Part shown: one piece after another, positions 1 through 64,000 of the stretch
Position numbering within the stretch: position 1 is the stretch's first letter
Layout of the letters: each line of letters starts with the position of its first letter
From: Chlamydiota bacterium
GTDB lineage: Bacteria > Chlamydiota > Chlamydiia > Chlamydiales > JACKPQ01
Reading direction: 5' to 3'
Assembly (NCBI GenBank): GCA_021772435.1
Contig: JAJFLZ010000048.1
Span: forward strand, 15,449-79,448
DNA: 64,000 nt
Position numbers and translations under genes: made by a program
The notes under the pieces: model-generated
Databases searched by the model: none
What the model saw: the letters and a program-made list of their open reading frames with translations, nothing else
Told to the model about the DNA's origin: nothing

Positions 1-494
1 TTTGTTACAACGCTCAGAATACTGTGGTAACCATCGACGTGAGCTTTTTCATGTGCTAAGCAAAAATCCACACCGTCAACATCCATCTCTTCGCTAAAGC
101 AAATTGTGTTATTCGGAAGCGTCATATGTTGCTCTTTGCTATACAAACTATTTGAGTTGATGACTTTTAATTTGTAATTTGGGTTTTTGTTTGCCCAGTC
201 GCGCAACTTAGGTAAGAGTTTTTTGATTTTTTCTTGTTTTTCAGGTGTGTCGAATGCTTCTAAAATTTTAGATTCCTCTTCTGTAACAGAGATAGCTACG
301 TTGCTTGTATGAAATATGCTAGTCCCAAAAGATATAGGTGTCATAATTGCGTTAAAAGGCATTACAATCGGGCCGCCAATGATCGCCCCGATTAGGATAT
401 TTAATCTGCTAGGGTTGTTTTTTGTCTCTAAATTTGTTGTTACGTCTGAAAAGAATTTATAAGTTTCTAGCGGCGGGTTATTAACTTGAGTCAT
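1..494 (-). CDS. hypothetical protein, N-terminal part only (gene runs off window start); HExxH metalloprotease-like motif
   Basis: I translated the minus strand by hand from the ATG at 494, which follows AGGAGG plus a 5-nt spacer. The frame has no stop down to position 1: MTQVNNPPLETYKFFSD...FCLAHEKAHVDGYHS. It is missing from the ORF track because it has no stop inside the window. Confidence 0.5.
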   Translation of the reverse strand, partial: MTQVNNPPLETYKFFSDVTTNLETKNNPSRLNILIGAIIGGPIVMPFNAIMTPISFGTSIFHTSNVAISVTEEESKILEAFDTPEKQEKIKKLLPKLRDWANKNPNYKLKVINSNSLYSKEQHMTLPNNTICFSEEMDVDGVDFCLAHEKAHVDGYHSILSVVT

Positions 495-546
495 CTTGTC
501 CTCCTAAGTTTAAGAATGTGCTAAGCCTATCAGTGATGTGTTTTTT

Positions 547-2121
547 TTAACTAGTTTTAAATTCAGAAAAATTTGCACGTGCAAGATCTTCAACTGAAAG
601 CTTGTAGCGATAGGTCCAGTTGGAGCTAAGGATTGTGCCGGGACGGTTGATGCGCTCATCTTCGGGATCGGTGGAAGTTAGGTCGCCGGTACATGCTAGA
701 TATTCGTTTAGGAGGTTGATGTGGAAGAGCGTTGGGGTCTGATGAGAGAGTTTAATAAACTTTTTTTGAGTCTCGGAAGTGAATTCAGGCGTGTAGGTCC
801 AGCCAAGCATGTCACAAAAATCTTTAGCATCGGATGGGTAGGTTTGCCACCAGCCCTTGATGGGAAGGAGGTCGTGAGAGGAGAGGCTAGTTAAGTTAAC
901 AGGGTCGTAGTCTTCAAGGGGTATGTAGGGGCCGTGGCCTTTGTCTTCTCGCACGTAGCCGATGATACGGGTGCCGGGAATGCCTAGGTTTTCGAGAATT
1001 TTGTCAGCGCCATCTGGCATGATGCCTAGATCTTCTGCGATGGGGAGCATGTCTGAGGCTGCGATCATGTGTGTGAGGACATCGAGTCCTTGGGTGAGGA
1101 CAAGACCTGGATCAGACGGGATGAAGTGGCCTGTGGTTGGCAGCTGTCCTTTTTCCATGGCCCAGATGCGAAAGCACCCGATGACGTGGTCGATGCGGTA
1201 GATGTGGTAGAAGTGAGATGCGTAGTGCAGGCGTGTTTTCCAAAAGGCGTAGTCGCTTTGGCTAATCGCGGGCCAATTGTAGAGAGGGAAGTTCCAGCAC
1301 TGTCCGTCTTTGTTAAATATGTCGGGAGGCGCCCCTGCAACGAGATCGAAGTTGAAAAAGTGAGGCGTGTGCCAACAGTCGACGCTATCGGTGTTGATCA
1401 GAATGGGGATGTCTCCCATGAGTTTAATGTTTTGCCGGTCGGCATAGTCGCGCACTTGCTTGAGCTGTTTGAAGCAGAGGTACTGCAAGGCGCTGTAAAA
1501 TTCGATTTGTTCTTGGTGGTCTTTTGCAATTTTTTTAAGATCTGTATGGCTTAAGGCATGCAAGTTCTCTGGCCATTCTACCCAGGGGCGTTGATCGTTG
1601 TCGTCTTTAAGTGCTCGGTAAAGGGCATACGGCAAAAGCCAGCTATTGCTTTTACAAAAGTCTAAATAATCGTCTTGAATGAGAAGCGATTGTTTGACGC
1701 TTTGGAAGTATTTTTTTAAAAAACCCATTTTGAATTGGTAGACAGCTAGATAATCGACGCGCTTTTCAGGATCGATAGCCGGAGCATTGCTTAGGTCTTT
1801 TTCTAGAATGGAATGCGTGTCTAAAAAGGGGAGTTTGCGCAGGGATAGATAGATGGGGTGCAACGCGGTGGAGGATAAGGCGCTGTATGGTGAGCTGACT
1901 GCACCTGTATCGTTGACAGGAAGAATTTGAATGATGTCAAAGTCGCATTTTTTTGCATAGTCGACCATAGCGAGGAGATCGAGATATTCGCCGCAACCCA
2001 CGCTTTGTTTGGAGTGAATACCCAGCAGCGGAAATAAGAATCCGTGGTGATGTCTGATTCCGATTTTTTGCCAAATGTCTTTGAGGGGCGTTTTGCTTAA
2101 GGCTTTCTCGATTGCTTTCAT
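547..2121 (-). CDS. malQ: 4-alpha-glucanotransferase (amylomaltase, GH77)
   Basis: 524-aa ORF with a GH77-like N-terminus (GIHSKQSVGCGEYLDL, ILPVNDTG) and later RIDHVIG and SSHD segments. It sits next to the T3SS chaperone/copN block, as in Chlamydia. Confidence 0.85.
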   Translation of the reverse strand: MKAIEKALSKTPLKDIWQKIGIRHHHGFLFPLLGIHSKQSVGCGEYLDLLAMVDYAKKCDFDIIQILPVNDTGAVSSPYSALSSTALHPIYLSLRKLPFLDTHSILEKDLSNAPAIDPEKRVDYLAVYQFKMGFLKKYFQSVKQSLLIQDDYLDFCKSNSWLLPYALYRALKDDNDQRPWVEWPENLHALSHTDLKKIAKDHQEQIEFYSALQYLCFKQLKQVRDYADRQNIKLMGDIPILINTDSVDCWHTPHFFNFDLVAGAPPDIFNKDGQCWNFPLYNWPAISQSDYAFWKTRLHYASHFYHIYRIDHVIGCFRIWAMEKGQLPTTGHFIPSDPGLVLTQGLDVLTHMIAASDMLPIAEDLGIMPDGADKILENLGIPGTRIIGYVREDKGHGPYIPLEDYDPVNLTSLSSHDLLPIKGWWQTYPSDAKDFCDMLGWTYTPEFTSETQKKFIKLSHQTPTLFHINLLNEYLACTGDLTSTDPEDERINRPGTILSSNWTYRYKLSVEDLARANFSEFKTS

Positions 2122-3503
2122 GTTTTTGTGTACCGTGTATTGCGCCCAGAAGAGATGCGTTTAATCTGGCCTTGTTTTGCAAGTGTTGAGAGATGGCGGC
2201 TGGCTGTTGATCTGGGCAAGTCAAAGCGTTCCATGACATCGGCTACAGTAATTTCACTTCCATAATCGAATATTTTTAAAATGTGTTCTAAATCTGAGGA
2301 TTTTTGTGTCGGCCCTGCAGCGGTTTCTCTTGGCAAGATACATTTGATATAGTTTTGCCCTTGGATCACTTGAGGTGTTTTGAGGTTTTTTTGTTTGTAG
2401 GTCCTAAATAAGGTAAGTAAACCAGATCCAAGTTTTTCAATGTAACCAGCTTCACGAAACACTTTGCAAATCGCCATGTTGCGAATGTAGGTGGCTCCTG
2501 TCTGAAGATGATCTAAGTCGATAGGTCCAGGGAAGACGCCGGGGCTAAAAATTTCGATGCGGTTATCGTAAATCGCAATTTTTGTAGGTCCTTGAATGTG
2601 GTAATTGCGGTGCACAAGTGCGTTGATGACGACTTCGCGAAGAGCTTCTTCAGGAATTTCGAGTTCTTCTTCTCGCTCAGCATTTTTTATTTTAAACGAG
2701 CGATAGAGCCGTTTTGTGAGGAAGTGCATTGCGTCAGCGTATTGTTGAAAAAGGGTGCCGATGCAGTCTGTTGTGGCAAGGACGTCCCTACCTTCATTTC
2801 CTCTAAAGTGCGTACAGATAATCATGGCTTCAGGAAAGTAGTATTGGGGATCTTGGTTAAAAAGGAGTAAACCTGCAACGGAAGGATATGTTTTTGTGTG
2901 TTCTTCAGCGATGAGGTAGTAGGATTTAAGCGTGTGATAGTTAATGATAGCATCGCCTTTGACTTTTCGTTTCTCTAGAAAACGCTGGATAGCTTCATGA
3001 TCAAGTAGGTCGACATCGGCGTGATAGACGGGTGTGCAATCGTATGAGATGCGTTTTGCTGACCATTTTAGCTCTTCGATCATGTCGGCGTTGGCTCTAA
3101 CTGTATGGTGGCCCATGCGAATGTAGGTGCCTTTTTCTAATCCTTCAGATTTACGGAAATAAGGCTTATTCATGCCCGCGGAAACTTCGATGATAAGGAT
3201 TGTTTTTTCGCCGATGAGCTGAGCGTAAACCCGAGGAATAATGGGAGGGGAACAAGCGTCATAAATCGCTTTATCGATGGCCTCGAGCGATGCTTGCACT
3301 TCTTGCTCTCCAAGACCTGTGATTGTTCCGTTATTGGCTACACCAATAACTAGTTTACCGCCATGTTGGTTGCAGAACCCGATCATCGTTTTCACGATTT
3401 GATCGTCTTTGGGAATAGTCCTTTTAAATTCAAGAACAGAGGACTCAGATTCAGAGTGTTTCATGTATTCTCCGCTTTCCTTCATTTTAGCAAAATGAGT
3501 CAA
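2118..3503 (-). CDS. COG2865-type ATP-binding regulator (AlbA_2/Schlafen-like N-domain, HATPase_c_4-like core, C-terminal wHTH)
   Basis: N-terminus ESSVLEFKR...IGFCNQHGGKLVIGV is typical of the AlbA_2 divergent AAA domain. The C-terminal part ITVADVMERFDLPRSTASRHLSTLAKQGQIKR looks like a winged HTH. The track start at 3503 is TTG. The ATG at 3464, preceded by GGAGAATAC, or the ATG at 3485 is a more likely start. Its stop overlaps the malQ start (ATGA). Confidence 0.7.
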   Translation of the reverse strand: MTHFAKMKESGEYMKHSESESSVLEFKRTIPKDDQIVKTMIGFCNQHGGKLVIGVANNGTITGLGEQEVQASLEAIDKAIYDACSPPIIPRVYAQLIGEKTILIIEVSAGMNKPYFRKSEGLEKGTYIRMGHHTVRANADMIEELKWSAKRISYDCTPVYHADVDLLDHEAIQRFLEKRKVKGDAIINYHTLKSYYLIAEEHTKTYPSVAGLLLFNQDPQYYFPEAMIICTHFRGNEGRDVLATTDCIGTLFQQYADAMHFLTKRLYRSFKIKNAEREEELEIPEEALREVVINALVHRNYHIQGPTKIAIYDNRIEIFSPGVFPGPIDLDHLQTGATYIRNMAICKVFREAGYIEKLGSGLLTLFRTYKQKNLKTPQVIQGQNYIKCILPRETAAGPTQKSSDLEHILKIFDYGSEITVADVMERFDLPRSTASRHLSTLAKQGQIKRISSGRNTRYTKT

Positions 3504-3640
3504 TTTGAGTCAAAAAATGGTATTAAATGACTCAAATTGACTCAGTTGGTCTTTGGTGGTGAGTTAAATGAGTCAAATTAAGTTGTTGTAGATTAATGAT
3601 TTGTGTATTTTATGACACTAATTGACTCAATTGTGAGTCA
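3496..3640. repeat. array of seven TGAGTCA/TGACTCA heptamers, including a perfect 17-bp inverted repeat
   Basis: Copies start at 3496, 3506, 3528, 3538, 3569, 3623 and 3634. TGAGTCAATTTGAGTCA (3496-3512) is the exact reverse complement of 3528-3544. Neighbouring copies are spaced 10-11 bp apart. Confidence 0.9.
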
Positions 3641-4084
3641 ATTAGTGAGGTCGATATTTTGGTCTTTGGTCATGTAGGTTTTGACGGGGGAGGTCTGGCC
3701 AGAGTCAAGGGCGTTTTTCCAGTCGAGGCTTATCGCGAGGAAGTGGGAAAGGTAGTCGGAAAGGGCGTCGATGTGGAGGGCTTTGGTGGCGAGGTAGGAA
3801 AAGAGAACGAGGGTGTTGGTTTGTTTGGCGTAGGCTAGAGTTGCTAGAGGTGGAGGGAATTCGACATTGGCGGCAAGGGCTGCTGCTAAGACTTCTTGCC
3901 GGAATTTTCCGGGTGGTAGCTCAAAGATGGGCGAGACGATGAGGATGTTTTCTTCCGAGGCGTCGGGTTCGATCTGGATGGCGATGTCGTTATCAATGAT
4001 GAATTGACAGGCGCCGTTGGAGTCGACAAGGAGCTCGGTATCCAGTTTTTCAGAGAGTTGGTAGATGATGTCGTAAAAGCTCAT
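3638..4084 (-). CDS. type III secretion chaperone, CesT/SycE-like (Scc1-like)
   Basis: 148-aa acidic protein. Its start overlaps the copN stop (ATGA). It sits immediately downstream of copN, which is the position of scc1 in Chlamydia. Confidence 0.7.
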   Translation of the reverse strand: MSFYDIIYQLSEKLDTELLVDSNGACQFIIDNDIAIQIEPDASEENILIVSPIFELPPGKFRQEVLAAALAANVEFPPPLATLAYAKQTNTLVLFSYLATKALHIDALSDYLSHFLAISLDWKNALDSGQTSPVKTYMTKDQNIDLTN

Positions 4085-5247
4085 TCTTCTTCGTCCTCGT
4101 CATCGAGCTCGTCTTCGAGATCGGATAGGGTTTCGATTAGTGTCATGAGCATGTCTTGGCGGTGTTTTTCGTTTTTGAAAAGGCGAGGGGATACCCCGCG
4201 CATGGCGTCGCGGTATTGAGTGAAGATGATGATCTGGGCGATGATGTCTTCTTTGATGCCAAGGGCTTGTGATAGGCGCAGAATTTTATCAGGCGAGGGG
4301 TAGCGCTCTTTGAGAAGAGAAACTAGAAGCTTGGAGAGGTTTTCAAAGTCCAGATATCGATTTACGGAGAGGGCGTTTTGCTCGTATTGCTGGCGGATGA
4401 TGCGTCCTCTACTTTTGAAGAAACGGTAGACTCCTAGGATGGCTTGCATGTTTTTTGTCTCAGAGACCAGCGTGTGCAATTGACCTTTGCTGATGGATGA
4501 GCCTTTGGCAGTTAGATCGGCGCGCAGCGATTTGAGCATGAATTCTATGGCTTCTTTCATTTTGTCGTAGGTGTATTTTTGAATGAGTTCTTCAAAAAGT
4601 GTCTGCGCATCGCGTGGATTGCCGGTAATGTCGCGGTAAAGGTCGCGCAGCTCACTTGGAGAGGCGAGCTCTGCATGTGATCTGGATACGCCGCCCATGT
4701 TGCGGCCAGCGATGATTTCTCTGCCACGGAGAGAGCGGATGAGGTCTTTGGTGCGCCTTAGGCGTTTGTAGGCAGATGAGCTAGGATGGAGTGTTTCAAG
4801 CAGGTAGTCGAGCGCTTCATCGGCAAGCGATGGATCGGCAAATCGCTTTATGATGATGTCTAATGTTTCTTCTTCTGATTGGGCTTGCTGCACTTCGGCA
4901 TGGAGGCCAAGGAGTTTTGTTGCATCCATCTCCGCGTTGCGTTTTTGGTAGAATTTGGCTAAGGCTTCAGCTTTTGCAAAGATCTCTGTTTTTTCGGTGG
5001 GTGGCGGCGCTTTAGCTTCCTGCGCTTGCTTTTGGGGCGTGTCTTGTTTAGCAGCACCTCGCTTTTGTAGCTCTTTAAAGTATTTTTGGCGGGCGATGAC
5101 ATCTGAGGCTTGCTCAGTTGCGACTTCGCGATAAAGGGCTTTGGATTCTTTTTGGACGATGTTGTGCAGTGCGGTTTTTTTTACGGCAGCTACAAATTGC
5201 GCTTTGCCTGCACCTGAAACGCTTTCTGGTCCTGAAACTTCTGCCAT
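4081..5247 (-). CDS. copN: T3SS gatekeeper SctW (CopN/LcrE/YopN family)
   Basis: 388-aa protein directly downstream of sctV. It has a helical HrpJ/TyeA-like body and an acidic tail (EDELDDEDEEE). Confidence 0.75.
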   Translation of the reverse strand: MAEVSGPESVSGAGKAQFVAAVKKTALHNIVQKESKALYREVATEQASDVIARQKYFKELQKRGAAKQDTPQKQAQEAKAPPPTEKTEIFAKAEALAKFYQKRNAEMDATKLLGLHAEVQQAQSEEETLDIIIKRFADPSLADEALDYLLETLHPSSSAYKRLRRTKDLIRSLRGREIIAGRNMGGVSRSHAELASPSELRDLYRDITGNPRDAQTLFEELIQKYTYDKMKEAIEFMLKSLRADLTAKGSSISKGQLHTLVSETKNMQAILGVYRFFKSRGRIIRQQYEQNALSVNRYLDFENLSKLLVSLLKERYPSPDKILRLSQALGIKEDIIAQIIIFTQYRDAMRGVSPRLFKNEKHRQDMLMTLIETLSDLEDELDDEDEEE

Positions 5248-5250
5248 AGT

Positions 5251-7371
5251 TTACTTTAGCTGTACGCGGCCAAGCGGTTGAATGCGGATTTCTGGGACGA
5301 TCTCCTGGTAGGATACGACCGGTAGTTCGGGGAAATCTCCCTCGATAAGTTTGCGCACAAAACGTCGCACGTCCATGTTGGTGATGATCACAGGTGGCTG
5401 CCCTTCAGGCGGCGTTGGCGTGATGATCTGGCGCATGGAGCCTAAAATGAGACTGACAGAGTCGGGGTCGAGCGCGAGATAGGATCCAGCTGATGTTTGC
5501 TTGATCGCGCCTCTGACCATGTCTTCGATTTCGGGGTCGAGCATGTAAACAGAAAGGGTTGACTGCCCAAGCGAGTATTTGTAGCTGACGTAGCGTTTTA
5601 AGGATGAGCGCACGTATTCGGTGAGCAGCACGGTGTCTTTTTCAGTTTGGGCCCATTCGCTCAGTGATTCCATGATGGTGCGCAGGTCTTTGATGGAAAC
5701 TTGCTCTTGTATTAAGCGTCTGAAAATTTCGGTGAGTTTTTGCAGCGGTACAAGGCGCGTCACTTCTTTTGTAAGGTCAGGATAGGATTTTTCGACGAAT
5801 TCTAAAATACTGCGTACTTCTTGAATGCCGAGGAATTCAGCCGCGTTATGCCTAAAAAAGTGGGATAGATGCAGGATCATCACTTCGAGCGGATTCCAGT
5901 ATTTGATGCCCGATTTTTTCAAGATCTCTTCGTATTTGGCCTCGACCCAAAGCGAGGCTTGACCGATGGCGTTTTTGGATGTGGTGAAAGGTAAATTGTA
6001 GCGGCGCAGGTTTTCTTCAATTTCGTTGGTTAGAAGATAGCCTTTTAGAATTTTTCCGCGCACGATCGGAACTTCGTTTAAAAAGATGTTGTATTCGTCT
6101 TCTTCAAGTGTTGGCGATTCTGTTCTAACGTGTACACCGGGAAAACGAACGCCTAAGTCTTGGTAGAGTGCAGCGCGCATTTTCGGGATCATCTCTTCAA
6201 CAAAGGAGATGCCACCTTTTTGTTTGCGAATTTGATCAGAGAGGTATTTGCCGGTCTCTAAAATAACAGGAAGCGTTAAAGCGTAATCGTCTGTTTCACC
6301 GCGGACCATGGTGTGCCCGTCGACATCGGTTTCAACTGCAGAGCCGCCCGCTGCGATACGCTTAGCATTTTTACGCTCTTTCCAGAGTTTGCGTCCGCTG
6401 ACGCCGCCCACAATGATTGCAACGCTGAAAAAGAGCCAGGTAGGAAACCCGGGGATGAGGCCGAGCATGACTAGGACAACTGTGGCAAGTAAGATCGCTT
6501 TAGGTTGAGCAAAAAGCTGCTGAGTTATGTCTTTTCCAAGATTGGAATCTTTTTTGTCACTTGTCACACGGGTGGTGACAATACCGGCAGAGAGGGAAAT
6601 CATGAGCGACGGGATTTGTGAGACAAGACCCGTACCGATAGAGAGTAGAGTGTAGATTTGCGCTGATTGCAAGGCAGTCATGCCGTGGACGGTCATTCCA
6701 ATGATCAAGCCGCCGATGATGTTGATGGCTGCAATGACGATACCAGCAATAACATCCCCTTTTACGAATTTCATGGCACCATCCATGGCACCGTAGAGCT
6801 GACTCTCTTTTTGCAGCTGCAGGCGCATCTCGCGACCTTTATTTGCGTCGATGACTCCTGCGCGCATGTCTGCATCGATGCTCATTTGTTTACCAGGCAT
6901 CGCATCGAGGGTAAAACGAGCTGCAACCTCAGCCACGCGCTCGGCACCTTTTGTCACGACGATGAATTGGACGATGGTGATGATTAAGAAGATGACACCA
7001 CCGACAATAAAGCTACCACCCACAACATATTCACCAAACGTGTGGATAATTTCTCCTGCATCAGCGTGAAGCAAGATTTGTCTTGTCGCAGAAATCTCAA
7101 TCCCTAAGCGAAAGAGCGTCGTGATAAGGAGAACGGAGGGAAAGATGGAGAGCTGCGTTGCTTTAGCAATGTAGAGCGCCACCATCAAGATGGCAACGGA
7201 CGCGGTTAAGTTAACGGCAACTAAAAAATCGATGATTTCAGGAGAGATCGGAATAATGATAACCATGATGATGGTGATCACAAAGAACGCTAAGATGACA
7301 TCTGTCGATCCTGAAAGAAGGTTCATGATGCGGTTGCTTGCAAGTCCGCGTGTGAGTTTATTTGTTGCCAT
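5251..7371 (-). CDS. sctV: T3SS export gate protein SctV (CdsV/LcrD, FHIPEP family)
   Basis: 706 aa with a multi-TM N-terminal half carrying FHIPEP signatures (MPGKQMSIDADMRAG, FVKGD) and a large cytoplasmic C-domain. Confidence 0.95.
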   Translation of the reverse strand: MATNKLTRGLASNRIMNLLSGSTDVILAFFVITIIMVIIIPISPEIIDFLVAVNLTASVAILMVALYIAKATQLSIFPSVLLITTLFRLGIEISATRQILLHADAGEIIHTFGEYVVGGSFIVGGVIFLIITIVQFIVVTKGAERVAEVAARFTLDAMPGKQMSIDADMRAGVIDANKGREMRLQLQKESQLYGAMDGAMKFVKGDVIAGIVIAAINIIGGLIIGMTVHGMTALQSAQIYTLLSIGTGLVSQIPSLMISLSAGIVTTRVTSDKKDSNLGKDITQQLFAQPKAILLATVVLVMLGLIPGFPTWLFFSVAIIVGGVSGRKLWKERKNAKRIAAGGSAVETDVDGHTMVRGETDDYALTLPVILETGKYLSDQIRKQKGGISFVEEMIPKMRAALYQDLGVRFPGVHVRTESPTLEEDEYNIFLNEVPIVRGKILKGYLLTNEIEENLRRYNLPFTTSKNAIGQASLWVEAKYEEILKKSGIKYWNPLEVMILHLSHFFRHNAAEFLGIQEVRSILEFVEKSYPDLTKEVTRLVPLQKLTEIFRRLIQEQVSIKDLRTIMESLSEWAQTEKDTVLLTEYVRSSLKRYVSYKYSLGQSTLSVYMLDPEIEDMVRGAIKQTSAGSYLALDPDSVSLILGSMRQIITPTPPEGQPPVIITNMDVRRFVRKLIEGDFPELPVVSYQEIVPEIRIQPLGRVQLK

Positions 7372-7374
7372 TTT

Positions 7375-8457
7375 TCATTGCTCCAAAATTTCGGTGTATT
7401 CTTTTTCTCGATCTTCGAGGGCTCCCACCCATTTCATTACCTCTGCTACCGCTGTATAGACCTCGTCGTCTTGCGGGATAAAATTGCCTTGCTTTCCCTG
7501 ATTCCACAATGTCTGCGCTAGCAGCGGATTGCGGAAAATCGGAATATCGTAGTTGACGGCAATTTTTATCATGTTCTCTGCCGCTACGCCTTTACCCATC
7601 GTCAAGATTTTCGGCGCGGGCATATCTTCTGGGTCGTACTCAAGCGCCACAGCGATGTGGGTTGGGTTTGTAACCACAGCCTTGGCTCGCATCGTTGCTT
7701 GTGGACCTTCCTGGTAGGCGACCTCTCTGGCGATTTCCTTGCGCTTGCCCTTGATATGGGGGTCACCCTCAGTATCCTTCATCTCTTGTTTAACCTCAAA
7801 TTTTTCCATTTTCATTTCTTTTGAAAACTGTTTTTTTTGAAAAATGAGGTCGAAAATAGCAATGCTAATAAAAAATATTCCGACACGAATTAAAACTTTA
7901 ATTAAAAAATCGTTGAAGACACCCAAAGTGACCGTTATTGGCAGGCCGGCTGTTGCGATGATGTCAGATAAGCTGGTTTTCATCACAGAATAAATCAAAA
8001 TACAAGCGATCGCAATTTTCAATACTGATTTTAAAAGTTCAAATAACGTCTTGAGTTTGAACTTATTTTTAATTCCATCGACGGGATTTAAACGTTTAAA
8101 ATCAAATTTCATCGCTTGCATGGAAAACATGGGGCCGATGATCAAAAAGTTGACTAGCACGCCAACGGAGACGACAATAACTAAAAGCGGAAGGGTCGTG
8201 CTCATGATCATCTCGATGGCATAGGTCATATAACCGGCTGCCTGCTGTCTTAAATCGACTTTTGCTGGGATTGAGCGAAACATTGCAATCATGTAGCTGC
8301 CCAATTGCTCAAAGAAAAAATGAGCCATGATCAGCGTCGTTGCAATCGATACGATAAACGTAAACGCTGAAGGAAAATCTTGTGATTTAGCGACCTGCCC
8401 CTTTTTTCTTGCATCACGCAATTTTTTCGGGGTGGCCTGTTCGGTTTTTTCTGCCAT
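7375..8457 (-). CDS. sctU: T3SS autoprotease/substrate switch SctU (CdsU/YscU)
   Basis: 360 aa. N-terminus MAEKTEQATPKKLRDARKKGQVAKSQD, four TM segments and the NPTH autocleavage motif (VVTNPTHIAVAL). Confidence 0.95.
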   Translation of the reverse strand: MAEKTEQATPKKLRDARKKGQVAKSQDFPSAFTFIVSIATTLIMAHFFFEQLGSYMIAMFRSIPAKVDLRQQAAGYMTYAIEMIMSTTLPLLVIVVSVGVLVNFLIIGPMFSMQAMKFDFKRLNPVDGIKNKFKLKTLFELLKSVLKIAIACILIYSVMKTSLSDIIATAGLPITVTLGVFNDFLIKVLIRVGIFFISIAIFDLIFQKKQFSKEMKMEKFEVKQEMKDTEGDPHIKGKRKEIAREVAYQEGPQATMRAKAVVTNPTHIAVALEYDPEDMPAPKILTMGKGVAAENMIKIAVNYDIPIFRNPLLAQTLWNQGKQGNFIPQDDEVYTAVAEVMKWVGALEDREKEYTEILEQ

Positions 8458-8556
8458 CCACCGTCCATTTTAGCTCTTACAACATTCTCTAGCAAGGGCA
8501 AACAATCGCTTGCTTTTATTTATCCTTCACATCAAAATCGCATGCTAAAAGGAGTT

Positions 8557-9120
8557 ATGATGTTCGTTTCAAGCGCAACTGAAAAGCCATCTAATCAGGG
8601 TGGACAACCACAGAAGAACCAGCCCAAAACGCGTAACATTGCTAGGTCATTATTCGGAAAATCGCCAAAGCATAGAGGCCTTGTGGATAAAAAAAGTCCT
8701 AGTGATGTTGAAATTTTAACTCCGTACAAACAAAGTAATACAGCTGTGGGAGAAGAGTCTCCATCAGCACGTATTATTGCTAGCTTAGAGAGTGAGATTG
8801 ACACTTTCCAGGGTCACTACAGTCCTATTGGTAAACTGCCTACTGCCCAGGATGAAGATAATTTAGATGAGCTGGCTGAAGTGTTATACCCAAAACGGCA
8901 GCCAAAGCATGCAAATGGGTCTTTACAAGGTTTATTTGATCAATATGTTCAGCCAGAGCAAAATGCTCCAGAAGATTTAGAGCCGGTGACTCCTCCCCAA
9001 AGAGCCAAGATTAGAGCAGATAAAGAGCTACCTAATACTCACGATTTGTCACATCTTCTTAAAGATTTAGGTATTGAAGAGTCAAAGAGTGAGCAACTAG
9101 ACAGGCTTTTGGATACTTAA
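8557..9120 (+). CDS. hypothetical hydrophilic protein
   Basis: ORF track 8542..9120. The ATG at 8557 follows AAGGAG. The sequence is Q/P/K/E-rich with no hydrophobic segment and no motif I recognise. It is divergent from sctU. Confidence 0.5.
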   Translation: MMFVSSATEKPSNQGGQPQKNQPKTRNIARSLFGKSPKHRGLVDKKSPSDVEILTPYKQSNTAVGEESPSARIIASLESEIDTFQGHYSPIGKLPTAQDEDNLDELAEVLYPKRQPKHANGSLQGLFDQYVQPEQNAPEDLEPVTPPQRAKIRADKELPNTHDLSHLLKDLGIEESKSEQLDRLLDT

Positions 9121-18707: not shown

Positions 18708-19950
18708 CGAGATCCAAAGAAATATCAGCTTTGGCTGCTATCTCATTCGGGTCTGTTTTTAATAATTTTCGCGGAGTATCAAATTCTGCAGAAATTAAGC
18801 TATCAACAGCTAGTTTGCTGATGTTCCCGCTTGCGACAAGAGGCTGGTCGAGCTCTGGATTCTCAGCCAAGGCCATTTGCTGTCTTTCAATGCGAGATGC
18901 TTTTTGATACTCAGACATTTTTTGAACTTCTAGCTCTTTTTCAAGCAGGTTGCCAATCAGGCGTGTGTTCATGCCTTTTTTTCCAAGAACGGTTGGGTAA
19001 TCTTCGTCGCTAACGACAATAGAGATGACGCCTTCGTCTTCATCGACGTGAATTTTTTTTATCTCCACAGGGTCGATTGCACGCTGCAAAAGGGCAACGG
19101 GATCTTCGATGTAGGGAATGATATCAATTTTTTCATTGCCTAGCTCGCGGATGATGTTTTTGACACGCGTTCCACGTACTCCGACGCAGCTGCCGACGGG
19201 GTCAACTTTAATGCTGTTAGAGCTAACGGCCATTTTTGTGCGGTAGCCAGCTTCTCTAACGATTTTGTTGATCTCGATTGTTCCATCGCCAAGCTCTGGG
19301 ACTTCTTGGATAAATAATTCTTTAACAAATTCAGGGTGAGAGCGTGTTAATACGACCTCAGCGCCACCGATATCTGTATCCCTCACTTCTAACATTAAGG
19401 CTGTAACGCGTTCACCGACGTGGTGCTTTTCCGTTTTAGGGTAAAAACGGCCAGGTAAAATCGCTTCAACTTTACCGAGATCGATGACAAGCGTTGCACC
19501 CTTACCAATGCGCTTAATACCACCAGAGACGATATCGCCCACTCTGTGGCGATATTCTTCGTAAATGACATCTCGCTCAGCTGAGCGCAGGCGTTGAGTG
19601 ATGACTTGACGAGCGACCCCTGCTGCGACTCTTCCAAAGTCAGAAGGTGTGATGACAATCTGCAGAACTTGACCCACTTCGACATCGGGATTTAGCTCTT
19701 TGGCGTCTGCAAGAGAAATCTGTTCATCAGCGTTATCTGTTTCGCCGTCGATAACTTCTTTTTCAGACAGCACTTCAATATCGCCATTTTTAGGATCGAT
19801 TGTAACGGAGATGTTGGCTCCTGCATCGCTAACGCTTTTACGCGCAGCGATTAAAAGGGCTTCTTCGATGGCTTTGGCTACAAGCTCTCGTTTGATTCCT
19901 TTCTCACGTTCTAGATATTCGAAAATGGCAACTAAATCTTTGCTATCCAT
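18652..19950 (-). CDS. nusA: transcription termination/antitermination factor NusA
   Basis: 432 aa with S1 and KH domain architecture. It occupies the conserved position between rpsA and infB. Confidence 0.95.
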
Positions 19951-21677
19951 CAGGCGTCTTCTTCTTTCTTTTTGTTTTTAGTGTTTTTTCCAACAACGAT
20001 ATCATCTTCTGCTGCTTGAGAAGCTGCTGTTCCGCTGCGGACTGAAAGGGAAATTTTCTTGTGCTCCGGATCAACCTCGATCACTTTTGCATCGACAGTA
20101 TCGCCAACAGCGATCACATCTTCGACCTTGTTGAACGGTTTGTCTGATAGCTCCGTGACGTGAATTAAACCTTCCATGCCGTTTTCAAGTTCAACAAAAG
20201 CTCCAAAGGCTGTTGTTTTTGTTACAACGGCCTTCACTTGCGTGCCAATAGCAAAGATGGATTCGATGTTTTCCCAAGGATTGTCATCCATTTGTTTAAC
20301 ACCTAGAGTGATCTTTTTGCTTTCTTGGTCTACAGATAAGACAACAGCTTCGACAGTGTCGCCCTTGTTAAAGACCTCTGAAGGGTGTGAAACTTTCTTA
20401 GTCCAGCTAATGTCAGAGATGTGAACGAGGCCATCGATACCAGGCTCTAGTTCAACAAATGCTCCGTAATTAGTTAAACTGCGCACTTCTGCTTTGACAA
20501 CGTGCCCAATGGGGTATTTGTTATCGACATCTTCCCATGGGTTTTTTTCCATTTGTTTGATGCCGAGGGAAATTTTCCCTTCTTCTTTTTGTATGGAAAG
20601 AACGATCGCTTCCACTTCGTCGCCTTTTTGCACGACTTCGCTTGGATCAGTGACATTTTTCACCCACGACATTTCTGAAACGTGAATGAGGCCTTCGATA
20701 CCGTCTTCAATTTCGATGAATGCACCGTAAGGCACTAGGCTGACAATTTTTCCTTTAACATGTGTGCCGGTAGGGAACCTGCTTTCGATCTCTTCCCATG
20801 GATTGTTCTCTTTTTGCTTAAGACCAAGCGCAACGCGACCTTTTTCTTTGTCGACGTGGAGGATCATCACCTCGAGCTCATCGCCGATTGATACCATTTC
20901 AGATGGATGCTTGATGCGTTTCCATGTCATATCGGTAATATGAAGAAGACCATCGATACCATCTAGATCTAGGAACACGCCAAAATCAGTGACGTTTTTG
21001 ACAGCGCCGATACGTAAATCGCCTTCTTGAATTGTTTCTAGAAGTTCAGCTTTTTTGCTGATGCGCTCTTTTTCGAGCAGCTCGCGTCTTGAAACGACGA
21101 TGTTTTTACGTTCTTCGTTGATTTTTAGGATGACGAAATCGTATTCGTGGTCTACAAATTCATCGATGTTTTTGATGCGTTTGTTGTCGATTTGCGAGCC
21201 TGGCAAGAATGCTTCCATGCCGATATCGACCATCAGGCCGCCTTTAACCTTGCGAGTAACTCTGCCGCGAACGATCGAGCCTTCTTTGCAATGCGTTAAG
21301 ATGTATTCCCACTGGCGCAGACGACGTGCTTTTTCTCTCGATAGCACGATTTGGCCGTCGTTACCTTCAGCTTCATCCAAATAAACTTCAACTTTTTCAC
21401 CAAGAACGATTTCTGCCGGATCGAATTCTGCTGCCGGAATGAGTCCTTCGGACTTTAGACCAACGTCGACAACGACAAAGTCTTTGGTGACTTCGACGAT
21501 TTCGCCGGTAAAAATTTCGCCTGGGGTCATCATCGCAGCGCCCTCGCCAGCCTCATCGGCTTTGGATGGTTCACCCATTAGTTTACGGAACAGCTCAGCA
21601 TCTTTTTCGTCGAATTCGACGTCGTCGATAACTTTGCTCTCGTTCCAGTTGTAAGTTGTTGTTTGGTTGTTTGACAT
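19950..21677 (-). CDS. rpsA: 30S ribosomal protein S1
   Basis: 575 aa with six repeated S1 domains (recurrent G.V...T.FGAFV.L..G..GL.H.S patterns). Confidence 0.95.
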
Positions 21678-21779
21678 GGTTTACCTTAAAAAAATTTACT
21701 AATTCACAAGCGTCTAGAATAACAGACGTCCACGATATTAGCAAGTGTGTTGGGAAGAAGTGTGTGTAATTTTTTTTAT

Positions 21780-21948
21780 GGGGCCTAATCTTCGGGCGCA
21801 TTTCGGATCCTTGCTCGGGGCCCTACCCCAGGGGGTATGTTGCCCCTCGCTACGGACGAGCCGCTGGCTCGCCCTTGCGCGGCTTCGCCGCACCCATGGG
21901 GCAGTTAGCCCCATGGGGTCCAAACTGCATCCCGAATCTAGAGGCCCT
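21780..21948. other. GC-rich multi-hairpin element (candidate structured ncRNA or palindromic mobile element)
   Basis: The ends are imperfectly reverse-complementary: GGGGCCTAATCTTCGGGCGCATTTCGGATCC versus GGTCCAAACTGCATCCCGAATCTAGAGGCCC. Internal stems are AGGGG/CCCCT, GCGGC-TTC-GCCGC and CCCATGGGGC-AGTTA-GCCCCATGGG. The element is markedly more GC-rich than its flanks. Confidence 0.6.
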
Positions 21949-22041
21949 AGGGATCGTTATCAGTTTTTTAAAATTCTACATATCCACATGAAAAAGTTTT
22001 TTTGAGTGTTGGAAAAATAAGGGATGGAGGATGATGGAAGG

Positions 22042-22755
22042 ATGACAACTAAAGTTTTGAAATTTGGTGGGGCTGCCCTCAGGGACCTGGAACGAGTCGC
22101 TGATTTGGTGGTGAAGAATGAATGTGAGCGATTGGTTGTGGTGGTTAGTGCCATGGGCGATATGACCGATCATCTGATGGAACTGGCGAAAAAGGTGCAT
22201 CCCAATCCACCGAAACGAGAGCAGGATATGCTGCTGTCTGTGGGGGAGAGGATCAGCATGGCACTGCTAGCTATGGCGCTTGAGAAGAGGGGGGTAAAGG
22301 CGCTCAGTTTGACTGGAAGCCAGTCGGGAGTGATGACCTGTACAGGGCATGGCGAGGCCGAGATTGTCGAGGTGAGGACAAAGAGGGTTGAGCGGCATCT
22401 GAGCGAGGGCAATGTGGTGATTGTCGCAGGATTTCAAGGCGTGAGTTTGGAGGGTGAGATTACCACATTGGGTCGGGGCGGTAGCGATACGACGGCTGTG
22501 GCTCTGGGCGCTGCACTTGGAGCTGAGGTCGTGATTTTTTACAAAGACGTTGCAGGGATTTATTCTGAGGATCCCAAGAAGAATGCGGGGGCGATTTTGC
22601 GTAAGCTCTTGAATTATGCACAAGCTACGGAGCTTTGCGAGGCAGGTGGTGTTATTCATCCAAGAGCTGTGCGCTTGGCAGAAAAGACCAACCTCAAACT
22701 AGCCATTTCTTCTTACTCAAAAAACTGTGTCGGAACAATCATTGCGCGATCTTGA
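22042..22755 (+). CDS. lysC: aspartate kinase catalytic (AAK) domain protein lacking ACT regulatory domains
   Basis: VLKFGGAAL, VVVVSAMGDMTD, LLSVGERISMALLA, LGRGGSDTTAVALGAAL and HPRAV motifs. It is only ~237 aa from the ATG at 22042. Confidence 0.8.
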   Translation: MTTKVLKFGGAALRDLERVADLVVKNECERLVVVVSAMGDMTDHLMELAKKVHPNPPKREQDMLLSVGERISMALLAMALEKRGVKALSLTGSQSGVMTCTGHGEAEIVEVRTKRVERHLSEGNVVIVAGFQGVSLEGEITTLGRGGSDTTAVALGAALGAEVVIFYKDVAGIYSEDPKKNAGAILRKLLNYAQATELCEAGGVIHPRAVRLAEKTNLKLAISSYSKNCVGTIIARS

Positions 22756-22810
22756 CATTTAAAATTTAACTATTTATATCTTGCTCTTTCAATTTTTGAA
22801 AGAGGTGAAA

Positions 22811-23770
22811 ATGGCAATATTAACTCCACAAGTGAAACAACATATTACTCATGAAGTTAATGTAGAGTCACAACGTCAATTAACAATAAATGGTCTAAAA
22901 TGTCTATTAGAGCAAAGGCGGGATGGCTCAACTTTTCAGCCTTGTGATTTTAGAGACTCTATGGCTTGGAAACGTCAGCCAACAGAATCAACGTTTTACG
23001 AACTTCCTGAAATGAAGCTTGTTGAAGAGTTGTTTTCGCAATTTTGTGAGAAGATAGAAGTAGATCCAGGGATAGATACTTCTACCATACCCGAAAATTG
23101 CTCTATTCCGCCTAAAATTCATGCTATTTGGCTTGGCTCTCCGATTGGTGAATCAGAAAAATTATGCGTGGATTCTTGGAAGAAATATCATCCTGGTTGG
23201 GAAATTAAAATTTGGACGGATAAAGATGTGAAAAACTTTCCATGGTCTTGTAAAAGATCTAAACAGATTTTTGAAAATGCTGAGACTCTGGCTGAAAAAG
23301 CAGATATCTTACGCTATGAGATTCTTCTTGAAGGGGGTATTTATACTGATACTGATGTCGTATGCACGGGAGCTTTTCATCAACTTGTTTCAAACGGGCT
23401 TTCATTTTTTGGTGGATTTGAAATGAACTATACCACGGACAATCATCCTAGTCCTGTTTACATTGGCTCAGCGATTATGGGAGCAGAAAAGAATAGTTCT
23501 GTCATGAAATACGCTATTAAAAATTTTCAAACTTCTTCAGAATCAAGTGTTAGTCTGCCGATGCGTGGTGGTCCGGGATTAATTGGTCAGGCTTGCCAAG
23601 ATGAGCTTCAATCAAAAGATGATCCGGCTATTTTGCTTTTACCGTGCACCTATTTTTATGCTTACGCCTATCATCGTTCGAAAGAAACCAAAGAGGTAAA
23701 AGTGATTCAAGAACATCAATCTCCAGAATCTTTGGCAATACATCTTTGGAAAGCTTCATGGATGAAATAG
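22811..23770 (+). CDS. GT32-family glycosyltransferase with DXD motif
   Basis: IPPKIHAIWLG...ADILRYEILLEGGIYTDTDV is the classic Gly_transf_sug/DXD signature. The ATG at 22811 follows GAGGTG. Confidence 0.8.
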   Translation: MAILTPQVKQHITHEVNVESQRQLTINGLKCLLEQRRDGSTFQPCDFRDSMAWKRQPTESTFYELPEMKLVEELFSQFCEKIEVDPGIDTSTIPENCSIPPKIHAIWLGSPIGESEKLCVDSWKKYHPGWEIKIWTDKDVKNFPWSCKRSKQIFENAETLAEKADILRYEILLEGGIYTDTDVVCTGAFHQLVSNGLSFFGGFEMNYTTDNHPSPVYIGSAIMGAEKNSSVMKYAIKNFQTSSESSVSLPMRGGPGLIGQACQDELQSKDDPAILLLPCTYFYAYAYHRSKETKEVKVIQEHQSPESLAIHLWKASWMK

Positions 23771-23801
23771 TTGTGTAAATATTGTCGCTAAATAGCGGTT
23801 A

Positions 23802-25250
23802 GTGTTAAGACCGGTTGTTATGGGTGTTTTATCTTTGAATGGCTCCGAGCAGGAGCATCTGCTGCCACTAGCTAGAATCTTGGAACGGGTAAAGCCTGAT
23901 GAAAGGCCTCAGATGCGAATAGAGGTCAATGGGCTGAAGGCGTCGGTCTTTTTTGTGTGCCCAAAGACGCGGGGCGCAGGCAAATTTATCTACGATATGA
24001 TCAGCAGATGGCTCATTCCTGGAAAAACGATTTCGATTGCGCTTTTTTTTGTATCGGATCTTGAGTGGAAAGGAGAGTGGACGGCAGGAGAGGTGGCGTT
24101 TGTCTTGAAGGATTTGAAAGAGGTGTCAGATGCAAAACGCGGTTTTAAGTTTATGCAAAAAGAGCTGGAAATGGGGCTTTTATCGCCGTTTTTTGCAGAA
24201 AGAGTGATGGAACTGAAGGGCCTTTCCGGCAGAGAAAAGTTAGCTAAGGTCCAGGAGAAGCTGGGAGTCTTATGTGAGAGGTTTGGACTGGACAAATCGG
24301 TGCTTTTGACATTGCAACAATTTGCATCAAAGTGCTCCCCCTTATTTATTCAGGAAAGAAGTGTTGCCTATTTGACAAGGCTTGTGTTGCATTTGGATGC
24401 CCAGCGTGATAAGTGCATGCCTGTTAAGATTGATTCGCCTTTGGGGATGAGATGTGGTTTGGGACTTGTCATTGATCGAAGGTTTTGTTTGGAAAATCAG
24501 ATGTTTGAAAGGTCAGAGGCATTTAAATTTGTTAAAGCTGTGTTTCCAAAAGCACAAGTGGTTGAGTGTAGTTATGAGGAGTTGGACGGCTGCGTGTATT
24601 TGGAAGTGACTAAAAAAAGCGGGGATGCATTTTCTCTGCAGGAGATTGAGAAGTTAAAGAAGAATTGGACGCCACAAGAGTTTGCAAAAAAATTCACTTA
24701 TCCTGTGTTTATGCCGCGCAATGAAGAAGAAGTGATGCGAGGTTTAATGGCGCTTTGCCAGGAGCTGCGGTTTGTTAAAGATTTGCCTCAAGTGACAATC
24801 ACGTTTGATCGGCAGTTGGATAAGTCATTGCGGTTCACTGTGTTGCTTGTAAGACTTGGAACAGAGCCCGATTTGGTAGATTTGATCGGTCCAGAGTTTG
24901 TGGTTGAAAGAGTGCGTAAAATGGGAGTACTCCGCAGTCGGTACGAGAAGCAAGCGCATGTCATTTGTGTTGAAATAGAAAGTGATGGATTTTTGCGCGC
25001 TGACGATACGATTGATACATTGCAGGCAAGACAGAGGATTTGTGAGATGTTGAAAGAAAAGATTGGCGCATTTCGCGATTTTAACGGTGGCATCATTGCC
25101 AGAGAGCTAGAAAATTTTGAGGCATTAAAATCGCTATGCAAAAATGCATCGACACATAAGCTTCAAGAGTTTTTTTACGCGCTCAAGCCTATGCACCTGC
25201 GTAGCGTCCTTCCACCAGAAGAGCTTAAAGCCCTTTACTTGAAAAGGTAA
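23802..25250 (+). CDS. hypothetical protein
   Basis: 482-aa ORF with normal composition and no motif I recognise. It lies upstream of rpe. Confidence 0.6.
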   Translation: MLRPVVMGVLSLNGSEQEHLLPLARILERVKPDERPQMRIEVNGLKASVFFVCPKTRGAGKFIYDMISRWLIPGKTISIALFFVSDLEWKGEWTAGEVAFVLKDLKEVSDAKRGFKFMQKELEMGLLSPFFAERVMELKGLSGREKLAKVQEKLGVLCERFGLDKSVLLTLQQFASKCSPLFIQERSVAYLTRLVLHLDAQRDKCMPVKIDSPLGMRCGLGLVIDRRFCLENQMFERSEAFKFVKAVFPKAQVVECSYEELDGCVYLEVTKKSGDAFSLQEIEKLKKNWTPQEFAKKFTYPVFMPRNEEEVMRGLMALCQELRFVKDLPQVTITFDRQLDKSLRFTVLLVRLGTEPDLVDLIGPEFVVERVRKMGVLRSRYEKQAHVICVEIESDGFLRADDTIDTLQARQRICEMLKEKIGAFRDFNGGIIARELENFEALKSLCKNASTHKLQEFFYALKPMHLRSVLPPEELKALYLKR

Positions 25251-25270
25251 GACAAGGTAATCTGAGGGGC

Positions 25271-25915
25271 GTGATAAAGGTTGAACCATCTATATTTGCA
25301 GCTGACTTCACCAAGCTTGGGGAAGAAGCTAAACGGTGCGCCGATGCTGGTGCCGATGCTATCCATTTTGACATCATGGACGGGCATTTTGTGCGCAATT
25401 TGAGCTTAAGCCCAAAAGCTCTAGCTGCGATTAACCGCTCGACCGATTTGTTCTTGGATGTTCATATCATGGTCTACAATCCGTTCGAATACATCGAAAA
25501 ACTTGTCGAATGCGGCGCTGATCAAATCACTTTTCATTTGGAAGCGACCGAAAACATTCCCGAAACATTCGAATTTATTCGCAAATGTGGAGTCAAGGTA
25601 GGCTTAGCCTTATGCCCTGAAACATCTTACAGCTTGATCCCAAAATATTTAGACAAAATCGATACGCTTCTTCTGATGACTGTAAATCCCGGCTGGGGCG
25701 GCCAAGCGTTTATTACAGATGTGCTAGACAAAATCCGCTTTGCAAGAAAAACGATAGACGATTTGGATTTGAAAGGGATCGATATTCAGGTTGATGGTGG
25801 CATCGATGATAAAACAGCCAAACTATGCGTGGAAGCAGGAGCAAATAATCTAGTTGCTGGAACGTACTTGTTCAAAGGCGATATGAAAGCCAAAATTCAG
25901 GAGCTGCGCTTGTGA
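25271..25915 (+). CDS. rpe: ribulose-phosphate 3-epimerase
   Basis: IHFDIMDGHFV, LDVHIMV, MTVNPGWGGQAF and VDGGI motifs. GTG start. Confidence 0.95.
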   Translation: MIKVEPSIFAADFTKLGEEAKRCADAGADAIHFDIMDGHFVRNLSLSPKALAAINRSTDLFLDVHIMVYNPFEYIEKLVECGADQITFHLEATENIPETFEFIRKCGVKVGLALCPETSYSLIPKYLDKIDTLLLMTVNPGWGGQAFITDVLDKIRFARKTIDDLDLKGIDIQVDGGIDDKTAKLCVEAGANNLVAGTYLFKGDMKAKIQELRL

Positions 25916-26874
25916 AAAAGATCGTTGTCATTGGTGGAGGAACAGGGAATTTTACGGTTTTGCGAGGGCTTAAAAACTACGATGTGGATTTAAGCGCCAT
26001 TGTGTCGATGGCCGATGATGGAGGAAGCACGGGAATTTTACGCGATGAGCTCGGCGTATTACCGCCAGGTGATGTGCGTCAGTGTTTAACAGCGCTCTCA
26101 AACTCTTCAAGACTCATGCGCAGTTTGATGAACTATCGTTTTGAAAATGGCGGTTTGGGTGGACACAGCTTTGGCAATTTGCTTTTATCCACGCTTGAAA
26201 AAGTGACGGGAAGTTTTGAAAAAGCTGTCGAAGAAGTGGGCAAAATTTTGTATATCAAGGGTAAAGTCATTCCGGTGACAACGCACCACGTTCATCTAAA
26301 AATGATCCTGAAAGACCGCACGGTATTAGAAGGGGAAAAAGAAGTTTATCTCTCGCAAAAAATCGACCAAGGTTACAAAAGCATCTTTCTAGAGCCCTAT
26401 CCCAAAGCCAATCCCAGAGCCTTAGATGAGATTCACAACGCTGATTTGATCGTGTTAGGCCCTGGTGGTTTGCACACATCGTTAATTCCCAACTTGCTTG
26501 TCGAAGGAGTCAGAGATGCGCTTGTTGAAACGCAAGCAAAAAAAGTCTTCGTTGTCAACTTGATGAATCGAAAAGGACAAACCACGGGATACAAAGTTGG
26601 CGACTACATCAAAGAGATTAGCAAGTTTCTTGGCAAAGACATTTTCGATTATATTTTAGTCAATGATGAGAACCCACCAGAGCAATTGATTGAAAATTAC
26701 GCGGAAGAAGGGGATTTGGTCGAAAACGATGTTCATGATGAGCGAATCAGAGCTACAGCACTACTTGGAGCTTTGCAAGAGATGTCAAAGGGAGATCGAA
26801 TCAAACGCAGTTTGATTCGTCACGACTCAAAAAAGCTAGCTGAGGAGCTGATGAAAATTGTACATCATCTTTGA
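25912..26874 (+). CDS. yvcK: YvcK/CofD-family gluconeogenesis factor (UPF0052)
   Basis: VVIGGGTGNFTVLRGLK...IVSMADDGGSTGILRDELGVLPPGDVRQC. Confidence 0.85.
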   Translation: MKKIVVIGGGTGNFTVLRGLKNYDVDLSAIVSMADDGGSTGILRDELGVLPPGDVRQCLTALSNSSRLMRSLMNYRFENGGLGGHSFGNLLLSTLEKVTGSFEKAVEEVGKILYIKGKVIPVTTHHVHLKMILKDRTVLEGEKEVYLSQKIDQGYKSIFLEPYPKANPRALDEIHNADLIVLGPGGLHTSLIPNLLVEGVRDALVETQAKKVFVVNLMNRKGQTTGYKVGDYIKEISKFLGKDIFDYILVNDENPPEQLIENYAEEGDLVENDVHDERIRATALLGALQEMSKGDRIKRSLIRHDSKKLAEELMKIVHHL

Positions 26875-27496
26875 TCTAGACGATACACTGATCGACACAA
26901 GTGGATCGATTACACCAAAGGCTCTAGAGTGGGCACTATCAAAGCTGCCAAAGCAGCTTCCACTTGATGAACTTTTAGAAATAAACGATGTGGCCAACAG
27001 TAGTGGAGAAGCACTAGAGACATTTTTATCTAAACACGGCGCTTTAGAGCATGTAGAAAGTGCTAAAAATGCCCTCGATCACTATCCAATCAAAAGCGTA
27101 CAAACCGTTCCAGATGCTCTTGAAATTATCGAGGAGCTGGCAAGAGAGCACACACTTGCCTTAGTGACAGCTGGAAGACGCCTTCAACAGCTTTTGAAGC
27201 TGGAAAAAGCGGGTCTTTCAAATAAATATTTTAATAGCATAGATGTGACGCATATGCGGGGTAAAAAAAATATTTACACGAGTCTTTTAAAAAAATGGGA
27301 TACTAAACCATCCAAAATATTAGTTGTCGGTGACCGCATTGCCACTGATCTTCAACCAGCTAGGGAACTGGGAATGAAAACCATCTACTTGAGATGGGGT
27401 CGGGGCCGAAAAATGACTGGTTTAAAAACCGATGTTGACTATACAATAGATACATTAAAACAATTAACAGCAATAGCCTATGACCACAAAATCTAA
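26858..27496 (+). CDS. HAD-superfamily hydrolase
   Basis: The DLDDTLID motif I is at the N-terminus, with VGDRIATDL as motif IV. Confidence 0.8.
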   Translation: MYIIFDLDDTLIDTSGSITPKALEWALSKLPKQLPLDELLEINDVANSSGEALETFLSKHGALEHVESAKNALDHYPIKSVQTVPDALEIIEELAREHTLALVTAGRRLQQLLKLEKAGLSNKYFNSIDVTHMRGKKNIYTSLLKKWDTKPSKILVVGDRIATDLQPARELGMKTIYLRWGRGRKMTGLKTDVDYTIDTLKQLTAIAYDHKI

Positions 27497-28064
27497 AGCG
27501 ACCAGCAACCAGATCGCGCCTGGGATGACCATCTCGATCAATAACAAGATATACCGAGTTGAGTCGAGTGTAAAAGTCACTGTAGCCAGGGGCACACCGT
27601 TTATCAAAACAAAACTGAAGAATTTGATGACTGATGAAGTTGTCGAAAAGAACTTCAAATTGGATCAAGAAATTGAAGAAGCGACTTTAATGCCGCGCAG
27701 ATTGGAATACTTGTATTTGGAAGGGAAAAACCACGTGTTTTTGGATGTGGATGACCTAAGCCGTGCATCAGTTCCTTCAGATGTGATTGGTGATAAAATT
27801 GATTATCTAAAAGAAGGTACTCAGATTAGGGCCATGCTATACGGAGAACTGATTTTTTCGATTGAACTACCGCAATTTTTAGAGCTCATGGTGATTAAAA
27901 CAGAGGATCTCGATGCGACGGGAATCGAGGCTAAAGCTATGTCTAATGCCATGAAAACAGGTCAATTAGAAACAGGCGCTAGAATCCAGGTTCCGACCTT
28001 TATCGAAGCTGGTGACATTATCAAAGTCGATACGCATAGTGGCGAATACATTCAACGCGTTTAG
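27480..28064 (+). CDS. efp: elongation factor P
   Basis: 194 aa, with the pattern ISINNKIYRVESSVKVTVARGTPFIKTKLKNL. It precedes accB/accC, as in Chlamydia. Confidence 0.9.
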   Translation: MTTKSKATSNQIAPGMTISINNKIYRVESSVKVTVARGTPFIKTKLKNLMTDEVVEKNFKLDQEIEEATLMPRRLEYLYLEGKNHVFLDVDDLSRASVPSDVIGDKIDYLKEGTQIRAMLYGELIFSIELPQFLELMVIKTEDLDATGIEAKAMSNAMKTGQLETGARIQVPTFIEAGDIIKVDTHSGEYIQRV

Positions 28065-28073
28065 GAGAAAAGA

Positions 28074-28505
28074 ATGGATTTAGATGAAATAAAAGATTTA
28101 ATGGCAGCCATGAACGATGCTGATATGTCTGAAGTTAGCATCAAGGAAAAAGGCTTTGAAATCGTTCTTAAGCGCGGTCTTGTTCACACAACAGCGCCTG
28201 CTGCACCTCATGTTACAGCTCCTGCACCTGCAGCGGCAACCGTAGACACACCGAAAATCTCAGAAAGCTCAGACTTATTCATCACATCACCGATGGTAGG
28301 AACGTTTTACGCAACTCCATCGCCAGGCGATCCTGCCTTTGTCAAAGTGGGAGATACCGTTGACGAAGATACAGTGGTTTGCATCGTCGAAGCAATGAAG
28401 GTTATGAATGAAGTTAAAGCAGGAGTCTCAGGACGCGTAGCTGAAATTCTTGTTGACAACTCCGATCCAGTTGAGTTCGGTACCAAACTTATTAGGATAG
28501 AATGA
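28074..28505 (+). CDS. accB: biotin carboxyl carrier protein AccB
   Basis: EAMKVMNEV biotinylation motif and an Ala/Pro linker. Confidence 0.95.
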   Translation: MDLDEIKDLMAAMNDADMSEVSIKEKGFEIVLKRGLVHTTAPAAPHVTAPAPAAATVDTPKISESSDLFITSPMVGTFYATPSPGDPAFVKVGDTVDEDTVVCIVEAMKVMNEVKAGVSGRVAEILVDNSDPVEFGTKLIRIE

Positions 28506-29884
28506 AAAAAGTCCTTATTGCCAATCGCGGCGAAATAGCCGTTCGTATCATCCGCGCCTGTCACGACCTAGGGTTGCAAACCGTTGCTGTTTACTCCAAA
28601 GCAGACAGCGAAGCGCTTCACGTCTTGCATGCCGATGAGGCGATTTGTATTGGTGATGGGCCAGCTATCAACTCATACCTGCGTATTCCTAACATCCTTT
28701 CAGCTTGTGAAATCACTGGTGCAGATGCTATCCACCCAGGCTACGGATTTTTGAGTGAAAATGCGCACTTTGCCTCTATTTGCGAGAGCTGCGGCTTAAC
28801 GTTTATTGGTCCCTCATCGCAGGCAATTGCCATGCTTGGTAACAAAGCAAAAGCTAAACAGACGGCTAAAAAAGCTAAATGTCAGACTATTCCAGGGACT
28901 GAGGGTATCGTATCCACTTTTGAAGAAGGACTCAAAGAAGCCAAAAAAATTGGCTATCCGGTCTTCATCAAAGCCTCTGCCGGTGGTGGAGGTAAAGGGA
29001 TACGCGTAGCTTTTGATGAAGACGATTTCAAGCGCAAATTCACAGCTGCTAGAACAGAAGCTGAAGCCTCATTCAACAACCCAGACGTCTACTTAGAAAA
29101 AATGATTGTCAATCCGCGCCATGTCGAGGTTCAAGTTGTTGGAGACAAGCACGGCAACTACATCTATCTCGGTGAGCGCGACTGCACGATGCAGCGCAGA
29201 AGGCAAAAACTCATCGAAGAAACACCTAGTCCTGTTGTCACAAGCTCGATGCGTAAAAAAATGGGTGAGGCTGCTGTTCGCATCCTAGAAGCGTCCAAAT
29301 ACTCCTCTGCAGGAACAGTTGAATTCTTACTCGATGAAGATAAACATTTTTACTTCATGGAAGCTAACACACGCATCCAAGTTGAGCATACGATTACAGA
29401 AGAGCTCACAGGCATTGACTTGGTTAAACTGCAAATTAAAATTGCGATGGGTGAAAAATTATCCATCAAGCAAAAAGAAGTGCACTATCAAGGTCATGTC
29501 ATTCAATTTAGGATTAATGCTGAAAATCCAAGACAGAACTTCATGCCATCTCCTGGTAGATTAGAATACTTTATTCCGCCTTGTGGTCCAGATGTACGCG
29601 TAGATACAGCATGCTACTCTGGCTACTCCATACCGCCCTACTACGATTCCATGATCGCTAAACTCATCGTGCGCGGAAAAACCAGGAACGAGGCGATTGC
29701 AAATGCTAAAAGTGCCCTAAAAACATTTCACATAGGGCCCATTCACACCACCATTCCATTTCACCTATTTATGCTTGAGCATAAGCCATTTGTGGAAGGA
29801 GTGGACTACACGATAGGATACGTCGACGAGATGCTTGAAAACGGCTGCAGTTTTGAGCTAGAACCCGTCGGATCTCTTACGTGA
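28502..29884 (+). CDS. accC: biotin carboxylase AccC
   Basis: KVLIANRGEIAVRIIRAC, GGGGKGIR and EMNTRIQVEH-like (EANTRIQVEHT) motifs. Confidence 0.95.
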   Translation: MKKVLIANRGEIAVRIIRACHDLGLQTVAVYSKADSEALHVLHADEAICIGDGPAINSYLRIPNILSACEITGADAIHPGYGFLSENAHFASICESCGLTFIGPSSQAIAMLGNKAKAKQTAKKAKCQTIPGTEGIVSTFEEGLKEAKKIGYPVFIKASAGGGGKGIRVAFDEDDFKRKFTAARTEAEASFNNPDVYLEKMIVNPRHVEVQVVGDKHGNYIYLGERDCTMQRRRQKLIEETPSPVVTSSMRKKMGEAAVRILEASKYSSAGTVEFLLDEDKHFYFMEANTRIQVEHTITEELTGIDLVKLQIKIAMGEKLSIKQKEVHYQGHVIQFRINAENPRQNFMPSPGRLEYFIPPCGPDVRVDTACYSGYSIPPYYDSMIAKLIVRGKTRNEAIANAKSALKTFHIGPIHTTIPFHLFMLEHKPFVEGVDYTIGYVDEMLENGCSFELEPVGSLT

Positions 29885-30765
29885 AAGGTATTATATTAGC
29901 AGGGGGCACTGGCTCGCGGCTTTTTCCTGTTACCTTTGCAACATGCAAACAGCTGCTTCCTATCTACGATAAGCCCATGATCTACTTTCCTCTAGCTGTG
30001 CTCATGCAAGCGTACATTCGCGAAATTCTCATTATCTGCCTACCCAAAGATATCCCGCGTTTTCAAGATTTGCTAGCTGATGGATCGCACCTTGGTCTCA
30101 ATATCACCTATGCAGCCCAGCCAGAAGCTAACGGCATCGCAGAATCTTTTATTATCGCTGAAAACTTTATCGGAAGCGATCCGGTAGCTCTTGTTCTCGG
30201 TGACAACCTATTTTATGGCCATAACATCGAAGAAATCTTAGCGCCGTGTCAAAAACATACTGACGGTGCAATCGTATTTGGCTATCACGTGCAAGATCCC
30301 GAGCGTTACGGTGTTGTGGCTTTCGATGAGAAGCGCAACGTCACAAACATCGTCGAAAAGCCGCTCAAAGCGCCCTCATCCTACGCGGTTACAGGCTTAT
30401 ACTTTTATGATGCAAACGTAGTAGATATTGCCAAACAGCTCAAACCCTCACCACGTGGAGAGCTAGAAATTACCGATGTCAACAAAGTCTACCTAGCGCA
30501 AAACAAACTCAAAGTGATCTTACTTGAAAAAGGCTTTGCTTGGCTTGATAGTGGGACACATGCTGCTCTTAGCCAAGCTTCAACCTACGTACAAACCATT
30601 CAAGAGCGTCAAGGCATCCAAATTGCCTGCGTTGAAGAAATTGCCTACAAACAAGGTTTTATCGATCATTCAAAACTACAAGCACTCGCTGGATTGCATG
30701 CCTCAAGCGCTTATGGTGCCTATCTGCAAAGCATAGCAACACCATGCAACCCAGTTCTAAACTAG
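29881..30765 (+). CDS. rfbA: glucose-1-phosphate thymidylyltransferase
   Basis: KGIILAGGTGSRLFPVT...KQLLPIYDKPMIYFPL. GTG start overlapping the accC stop (GTGA). Confidence 0.9.
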   Translation: MKGIILAGGTGSRLFPVTFATCKQLLPIYDKPMIYFPLAVLMQAYIREILIICLPKDIPRFQDLLADGSHLGLNITYAAQPEANGIAESFIIAENFIGSDPVALVLGDNLFYGHNIEEILAPCQKHTDGAIVFGYHVQDPERYGVVAFDEKRNVTNIVEKPLKAPSSYAVTGLYFYDANVVDIAKQLKPSPRGELEITDVNKVYLAQNKLKVILLEKGFAWLDSGTHAALSQASTYVQTIQERQGIQIACVEEIAYKQGFIDHSKLQALAGLHASSAYGAYLQSIATPCNPVLN

Positions 30766-30875
30766 TCCTTGCACTAAATTTACAAAAACTTTACGCTCTA
30801 GACCGTTAAAGTTGACTCACACAGCAATTTTCCTTGAATTGGAATACATCGTATTACATAACATTGGGGAATGTG

Positions 30876-31661
30876 ATGATAAAGTGGGTTATTTTAATCT
30901 TAACGACCATATCTTTGCGCGCTGATCACATCGATCGGTATCTAACATTTTTAAAAAGCTACTACTTGGGTCCGTCAGGATCCTCTCTGGATGGAGAAAT
31001 TCAAATTATACTTGATCCAAAAGAAATTACTGCTATTGAGCAGACTGTCAAAGTAAGCCTTAGAGAAAAGGGGCATTCAGAAGCAGAAGCAAGCGAATTC
31101 AGTCAAGTGGGTATTATTGCTGAAGATCAATACTGGATCTGGGTGCGTGATGCTGTCATTTTTCCTAGTGGCCACAGAGGAACATATAATCGCATGCTAT
31201 GGAAATCTCATCTAGATGGTCCACCAGCATGTGCTGTCATTCCCATCTTTGCAGATGGGCGCATTGGTGTCATTGTGACCTACCGTCATGCTACGCGCAG
31301 CTGGCAACTGCAACTACCTGCGGGCTTACGCAGCCCGGGTGAATCGCCTGAAATAGCAGCTAGACGCGAACTAAAAGAAGAAACGGGTTGCGATCCCAAA
31401 TCACTTGAATACATTGGTACCTTAGCTCCCGACAGCGGCGTGTCAGCAAGCTTAGTTCCCGTTTATCTTGGACGTATCGAACAAACAACACTATCCCTAC
31501 CAGACAAGTCAGAAGCGATCGAAAAAATGATTCTACTGACTGCTAAAGAGTTAAAAGATGCAATCACAATAGGCGAGCTCGATGTGACTATACGCGGCAA
31601 AAACCACAAAATCCCCTGTAACGACCCAGCCTTAGCGTATGCTCTGCAACATCTTCCTTGA
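30876..31661 (+). CDS. Nudix hydrolase with N-terminal signal/anchor
   Basis: Nudix box GLRSPGESPEIAARRELKEETG. N-terminus MIKWVILILTTISLRA. The track ORF starts at a TTG at 30834. Confidence 0.8.
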   Translation: MIKWVILILTTISLRADHIDRYLTFLKSYYLGPSGSSLDGEIQIILDPKEITAIEQTVKVSLREKGHSEAEASEFSQVGIIAEDQYWIWVRDAVIFPSGHRGTYNRMLWKSHLDGPPACAVIPIFADGRIGVIVTYRHATRSWQLQLPAGLRSPGESPEIAARRELKEETGCDPKSLEYIGTLAPDSGVSASLVPVYLGRIEQTTLSLPDKSEAIEKMILLTAKELKDAITIGELDVTIRGKNHKIPCNDPALAYALQHLP

Positions 31662-31723
31662 AATTTTATGCATCTCTAGTGTAGCCTGGCCGTGTTTGCA
31701 TAAATCTTTACACAGGGTGTTAG

Positions 31724-32479
31724 ATGAAAAAAATATTGTTTATTCTAGGAATGCTAGCTTTTACACATTCAGTATTTTCAGAAAATCTCTACTTAATCTC
31801 ATTTCCCAGGTCAGGGTCATCATGGATGATGTACATCATTCAGTATCTCACACGGCAACCCTGGGATGTAGGAGTTAATAAGCCACAAATTTTTCCACCA
31901 CTAAAAAAAGAGGTAGACACAGGCTTGCCTTTGCATTACAGATCACATTCATCGTCGGGTTTACAGGTGTTGAGGAACACTAAACGGCCATACAAACCTC
32001 ATAAGGAAGGAGATAAGCTGATTTTAATGCTTAGAAACTACCGAGAATGCACGTTACGTCACTTTAGCTATGACAAAACCAAGGTTCACAACCAATTGCA
32101 TGCTAATAATAAATCACCCTCTAACTATTTCAACTTAATTAGCACATACGAGCTCTGGAATCCTGAAAATCGATTGCTAGTATATTACGAAGATTTGATG
32201 AAAAATCCCAAACAAGAAATCATGCGTGTTTCGAAATTTATTGGATCAGATACTGATAGAACAGAGAACTTTTTAAGTCATTTAAAACAACACGCTGACG
32301 CTTCCTTTGCTCAAAAAAGAACACCAACAGATTCAAAAGGTAAAGATTTAAATTTTCACTCAAAAAAAATTAGCCCTAATGATTTGAAGAAAATGGACAC
32401 AGTGGTAAGAGCAAACTATCCAGAGTATTGGGATAAATATTTAAATCGCTACTCTGTTGAAAATACGATGAAAAATTAA
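31724..32479 (+). CDS. sulfotransferase-fold protein with signal peptide (canonical 5'-PSB loop)
   Basis: MKKILFILGMLAFTHSVFS followed by SFPRSGSSW (PAPS 5'-phosphosulfate-binding loop), LMLRNYRECTL and LLVYYEDLMKNP. Confidence 0.8.
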   Translation: MKKILFILGMLAFTHSVFSENLYLISFPRSGSSWMMYIIQYLTRQPWDVGVNKPQIFPPLKKEVDTGLPLHYRSHSSSGLQVLRNTKRPYKPHKEGDKLILMLRNYRECTLRHFSYDKTKVHNQLHANNKSPSNYFNLISTYELWNPENRLLVYYEDLMKNPKQEIMRVSKFIGSDTDRTENFLSHLKQHADASFAQKRTPTDSKGKDLNFHSKKISPNDLKKMDTVVRANYPEYWDKYLNRYSVENTMKN

Positions 32480-33354
32480 CTTTTGAACCGTTCAAAATAT
32501 TTCCAGAGATGGGGGTATTTTTTAGCAAAGAGCTGATCAATTGTCTGTAGTGATTCAGTCGAAACGTTTTTCGTATAAAAAACTGTTTGCCCTTTAGACT
32601 TCGTATTGGCAAAACCTTTAATGACTTTATTCGTTTTGTACAAATGAAGGCAATTTGCTTTGTGCGTATCTAAATCTTGCATATAATCATGGACTGATTG
32701 TGAATCCTCGCCTAGCCAAGCTAACATCGATTCAAACGTTTCTTGTGGTCTAACCAATAAGTCTTCGTAGTAAACTAATAAACGATTTTCAGGAGACCAA
32801 GACTCATATAAATTTAAGTTATTAACTAAGTTTTGCAAAAAAACATTTCTTTTAGGCTTGCTTAAGATCTCAATCAATTGATTCGGAGAAATTCTTAGCG
32901 AGCTAAAGCATTCTTTAAAATTTCGTAAAACAATTAAAAGCTTGTCATTTTCTTTATTCAGAGGAAGCTTAGCATTGTTGAATCTTTCGATAGAATGTGC
33001 AAAGTAGATACGGTCCTTTGTCTGATCAATACCTGCATTATAGTGATAAAATCTATGCCAGTCTCGAATCGGGATATGTTTCTCAGGACCGTAAAAATTG
33101 CAGTCACCTATTTCCCGCTTTGTCATAGTATGGAGGCTGTATAGTGACCACATAGAGCCTGAATGTTGGACGGTTAAGATGTATGTTTCAGCACGTAAAG
33201 AAGTAAAAACACAAAATGTAACACATAGGATCCAAAGAAAAATCTTCATAGCAAAGCTCCTGATTAAGGGAGGAAGATAATGGATGATTTTCAAATAGTC
33301 AAGTGAAAGATTCCTAACGGTTATGCAACCGCTTATGAACAAAAATAAGATCAC
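32476..33354 (-). CDS. sulfotransferase-like paralog with signal peptide (variant PSB loop QHSGSMW)
   Basis: The likely start is the ATG at 33249, after AGGAGC (MKIFLWILCVTFCVFTSLRA). Motifs: LTVQHSGSMW, IVLRNFKECF, LLVYYEDLLVRP. Its stop shares TTAA with the convergent gene 31724..32479. Confidence 0.7.
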   Translation of the reverse strand: MILFLFISGCITVRNLSLDYLKIIHYLPPLIRSFAMKIFLWILCVTFCVFTSLRAETYILTVQHSGSMWSLYSLHTMTKREIGDCNFYGPEKHIPIRDWHRFYHYNAGIDQTKDRIYFAHSIERFNNAKLPLNKENDKLLIVLRNFKECFSSLRISPNQLIEILSKPKRNVFLQNLVNNLNLYESWSPENRLLVYYEDLLVRPQETFESMLAWLGEDSQSVHDYMQDLDTHKANCLHLYKTNKVIKGFANTKSKGQTVFYTKNVSTESLQTIDQLFAKKYPHLWKYFERFKS

Positions 33355-34003
33355 TCTTTAGTTTTTTCACGCACGTAAACCCGTGCTTAGACAGCAGGTT
33401 ATTAATACGTTTGTCTTCATAATTATCTTCCACAGAAATGACATCAATTGTGATTTCAGAAAAATCAATACTCTTTAAAATATCTAATTCACCACCTTCG
33501 GTATCCAGGCTTAGAAAATCTATATGTGAAATACCCTGTTCTGCCAATGTGTCATTCAATAGAAAGCATTTGACTCTGAGCAATTCTTTTGAATCGTCAT
33601 TTGTCGTAAATTCATATCCAATTCTTTTTCGATGCTCTTTGCTGTAATTTTGGACAATCCCTGACAACATCTCCCCATAGCCTTTGATGTGTAAAAAATC
33701 GCGCGTGCCTTTTTTATTACTGACACAGCCTTGAATGCATGAGCATGTACGGTTTAGAGTCAGCTTTTCAAATACCGAAGGAATGGGTTCAAAACAGATT
33801 CCGGTCCAATTAAGCTCCTTTTCGAAAAAATAGGTGTTGCTAAGATGAACGCCGTCGTAAGCACCGATATCTACAAAAGTGCCTTCTTTTTTATCAGGAA
33901 AGTATCTTTGATGAACAAATTTATCTTGTCCGTACTGACTATAATAAGTTGCGAAGCAACACAGATTACAAAGAAAAATGGCCAATATCAAAAGTCTTTT
34001 CAT
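33314..34003 (-). CDS. FkbM-family SAM-dependent methyltransferase with signal peptide
   Basis: MKRLLILAIFLCNLCCFA followed by FVDIGAYDGVHLSNTYFFEKELNWTGICFEPIPSVFEKLTLNR. Confidence 0.75.
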   Translation of the reverse strand: MKRLLILAIFLCNLCCFATYYSQYGQDKFVHQRYFPDKKEGTFVDIGAYDGVHLSNTYFFEKELNWTGICFEPIPSVFEKLTLNRTCSCIQGCVSNKKGTRDFLHIKGYGEMLSGIVQNYSKEHRKRIGYEFTTNDDSKELLRVKCFLLNDTLAEQGISHIDFLSLDTEGGELDILKSIDFSEITIDVISVEDNYEDKRINNLLSKHGFTCVKKLKSDLIFVHKRLHNR

Positions 34004-34135
34004 AATCTTACTCTTTTATGTGCTGAAAATTATCATAACCACTTGATTAAACCCAAGTAAATTCAAAATATGGTTTTTAGATACCTCAGCTCTCGTACAA
34101 ATTTTTGCACTTCACTTCGGGTCTTCTTATTGTGC

Positions 34136-34993
34136 TTATTTGACAAATTTCGCGATCCGTTTTGGGTTCCACGAACCAGCCCACAGGTGAGCTGAATGCG
34201 TTTCAGGCTTTAAATAGGGTCGAATAGCCTTGATATTGTTATCATGGTCCCATATTTGATCCCGTAGATTGCAATGCAATGGATAAAAGTATGCACAGGG
34301 GTAAATAACTGTGCGGTCTTGAGCATGTACAATATAATCACTTATCATATGAGTAATGAAAGAAGGGCCTGTTGTTCTTTGAACTGTATGAAGATTAAAA
34401 TTGCGTAATTTAGAGAGTTGTTGCAGGCAGCGAGATAAGATAGGATGTTTGGGAGAACTTCCAATTAAAGCATTACCGATCACTCCATTTTCCATTCCAG
34501 CATAAAAATCATTGGCGTAATGAAAACAATCATGAGGTTTTAAACAAATAAAATCTGTATCAACGTATAAACCACCGAATCGATTTAAGATCTCTAATCT
34601 AAAAATATCTGATTTTTGACCTAAGTTAGTAGCTTTGTGAATTAGCTCCTTTGTGACCAGCGGAAAAGATCCAATATCTTGATCAGACCATAAGCGATAT
34701 TCCCAATCTGGATGTTGTTTTCTCCATGAGAGTGTTAAGTTTTTAAAAACAGCTGGGATTGGTTTTCCAAGCCAAATTTGATGGATAATTTTAGGAATAC
34801 GCACTGTATCTCTTTCAATGTTTTCGTAACGATAATGTTCATAAGCTTGTTCAAAATAAGTGTTTTTGGCTCCTTTAAGCGTACACCGCGCGCATTGGTT
34901 AAATGGAGGGTACGCTTGAGCTGAAGAGCCGCAAAACGACAAAAGCAGCCATGTGAACTTTAAGTGCTTTTTGAACAGATTAATTATCATCAA
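34136..34993 (-). CDS. GT32-family DXD glycosyltransferase with signal peptide
   Basis: WLLLSFCGSSAQA, then IPKIIHQIWLGKPIP and SDIFRLEILNRFGGLYVDTDF. Confidence 0.8.
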   Translation of the reverse strand: MMIINLFKKHLKFTWLLLSFCGSSAQAYPPFNQCARCTLKGAKNTYFEQAYEHYRYENIERDTVRIPKIIHQIWLGKPIPAVFKNLTLSWRKQHPDWEYRLWSDQDIGSFPLVTKELIHKATNLGQKSDIFRLEILNRFGGLYVDTDFICLKPHDCFHYANDFYAGMENGVIGNALIGSSPKHPILSRCLQQLSKLRNFNLHTVQRTTGPSFITHMISDYIVHAQDRTVIYPCAYFYPLHCNLRDQIWDHDNNIKAIRPYLKPETHSAHLWAGSWNPKRIAKFVK

Positions 34994-34995
34994 AT

Positions 34996-35811
34996 TTATG
35001 ATTCAAACCGTTCAAAATACTTCCATAATTGAGGGAAGCGCGATTTAAACAGGTAGTCCATTTTTTTTAAAGTATTTAAATCAACGGGTTTAGTATGGGA
35101 AATGGGGTCCCCCTTTGACTTTGTGTTACCCATGCCTTTGCTAAATCTCTCTTTATAAAGATTAAAGCACGTAGATTTATGTTTATTGTAATCTTTCATA
35201 AAGCTTGTAACGACCTCTGGACGTTCATGCAACCAATTCGAAATTTTTTCAAATTCAACGCTAGGATTAGTCATTAAATCTTCATAATAAATCAAGAGTC
35301 GATTATCTGGGTTCCAGCTGTCATATAACTTTAAATTGGTAACTAAATTACTCAAAAAAATGTCTAAATTTTTTGCCGACAACATATCAATTACAGCTTG
35401 AGGGCTTCTCTTAAGCGAAAGAAAGCATTCTTTAAAATTCCGAAGCACAATTAGCAATTTATCTGTATGATGTCTCAGAGGAAGGTTTGCTAAGGTAAAA
35501 CGATTGGAAGAATGAGAAAAATAAATGGGTGGTTTTTCGGAATTAATCGTGCTTTGATAATTAAAAAATTTGTGCCAATCACGTATCAGTTTTCGGGGTT
35601 CTGCGCGATTTGGATTACAATCGCAAATGCGCTGCTGTGTCATTGTGTGTAAGCTATACAGAGTCCACATTGACCCAGAGTGTTGAACAGTCAACATGTA
35701 TGTATGTGGCGGGGGTTGACCCCACAACGCAGCTAGATTTACAATAAATAAAACGAGTAAATATTTCATGAGCACTCCTAAATTGCGTACCGCGTCAGAT
35801 ACTTTTTCCAA
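34996..35811 (-). CDS. sulfotransferase-like paralog with signal peptide (variant PSB loop QHSGSMW)
   Basis: The likely start is the ATG at 35769, after AGGAG (MKYLLVLFIVNLAALWG). Motifs: LTVQHSGSMW, IVLRNFKECF, LLIYYEDLMTNP. It is a close paralog of 32476..33249. Confidence 0.7.
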   Translation of the reverse strand: MEKVSDAVRNLGVLMKYLLVLFIVNLAALWGQPPPHTYMLTVQHSGSMWTLYSLHTMTQQRICDCNPNRAEPRKLIRDWHKFFNYQSTINSEKPPIYFSHSSNRFTLANLPLRHHTDKLLIVLRNFKECFLSLKRSPQAVIDMLSAKNLDIFLSNLVTNLKLYDSWNPDNRLLIYYEDLMTNPSVEFEKISNWLHERPEVVTSFMKDYNKHKSTCFNLYKERFSKGMGNTKSKGDPISHTKPVDLNTLKKMDYLFKSRFPQLWKYFERFES

Positions 35812-36572
35812 AGGCCGGGATGGAAAGTTTGCATGGTCTTATCTAAATGGGATAGGTCCTTTTTGGAATACTTTTGAGAGTGGTAATATTCATTTGATCC
35901 TTGTGACATAGACCCACCAAATCTGCCTTGCCTTTTATTGTAGAGTTGAATGGAAAGCTTTTTGTAACGCTGGAAATTGTCCATTACATGTTGGACATCT
36001 TTTTGCGCATCTCCTAAAAACTGGCCTAAATCATGTAAAACAGTTGTTGGATCTTTGATTAGATCCTCATAATAAACTAGGTGACGGTTTGATGGTTCCC
36101 AGGCGTCATATTGTTTTAATATATCAAAATAAATGCTTCTGTAGGATTGATCATTAAAACGTGATAAATGAACTTTTTCCACGTTAATGGTTTTTTTGTG
36201 AGCTTTTGCTTCTCGTATGAAGCATTCTTTGTAGTCACGAATGATCACAATTAGTTTGTTGCAATCTGATGGAGCGCCATCTATCCAGTGAGGGTTATGC
36301 ATCACAAAGCAGGGAGTGTTCTTGTCGTCAATCGCTAAGTTTAACGGGTTTTCTAGACCGAATGTTCCACAGAGAGGGTAAATGGGGCGTTTACCAATAA
36401 TTTGTATTAAGCATTTCAGCCAATTCTGGCCGCTTCTTGGAAATGAAGCAAGAAAAACGACATTTGATGCACATTCTGGATGATGACTGATCATGACTGC
36501 TTCAGGATTTATATGGGGGGGCGTTGAATATAGAGCATTAAATAATAAAGCAAAAACGATCAGATATTTCAT
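35778..36572 (-). CDS. sulfotransferase-fold protein with signal peptide (canonical 5'-PSB loop)
   Basis: MKYLIVFALLFNALYS, SFPRSGQNW, VIIRDYKECF and LVYYEDLIKDP. Confidence 0.8.
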   Translation of the reverse strand: MKYLIVFALLFNALYSTPPHINPEAVMISHHPECASNVVFLASFPRSGQNWLKCLIQIIGKRPIYPLCGTFGLENPLNLAIDDKNTPCFVMHNPHWIDGAPSDCNKLIVIIRDYKECFIREAKAHKKTINVEKVHLSRFNDQSYRSIYFDILKQYDAWEPSNRHLVYYEDLIKDPTTVLHDLGQFLGDAQKDVQHVMDNFQRYKKLSIQLYNKRQGRFGGSMSQGSNEYYHSQKYSKKDLSHLDKTMQTFHPGLWKKYLTRYAI

Positions 36573-36624
36573 CGGAAACCCTTTTTTCCGTAAAGACTAC
36601 ACAAAACGAGCGTGATGTGTCAAT

Positions 36625-37542
36625 TTATTTTGAAGAAAAAAGGCTTTTTTTGCGGCGTTTTTTTTGGGTGGAAGGTTTTTTGCCGCGCGATCTGCTGTAG
36701 ACAACTTCGTGCAAGTTTTCAACAGCCATGAAGGCATTGGTGTCTTCTCGCAAGACGATCTCTTTGAGTTCGGCCAGATCAAGGCGCTCCACAATCACGC
36801 GTAAGATTTCTTGAGCTTCACCTGAATAACCGCCCCGACCATACATGACCGTCAGACCCAGTCCCATCTCGTCGGTAATGATTTTCGTCAATTTTTTTGG
36901 AATCGTAGTGATAATCGTCACAGATTTGAGCTCGTCGAGGCCTACAATGACAAGGTCCATCATTTTGAAAGCAACGATGTAGGTTAAAAGTGAGTCCAGA
37001 GCAATTTCCCAATCGAGAAAAATCAAACCGTAGGCTGCGAAAATAAAGATATTAATGAATAAAACGACTTGACCGACAGTAAATCCAAGCTTTCTGTTCA
37101 TGATAATGGCTAAAATTTCGGTGCCATCTAAACATCCACCATGACGTATAATCAAGCCAGCTCCAATCCCCAAAATACCACCGCCGATCACAATCACTTC
37201 AAATGAACCACTTTTAAAAGGAGGAGCCCATTGCAGAGCAAAAAGGAAAATGGCAAAGAGGACAACAGCTGAGAGCATGTAGAAGACGAAATTTTTTCGG
37301 ATAAAGCGGTAGGCCAGATAAACAAAGGGCAAGTTGAGGACAAGCAAGGCTATCGACATGATTTTATCACCAAAAAGGCGTGATAGAATCAGAGATATAC
37401 CGATGATACCACCGTCGATTAGGTCATTGGGGTAGAGGAAAACGCGGATGGAAATAGCAGCTAGAAAAGCACCTATGGCTATCCATAAAAAAGATAGAGC
37501 AAGTTGTCCTGGGGACTTTGAAGTGATTTGAGGCATTCCCAT
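36625..37542 (-). CDS. YitT-family membrane protein (DUF2179 C-terminal domain)
   Basis: Five to six TM segments, with the pattern FLYPNDLIDGGIIGISLIL and a soluble C-domain. Confidence 0.7.
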   Translation of the reverse strand: MGMPQITSKSPGQLALSFLWIAIGAFLAAISIRVFLYPNDLIDGGIIGISLILSRLFGDKIMSIALLVLNLPFVYLAYRFIRKNFVFYMLSAVVLFAIFLFALQWAPPFKSGSFEVIVIGGGILGIGAGLIIRHGGCLDGTEILAIIMNRKLGFTVGQVVLFINIFIFAAYGLIFLDWEIALDSLLTYIVAFKMMDLVIVGLDELKSVTIITTIPKKLTKIITDEMGLGLTVMYGRGGYSGEAQEILRVIVERLDLAELKEIVLREDTNAFMAVENLHEVVYSRSRGKKPSTQKKRRKKSLFSSK

Positions 37543-37586
37543 CTTAAGACTTGTATAACATAGATTGGGAATATGCGCACTTAAAA

Positions 37587-37663
37587 TGGCGCGGGAGACG
37601 AGACTCGAACTCGCAACTTCCAGCGTGACAGGCTGGTGCTCTAACCAGTTGAACTACTCCCGC
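37587..37663 (-). tRNA. tRNA-Asp (GTC), CCA encoded
   Basis: I folded it by hand. The acceptor stem is GCGGGAG/CTCCCGC, the anticodon loop is CTGTCAC, the T-loop is GTTCGAGTC, and the 3' end is GCCA. Confidence 0.9.
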
Positions 37664-37674
37664 AACTGGATTTT

Positions 37675-37747
37675 TGGGCGCAAAAGGACTCGAACCTATG
37701 ACCGCCTGTGTGTAAGACAGGAGCTCTACCAACTGAGCTATACGCCC
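37675..37747 (-). tRNA. tRNA-Val (TAC)
   Basis: Acceptor GGGCGTA/TGCGCCC, D-arm GCTCAGTTGGTAGAGC, anticodon loop CTTACAC and T-loop GGTTCGAGTCC. No CCA is encoded. Confidence 0.9.
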
Positions 37748-38051
37748 GCCATAGGAGTGTGATTATATTAGAAGCTGCTTATTTTCCACAACAGAATTTT
37801 TGTAACGGATTTTAGGTTTGGCTTATTTCGGCTTCAGATAGAGTGTTATTATCTGCAAATTCTGCTTCAAGCTCTTCAATTGTTGGAAGGGTTTCTTTGA
37901 ATTCTTGGGAAAAATAATTCTTATGTGGAGGAAATTCTGGCTACTTTGAATAGATTTAGAAAACCAAGATTGAAAACTGAGCTGTAACCTATTAAAGGTA
38001 GCGGGTAGTTCCTGCTTTTTAGAAAAAAATGAGGGAGTCTCTTACGCGCAA

Positions 38052-46905: not shown

Positions 46906-48774
46906 ATGTTAGAAAAAATTGCAACCACAATTCGCTCTCTAACTATGGATGCGGTAGAGCATGCAGGATCTGGCCACCCAGGTCTTCCCATGGGCTGTGC
47001 AGAGTTGGGCGCGTTTTTGTTTGCTGAGTTTTTGCTATACAACCCTGCATCCCCTAAGTGGAGAGATCGTGATCGATTGATCTTGTCAGCTGGTCATGGC
47101 TCTTTGTGGCTATATACGTGTTTGCATCTAGCTGGTTTTTCTATCTCTATTGAAGACCTAAAACGATTTAGACAATTTAGATCTAAAACTCCAAGTCATC
47201 CAGATTTCACTAAAACTGAAGGGATTGAAGCAACAACAGGAGTGGATGGGCAGGGGGTCGCATTTGCTGTGGGACAAGCCCTAGCTTTAAAAACCCAAAA
47301 TATTGATAGCAAAGTCGTTGTACTTGCAGGTGATGGATGTTTAATGGAAGGAATTTCTTATGAGTCATGTTCTTTAGCAGGTCACCTATGCCTGGATAAT
47401 CTTATATTGATTTATGACAGTAACCAGACAACGTTAGATGGATACGTTGATGAAAGCTTGTCAGAAAATATACAGCAACGATTTGAGGCCCAAGGTTGGG
47501 ATGTCTTTGAAATTAATGGCCACGATTTTAATCAAATTAGAGATGCGTTCATTCCGTTTAGGAAAAATCAAAACAAACCTGCAATCGTTATTGCACATAC
47601 TAAAATTGGAAAAGGATCGCCTACAAAAGAAGGGACTCCAGCGGCTCACGGTCGCCCATTGGGTCCAGAAGAGATAGAAAAAGCGAAAAGCAATTTAAAC
47701 ATAACCTCAAAGCCATTTTATGTTGATCCAGCTATTTATGAATTCTTCAAAAGAAAAGCACATTGCCCGCCGATACCAGTTGAGAAAGAAATAGAAAAAG
47801 ATGTTCGCTTAGCAATTGAAAATGTGACTATAAATTCACCTATAGCTACGCGTTGGGCATCGCATGAAGTTTTGAATGCAGTTGCTGAATGTATCCCCTC
47901 GTTAATTGTTGGATCGGCGGACCTCTCCTCTTCAGATGGAACATTTTTACGAGATTTTAGCGTTATTTCTAAAAATGCGTTTAATGGGAGAAATATCAAA
48001 TATGGAGTGCGAGAATTTTCAATGGCAGGCTTAGCTGCTGGAATGGCTCAAACAGGATTAATTGTACCTGTAGTTGGAACTTTTCTTGCCTTCGCTGATT
48101 ACATGAGAAGCGCTTTGCGGATGACTTCTCTTATGCGCTTAAAGGTTATTTATCATTTAACCCATGACTCTATTTTTGTAGGCCGCGATGGACCTACGCA
48201 TCAACCCGTTGAGCAGCTCAGTTCTCTACGCGGCATTCCTGGGTTACTTGTCGTTAGACCCGCAGATATTGATGAAGTCAAGGGAGCTTGGGTCGCTGCT
48301 ATTGAATATCAAGGGCCTACTGCAATGATTTTATCCAGACAGCCTCTTCCAAAACTCCCTTGTAGCTCTTTAGATGGGGTGTTAAGAGGGGCTTACATCA
48401 TTAGACCAGAAGAAACCGATACGGTTGAATATCTTCTTTTAGCCACTGGTTCAGAAGTTCAATTAGCCCTTGAAGTTGCCAAAGAACTTGGTCCCTCAGC
48501 ACGGGTGGTATCTATGCCTTCTTGGGAGCTTTTTGAAAAACAGACAGATGAATATAAAGAAGCTCTTTTGCAAGGCAAAATCAAGATGAGCATCGAAGCA
48601 GGCATAGAGCAGGGGTGGCATAAATACATTGGTGCAGATGGTATAGCTATTGCTCTTTCTGAATTTGGCGAATGTGGAAGTATAGAAGACCTTCAGGAGC
48701 ATTTTGGCTATCACAAAGTGAAAATTCTCAACAAAATCAAACAAGTTAAGGAGAAACTATGCGCATTACTGTAG
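46906..48774 (+). CDS. tkt: transketolase
   Basis: GSGHPGLPMGCAELG, GHGSLWLY, GDGCLMEGISYE and THDSIFVGRDGPTHQPVEQL motifs. Confidence 0.95.
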   Translation: MLEKIATTIRSLTMDAVEHAGSGHPGLPMGCAELGAFLFAEFLLYNPASPKWRDRDRLILSAGHGSLWLYTCLHLAGFSISIEDLKRFRQFRSKTPSHPDFTKTEGIEATTGVDGQGVAFAVGQALALKTQNIDSKVVVLAGDGCLMEGISYESCSLAGHLCLDNLILIYDSNQTTLDGYVDESLSENIQQRFEAQGWDVFEINGHDFNQIRDAFIPFRKNQNKPAIVIAHTKIGKGSPTKEGTPAAHGRPLGPEEIEKAKSNLNITSKPFYVDPAIYEFFKRKAHCPPIPVEKEIEKDVRLAIENVTINSPIATRWASHEVLNAVAECIPSLIVGSADLSSSDGTFLRDFSVISKNAFNGRNIKYGVREFSMAGLAAGMAQTGLIVPVVGTFLAFADYMRSALRMTSLMRLKVIYHLTHDSIFVGRDGPTHQPVEQLSSLRGIPGLLVVRPADIDEVKGAWVAAIEYQGPTAMILSRQPLPKLPCSSLDGVLRGAYIIRPEETDTVEYLLLATGSEVQLALEVAKELGPSARVVSMPSWELFEKQTDEYKEALLQGKIKMSIEAGIEQGWHKYIGADGIAIALSEFGECGSIEDLQEHFGYHKVKILNKIKQVKEKLCALL

Positions 48775-49019
48775 AACTGAGCTTATATCCTCTAACTGAA
48801 AATTATGTAGTCCCCATTAGAGAGTTCATTGCCCGGTTAAAAACTTATAAAGAGCTTAATATTGTCACGAATGCAATAAGTACGCAAATCGTAGGCGAAC
48901 ATGCAGATGTCTTTGAAATTTTATCAAAAGAAACTGAGATAACGTTTGCCTCTGGCCACAACGTTTTTGTAATGAAAATCCTTGGTTTTGAAAGAGATAT
49001 TGAACGAAAAGGAAAGTAG
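48759..49019 (+). CDS. MTH1187/YkoF-like (UPF0045, thiamine-binding-like) small protein
   Basis: Strong AAGGAG before an ATG that overlaps the tkt 3' end. ITVELSLYPL...ISTQIVGEHADVFEIL resembles the DUF77 pattern (sv.P.g....T.vEGe.d.v). Confidence 0.5.
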   Translation: MRITVELSLYPLTENYVVPIREFIARLKTYKELNIVTNAISTQIVGEHADVFEILSKETEITFASGHNVFVMKILGFERDIERKGK

Positions 49020-49034
49020 TAGAAGTGTGTAGAA

Positions 49035-49044
49035 GGGGGGGGGG
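49035..49044. repeat. homopolymeric G10 tract (intergenic)
   Basis: I counted ten consecutive G at 49035-49044, between 48759..49019 and 49186..49398. Confidence 0.9.
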
Positions 49045-49185
49045 TCTATTCTATTCGTTCTCGATGGATAAAAAAGTGTCTCATGTTTTTAGATGATTAA
49101 CCTTGATAGTTCTTCACCTTTGAAAGTTTGAAAATTTCTTGCAAAACAACTTTGATGAGTTTAAGCTCTCGAGTGTTGAATCAGC

Positions 49186-49398
49186 ATGGAGGCAATGTTG
49201 GAAACGGAAATTTTTAAGTACTTTTTGTATGTTTTTATCGCAGTTCTTACCCCATATTTTCTTGCAAAAGGTTTGTGGGGTTTGATCAAAAATAAAGGGA
49301 AGTACACCTTTAAAATTCTTTGGCACAATTCTGCTCACTTATTTGGGGTGGTTATTTTGATTGTTGTTTTTATAAGACTACTTTTCATGAAAGGATGA
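49186..49398 (+). CDS. small two-TM membrane protein
   Basis: 70 aa with two hydrophobic stretches. The next gene follows 4 nt later and carries its own AAAGGA. Confidence 0.4.
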   Translation: MEAMLETEIFKYFLYVFIAVLTPYFLAKGLWGLIKNKGKYTFKILWHNSAHLFGVVILIVVFIRLLFMKG

Positions 49399-49402
49399 TG
49401 AA

Positions 49403-50050
49403 ATGAGGTTATTTTTTTTATTATTGGTGTTGCCGATTGTTGGCTTTTGCAATATCGAGAAAGACGATATTCTGAAAGAATTTTCTTTAAATATGAAGGA
49501 GGCCGATATTGATGGAGCCTTCCAGTCTATTGATCAATGGAAGGAATTGTATCCTGATGATATTCATATGGCAGAAGTTTGTAGAGCATTTTTGTTACTG
49601 CTGGATGAAAAACTCGATCAGGCAAGGTTTTTATTTGAGGCTCATCTCCCTGAGATTCCTACTCAAGATGGACAGCTTGCTTCACAAAGCCAAATAGCAG
49701 GCCTTTTTTATCGAATCCTACAGATGTATGAAAACCCTTTAACTTTAGAGGCTTTAAACTCTGAAGCTAGAGTGGTTTTATGTAAAAAACGTTCACGGTT
49801 TTGGAAGGGTAAGGCGATTCTGGGAATGGTGACGATGGCGGCTGGTGCGGTTGTTGCAGTTGTAAATCCTCCTCTTGGGTGGGGAATGATAATTTCATCA
49901 ATACCCATGGTAGCAGAAGGAATAGAAAATTCAGAAGACTATCATGAAGAGATAGAGAGAAGAAAGTCTGAAAATAGGCGGACAGAAGCTGAATTGGATC
50001 GCACATCATATTTTTATGAACCCAGGAACAATGGACTAATAATGGTTTGA
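49403..50050 (+). CDS. hypothetical membrane protein with N-terminal signal and a bilobed hydrophobic domain
   Basis: MRLFFLLLVLPIVGFC, then AILGMVTMAAGAVVAVVNPPLGWGMIISSIPMVAEGI (two hydrophobic lobes split by NPP). Confidence 0.55.
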   Translation: MRLFFLLLVLPIVGFCNIEKDDILKEFSLNMKEADIDGAFQSIDQWKELYPDDIHMAEVCRAFLLLLDEKLDQARFLFEAHLPEIPTQDGQLASQSQIAGLFYRILQMYENPLTLEALNSEARVVLCKKRSRFWKGKAILGMVTMAAGAVVAVVNPPLGWGMIISSIPMVAEGIENSEDYHEEIERRKSENRRTEAELDRTSYFYEPRNNGLIMV

Positions 50051-50056
50051 TGTGAA

Positions 50057-50124
50057 TGAGTCATATGAGTCAAATATAGGTCTTTTTATGACTCATATGA
50101 CTCACCTTTGACTCACATGAGTCA
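50057..50124. repeat. second array of six TGAGTCA/TGACTCA heptamers, including a perfect 16-bp inverted repeat
   Basis: Copies start at 50057, 50066, 50089, 50098, 50109 and 50118. TGAGTCATATGAGTCA (50057-50072) is the exact reverse complement of 50089-50104. The array lies between two convergent 3' ends. Confidence 0.9.
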
Positions 50125-50176
50125 TAAAGAAGATGTTGTTAACTACCTGAAAAACAACGGGCTTTGATAGAATAGA

Positions 50177-50695
50177 CTAATTCCAGGGCATTTTCTCAAG
50201 GAGCATCTCGGTGTAGCAGACCCCGCGGATGGCTGAGAAAGTAAAACCAAAACCAATGAAAAAGGGGAGGAGAAACCACCAGGGATTCCAAACAAGGCCA
50301 AAGATCATCCCGATCAGGATGAGAGAGCCAGCCAGCAGATAGACCTGACGTTGGATAGAGAAAGTGGCTTTTCCTTTAATGAAAGGGATACCTGCTTTTT
50401 CCCAGTCGTTTAGATGTCCCTTTACGTAGACAAGTTTTTCAGGGTCCAGCCCCATTTTTTCAAGGTCTTCGCACGCTTGCTTGCAGCGAATACCTGCTTG
50501 GCAATAAAAGTAGGCTTTGTCAAGCTTATTAATGGCCTCTTTTTGGTCGGAAAGAGATTTGTAGGGGATGTTTTCTGCCCCTTCAATATGTTCTGATTTA
50601 AACTCGCTAGGGTAGCGAACGTCGATGATCTTTTCCTTTTCTGAAAGCCCTTTGTCTAGGACCGCTTTAAATTCTTCTAGAGATACCGTTTTCAT
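50177..50695 (-). CDS. rhodanese-domain membrane protein (YgaP-like, rhodanese + DUF2892)
   Basis: Rhodanese active-site loop CQAGIRC, followed by two C-terminal TM helices. Confidence 0.75.
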   Translation of the reverse strand: MKTVSLEEFKAVLDKGLSEKEKIIDVRYPSEFKSEHIEGAENIPYKSLSDQKEAINKLDKAYFYCQAGIRCKQACEDLEKMGLDPEKLVYVKGHLNDWEKAGIPFIKGKATFSIQRQVYLLAGSLILIGMIFGLVWNPWWFLLPFFIGFGFTFSAIRGVCYTEMLLEKMPWN

Positions 50696-50768
50696 AAAAA
50701 ATCCTTGGTTCTTTTCTAATATTTAAAATTAGTGGAAATAAAAGTCGATCTATTTTAGGAGTGGCTTT

Positions 50769-51386
50769 ATGGCACGTAAAAAAAGAGTGGATCCTATGTT
50801 TAAAAAGTACTTTGGTATTGAAACCCCTATCGTTTACTTAGAAGATGTCAAAGTGCAGAGCAAAATAGAGGAGCGCTTTAACCGATCATGGAAACGGTTC
50901 TACAAAAAGGCCGATCCGATCATTTCCGATTTTCGAGGGGAGCGGCTCGAGGCTTTTTTTAGACAGCTCGAAAGAGATGGCTCTGACGAACGGTACAACA
51001 GACGGGTGAGCATCCGCTTTATCAACCCAGTCGTGGGCTATGGCGTTTTCGCTAAAGAAGATATCCCCCCCTACTCCACCTTGGCGCAGTATACGGGCCT
51101 TCTCATGCTCGATGAGGAGATCGACCCCGACCACGATAGCACCTTCTCCTTTTCTGACTATAAAACCTACTCAATCGATGCGGCAAACCATGGAAATTGG
51201 GCCCGCTTCATGAACCATTGCGGAGAGGGGGAAGCAAAAAATAATGCGATCCCTTGGGAATTCTATACCGAAAAAGGTCCTCGCGTTGTTTTCACCTCAG
51301 GAGCTCATGGAATTAAGAAAGGGAAACAGATCCTTTATTCTTATGGAGATGAGTACTGGACCGAGAAAAAATGTGTGAAGTTCTAA
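50769..51386 (+). CDS. SET-domain protein lysine methyltransferase (eukaryote-like)
   Basis: GYGVFAKEDI, ARFMNHC (the NH(S/C)C motif) and LYSYGDEYW (the ELxYDY-like post-core). Confidence 0.85.
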   Translation: MARKKRVDPMFKKYFGIETPIVYLEDVKVQSKIEERFNRSWKRFYKKADPIISDFRGERLEAFFRQLERDGSDERYNRRVSIRFINPVVGYGVFAKEDIPPYSTLAQYTGLLMLDEEIDPDHDSTFSFSDYKTYSIDAANHGNWARFMNHCGEGEAKNNAIPWEFYTEKGPRVVFTSGAHGIKKGKQILYSYGDEYWTEKKCVKF

Positions 51387-51498
51387 GACTTTCAGTGAGA
51401 TAGAGAACAAATACAAATAATTATTTGCAATAAAGTTTCTAATTCTGTAATTAGTTAATTATAGGGCGAAGGCAAACCTATGTTTGTCCCTGCTTTTG

Positions 51499-51553
51499 CC
51501 TGTGGTTGCTACCTAGGGGTGCCTGAAAGGTATCCATAGGTAGCAATCACAGG
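51499..51553 (+). promoter_or_regulatory. 17-bp stem hairpin in the leader of the DUF378 gene pair
   Basis: CCTGTGGTTGCTACCTA (51499-51515) pairs with TAGGTAGCAATCACAGG (51537-51553), with one G-U. The loop is 21 nt. The structure ends 30 nt before the ATG at 51584. Confidence 0.5.
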
Positions 51554-51583
51554 TTTTACTTGGGATTGTTTAAGGAGTAGGCA

Positions 51584-51784
51584 ATGAAAAAATTAGATAC
51601 ACTTGTTTGTATCCTTCTCTGTCTTGGTGGCTTAAATTGGGGCTTGATGGGATTATTTGAGTTTAATCTTATCGGAACTTTTGTTGGGCAGGATTGGTTA
51701 GATCGTGTGATTTACGTTCTTATCGGTGCAGCTGCAGTTTACCAAGCAGTAGGTTGGAAACAAATTAAAAAACGTTGGAAATAA
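51584..51784 (+). CDS. DUF378 small membrane protein
   Basis: LGGLNWGLMGLFEFNLI pattern. AAGGAG before the ATG. Confidence 0.75.
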   Translation: MKKLDTLVCILLCLGGLNWGLMGLFEFNLIGTFVGQDWLDRVIYVLIGAAAVYQAVGWKQIKKRWK

Positions 51785-51809
51785 AGAACTTGGCTGGAGG
51801 ATATCCATT

Positions 51810-52022
51810 ATGTTAAGAAGACTAGATGGTTTAGCTGTCCTTTTTTTAGTTCTAAGTGGAATTGTTTGGGGATTCGTGGGACTGTATCGATTGAATCTGG
51901 TCGAATATGTCTTTGATCGCGAGTGGCTCGTCCGCATCATTTATGTGTTGTTTGGCGTCGCCTTTATCTACCACACAATCTCTTGGCGCGCGGATAGCAA
52001 AAAGAAGAAAACAAAGCGTTAA
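51810..52022 (+). CDS. DUF378 small membrane protein (paralog)
   Basis: LSGIVWGFVGLYRLNLV pattern. It is tandem to the previous gene. Confidence 0.7.
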   Translation: MLRRLDGLAVLFLVLSGIVWGFVGLYRLNLVEYVFDREWLVRIIYVLFGVAFIYHTISWRADSKKKKTKR

Positions 52023-52033
52023 TCTTTGTGGAT

Positions 52034-52066
52034 GAGCTCGACTTGATCGAGCTCGTTTTTCTTTAT
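52034..52066 (+). terminator. rho-independent terminator
   Basis: GAGCTCGA-CTTGA-TCGAGCTC, followed by GTTTTTCTTTATTTT. Confidence 0.8.
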
Positions 52067-52102
52067 TTTAAATAGAGATATGAAGTACCGTTATGCATAC
52101 GT

Positions 52103-53206
52103 ATGAAACGGTTACTCCTTTATAGGACTGTTGAAAAAGTCCATTTCCACATCTTTCGCGCACTTTCCGGAAAAAATCGCAAAATCTGGGGAAAGCGACT
52201 TTCTCAACAATCCCTTTATCTCATCGTCGTAGCATCTTGTTTTTCAGGATGTAAAGGGAAGCAAACGGTTGTCAAGGTGACCCCCTTTTCGCATGAAATT
52301 CCCGCAGCCTCTCCTCGCATAAGCTATCCCTTTATGGGGCTTATCGATGAGGAGTATCAGCTTGAGTGGACCCTTTTAAAGAATCTCCCTAAAAAAAGAA
52401 AATACTTCAAGCGGCTTAGCTTTTTTGTTAAGAATCTGAAAACCAAAAAGATTGTTCTTAATAACCTTGCTCCTCCCTACTCAAAAGCAAAGCTCAGACA
52501 GATCCCCAAAGAGAAGCTCGTCCTGATTTTGTGGGAGCCTCCTTCTGTCTTTCTCCATCAGTATCAAGAGGATGTTCTCGACCTTTTTGGGACGGTTCTC
52601 ACCTGGAATGATGACATGGTCGATGGGAAAAAATTCATTAAATTCAATTATCCCAGCCTTCGCCCCATCCAGGAAAATCTTCCTTCCTTCAAAGAGCGTA
52701 AGTTTCTCTGTATGATTGCGACCAACTTGAAGTTCAATGATTTTGAAAAAGAGCTCTACTCAATGAGGCGCAAGGCGGTGGAGTTTTTTGAGTCGAAGCC
52801 AGAAGGAACCTTTGATCTTTATGGAAAGGGATGGGAAGCTTTTAAAAACGCAAAGGGAAGAGTTCCAGATAAGCTAGAAACTCTTAAGGATTATAAGTTT
52901 AACTTCTGCTTTGAGAATACCCACGTTCCCGGCTACATCACAGAAAAGATTTTCGATAGTTTTGCTGTGGGGGCGATTCCGATTTATCTGGGGGCGACGA
53001 ATATCGAGGAGTCTATCCCTCCAGAATGTTTCATCGATTATCGTCAGTTTAATGGTTTTGACGAGATGCTTGAGTTTCTTGAAGCTCTTTCTGAGGAAGA
53101 TTATAATAGCTACCTTACTCATATCAAAGCTTTTGTAGAGGGACCAAAGAGTGCTCCCTTTACCCGGAAAGCTTTTTGCGAAACGCTTTCTCAAACCTTG
53201 AATTAA
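52103..53206 (+). CDS. GT10-family alpha-1,3/4-fucosyltransferase-like protein
   Basis: FNFCFENTHVPGYITEKIFDSFAVGAIPIYLG matches the FucT alpha-1,3 motif (F.L.FENS...DY.TEK). The N-terminal hydrophobic segment LYLIVVASCFSGC could be a lipobox or signal anchor. Confidence 0.8.
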   Translation: MKRLLLYRTVEKVHFHIFRALSGKNRKIWGKRLSQQSLYLIVVASCFSGCKGKQTVVKVTPFSHEIPAASPRISYPFMGLIDEEYQLEWTLLKNLPKKRKYFKRLSFFVKNLKTKKIVLNNLAPPYSKAKLRQIPKEKLVLILWEPPSVFLHQYQEDVLDLFGTVLTWNDDMVDGKKFIKFNYPSLRPIQENLPSFKERKFLCMIATNLKFNDFEKELYSMRRKAVEFFESKPEGTFDLYGKGWEAFKNAKGRVPDKLETLKDYKFNFCFENTHVPGYITEKIFDSFAVGAIPIYLGATNIEESIPPECFIDYRQFNGFDEMLEFLEALSEEDYNSYLTHIKAFVEGPKSAPFTRKAFCETLSQTLN

Positions 53207-53238
53207 ACTTGGTTAGTTTATAGTGGAAAAAAAGTACG

Positions 53239-53535
53239 ATGGGGGAGATTCTTAACAAGGGAGCTGAGCAGGTGAAGAATATACCTATCGAGGAAGGTTT
53301 TCGGATGGTTTCCTTTCCCGATGTGGGTGACAGAGTCTGTTATTTGGGGGCAAAAGGAGCTTTGGGAACCGTTTTAGAAAATGGAAAGATTCAGACGGCC
53401 GCAGGGGAGCACACCCTTTTTGAGAGGGAAGAACATGGCACAGAAGTGGTGTTTTTAAGAAAGTATGTTGACAAAGCTTTTACAGACCTATCCGAGCAAA
53501 GACATTGTGCATCATCTTCGAGCTCTTCTCACTAA
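53239..53535 (+). CDS. hypothetical protein (doubtful)
   Basis: 98-aa ORF with a weak RBS. It overlaps the trmH start by ~70 nt. Confidence 0.3.
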   Translation: MGEILNKGAEQVKNIPIEEGFRMVSFPDVGDRVCYLGAKGALGTVLENGKIQTAAGEHTLFEREEHGTEVVFLRKYVDKAFTDLSEQRHCASSSSSSH

Positions 53536-54139
53536 GGAGCGGATCGAGCGGATTGATCAAGTACTTGCGCGTCGCATCAGCGCTATCGAGGTCGCTTTGG
53601 AGGCTCCTTATGATGTCCATAATGGCTTAGCGGTGATCCGAACAGCAGAGGCGCTAGGAGCCTTTCAGCTTCACTTTATCAACGCGCAGATGAAAAAAGG
53701 GCAGGGGAAAAACACCACCAAGGGGACGCTTAAGTGGACGCAGTTAACCCGTCACGAGACCTTGGAAAATTTTCTCGCTGAAAAAAGTAACCTCCTCATT
53801 GTTGGAGCGTGCGCTGAAGGGAGTGTCCCCCTCGAGGAACTTCCTCTTGATCGCCCCCTTTGTTTTCTTTTTGGCAATGAAAGAGAGGGGCTTTCCGAAG
53901 AGGCAAAAGAAAAGGCAGATCTTCTTTTTAAGGTGCCGATGTATGGGATGGTTGAAAGCCTTAATCTATCGGTTGCAGCAGCGATCACCCTTTATGATTT
54001 TCTAAAAAGGAAAAGAGTCTATCTGGGTAGAGAAGGGGATCTTACCGAAGAAGAAATCTTTCGAGAAAAAGCCCGTTTTTATATCCGCTCTTTGGGAATT
54101 GAGCAATCCAAAGAAATTCTTCACCGTGCGACTTCTTGA
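53465..54139 (+). CDS. trmH: SpoU/TrmH-family RNA 2'-O-methyltransferase
   Basis: HNGLAVIRTAEALG, FGNEREGLS and ESLNLSVAAAITLYDF motifs. Confidence 0.85.
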   Translation: MLTKLLQTYPSKDIVHHLRALLTKERIERIDQVLARRISAIEVALEAPYDVHNGLAVIRTAEALGAFQLHFINAQMKKGQGKNTTKGTLKWTQLTRHETLENFLAEKSNLLIVGACAEGSVPLEELPLDRPLCFLFGNEREGLSEEAKEKADLLFKVPMYGMVESLNLSVAAAITLYDFLKRKRVYLGREGDLTEEEIFREKARFYIRSLGIEQSKEILHRATS

Positions 54140-54789
54140 AGATAATCGAGGATCTCCTCAAGGATGTCGTTAATGGGACGGTTGCATGAAACCCCTTTGA
54201 AGCTTTGCCCTTTTGAGTAGTAGGTAATCAAGGGAGCAGTTTGGCTGTGATAGACAGCGAGTCGCTTTCGGACCACCTTTTCATCATCATCGGTTCGTTT
54301 GACAAGGGGGCTATTGCAACGGTCGCAGCTCCCTTCTTTTTGGGGAGGGGAGGTGATTAGGTGGTAGGGGGCGCTGCACCCGCTGCAGACAAACCGTTTT
54401 TCTAAACGCTCGACAATGACGTCGTCGCTTAGCTCTAGATTAAGCGCGGCTAGTTTGACATCGTTTCCGAGCCGTTTATGATAAGCCTCTGCTTGGGCAA
54501 GAGTGCGGGGGAAACCGTCGAGGATGTATCCCTTTTCGCAGTCGGGAGCGCCTACCCGGTCAAAAAGCATGTCGAGAATAAGGTCATCGGGAACGAGTTT
54601 TCCTCCGTTCATGTACCCCTGGGCTTCTTTTCCAAGAGAGGTTTCCCCCTTGACGTTGAGGCGGAGAAGGTCCCCCGTTGAGATGTGAGGAATCTGAAGG
54701 GTTTTCGCGAGGATTCCCGCTTGGGTCCCTTTTCCAGCGCCTGGAGGGCCGAGGAGGATAAGAACAAGTGTTGCCTGAGCTTGTAACAT
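54121..54789 (-). CDS. adk: adenylate kinase (zinc-lid type)
   Basis: LLGPPGAGKGTQA, GFPRTLAQAE, and a Cys4 lid (CSGCSAPY...CDRCNS). Confidence 0.95.
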   Translation of the reverse strand: MLQAQATLVLILLGPPGAGKGTQAGILAKTLQIPHISTGDLLRLNVKGETSLGKEAQGYMNGGKLVPDDLILDMLFDRVGAPDCEKGYILDGFPRTLAQAEAYHKRLGNDVKLAALNLELSDDVIVERLEKRFVCSGCSAPYHLITSPPQKEGSCDRCNSPLVKRTDDDEKVVRKRLAVYHSQTAPLITYYSKGQSFKGVSCNRPINDILEEILDYLQEVAR

Positions 54790-54813
54790 GAGCTCATATT
54801 AGCACAGAAGAGA

Positions 54814-54972
54814 TTATTTGTGACCCCTTTTGGGCTGTTTAGGAGGAACTTTTTTAGGGATAGAGGAGGTTTCTTCCTCAAGCTCATGTTTAAGGTCTTT
54901 TTCTTGTTCTTTAGCGACCGCTTGTTGCCGCTTTTTTTCTTGAATGTCAGGACTGACAATTTTTCTTTTCAT
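54814..54972 (-). CDS. possible 52-aa Lys/Glu-rich small protein (below ORF-track threshold)
   Basis: My own translation is MKRKIVSPDIQEKKRQQAVAKEQEKDLKHELEEETSSIPKKVPPKQPKRGHK. The ATG abuts the left end of the palindromic element at 54975. The RBS is weak. Confidence 0.25.
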   Translation of the reverse strand: MKRKIVSPDIQEKKRQQAVAKEQEKDLKHELEEETSSIPKKVPPKQPKRGHK

Positions 54973-54974
54973 AA

Positions 54975-55141
54975 TACCCCGGAGTGTTACCCAATGTCAA
55001 TTGAGGGAATTTTCGATTTTTTTTCAGGTTCACGGGGGCAAAATGACCACATACTTGTCTAAAGTAGGGGTCATTTTGCCCCCCTGGACCTGGAGAAAAA
55101 GAAAAATTCAAAGAATTGTCAGTCGGTAACACTCCGGGGTA
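54975..55141. mobile_element. MITE-like palindromic element (TACCCCGGAGTG termini) with nested inverted repeats
   Basis: The termini are TACCCCGGAGTGTTAC and GTAACACTCCGGGGTA. The inner perfect pair is GGGGGCAAAATGACC/GGTCATTTTGCCCCC. The right end supplies the last codons and the stop of the ATP-grasp gene. Confidence 0.75.
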
Positions 55142-56288
55142 ATATTTCCTCGTATTGACCGTTCCAATCGGTATCAAAGGTGAACATAGCGGGGAGAGAA
55201 GTGCGGAGACGGAGACTTTTTACAACATAGAAAAAGAAAAGAATCGGCTGATAAAAAAAAGGGGCAAGGTCTTCTTTAGAGAAGACGATATCCTTCAAAG
55301 TAAAAAACTTTTTCATAAAAGTAAGCCATCTTCGGGTCTTCCATCCATAAAGGAGCATTCCCCAAGCAATTTGTTTTGAGTAACCCAGCGTTGGTGTGAT
55401 GCAAGGGCTTGTGGGGTCTAAGAAGGCATGGGAAATGTGGTTGCTTTTTTGGAAGAGGTGGAGGCCGCTAGTGCCTCGTGGGTTACACTCAATGGCGTAG
55501 AGGCTGCCATCGGGCTGCTCGATAAAATCAAAGGCAAATTGTCCGGTAAGCTCTGCCTTTTTCACAAAACTTTGGACCCACTCTTCGATTTTTGGGTGAG
55601 CAATCGCTTCAAAATTAAGACAGGAGTTTCCATCGATCGAAAAATCAACGGGATAGACGGTATGCGCCGTCAGTTTTCCCTCATGCGCTACGCTATAGGA
55701 GCAATATTTTTTTCCGTGCAAAAACTCTTGAGCAACCAAAGGGTTATGAGGGTCAACTATGACTTGCGGGGGGACTTTTGAGGTCACCTTTTGGATTTTA
55801 AGAGCGGCCCTAGAGTAGCTCGGCTTGAGAATGTAGGGGATATCGAGAGAAAGAGCGTCGAGCTCTTCTTGAGAGTGAACGAGGTAAGATTTAGGAGCAG
55901 GGAAGCCGAGTTCCTCTAACTTCTTGTTAAAGAGCCATTTATTATGAAGAGTATTGAGTGTCTCATAGGAAGAGGTGAAAACAGTGCACGATTTGGGGAA
56001 ACGGTCTAAGTGGTTCGATAGGCAGAAGATTTCCTCCCACATTGGGATGAGCATATCGATCTTTTCACTTTCGCAGATTTGAGCAAGCTCAGAGATAAAT
56101 CCTTCAGGTTCAAAGCGAGGGCTAGGGACAACGAAGCTTTTTTCGACCGCATTAGAAAAACGGCAGACGTGGTGGAGGCTCGTTTCTGCTACAAAGATTT
56201 GGTGTCCTTCTTCATGGAAACGTCTTGCAAGATCTAAAGTGAATAGGGAGCGCGCCCCCGTGAGTAGTATCTTCTTACTCCTGCCCAT
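55119..56288 (-). CDS. ATP-grasp domain protein
   Basis: 389 aa with an N-terminal Rossmann-like KILLTGARS, then an ATP-grasp-like core (YILKPSYSRAA, ECNPR). Confidence 0.65.
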   Translation of the reverse strand: MGRSKKILLTGARSLFTLDLARRFHEEGHQIFVAETSLHHVCRFSNAVEKSFVVPSPRFEPEGFISELAQICESEKIDMLIPMWEEIFCLSNHLDRFPKSCTVFTSSYETLNTLHNKWLFNKKLEELGFPAPKSYLVHSQEELDALSLDIPYILKPSYSRAALKIQKVTSKVPPQVIVDPHNPLVAQEFLHGKKYCSYSVAHEGKLTAHTVYPVDFSIDGNSCLNFEAIAHPKIEEWVQSFVKKAELTGQFAFDFIEQPDGSLYAIECNPRGTSGLHLFQKSNHISHAFLDPTSPCITPTLGYSKQIAWGMLLYGWKTRRWLTFMKKFFTLKDIVFSKEDLAPFFYQPILFFFYVVKSLRLRTSLPAMFTFDTDWNGQYEEILPRSVTD

Positions 56289-56330
56289 AGCTTGACTATA
56301 CCGATTAGAGAATTATTGATAACCCCTAAT

Positions 56331-56861
56331 TCAATCGAGGTTGCTAACCTCTTGGATAGGAGGGGAGCGAGGGGAGCTTTCGGAGAAGGTAATGGTATTT
56401 GGAGCGACCCGATAGCCGACAAAAGTTGGGGGCATCGACGCCTCTTTAGGCGAGCTTTTTTCGGAAAGGAAGAGCCGTTTTTTATAGAGGGGGAGCGCTT
56501 CCCACCTTTTTTCTTTTTCAGTCATGGAGATTTGGTGGACCGTCCCCTCAATGGAGATGGTGCGGTGGGTGCGAGGAAGGTAGAGGTGGAGGGCTACAAA
56601 GGGACTATGGGAGAGGTCTCGCTTAGTAAAAAAGAGGGGTCCTTCTTTTTTACCAAGGTGGGCAATTTCGATCCCCTCGGTGTGGGGGCGTCCCTGAGGG
56701 GTGATGGTTGCAAGGGTTGCCCTTTTAACGAATGGTCCTTCTGTCCACTCTTTTTCCTTTTGGCACCACTGGTTGATTTTGGTCATTGGGTGGAGCTCTT
56801 TTCCAAACAAAGCGCATGAGATTAAGAGAAAAAAGAGAACTTTCATACCAGCCATTTTCAA
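56331..56861 (-). CDS. pyridoxamine 5'-phosphate oxidase-family protein with signal peptide
   Basis: PRTHRTISIEGTVHQISMTEKEKRWEALP and PPTFVGYRVAPNTITF resemble the PdxH core (RQVRIEG.V..V; P..W.GYRV.P..IEF). I preferred it over the overlapping plus-strand ORF 56292..56819. Confidence 0.5.
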   Translation of the reverse strand: MKMAGMKVLFFLLISCALFGKELHPMTKINQWCQKEKEWTEGPFVKRATLATITPQGRPHTEGIEIAHLGKKEGPLFFTKRDLSHSPFVALHLYLPRTHRTISIEGTVHQISMTEKEKRWEALPLYKKRLFLSEKSSPKEASMPPTFVGYRVAPNTITFSESSPRSPPIQEVSNLD

Positions 56862-56902
56862 TTATGTTCCCTTTTTTTTCAACAAATGTTTTAATAGTTT
56901 TT

Positions 56903-57592
56903 ATGGTGAAATACATCGAGTACCAACACAATGGGACCACCCTTGAAGCAGCTCTTATAGGAAAAGGGCCGGCCATCTTTATTTTCCATGCTTGGCGGGG
57001 GCGAGATGACTTTGTTTTAGAAAAGGCAAAGTGGCTTGCGACCCTTGGTTATACTGGCATAGCCCTTGACATGTATGGGAAAGGAGTTCTTGGTCACTCC
57101 GTCGAAGAAAATGGGAAGTTGATGGAGCCCTTTGTTAAGGATCGGAGTTTTTTATTGAGCCGGATGGAGACAGCGGTCGCCGAATTGCAAAAACATCCAG
57201 CGGTTGATGCATCGCGGATGGGGGCGATGGGGTTTTGTTTTGGAGGGCTATGCGCCCTAGACCTCGCTCGCAGCGGCGCTAATTTGCAAGGGGTGGTCAG
57301 TGTTCATGGGCTTCTTAATCCCCCTGACTATCCTTCGAAGCCAAAAGCAAAAATCCTTGCTCTTCATGGTCATGATGATCCGATGGTGCCCCCTGATCAG
57401 GTTCTTGCTTTTGAAAAAGAGATGAGCGAAGCAGGGGCGGACTGGCAGCTTCATGTTTATGGAAACACGATGCACGCCTTTACAGTACCGACCGCCAACG
57501 ATCCCAAGTTAGGAACGGTTTATAATCCTGATGCGGAAAGGGATGCGCTTCGGACCATCGAGCTCTTTTTCAAAGACATTTACCAGTTATAG
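56903..57592 (+). CDS. dienelactone hydrolase-family protein
   Basis: From the ATG at 56903: IFIFHAWRGRDDF, then the nucleophile region GAMGFCFGG and LHGHDDPMVP. Confidence 0.75.
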   Translation: MVKYIEYQHNGTTLEAALIGKGPAIFIFHAWRGRDDFVLEKAKWLATLGYTGIALDMYGKGVLGHSVEENGKLMEPFVKDRSFLLSRMETAVAELQKHPAVDASRMGAMGFCFGGLCALDLARSGANLQGVVSVHGLLNPPDYPSKPKAKILALHGHDDPMVPPDQVLAFEKEMSEAGADWQLHVYGNTMHAFTVPTANDPKLGTVYNPDAERDALRTIELFFKDIYQL

Positions 57593-58620
57593 TACATCGA
57601 TAGGACTCCTGAGATGAAATCGCTTGAGTTTCTACCCGTAACGGTGAACCAAACGCCAGCGAGGAAGCCCATCCGATCGGAGGGGTTATATTCGATAGCG
57701 GGGGCGCAGCTTAGCTGATCGTTGGAGGGGAGGCCGACCGAGGCGGTTTGTCCATTTGCCGTTCTTCCCTTGTGTCCTGCGAAGGTGCTATGGTTTTGGT
57801 AGGTATAGGCAAGGTCGATAGCCAGGACCCATTTTTGGGTGAAGCTCAGTTCGATCGAGGTGTCGATCTGGATGAGGTTTCCGGGGCGGACGGTGCCGCG
57901 CGTTCTGAAGCCCCCGCCGTAGGCGTTAAAACCTTGGACCTGAACGGTGGTAGGGATGCCATAGTTCATTGAGAGGCGCCAAGCGAAGGGGTGGGTGGTG
58001 ACCCACCAGAAGACCTTTGAGACGTTGAGGGAGAAGTTAGTGAGGTAGGTTCCCTCTCCGGTGGCATCGATTCCATTTTTGCGAGGGTTGAGTTTTTCGT
58101 AGCGCCCTGTGGGGACCGTTTCGGTCAGGGTCATGCGGACAGCAGGTTTGTAGGGGGTTTCTTCCATGAGTTGAAAGCCCCATTCGAACTCGGTATCTCC
58201 CCAGTAGAAAGTGTCTTGTCCTGACTGGTTATTATAAACTCCCTGAACGGTGACCGTGAAGTCGAGCCAGGAGAGCCAACCCATTTGGAAAAGGACGAGG
58301 GGGTTGACCGTCCAGATGTCGGAGATGTTGACTGATCGGCGATTTTCGTTAAAGAGGGCGAAGGTGTTGGTGACGAACAGGTAGGGTTGGACGACGAACT
58401 CTCCCTTTGGGACGTTGTGGGCGGAAGGGGTGAGGAGGGGGCCGGCGTACCACGGGTTGAACATTTTTCGAGCGATATCAAAATCGGTTTGCGCCTGTGC
58501 TAAGTCCTGGTCGACCTTTCCGATGGGGGGAGGAGTTTTTGGAATTTGTTGTGGCTGACCCTTTTCGAGTGCAGCCAAGCAACTACAAGCCAAAAGAAAT
58601 ACAAAAAGTGTTTTTCGCAT
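57580..58620 (-). CDS. outer-membrane beta-barrel protein (porin-like)
   Basis: Signal peptide MRKTLFVFLLACSCLAALE, alternating beta-strand pattern, Gly/aromatic-rich, ending in a C-terminal aromatic (YYNW). Confidence 0.65.
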   Translation of the reverse strand: MRKTLFVFLLACSCLAALEKGQPQQIPKTPPPIGKVDQDLAQAQTDFDIARKMFNPWYAGPLLTPSAHNVPKGEFVVQPYLFVTNTFALFNENRRSVNISDIWTVNPLVLFQMGWLSWLDFTVTVQGVYNNQSGQDTFYWGDTEFEWGFQLMEETPYKPAVRMTLTETVPTGRYEKLNPRKNGIDATGEGTYLTNFSLNVSKVFWWVTTHPFAWRLSMNYGIPTTVQVQGFNAYGGGFRTRGTVRPGNLIQIDTSIELSFTQKWVLAIDLAYTYQNHSTFAGHKGRTANGQTASVGLPSNDQLSCAPAIEYNPSDRMGFLAGVWFTVTGRNSSDFISGVLSMYYNW

Positions 58621-58636
58621 ACCAGTTCCTATTTTT

Positions 58637-58801
58637 GTAAGCGCTCGCGAGGCTTAATCCCCTGTAAAACAGGATCTAGCACATGATCTTTTGAGCCAGC
58701 CTCCTCCCCTATAGCGCCTGCGGCTATTGGGTTGTCGGATGGCTTAAAATCTAACGCACTAGTTCCTGTTTTCTTAGGGAATGCGTCCCGAGAGCGCGTA
58801 C
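58637..58801 (-). promoter_or_regulatory. candidate structured 5' leader / ncRNA upstream of the barrel gene
   Basis: GTAAGCGCTCGCGAGG (58637-58652) is imperfectly complementary to CCCGAGAGCGCGTAC (58787-58801). These arms enclose ~134 nt containing local stems (CCTGT-AAA-ACAGG, GGGA-ATGCG-TCCC). The region is GC-richer than typical intergenic DNA here. Confidence 0.4.
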
Positions 58802-58857
58802 TATTAGACTAAAAAGCATCATACAGAGTAAAGAAAAAAATAGGAAGGAGAAAATAG

Positions 58858-59187
58858 ATGAGCGTTGAAGGAGTGCAAGGGGGAGGGAACTATTCGAAAG
58901 AAGAGATTGAGCGGTATCAAGATGATTACAAGAAGGGGCTTGATCTTTTTCACAAATCTTTTGAAGAGTATACCAAGCCCGATGTCGAGTTTCACAAAAA
59001 AGCGCAATTGAAAAAGGTGATGGACGAGGCGTTGGGGGTGATGAATGAGAGCGCTTCTGTAGCGCTTAAAGAGGGGAAGATAAAAGATGAAGAGAAGTTG
59101 AACACAGACTATGCTTCTTTTATCAAAGATCCCACTTCCGAGAACCAGCAAAAAGTCTTAGGCGACATTCAGACCCTGTCTGAGTAG
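58858..59187 (+). CDS. hypothetical helical protein
   Basis: 109 aa with a strong AGGAAGGAG before the ATG. No motif recognised. Confidence 0.55.
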   Translation: MSVEGVQGGGNYSKEEIERYQDDYKKGLDLFHKSFEEYTKPDVEFHKKAQLKKVMDEALGVMNESASVALKEGKIKDEEKLNTDYASFIKDPTSENQQKVLGDIQTLSE

Positions 59188-59224
59188 GGTTTGTAGATGT
59201 ATCTTCGATTTTTGAGGGGGGGCT

Positions 59225-60013
59225 TTATAATTTTGCTCGTTGTTTTTCCACAGACGTAAAGCTGATGATTTCGACCTCCCGCTTTTTCCCACCATCTCCG
59301 ATACTAGCCCAGAAGACCGATTCCCAAAACTTCTTGCTTAAACGGAGCCTTTTTAAGCCTTCAATGACGAATGCATGGGTTTTTTTTCCACATGTAATCG
59401 TTAAAGTGTCTTGGTCTGAGTCTAAATCCAGTCGTATTACTTGATTAGAAACATCTCCAAAGCTGACAGGTTCCTTAATAAAGGCGATGTTGTCTTGAGT
59501 GAGTGCAGGTTTAGCTCTGCCCCCGAAAACACTCCCATCCCCACAATGAATTCCGGCTATATGACAAGTTGAACCACTAAAGTAGGTTTCTGCAGAAGTG
59601 AAAAAGCGGGGAATATGGTGACCAAAATCCGATTTAAAATTCTGAACAAGTGGCCCAAAGTAAACTCCAAGCCGAAGATTACGTGTGTCACTTGGAACCT
59701 GCACTTTCCAACAATAGCGCCCACTATTACGTTGAACAATTTTTCGGCCAAAAGCGACGTGGCAAGGGTACCAAGATGGTGCGATATGCTTAACCTTTCT
59801 CGGGTTTTGCTGGTTAATGACGAGATATTTTTGTTTGCGATCGGTTGAAAAAGTAAACTGTTCAGGATTATTGGCTAAAGTCGGAGCCTTTGACAGTCTA
59901 TAATGAGTAATAATTGCGTTCAATCTAATGGCCAAACAGTGTTTTTTTTCAACTGGATGAAAGGATTGTTTATCATTAGTAGTGTGTAGAAAAATAGTTG
60001 CTTCATTAACCAC
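59225..60013 (-). CDS. SPRY/B30.2-like domain protein (eukaryote-like)
   Basis: GRYCWKVQV...LRLGVYF...GIHCGDGSVFG...VIRLDLDSDQDTLTITCG follows the SPRY pattern (G.hYWEV.v...+iGv......lD.d.g.L.f). Confidence 0.6.
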   Translation of the reverse strand: MVNEATIFLHTTNDKQSFHPVEKKHCLAIRLNAIITHYRLSKAPTLANNPEQFTFSTDRKQKYLVINQQNPRKVKHIAPSWYPCHVAFGRKIVQRNSGRYCWKVQVPSDTRNLRLGVYFGPLVQNFKSDFGHHIPRFFTSAETYFSGSTCHIAGIHCGDGSVFGGRAKPALTQDNIAFIKEPVSFGDVSNQVIRLDLDSDQDTLTITCGKKTHAFVIEGLKRLRLSKKFWESVFWASIGDGGKKREVEIISFTSVEKQRAKL

Positions 60014-60245
60014 GATGTTCTCCTGCGAGTAAAACGTTCTTTGAAATTACAAACAATCTTAACAAAAAATTTATTTCTGTCTTGCATAAAATTTGTACTT
60101 CATAGAGGTAATGGGGTTGAGTTTTTTGCATGGAACTAGCGGTGAGGTAGCTCTAAGCCTTCTTTTCTGCAAACTTTTAAGTAAAAAAATCTTTGCAAAA
60201 AAATATTTACCTTGATACATTTTTTTTGATTTTGAGGAGGTTGTT

Positions 60246-63200
60246 ATGCGCAAGCTGTTACTCTTTTTGCTTCCCTTCTTTCTTTTTGCACAACAAGAAA
60301 ACCCTTATGAAACGGCTGTTTTTGGTGGTGAACCGAGCTCTATTGTTGCGGGGTGTGTCAGTGCTATTACCGGGGAATTTTTTGTTAATGCCGAAGATTT
60401 AGTCGTTAGAGGGTATGAGCCAATACGGGTGCAGCGGCGCTATTACTCTAGGAGTGGAAGGGGAAGCTTTGCAGGATGGAGTTATAGCTTTAACCATCTA
60501 TATGCCTATTCCACCCTAGGGAACTGGATACAGGCCCGAGAAAAAAGTGGGGTACAGGTCACCTACTATAGGGATGCGGGATCCCACTATAAGCCGATCC
60601 AAAACATCGGAGGGCTGAGTAACTGTTCGATGGGGGAGTTAAGCGCTCGTCTCAATATCTACAATAATAGAGCCGTCCTCAGCAAAAGTAAAAAGGAGAT
60701 CACCGTTCAGGGCGCTGATGGATCAACAAGGCGGTACGTAACCCAAGTTGCTGTCGATAAAATCAAGGGAATGTATCCTGGATCCATTCCATATGAGTTA
60801 GTTTATGAGTCCCTTCCTAATGGGAACCAGATTTATTATCAGTGGATGGACCTTCATGAGAAGCGAGAACTCCAAACGGTAAAAACAGTTTCGCCGAAAG
60901 GAAAGGTATTTGCACAAGTTAATTTTTCCTATGATCAACCCGACAAAAAACATCTTTTTTCAACGACCGTTACCACCAGTGATCAGAGAGAAGTATGTTA
61001 TCAATTCGATCCTCATTTCAAGCACAAGAAGAAGCGGCAACATCTCTTAAAAAGCGTTACATTTTCAGATCGACCACAAGAGCGCTATGACTACTGGGCA
61101 GCTGAGAGGGCAGGAGTGCTTCTTTCTTGGAAAAGACTTCCCCGTGATCGCAATCTAAATATTCACCACTACTGTTTGGGGGAAAATAAAGGGTTTAACA
61201 TCAATGTCAAAGTAGATGATTTTCAATATAAGAAAACCAAAATACTCAATCATCCCGTGGGGGAAGATGCCACTCCCGTTCCCTCGCATCGTTTTTTCTA
61301 TACTCCTGGCAAGTACAAGGAAAAGGGAGGGCATACCGATGTTTATGATGCCTATAAAAACCTGACACGTTACCGTTATGACAAAAATTTTCGTCTCACG
61401 CGGATCGAACATTGCATAGGGAAAACTGAAGTTTTTTCTCAGGAGCTTTACGAGTGGGATGATCGAGGGTGGCTCCATAAAAAAACCCTTTTAGGAAGAG
61501 ATCGCCAGCCGGTCTTTAAATATGTTTATCATTACGACCAAAAAGGAAATGTTTTTCAGACCGATCAGACCGGCAATTTTACCGGAAGAGGAGGTGAAGA
61601 GACCTTTTCGATTGAGCGGACCTTTTATCCCAACCTGCTGCTAGAGACCGAAACCCTTCCCAACGGTATAATCATTACTTACCACTACCTTACTGACACC
61701 GATCTTCTTACCCTAAAAAAAACAGCCTATCCCGACCAGACCTATCTTAGAGAAATCTACGAATATCAAGATGGCATTCGAACCAAGGAGTTTATCGATG
61801 ATGGATCAAGTGATGATCCCCAAGACCTTACCGAAGTAACCCAAAGGCTTTTCAAGACCATCATTCCAAAAGAGGGGACTTTCTATGGATTTCCAGAGCA
61901 AATTATCGAAGGGTTTTACGATCTAAGCGCTCACCAAGAAGTCCATCTAAAAACGCAAAAGTTAGCTTACTATCCCAATGGGCTTATTAAATCCATTCGC
62001 GTCTTTGATAGTAAGGACAAAGAAAGATATACCCTAAGCTATACCTATGACAAGCGCGGCCGTCTCAAGACCCAAACCGACCCCCTGGGTCGAGAGCGAG
62101 CGATTGAATACGATGCCAACGACAACCCCATTATCGACAACGATCCCAACGAAAATTTTTCCACCAAAACCTCTTTCGACCATTCGAACCGTCCCTACAA
62201 AGCCGAGCAAATTCATCCTTCTGCCACCCAAGCCATGACCTGTCGCTACAACCGTTTGAGTCAAAAAATCTCCACCACAGATAACCAAGGAAACACCACC
62301 CATATTACCTACGATCCCTTTGGCCATCCAACCGAGACCCGCCTGCCCGCCGTCCAAGGAAAGCACCCCACCATCAAAAACACCTACGATGCGCTTGGAA
62401 AGCCACTAACCCACACCGATCCCCGAGGTCACACCACCCACACCGCCTACACCTGCCGAGGGAAGCCCTATCACATTATCCATCCCAACAGAGACGAAGA
62501 GCATTATGAATATACCCTAGAAGGACATCTTGAAAAGCACACCAGTCCTGGTGGGACCGAAACCCACTACACTCATGATGCCCAAGGGCGGATCACCTCA
62601 AAAACCACCACCAAAAACGGCGAAGAGCTATCCAAAGAAAGCTACAACTACAATACCTTCCATCTCACCAGATATACCGCTTCCGATGGTGTAAAGACCC
62701 GCTATACCTACAACGGGGCTGGCCAAAAAATCCAAGAGCAAACCAAAGACCGGATCACCACCTATGCCTACGACCCCCTTGGCCGGCTTGAAAAGACCGT
62801 TCGAGGTCCCCAAGTGCATATCCAAAAGTACGATCTTTTGGACCGAGTCGTCCTTGAAGAAGAGCGCGATCTAGAAGAGAATCTCTACGGTTACACCATC
62901 TACACCTACGACGACTTTAGCAATCAAAAGACCCTGACCAAAGAGGTCCATATCGGAAAAGCCACCGAAATTTTTGAGTACGATCCCTTTAGGAGGCAGA
63001 TTCTCCACACCGATCCTCTTGGCCATACAACCAAAACAACCTACGACGATCACCACCAGGACACCCATGGACAAACCGTCATCAAGAAGGCCACCTACGA
63101 TCCCCTTGGGCATAAAACCGTTGAAATCCACGATCCTCTGGGCCGTCTTGCTACCCTCGAGAAGTACTCTAACAAAGAAGAGCTTCTCCTTCGAGAGGTC

Positions 63201-64000: not shown

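Follow-up and report, generated by a model that had tools for sequence, protein, structure and literature searches.

A phased heptamer array in front of a chlamydial Schlafen-GHKL-winged-helix gene is likely its private operator

Schlafen-GHKL-HTH is reported to be the most frequent architecture of prokaryotic Schlafen proteins and to account for 19% of pSlfns (Nat Microbiol 2026, PMC13056530). More than 90% of the so-called 'Schlatpase' proteins carry an HTH, and in the SLFN-pAgo protein RzAgo, ATP drives formation of a C2 tetramer of the SLFN-GHKL module, and tRNA cleavage is licensed once the attached sensor recognises DNA (bioRxiv 10.64898/2026.05.29.728809). For the HTH-bearing class, no function, trigger or DNA target is described in the literature open to searching. 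The chlamydial regulator analyzed here shares its three-domain architecture and fold with these proteins ('HisKinase-HTH' pSlfn, 'Schlatpase'-HTH, COG2865, DIP2311; PDB 3LMM). It differs from the known HTH-bearing Schlafens in that a specific, promoter-overlapping and paralogue-private array of sites is predicted for it. The SLFN-GHKL module is common to the regulator and to RzAgo, but the sensor is a guide-loaded Argonaute in the latter, whereas in the regulator it is a sequence-specific winged helix that is predicted to be aimed at its own promoter DNA.

The C-terminal domain resembles that of ArsR/SmtB and MarR-type autorepressors (CadC, HlyU and SqrR superpose at 1.5-1.9 Å in Foldseek searches), and like these the regulator is predicted to have an operator over its own promoter. 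However, CadC, HlyU and SqrR are small dimers on one palindrome, while the regulator carries 380 residues of nuclease and ATPase before the winged helix, and its predicted sites are monomer-sized heptamers in tandem pairs (2+2 plus auxiliary) that are phased over 145 bp. A similar arrangement is known from ParR/parC of plasmid R1, where phased 10-11-bp repeats flank the promoter of the operon for the protein that binds them, with cooperative binding and autorepression. The array described here likewise consists of helically phased repeats at the promoter of the putative binding protein's gene. Unlike parC, it is chromosomal and one-sided, lacks a partition NTPase partner and belongs to an unrelated protein.

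The locus lies in the window, the whole 64,000-nt stretch of DNA that was analyzed (Table 1). An earlier note, made from the sequence only, had described the gene next to the array as a COG2865 Schlafen/AlbA_2-HTH regulator. Pfam and Foldseek agree with this, and a GHKL domain is present in addition. The full-length fold matches 3LMM (E 1e-22), and the nuclease domain matches the N-domains of SLFN11, SLFN13 and SLFN5. In the SLFN/AlbA_2 domain (PF04326, E 7e-22) residues E7, E12 and K14 of the nuclease motif E-x4-(D/E)-x-K are invariant in 11 aligned sequences. A candidate Schlafen box (SAFAN before a glycine/hydrophobic core) reads IGFCNQHGGKLVIGV, with F30, N32, G35, G36 and G41 invariant and first residues unlike SAFAN. 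The GHKL ATPase domain (PF13749, E 8e-18) is weakly matched by PDK and histidine kinases in Foldseek, and E277, N281, H285, G346 and G348 of its N-box and glycine boxes are invariant in the alignment. The C-terminal wHTH is matched by HTH_IclR, MarR_2, HTH_20 and HTH_5 (residues 408-455); the model shows helices at 391-430 plus a wing, and the recognition helix is PRSTASRHLSTL. With both its nuclease motif (E-x4-E-x-K) and its ATP-binding motifs preserved, the protein is probably an RNase with toxic potential and not just a regulator. The PADLOC matches to pAgo/Aga, Csa3/CARF HTH and AbiEi cover partial domains only and assign the gene to no known defence system.

Table 1. Features of the regulator locus and of the second array in the window (position 1 is the first nucleotide of the window).
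Feature	Position	Strand	Remarks
malQ (4-alpha-glucanotransferase)	547..2121	-	ATG overlaps regulator stop codon (ATGA)
SLFN/AlbA_2-GHKL(HATPase_c_4)-wHTH protein, COG2865, 'pSlfn-HisKinase-HTH'	2118..3464	-	448 aa; Pfam, alignment, model, Foldseek
Predicted sigma-70-type promoter	3484..3513	-	-35 TTGACT 3513..3508; 18-nt spacer; extended -10 TGcTAAAAT 3489..3484
Exact TGASTCA copies	starts 3496, 3506, 3528, 3538, 3569, 3623, 3634		
Eighth heptamer, degenerate TGAGTTA	3560-3566		9 bp from exact copy at 3569
Promoter-proximal tandem pair TGACTCA-AAT-TGACTCA (gene strand)	3496..3512	-	overlaps predicted -35 hexamer and spacer
Distal tandem pair	3528..3544	-	perfect inverted copy of 3496-3512; 15-nt AT-rich spacer between
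Auxiliary pair: TGAGTTA 3560-3566 and TGAGTCA 3569-3575	3560..3575	-	9 bp apart
Farthest auxiliary pair TGACTCA (3623) / TGAGTCA (3634)	3616..3647	.	head to head
CesT-family type III secretion chaperone gene	3638..4084	-	upstream boundary of apparent inserted cassette
tRNA-Asp and tRNA-Val genes	37587..37747	-	junction of sequence from two populations in the contig
Orphan array, six exact heptamers, 9-bp pair spacing	50057..50124	+	no gene follows

The seven heptamers that had been reported between 3496 and 3640 (array 1) are real and are joined by one degenerate copy; the consensus of the eight sites is (A)AATGAGTCA. The array sequence is identical across four independent run assemblies. Its core is a 2+2 arrangement of two mutually inverted tandem pairs, which together form the perfect 17-bp inverted repeat noted before. 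A second palindrome with perfect 14-bp arms encloses the farthest pair and overlaps the CesT-like chaperone gene at its stop codon (3638-3640). The described 10-11-bp spacing of pairs holds as well: all seven exact copies fit a helical lattice with a best period of 10.6 bp (resultant 0.96), and all eight sites face the same side of the DNA. TGASTCA is in excess in the window, with 19 copies observed against 8.6 expected and none of 100 shuffles reaching 19. Genome-wide the motif is under-represented (162 copies in 1.80 Mb versus ~236 expected from mononucleotide composition), and at this rate the chance of seven copies within 145 bp is below 1e-16. The exact copies do look palindromic, as had been stated, but this appearance is incidental; orthologues use non-palindromic variants such as TGAGGCA, TGAAACA and CGACTCA.

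The gene had been annotated from a TTG at 3503 (2118..3503), with the array reaching into its 5' end. Alignment corrects both points: M(K/R)YPExES is the N-terminus at the position of ATG 3464 in all orthologues, so that the gene begins there and array 1 lies wholly upstream. The heptamer at 3506-3512 forms the predicted -35 TTGACT and that at 3496-3502 sits in the spacer. The proximal pair lies at -48/-38 from the ATG, a position and register held in orthologues, at least 13 of which have an equivalent predicted promoter. The promoter is a consensus match only, and shuffled sequence yields about one such match per 500-bp stretch of this kind; its weight therefore comes from conservation. In most orthologues, when layouts are anchored on the proximal pair, a fifth site overlaps the -10; the array-1 gene does not have this fifth site.

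Arrays also precede related genes. A paralogue with 55% identity in the same assembly has its own TGACTCA array at -48/-39, and another with 36% identity has five GGTGCAATT copies upstream; an orthologue of the latter in another genome is associated with ten copies of the GGTGCAATT motif. Arrays at the equivalent position were found in about 40 homologues in Chlamydiota and beyond. The most frequent 7-mer occurred at least three times in the upstream 200 bp of 37 of 75 homologues, compared to 5 and 9 of 75 in two coding controls. Family members from other phyla with 28-37% identity mostly do not have an exact-repeat array. One genome encodes seven paralogues, each with a different operator. 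The predicted operator motif follows the wHTH recognition helix of the adjacent protein: PRSTASRHL pairs with TGAGTCA (two proteins), RATAGRRLN with TGACTCAATCGACTCA (four), RATAQRWLN with TGAGGCA (two to three), SRNTA with GGTGCAAT (two) and SDRTARTRLK with TTCCGTGT (two). The central base (GG..CC) gives orthologous operators a consistent orientation.

Mapping of the motif over the genome, a check that the earlier note had proposed, did not reveal frequent scatter. Only three heptamer clusters exist in the assembly, two of them in front of COG2865 paralogues. A search for paired heptamers with at most one mismatch in the whole assembly recovered only the three arrays and one match inside a decayed MITE (the reversed genome as control gave two matches); since paired heptamers are restricted to these arrays, no wider regulon was found. 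Paired sites are essentially absent from 40 related genomes (the backwards pattern as control gave 0 hits), the exceptions being one beside an orthologue and a few isolated pairs. Isolated pairs in other relatives fall within coding sequence and seem to be chance occurrences. In a same-genus genome that lacks homologues, paired sites are missing and the empty site shows just a decayed relic.

The second array in the window, at 50057, is real, as an independent contig of run X5 confirms. It belongs to a different organism than array 1, however, since read depths in six metagenome runs reveal that the contig is chimeric at the tRNA-Asp/Val genes. It aligns with the whole promoter-operator layout of the regulator's clade with the -10 replaced, and it sits between convergent genes. 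No remnant regulator gene was detected beside it by tblastn with the regulator, and no promoter or terminator was called there. DNA-level synteny of the region with sister genomes was not found, and in these genomes the rhodanese and transketolase neighbours both lack synteny.

We consider it likely, and the best explanation of the whole, that array 1 serves the adjacent Schlafen-GHKL-wHTH protein as its private operator. The autoregulatory reading that had been proposed earlier is supported as a prediction by the position over the predicted promoter, by the arrays before the 55% and 36% paralogues, by the like layout before ~40 homologues, by motif changes that track the recognition helix and by the lack of paired sites outside the arrays in the assembly and their near absence from the 40 related genomes. 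The seven TGA(G/C)TCA copies would most likely be docking sites by which the protein shuts off its own promoter; repression rather than activation is suggested by site position alone. One ArsR-like winged helix, at the C-terminus, may recognise each heptamer. The 2+2 core would be bound by a dimer of dimers, as formed by ATP-bound Schlafen-GHKL modules in SLFN-pAgo; a tetramer at this core is probable, on a model taken from a remote relative whose sensor domain differs. Bound protein would block RNA polymerase and so keep its own level low, translationally coupled malQ would probably be repressed likewise, and the farther phased pairs may contribute cooperative binding or looping. Such tight self-repression would suit a probable RNase with toxic potential. 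Together with the arrays of related genes, which have motifs of their own, array 1 suggests a DNA target for the most common class of bacterial Schlafen proteins, so far uncharacterised. The prediction is explicit in site sequence, tetramer-matching 2+2 phased geometry, core-promoter overlap and motif-linked helix residues.

Beyond an operator role, the array may be a DNA ligand that sets the RNase activity of the Schlafen domain, which by analogy to SLFN-pAgo we regard as conceivable yet unlikely. With its four winged helices docked on the phased 2+2 sites, an ATP-bound tetramer would keep the nuclease domains in a single state, and loss, competition or titration of array DNA would switch them. 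Candidate triggers would be an orphan array like that at 50057, an invading element that carries the motif, or the passage of replication or transcription across the site. If so, each paralogue would form, together with its private motif, a self-contained switch for growth arrest or defence that is gated by DNA, and this could explain up to seven orthogonal copies in obligate intracellular chlamydiae.

The chaperone gene and malQ adjoin directly in a same-genus genome and in a genome of another family, which bears out the earlier idea that the regulator gene is an insertion next to malQ. Operator and gene appear to behave as one cassette, found or missing as a whole between the two genes. The cassette would have inserted there in this genus, and the gene would later have been lost from the sister genome. 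Because the malQ start overlaps the regulator stop codon, malQ is probably co-transcribed with the regulator from the regulated promoter; the cassette, immediately downstream of a type III secretion operon, would in this way have drawn malQ (glycogen metabolism) into its own transcription unit. This unit behaviour, the patchy and multi-copy distribution of the family in related genomes, the orphan array and the resemblance of phased 10-11-bp repeats around their own promoter to ParR/parC centromeres could also mean that the sites act in cis to move or maintain the cassette (recombination, iteron or centromere-like) with promoter control being secondary. We hold this to be improbable. The arrays are one-sided, with none inside the gene or within 600 nt downstream in 38 loci of the regulator's clade, no recombinase, Rep, ParA or ParM gene adjoins (type III secretion genes and malQ flank the regulator gene), and the fixed register to -35/-10 is needed by an operator, not by a recombination site. 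The findings also indicate that these Schlafen-GHKL-HTH genes move together with their predicted operators as cassettes and, in a single genome, diversify into sets that are orthogonal to one another; such cassettes may serve as a natural library of orthogonal winged-helix/operator pairs.

The inverted repeats could also act as RNA or DNA hairpins instead of protein sites, for example as a terminator or attenuator of the type III secretion operon reading in, or as a stability element. The 17-bp and 14-bp stems are indeed strong (-25 and -19 kcal/mol, z ~ -7), the latter overlaps the chaperone stop codon, and a site between convergent genes, as for the second array, is where a terminator is expected. 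However, neither stem is followed by a U-tract and no terminator-like site was called. Heptamer letters are conserved in orthologues with non-compensatory changes, and in many homologues the array is purely direct, with 4-8 copies at an 11-bp period (L010, L013, L138), a layout that cannot form hairpins. Together with the tracking of the recognition helix, this makes hairpins a remote explanation.

That another transcription factor binds heptamers which adjoin the regulator gene by chance might be suggested by the orphan array, which has no adjacent regulator gene. We judge this very improbable, as the association of arrays with the family recurs across dozens of genomes and a wide variety of motifs, the grouping of motifs follows the recognition helix, and the same-genus genome without the family is also without paired sites. 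The dispersed repeat, REP or MITE family that the earlier note had offered, for which the second array and an abundant 165-bp MITE in the genome might speak, is refuted by the genome-wide count, by the restriction to three clusters and by the unrelated sequence of the MITE, and its probability is negligible.

Several further resemblances were considered. The letters TGA(C/G)TCA are identical to the AP-1/GCN4 site of eukaryotic bZIP factors, which is a coincidence, given that orthologous operators use non-palindromic variants with a consistent orientation. Both this resemblance and a GANTC (HinfI/CcrM-type) methylation site were rejected, as it is just these letters that differ in orthologous operators. 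In a relative (L031), a large TTGAGCCAAAG array is unrelated, lying within the coding region of a gene beside parA. Finally, a distant paralogue on contig C4 contains an in-frame array.

The minus strand of the window carries, in this order, a copN-like gene, a CesT-family chaperone gene, array 1 of TGASTCA heptamers, the gene of a COG2865 regulator (SLFN_AlbA_2, HATPase_c_4 and wHTH domains) and malQ. The last codon of the regulator gene and the first of malQ overlap (ATGA, 2118-2121), an arrangement that suggests a single transcription unit for both. The earlier note had read the regulator from TTG 3503, with the array over its 5' end. This start had to be corrected, since 11 of 11 homologues begin with M(K/R)YPExES, corresponding to ATG 3464, and array 1 is therefore entirely intergenic. 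The seven exact heptamers and the 17-bp inverted repeat described there were both recovered; a second palindrome and an eighth, degenerate copy were found in addition. The window contains 19 TGASTCA copies, compared to 8.6 expected, a number that no shuffle reached, and at the genome rate, finding seven copies within 145 bp has a probability below 1e-16. A 10.6-bp lattice accommodates all copies of array 1 (resultant 0.96), and they therefore lie on one helix face across 138 bp. The array sequence was identical among contigs from four independently assembled metagenome runs.

Coordinates of the regulator locus, the arrays and the MITE insertion (window positions unless a contig is named)
Feature	Position	Strand	Remarks
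malQ	547..2121	-	next gene downstream of the regulator
Regulator gene	2118..3464	-	COG2865
CesT-family chaperone gene	3638..4084	-	
Array 1	3496-3640		exact copies at 3496, 3506, 3528, 3538, 3569, 3623, 3634
Degenerate copy	3560-3566		TGAGTTA
17-bp inverted repeat	3496-3512 / 3528-3544		perfect arms, 15 nt between
Second palindrome	3616-3629 / 3634-3647		perfect 14-bp arms
Predicted -35	3513..3508	-	TTGACT, consensus scan
Predicted extended -10	3489..3484	-	TGcTAAAAT, consensus scan, 18-nt spacer
Array 2	50057-50124		six exact TGASTCA copies
MITE in the 55%-identical paralogue	G000 C32:5919-6057 joined to end of C26 (L033, L023)		after ~codon 29

The -35, the spacer and the -10 are the classic location of repressor sites. 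In array 1 heptamer 3512..3506 contributes its first five letters, after a T, to the predicted -35, and the spacer contains heptamer 3502..3496. Shuffled sequence yields promoter matches as often as the single match here, so the weight of this prediction lies in its conservation among orthologues. In most of them the first proximal heptamer begins -48 to -58 from the ATG and forms TTGACT, with TAnnnT 17-18 nt beyond. Anchoring 13 operators on this heptamer gave a common layout. The distal half reads AATGAGTYA-AATGAGTCA followed by about 15 AT-rich nt; the proximal half reads TGACTCA-N2-3-TGACTCA, then wwwTGc-TAnAAT running directly into GAGTCA, followed by the SD and the ATG. The fifth site of this layout overlaps the -10 in most of the 13 operators. 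The window's regulator gene has lost it.

Three further regulator paralogues were detected in the same assembly (G000) by tblastn. Clusters of at least three TGASTCA copies occur there twice in the window and once at C32:5735-5803, adjoining the front of a 55%-identical paralogue. The 36% paralogue (C29) carries five GGTGCAATT copies as tandem pairs in place of TGASTCA, and its orthologue in another genome (L007) has ten. Homologues are present in 21 of 41 related genomes, and nearly all full-length ones (~445-460 aa) show a short motif that recurs every 9-11 bp directly 5' of the ATG, among them TGAGGCA (x7), TGATTCA, CGACTCA, ATCTGGCA (x4-8), TTGCAGGAT and TTCCGTGT. We extended the survey to 80 additional loci, using one genome per species. 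The top 7-mer occurred at least three times within the upstream 200 bp in 37/75 homologues, versus 5/75 and 9/75 in coding controls. The window's layout is nearly always present in the close clade (at least 48% identity; mostly Chlamydiota, plus Verrucomicrobiae and Gammaproteobacteria MAGs), and one genome has seven different operators for seven paralogues. Clustered copies inside the gene or up to 600 nt downstream were found in none of 38 loci of the regulator's clade. Among the distant, longer homologues of other phyla, exact arrays are mostly missing; two such homologues have an Xre-type gene upstream instead. In these two COG2865 homologues (L141, G016:C499; L142, G019:C2; 28-29% identity), where the upstream gene codes for a small Xre-type HTH protein, the same effector module would be controlled by a different design.

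When the proteins were sorted by their recognition helix, within the C-terminal winged helix, consistent motif classes emerged. The PRSTASRHL helix goes with TGAGTCA (window regulator and L056, overall identity only 52%), (A/P)RATAGRRLN with TGACTCA-ATC-GACTCA (four proteins), SRATAQRWLN with TGAGGCA (two to three proteins), SRNTA(T/S)R with GGTGCAAT (two proteins) and SDRTARTRLK with TTCCGTGT (two proteins). The adjacent regulator is thus the likely reader of the heptamers. Paired heptamers (9-11-bp spacing, at most one mismatch) occur in G000 only in the three arrays and once inside a decayed MITE; the reversed genome gave two matches. Exact pairs are essentially absent among 40 related genomes, where the backwards-read pattern gave zero matches. 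Seven relatives have one exact pair each: one fronts an orthologue, another falls in a different repeat array, itself part of a parA-adjacent gene, four are single, in coding sequence and chance-like, and the last is at a repeat-rich contig end. G001, of the same genus, has neither homologue nor pair. At four loci (L005, L053, L055, L070) the upstream operators are built from pairs of two unlike heptamers (for example TGAGTCA + TGCATCA, TGAAACA + TGAGTTA and TGAGTCA + AGGAGAT) that retain the 2+2 inverted symmetry, which hints at paralogue hetero-oligomers or two reading surfaces.

This comparative evidence (family-wide arrays, promoter register and helix covariation) supports the proposal of the earlier note that array 1 is a putative autoregulatory operator of the adjacent regulator. 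Mobility or partition sites are improbable: despite a likeness to ParR/parC in layout, the arrays lie on one side only, lack a partner gene and keep a fixed register with the -35/-10. Slightly less probable still is that the inverted repeats act as RNA hairpins. Their stems are strong, but a trailing U-tract is missing, conservation concerns the letters of the heptamers and not the base pairing, and the arrays of many homologues consist of direct copies only. That the heptamers serve another factor is contradicted by their family-wide association with regulator genes and the helix covariation. A dispersed repeat, the alternative raised earlier, was refuted by genome-wide mapping: G000 (1.80 Mb, 48 contigs) holds 162 TGASTCA copies, compared to ~236 expected from base composition.

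In Pfam the regulator matches SLFN_AlbA_2 (7e-22) and HATPase_c_4 (8e-18), and its residues 408-455 match several wHTH families. Its E7-x4-E12-x-K14 fits E-x4-(D/E)-x-K, the nuclease motif that SLFN-pAgo shares with mammalian Schlafens (bioRxiv 10.64898/2026.05.29.728809). These residues do not vary in the alignment, nor do GHKL residues E277/N281 and G346/G348. Along its whole length the AlphaFold model (pLDDT 80) resembles DIP2311 (3LMM; E 1e-22); its N-domain matches SLFN11/13/5 and the SAMD9 tRNase, and its C-terminus CadC, HlyU and SqrR (1.5-1.9 A). This pSlfn-HisKinase-HTH composition accounts for 19.2% of prokaryotic Schlafens (PMC13056530) and is also named Schlatpase-HTH; the SLFN-GHKL module of SLFN-pAgo forms ATP-driven C2 tetramers (both bioRxiv 10.64898/2026.05.29.728809). 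TrlG, a related AlbA_2 and HATPase_c_4 protein, causes growth arrest in Photorhabdus (bioRxiv 10.1101/2020.06.02.129163).

Array 1 combines phased sites of monomer size with a 2+2 inverted core, core-promoter overlap and motif-helix covariation. Each heptamer would be bound by one winged helix and a dimer of dimers would occupy the core, while the auxiliary pairs 3560-3575 and 3623-3640 may contribute cooperativity or looping. The bound protein would occlude polymerase, and because of this a potentially toxic nuclease would be held low and self-limited, and malQ co-regulated. An autoregulatory operator as such is a known kind of element. In the literature searched, no DNA target is described for the HTH of Schlafen-GHKL-HTH proteins. 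Relative to that literature, the new elements are the link of such a putative operator to the commonest bacterial Schlafen class, its phased geometry, which is tetramer-like, and the way in which protein and site have diversified orthogonally.

The suggestion that the regulator gene is an insertion was borne out, as the chaperone gene and malQ are adjacent without it in G004 and G001. In G004, of another family, the gap is 58 bp with zero heptamers. In G001 (L046, G001:C1, 1948-2067) it is 120 bp and retains TGAGTCAtaaTGAATCA and TGACTCA. The simplest account would be that an operator-plus-gene cassette inserted in the genus ancestor and that G001 later lost the ORF, leaving a decaying relic operator, now before malQ. 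A 165-bp MITE, whose terminal inverted repeats are 18 bp long (AACCTGAACTCTGGGTTT), splits the 55%-identical paralogue gene, the two pieces of which lie at separate contig ends. The MITE gave 87 blastn alignments of at least 140 bp in G000 (1.8 Mb), some of them reverse-strand self-matches of one copy, so that the copy number is roughly 50 or more. Copies often lie at contig ends, with a k-mer depth of 1000-8600 versus 29 in flanking DNA (run X2).

Array 2 is flanked by the 3' end of a hypothetical membrane-protein gene on one side and that of a rhodanese/YgaP-like gene on the other, and an X5 contig verified its surroundings (49913-51505, 0 differences). It can be aligned to the complete promoter-operator layout, and its nearest match is the operator of a Parachlamydia MAG, which shares the TA spacers. 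In array 2, however, another heptamer stands in place of the -10, and no gene comes after the array. We read array 2 as a probable orphan operator. Read depths of the left (1-37600) and right (37750-58000) parts of the window were 27 and 0 in metagenome run X2, 9 and 0 in X3, 6 and 0 in X4, 7.5 and ~1-4 in X1, ~3 and 6.4 in X5, and 0 and ~1-3 in X6. The depths change at tRNA-Asp/tRNA-Val (37587-37747) and no contig spans this break; two populations are therefore joined, at conserved tRNA genes, in contig C43, the source of the window. Arrays 1 and 2 belong to different organisms; the C32 paralogue array has depths equal to array 1. The GT10, SET and Inc-like genes right of the tRNAs should not be assigned to the organism of the left-hand type III secretion locus, and findings linking features across 37587-37747 should not be credited to one organism.

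Further repeats were noted. The parA-adjacent gene at L031 (G016:C37, 1247-2398) has ~14 TTGAGCCAAAG copies with an 11-bp period in its coding sequence, giving KVEP/SQSEAKVEP protein repeats; one possibility is that the gene of the centromere-binding protein contains the centromere itself. The 26%-identical paralogue (C4:18035-19504) has no corresponding upstream array. It contains four in-frame tandem 12-bp units, AGGCCCGAGTC(A/G), at C4:19253-19300, which encode (SRPE)4 within the linker immediately before its winged helix; the unit core CGAGTCA/CGAGTCG is a single letter off the TGAGTCA/TGAGTCG heptamers. Each of four other intergenic private-motif arrays of G000 (C1:7217-7401, C26:751-926, C30:25192-25405, C23:66927-67109; 4-5 copies of an 8-12-bp motif per array) immediately precedes a stand-alone gene of the 'enzyme + winged helix' type (wHTH-Fic, AAA_14-DUF4143, ATPase_2, ATPase_2-DUF234), and the private-operator design may be common to several orphan NTPase/HTH families.

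Follow-up and report, generated by a model that had tools for sequence, protein, structure and literature searches.

The window, a 64,000-nucleotide stretch of DNA from an environmental chlamydia, carries on its plus strand rfbA for glucose-1-phosphate thymidylyltransferase (29881..30765; TIGR01207, 425 bits), an exported-type Nudix hydrolase gene (30876..31661; PF00293, 51.5 bits) and ST1, which encodes a SULT-fold sulfotransferase (31724..32479; PF00685, 48.6 bits). On the minus strand lie the sulfotransferase paralogue ST2 (32476..33249; PF00685, 20.4 bits), an FkbM-family SAM methyltransferase gene (33314..34003; PF05050, 71.5 bits; TIGR01444, 50.2 bits), a gene for a GT32 DXD glycosyltransferase of GT-A fold (34136..34990; PF04488, 51.9 bits), the sulfotransferase genes ST3 (34996..35769; PF00685, 23.4 bits) and ST4 (35778..36572; PF00685, 40.1 bits), a yitT-family membrane protein gene (36625..37542; PF02588, 176.7 bits) and, just past it, tRNA-Asp and tRNA-Val (37587..37747; ARAGORN, Rfam). 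The ORFs were found at the coordinates given in the initial annotation, with internal ATGs as the probable starts of ST2 (33249), ST3 (35769) and GT32 (34990). The gene junctions that it described are also as claimed: the start of rfbA lies within the stop of accC, in the GTGA at 29881-29884, and the convergent ST1 and ST2 share a TTAA stop at 32476-32479. All of the families that it proposed (Nudix, four sulfotransferases, FkbM and GT32) are assigned by the Pfam profile search, ST2 falling just below the gathering score. Also encoded in the window are a U-box protein, a SET-domain protein, a GT10 and a second GT32, all candidates for eukaryote-like effectors; a transposase fragment lies near the sulfotransferase genes.

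Comparison with two syntenic chlamydial genomes, L004 and L029, narrows the island that had been placed at 29881-36572. Its variable part is 31724-36572 only, hereafter the cassette, which occupies a fixed slot ahead of yitT; rfbA and the Nudix gene, which border the slot on one side, are backbone in the syntenic genomes, and yitT borders it on the other. The rfbA flank is 91% and 85% identical to the L004 and L029 copies, respectively, the Nudix gene 84% and 72%, with a GC content at backbone level, and yitT 98% and 88%. By these comparisons rfbA is a conserved backbone gene coupled to accC rather than an island gene. The slot contains ST/GT47/FkbM/ST in one relative and GT47/GT32 only in the other. 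Across the three genomes backbone identity is 68-98%, whereas that of cassette orthologues is 46-72%: only 46% for ST1, 72% for FkbM and 70% for ST4 (all in L004), and 53% for GT32 (in L029). The six-gene block, comprising four sulfotransferases, a methyltransferase and a glycosyltransferase, is fast-changing. It is also AT-richer than its flanks, as had been noted, with a GC content of 0.361 in 31724-36572 versus 0.439 in the backbone (0.36-0.40 versus 0.44-0.46 across the three genomes). We considered and rejected a mobile genomic island; the cassette is low in GC and variable in content, but neither an integrase nor flanking repeats were found for it, and the tRNAs sit beyond yitT, away from the cassette border. 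An O-antigen or capsule biosynthesis locus was likewise rejected: from rfbA to yitT, the window, L004 and L029 all lack an initiating transferase, a flippase, a polymerase and an ABC exporter.

The Nudix protein has an intact G-x5-E-x7-REUxEExGU box (GLRSPGESPEIAARRELKEETGC), and its nearest solved proteins in a PDB sequence search are of the NudF/ADPRase type (4e-13); it is assigned to the ADP-ribose/ADP-sugar pyrophosphatase group. In L046, L048, L049 and L050 there is an orthologue that has a signal-like segment but no accompanying cassette, and we class the gene as conserved backbone, not cassette-specific.

Three of the sulfotransferases (ST1, ST4 and ST3) exceed the gathering score of 22 for PF00685 (Sulfotransfer_1); ST2 (representative P0125, 257 aa), despite its sub-threshold score, aligns full-length with the family. 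In the alignment and tree, ST3 is the sister paralogue of ST2, and ST4 belongs to a third subclade. The common YYEDL-type motif reported earlier is present in 4/4 as (L/H)L(V/I)YYEDL. The PAPS loop (5'-PSB) reads PRSGxxW in ST1 and ST4 and QHSGSMW, a variant also found in cluster P0138, in ST2 and ST3. R104 and E108 are invariant in 47 aligned sequences, and H75 and G31 are conserved in at least 90%. In the AlphaFold model of ST1 (pLDDT 92.8), a helix (residues 2-16) stands ahead of the fold, the catalytic beta-1 strand of which begins at about residue 22; Foldseek matched the model to SULT2B1 and SULT7A1 (TM 0.57-0.59), and its best 50 matches were all PAP(S)-binding sulfotransferases. On motifs and model, the four proteins are classed as PAPS-type SULT-fold sulfotransferases and are predicted to transfer sulfate.

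The likeness to Golgi sulfotransferases that had been proposed was not borne out, as fold and sequence are nearest to cytosolic SULTs. The 44 PDB sequence matches and best 50 fold matches were all cytosolic SULTs or bacterial StaL/CurM types, with no HS, CS or HNK-1 sulfotransferase structure among them, and Golgi type II carbohydrate sulfotransferases were rejected for want of such homology and of a ~20-residue anchor and stem. Cytosolic SULT1/SULT2 enzymes, the best sequence and structure matches, share with the cassette proteins the fold, the loop (PKSGTTW versus PRSGxxW), the 3'-PB RNxK(D/E) and the catalytic His. Nevertheless, identity is only ~15% and TM 0.55-0.59, and there are two further differences: the cassette proteins have a predicted N-terminal export-type signal, and they lie among glycan enzymes, whereas the context of cytosolic SULTs is xenobiotic and steroid metabolism. 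Because the fold is nearest to that of small-molecule SULTs, the acceptor may be no glycan at all. The family is large and unannotated (430 clusters at E<1e-30), and its closest eukaryotic structures score ~50 bits, compared with >160 bits within the family. As taxonomy is absent from the representative library, eukaryotic proteins could be among the signal-bearing members; in the genome collection, which covers bacteria and archaea only, full-length members in named genomes are from Chlamydiota and Dependentiae only and have the N-terminal segment. Clustering with cytoplasmic sulfotransferases of capsule or LPS loci, which the initial annotation held would refute its proposal, was not seen: the relatives from proteobacteria and Bacteroidales are only distantly related and begin directly at the PAPS-binding loop.

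The product of the FkbM gene scores above the cut-offs of both profiles (PF05050, 22.7; TIGR01444, 37.7) and is classed as an FkbM-family methyltransferase. The GT32 protein has a DxD motif (D145-T-D147), both aspartates of which are invariant in 33 sequences, and Foldseek matched its AlphaFold model (pLDDT 87.8) to SetA, YeGT, PaToxG and Och1; profile and model assign it to the retaining GT-A, Gly_transf_sug/Och1-like family. The GT32 assignment proposed earlier holds, but the structure is as near to the SetA/YeGT/PaToxG toxins and effectors as to Och1. Legionella SetA and the Yersinia/Photorhabdus toxin glycosyltransferases YeGT and PaToxG are the best sequence and structure matches and closest solved relatives, with a common retaining GT-A fold and DxD, although the matches are moderate (TM 0.44-0.50), Och1 scores equally, and identity is ~20% over ~200 residues. 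Type IV secretion or toxin machinery carries these proteins into the host cytosol, and they possess additional targeting domains. Homologues of the cassette GT32, mostly with signal-like N-termini, are found in Chlamydiales, Simkaniaceae, Parachlamydiales, Babeliaceae and Dependentiae.

In all seven proteins (Nudix, ST1-ST4, FkbM and GT32), a basic N-terminus leads into an uncharged hydrophobic stretch of 9-19 residues with a cleavage-type site of small residues behind it, as in ST1 (MKKILFILGMLAFTHSVFS), FkbM (MKRLLILAIFLCNLCCFA) and GT32, where the segment ends AQA. The run of seven consecutive genes with a hydrophobic N-terminal segment, first noticed in the initial annotation, therefore holds by a heuristic rule and is conserved across relatives. 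Sec-type cleavable signal peptides are marked by a basic n-region, a 7-15-residue h-region and small residues at -3 and -1; the home-made rule used to look for them is passed by 7/7 proteins and their orthologues, but also by three Rossmann proteins that are cytoplasmic and have stretches of 7-10 residues. It flags short Rossmann beta-1 strands, for example those of cofD and of rfbA, which has no signal segment. Among ~43 other ORFs in the window, the same hydrophobicity score is reached by two orphans, a multi-pass SSF transporter and an adenylate-kinase strand (a false positive); because so few reach it, seven signal-like N-termini in a row are far beyond chance. The GT10 at 52103, which had been grouped with the anchored set, is without such a segment, as is the second GT32 at 22781.

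These segments had been likened to Golgi type II anchors, but stretches of 9-19 residues look like short cleavable signal peptides. As the positive charges precede the hydrophobic stretch, which is shorter than typical membrane spans, an N-in/C-out topology or cleavage is predicted, and a Golgi-type stem is absent because the beta-1 strand of ST1 begins so early. We infer that each cassette enzyme bears a short Sec-type signal peptide, and export itself is predicted. The resemblance to Golgi type II enzymes (carbohydrate sulfotransferases, Och1/GT32, exostosin/GT47, GT90 and GT10) lies in co-occurring families, GT32 here and GT47, GT90 and Sulfotransfer_2 in relatives, and in an N-terminal hydrophobic targeting segment, with cassette action outside the cytoplasm on imported donors as a predicted parallel. 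Against this, the cassette sulfotransferases are not homologous to the Golgi heparan and chondroitin enzymes, their short signal-peptide-like stretches differ from long stem-and-anchor regions, and the cassette belongs to a bacterium in which no donor transporter was identified.

Across the sulfotransferase family, 113-119 of ~150 representatives have a basic N-terminus and hydrophobic stretch, which in Chlamydiota and Dependentiae members lies ahead of the first beta-strand. Nine of 12 viral-contig members, all nine included in the family tree, begin at or within ~15 residues of the PAPS loop and have no signal segment. From this distribution the export signal appears to be an add-on that tracks lifestyle, present in Chlamydiota and Dependentiae and absent from viral and distant proteobacterial relatives. 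The viral-contig sulfotransferases neighbour NeuB, CMP-sugar cytidylyltransferase, Gmd, epimerase, DegT and Sulfotransfer_2 genes, and the partners in cassettes are GT32, GT47 and FkbM. Two arrays on other contigs have the same kind of N-termini: ten consecutive genes in L125 (GT32, GT90, methyltransferase and sulfotransferase; 10/10 signal-like) and 13 GT2 and GT32 genes in L126 (12/13, the exception being one GT32), the latter adjoining a weak Wzx-like match.

Because all six bear predicted export-type signals, the cassette enzymes probably work outside the bacterial cytoplasm, and on this point the initial annotation is retained as the best reading. We tentatively favour a scheme in which the enzymes would cross the inner membrane by the Sec route and work in the periplasm, in the lumen of the host-derived vacuole or in both, where activated donors (PAPS, SAM and nucleotide sugars) would be supplied by the host and lineage-specific sulfate, methyl and hexose would be added to a glycan. 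The favoured acceptor would be one of the bacterium's own surface glycans, with luminal glycans of the vacuole membrane as the alternative. The Nudix enzyme probably shares the compartment of the cassette enzymes and hydrolyses ADP- or NDP-linked compounds there, either as salvage or to clear by-products. Host donor supply is plausible by analogy: C. trachomatis recruits host SLC35D2, which lets UDP-glucose into the inclusion lumen, where a secreted bacterial glycosyltransferase uses it (PMC4829429), and chlamydiae take up host ATP and other nucleotides, which reach the periplasm because they are imported through NTT transporters (PMC11317633). The proposed likeness to luminal glycogen synthesis by GlgA and SLC35D2 is that of a bacterial NDP-sugar transferase outside the bacterium using a host-supplied donor (PMC4829429). 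Nevertheless, GlgA has no signal peptide and exits by type III secretion, whereas the cassette proteins are predicted to be signal-bearing, and its product is glycogen rather than a decorated glycan, with neither sulfation nor methylation. Counting against the favoured scheme are the SULT-like fold and a GT32 that is as near to protein-glycosylating toxins as to Och1. Moreover, no PAPS- or NDP-sugar-dependent enzyme is known to work in a bacterial periplasm. A literature search found no description of such an exported sulfo-, methyl- and glycosyltransferase system, in keeping with the earlier statement that none was known in chlamydiae; if the scheme is true, exported tailoring enzymes that run on host-cell cofactors would be undescribed for bacteria.

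It is doubtful, but deserves weight, that the enzymes are effectors that leave by Sec export and then type II secretion or vesicles. Their targets would be host proteins, lipids or small molecules, met in the cytosol or the secretory pathway; GT32 would glycosylate proteins in the manner of SetA/YeGT, and host metabolites would be sulfonated by the SULT-like enzymes. The toxins heading the GT32 matches, the nearness of the sulfotransferases to cytosolic small-molecule SULTs and the eukaryote-like candidates in which the window is rich all point this way, as do the same families in Dependentiae and a rapid divergence that suits host-interaction genes. However, the toxin matches are moderate and equalled by Och1, viral sulfotransferases are embedded in glycan-biosynthesis clusters, the L126 glycosyltransferases adjoin a Wzx-like gene, and the route from the vacuole lumen into the host cytosol is hypothetical.

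Less likely again is an ordinary LPS or capsule modification locus, in which the segments would anchor domains at the cytoplasmic face and the PAPS, SAM and NDP-sugars would be bacterial. Cytoplasmic sets of a similar composition are known. In rhizobial Nod-factor decoration, NodH/NoeE sulfotransferases, the FkbM-type methyltransferase NoeI and the fucosyltransferase NodZ form a bacterial set for sulfate, methyl and fucosyl/hexosyl tailoring, with strain-variable content; rhizobia make their own PAPS by NodPQ, and the acceptor is a lipochitooligosaccharide. The adjoining rfbA, the O-antigen-like low GC and variable content, and the weak Wzx-like match near the L126 array are also consistent with such a locus. 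Yet the Nod-factor enzymes are cytoplasmic and have no signal peptides, unlike the cassette enzymes with their signal-like N-termini, and known or expected cytoplasmic relatives of the latter (viral and proteobacterial) lack the segment, which is present even on GT2 enzymes in L126. The positive charges precede the short hydrophobic stretch rather than follow it, rfbA is backbone, and the slot is free of assembly and export genes of the kinds sought in 3/3 genomes. Finally, recent passengers from a eukaryote, virus or other symbiont, with little or no function and N-termini that are eukaryotic secretory relics, would account for the low GC, the patchiness among close relatives, the sharing of the family with viral contigs and Dependentiae and the nearby transposase fragment, but are very improbable given the missing integrase and repeats, the bit-score gap to eukaryotic structures, intact frames throughout, conserved catalytic motifs, orthologues kept across genomes with backbones differing by up to 30%, and an N-terminal segment retained in >110 diverged clusters.

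The interval 29881–36572 had been described in the initial annotation as an exported, candidate Golgi-like glycan-decoration toolkit, and our ORF map agrees with the gene positions given there. On the forward strand lie rfbA (29881–30765), a Nudix gene (30876–31661) and the first of four sulfotransferase genes, ST1 (31724–32479); on the reverse strand follow ST2 (32476–33249), an FkbM methyltransferase gene (33314–34003), a GT32 glycosyltransferase gene (34136–34990), ST3 (34996–35769), ST4 (35778–36572) and, outside the cassette, yitT (36625–37542). Pfam/NCBIfam HMM searches confirmed all of the enzyme families that had been named, with ST2 just under the gathering score (20.4 bits in Pfam versus 22) and aligning end to end with ST1, ST3 and ST4; the motif xL(V/I)YYEDL is present in all four aligned proteins. 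Both the accC–rfbA overlap (GTGA) and the TTAA stop common to the convergent ST1 and ST2 genes were seen as reported, and the island is AT-richer, with a GC content of 0.36 over 31724–36572 compared with 0.44 in the backbone. Because a repeat search surfaced only the paralogy of the sulfotransferase genes and no att-like flanks, the cassette is not classed here as a mobile element; no integrase was found at it. A promoter and terminator scan of 29.8–38 kb gave counts no higher than in shuffled sequence and is uninformative.

The slot before yitT was compared with those of two syntenic chlamydial relatives, L004 (ENA ERZ25074695) and L029 (NCBI GCA_024233455.1, 'Chlamydiales bacterium'). All three share the order pyrH–orf482–rpe–cofD–HAD–efp–accB–accC–rfbA–Nudix–[...]–yitT, with backbone protein identities to the window of 80–98% in L004 and 68–93% in L029; the Nudix proteins are 84 and 72% identical, respectively, and their genes have a backbone-level GC content. 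The slot itself differs each time: ST1, ST2, FkbM, GT32, ST3 and ST4 in the window; ST1', an ST4-like gene, a GT47 exostosin-family enzyme, FkbM and ST4' in L004; and only GT47 and GT32 in L029, where sulfotransferases are absent. Cassette genes held in common show just 46–72% identity, and cassette GC is 0.36–0.40 throughout. The same signal-bearing Nudix subfamily (40–48% identity) occurs on four further metagenome contigs (L046, L048, L049 and L050) with no adjoining cassette; for this reason the Nudix gene was rejected as an island member, and rfbA and Nudix are treated as conserved neighbours of an island proper spanning 31724–36572. About 4 kb past its cassette, L004 also carries two tandem Sulfotransfer_2 (carbohydrate-sulfotransferase family) genes (19201–20667), both signal-like, whose counterpart is absent from the window.

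Seven consecutive proteins, from Nudix to ST4, had been said to begin with a hydrophobic segment. A home-made rule calls a signal-like N-terminus on all seven, so this part of the claim stands, whereas their unity as one island does not, the Nudix enzyme being part of the conserved backbone and outside the variable cassette. Each N-terminus has one to three basic residues, 9–19 uncharged hydrophobic residues and small residues at −3/−1. Among about 43 other ORFs of the window, the same hydrophobicity score is reached only by two orphans, a multi-pass SSF transporter and an adenylate-kinase strand (a false positive); with so few, seven such segments in a row are not due to chance. Our first signal-peptide rule was too permissive, also flagging strands of 7–10 residues in rfbA, cofD and the 482-aa protein, and the export call therefore leans mainly on a comparison with homologues that lack the segment and on its location before the fold. 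The segment is present on all cassette proteins of the window, L004 and L029; in the second ST4-like gene of L004 it appears only from an internal start (MRSLSLFLFIISTTLMA) and was missed by the rule at the called start. The basic residues ahead of the hydrophobic stretch and the length of that stretch argue against a cytoplasm-facing anchor. Cysteine patterns, a possible mark of periplasmic disulfides, showed no consistent difference between signal-bearing and signal-less sulfotransferases.

The sulfotransferase family is large, though unnamed, since an exhaustive HMM search recovered 2860 clusters at E<1e-3, of which 430 reached E<1e-30; a word-indexed search was too insensitive for so divergent a family (three relatives from ST1 alone and 45 from a 47-sequence profile). 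In representative genomes of bacteria and archaea, full-length relatives are confined to MAGs of Chlamydiota (among them Candidatus Algichlamydia, Simkania and Simkaniaceae), MAGs of Dependentiae/Babeliales and two 'uncultured bacterium' MAGs (L010 and L014), and every one bears the segment except that of a Simkania contig (L018), whose called ORF shows none. By the home-made rule, the segment is found on 113–119 of about 150 top family representatives in a representative protein library without taxonomy. Weak partial relatives from Xanthomonas, Acidocella, Roseovarius and a Bacteroidales MAG start right at the PAPS loop (WLASYPKSGNTW). The family is also present on 12 IMG/VR viral contigs, where nine members start at the PAPS loop or at most about 15 residues from it and have no hydrophobic segment (e.g. 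MNYLLSYPRSGNSW); three viral members (L033, L039 and L044) are neighboured by NeuB, CMP-sugar cytidylyltransferase, GDP-mannose dehydratase, epimerase, DegT aminotransferases and Sulfotransfer_2. A rough neighbour-joining tree, which has no support values and contains no eukaryotes, places the viral, chlamydial and Dependentiae sulfotransferases in one clade, the proteobacterial sequences far outside, and ST1, ST2/ST3 and ST4 of the window in three different chlamydial subclades. Judged by sequence, then, the cassette changes rapidly and its proteins share a conserved N-terminal add-on that is absent from viral and proteobacterial relatives. Across the family, a predicted signal peptide in vacuolar bacteria, versus none in viruses and more distant Proteobacteria, is a clean and testable evolutionary signature. 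Contig_3 of Candidatus Algichlamydia australiensis (L007), a dinoflagellate-associated Simkaniaceae genome, has five family members or fragments in a stretch of 11 kb, a sign of local tandem expansion.

In the predicted structure of ST1 (pLDDT 92.8), a helix at residues 2–16 precedes the first strand. The proposed likeness to Golgi-type sulfotransferases was not borne out, as no Golgi carbohydrate sulfotransferase is among 44 PDB sequence matches or the top 50 fold matches. Its nearest solved proteins by both measures are cytosolic SULTs (SULT1C3 by sequence, 1e-12; SULT2B1 and SULT7A1 by fold, TM 0.57–0.59), followed by bacterial StaL and CurM. The GT32 model (pLDDT 87.8) is about equally near to the protein glycosyltransferases Legionella SetA, YeGT and PaToxG and to fungal Och1, and the GT47 of L004 and L029 matches human EXT1/EXT2 and the chlorovirus A075L enzyme; for FkbM, a sequence search gave no solved relative. 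The SetA-like and SULT-like similarities fit a rival reading, in which the cassette proteins are effectors secreted to act on proteins or metabolites of the host.

A word-indexed search with the cassette GT32 returned 826 homologues; those with organism names come mostly from Chlamydiales, Simkaniaceae, Parachlamydiales, Babeliaceae and Dependentiae, with one labelled Verrucomicrobia, and their N-termini are mostly signal-like or anchor-like. In an alignment of 33 sequences the DxD motif of GT32 is invariant. On contig L125, which shares its source metagenome with L004, ten consecutive genes (1458–10888) encode a GT32, four GT90, two methyltransferases (Methyltransf_23), one unknown protein, a Sulfotransfer_1 and a further GT32, all ten signal-like. 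Contig L126 has six GT2 and seven GT32 enzymes (3914–16591), with the segment on 12 of the 13 (one GT32 is without it) and, in the GT2 enzymes, directly ahead of the first strand of the fold; a weak Wzx-like (Polysacc_synt) match (18099–19415) adjoins this array. A conventional polysaccharide locus with its enzymes at the cytoplasmic face also fits the adjoining rfbA and the low GC of the cassette, but the slot holds no initiating transferase, flippase or exporter, and such a locus is at odds with the topology signals. In view of the intact motifs and the long-lasting conservation of the segment, functionless passengers are unlikely.

As far as their sequences tell, GT32, FkbM and the sulfotransferases are intact members of families that use NDP-sugars, SAM and PAPS, respectively. 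We infer that the N-terminal add-on is a Sec signal, by which the catalytic domains would be placed past the inner membrane. With the domains outside the cytoplasm, the host would have to be the source of the donors. [quoted passage not shown] A variant without free PAPS would rely on PAP-mediated transfer from aryl sulfates. SULT-fold enzymes are able to catalyse such transfer. The conserved Nudix protein, by homology a relative of ADP-ribose/ADP-sugar pyrophosphatases, would likely hydrolyse ADP- or NDP-linked compounds in the same extracytoplasmic space. Our preferred acceptor is a glycan at the surface of the bacterium, owing to the glycan-related neighbours of the viral members, the nature of the partner enzymes, the antigen-locus-like turnover and the Wzx-like neighbour on L126; luminal host glycans are the alternative. 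We advance tentatively, as possible rather than probable, that Chlamydiota and Dependentiae, unrelated vacuole-dwelling phyla, assemble or decorate glycans in a Golgi-like manner outside the cytoplasm, with Sec-exported arrays of GT2/GT32/GT47/GT90, methyltransferases and PAPS-sulfotransferases working in the periplasm or vacuole lumen on host donors.

To our knowledge, bacterial glycosyl-, sulfo- and methyltransferases acting on nucleotide-activated donors are cytoplasmic, and we know of no Golgi-like extracytoplasmic glycan biosynthesis from host donors in bacteria. That no such chlamydial system had been described agrees with our literature search, whose topic-relevant results contained no description of one and did not cover sulfotransferases of Chlamydiae or Dependentiae, the export of PAPS-dependent enzymes or chlamydial GT47. 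The component enzyme families are already known; what is new is the predicted extracytoplasmic location of whole enzyme arrays. Export of whole sets in intracellular bacteria would require that PAPS, SAM and NDP-sugars be available in usable form in the periplasm or vacuole lumen. It would also make the pathogen vacuole a site of active biosynthesis, adding to luminal glycogen synthesis in C. trachomatis, the one precedent (PMC4829429), and would supply definite candidate genes for glycan mimicry by chlamydiae at the surface or the vacuole. The pairing of GT47 with sulfotransferases in L004 brings to mind the long-debated chlamydia-dependent heparan-sulfate-like material (cited in PMC2229832), for which such enzymes could provide the enzyme set; this link is speculative.

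Elsewhere in the window, the type III secretion trio copN–sctV–sctU is chlamydial and lies on the reverse strand at 547–8457 with MalQ (GH77) and a Schlafen/AlbA_2 and HATPase_c_4 protein; the trio, together with the synteny with L029, places the window in Chlamydiae. The window sequence recurs in three Logan assemblies (SRR15505513/14/17) and is absent from the GTDB representative genomes. Eukaryote-like genes include those for a U-box protein, a SET-domain protein, a GT10 fucosyltransferase and a second GT32/DXD glycosyltransferase (22781–23770, forward; PF04488, 46.6 bits; GC 0.378). The latter separates pyrH from the 482-aa gene at a junction that is unbroken in L004 and L029, and is therefore a lineage-specific insertion; its product, which lacks a hydrophobic segment at the N-terminus, may be an effector-type enzyme directed to the cytosol (type III?). 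A block at 38052–41532, between tRNA-Asp/Val and surE, contains a 571-aa orphan, the U-box E3-ligase-like gene (40045–40539) and a DDE transposase fragment (41044–41532), where the relatives have merely a 118-aa ORF; beyond it, SurE, SSF and a PP-loop protein are 44–61% identical to those of the relatives, far below the left-hand backbone. The SET-domain protein, a eukaryote-like lysine methyltransferase (50769–51386), and the GT10 enzyme (52103–53206), both on the forward strand, have no signal segment. Clear signal-peptide-like N-termini occur on two orphans without a Pfam family, one at 49403–50050 (forward; MRLFFLLLVLPIVGFC) and one, possibly a lipoprotein, at 57580–58620 (reverse; MRKTLFVFLLACSCLAA). 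Finally, a reading frame exceeding 1250 aa on the forward strand (60246–64000, running past the window end), with a signal peptide at its start, YD/Rhs-like repeats, a GC content of 0.50–0.52 and strongly negative GC skew, probably encodes a large exported Rhs-family protein.
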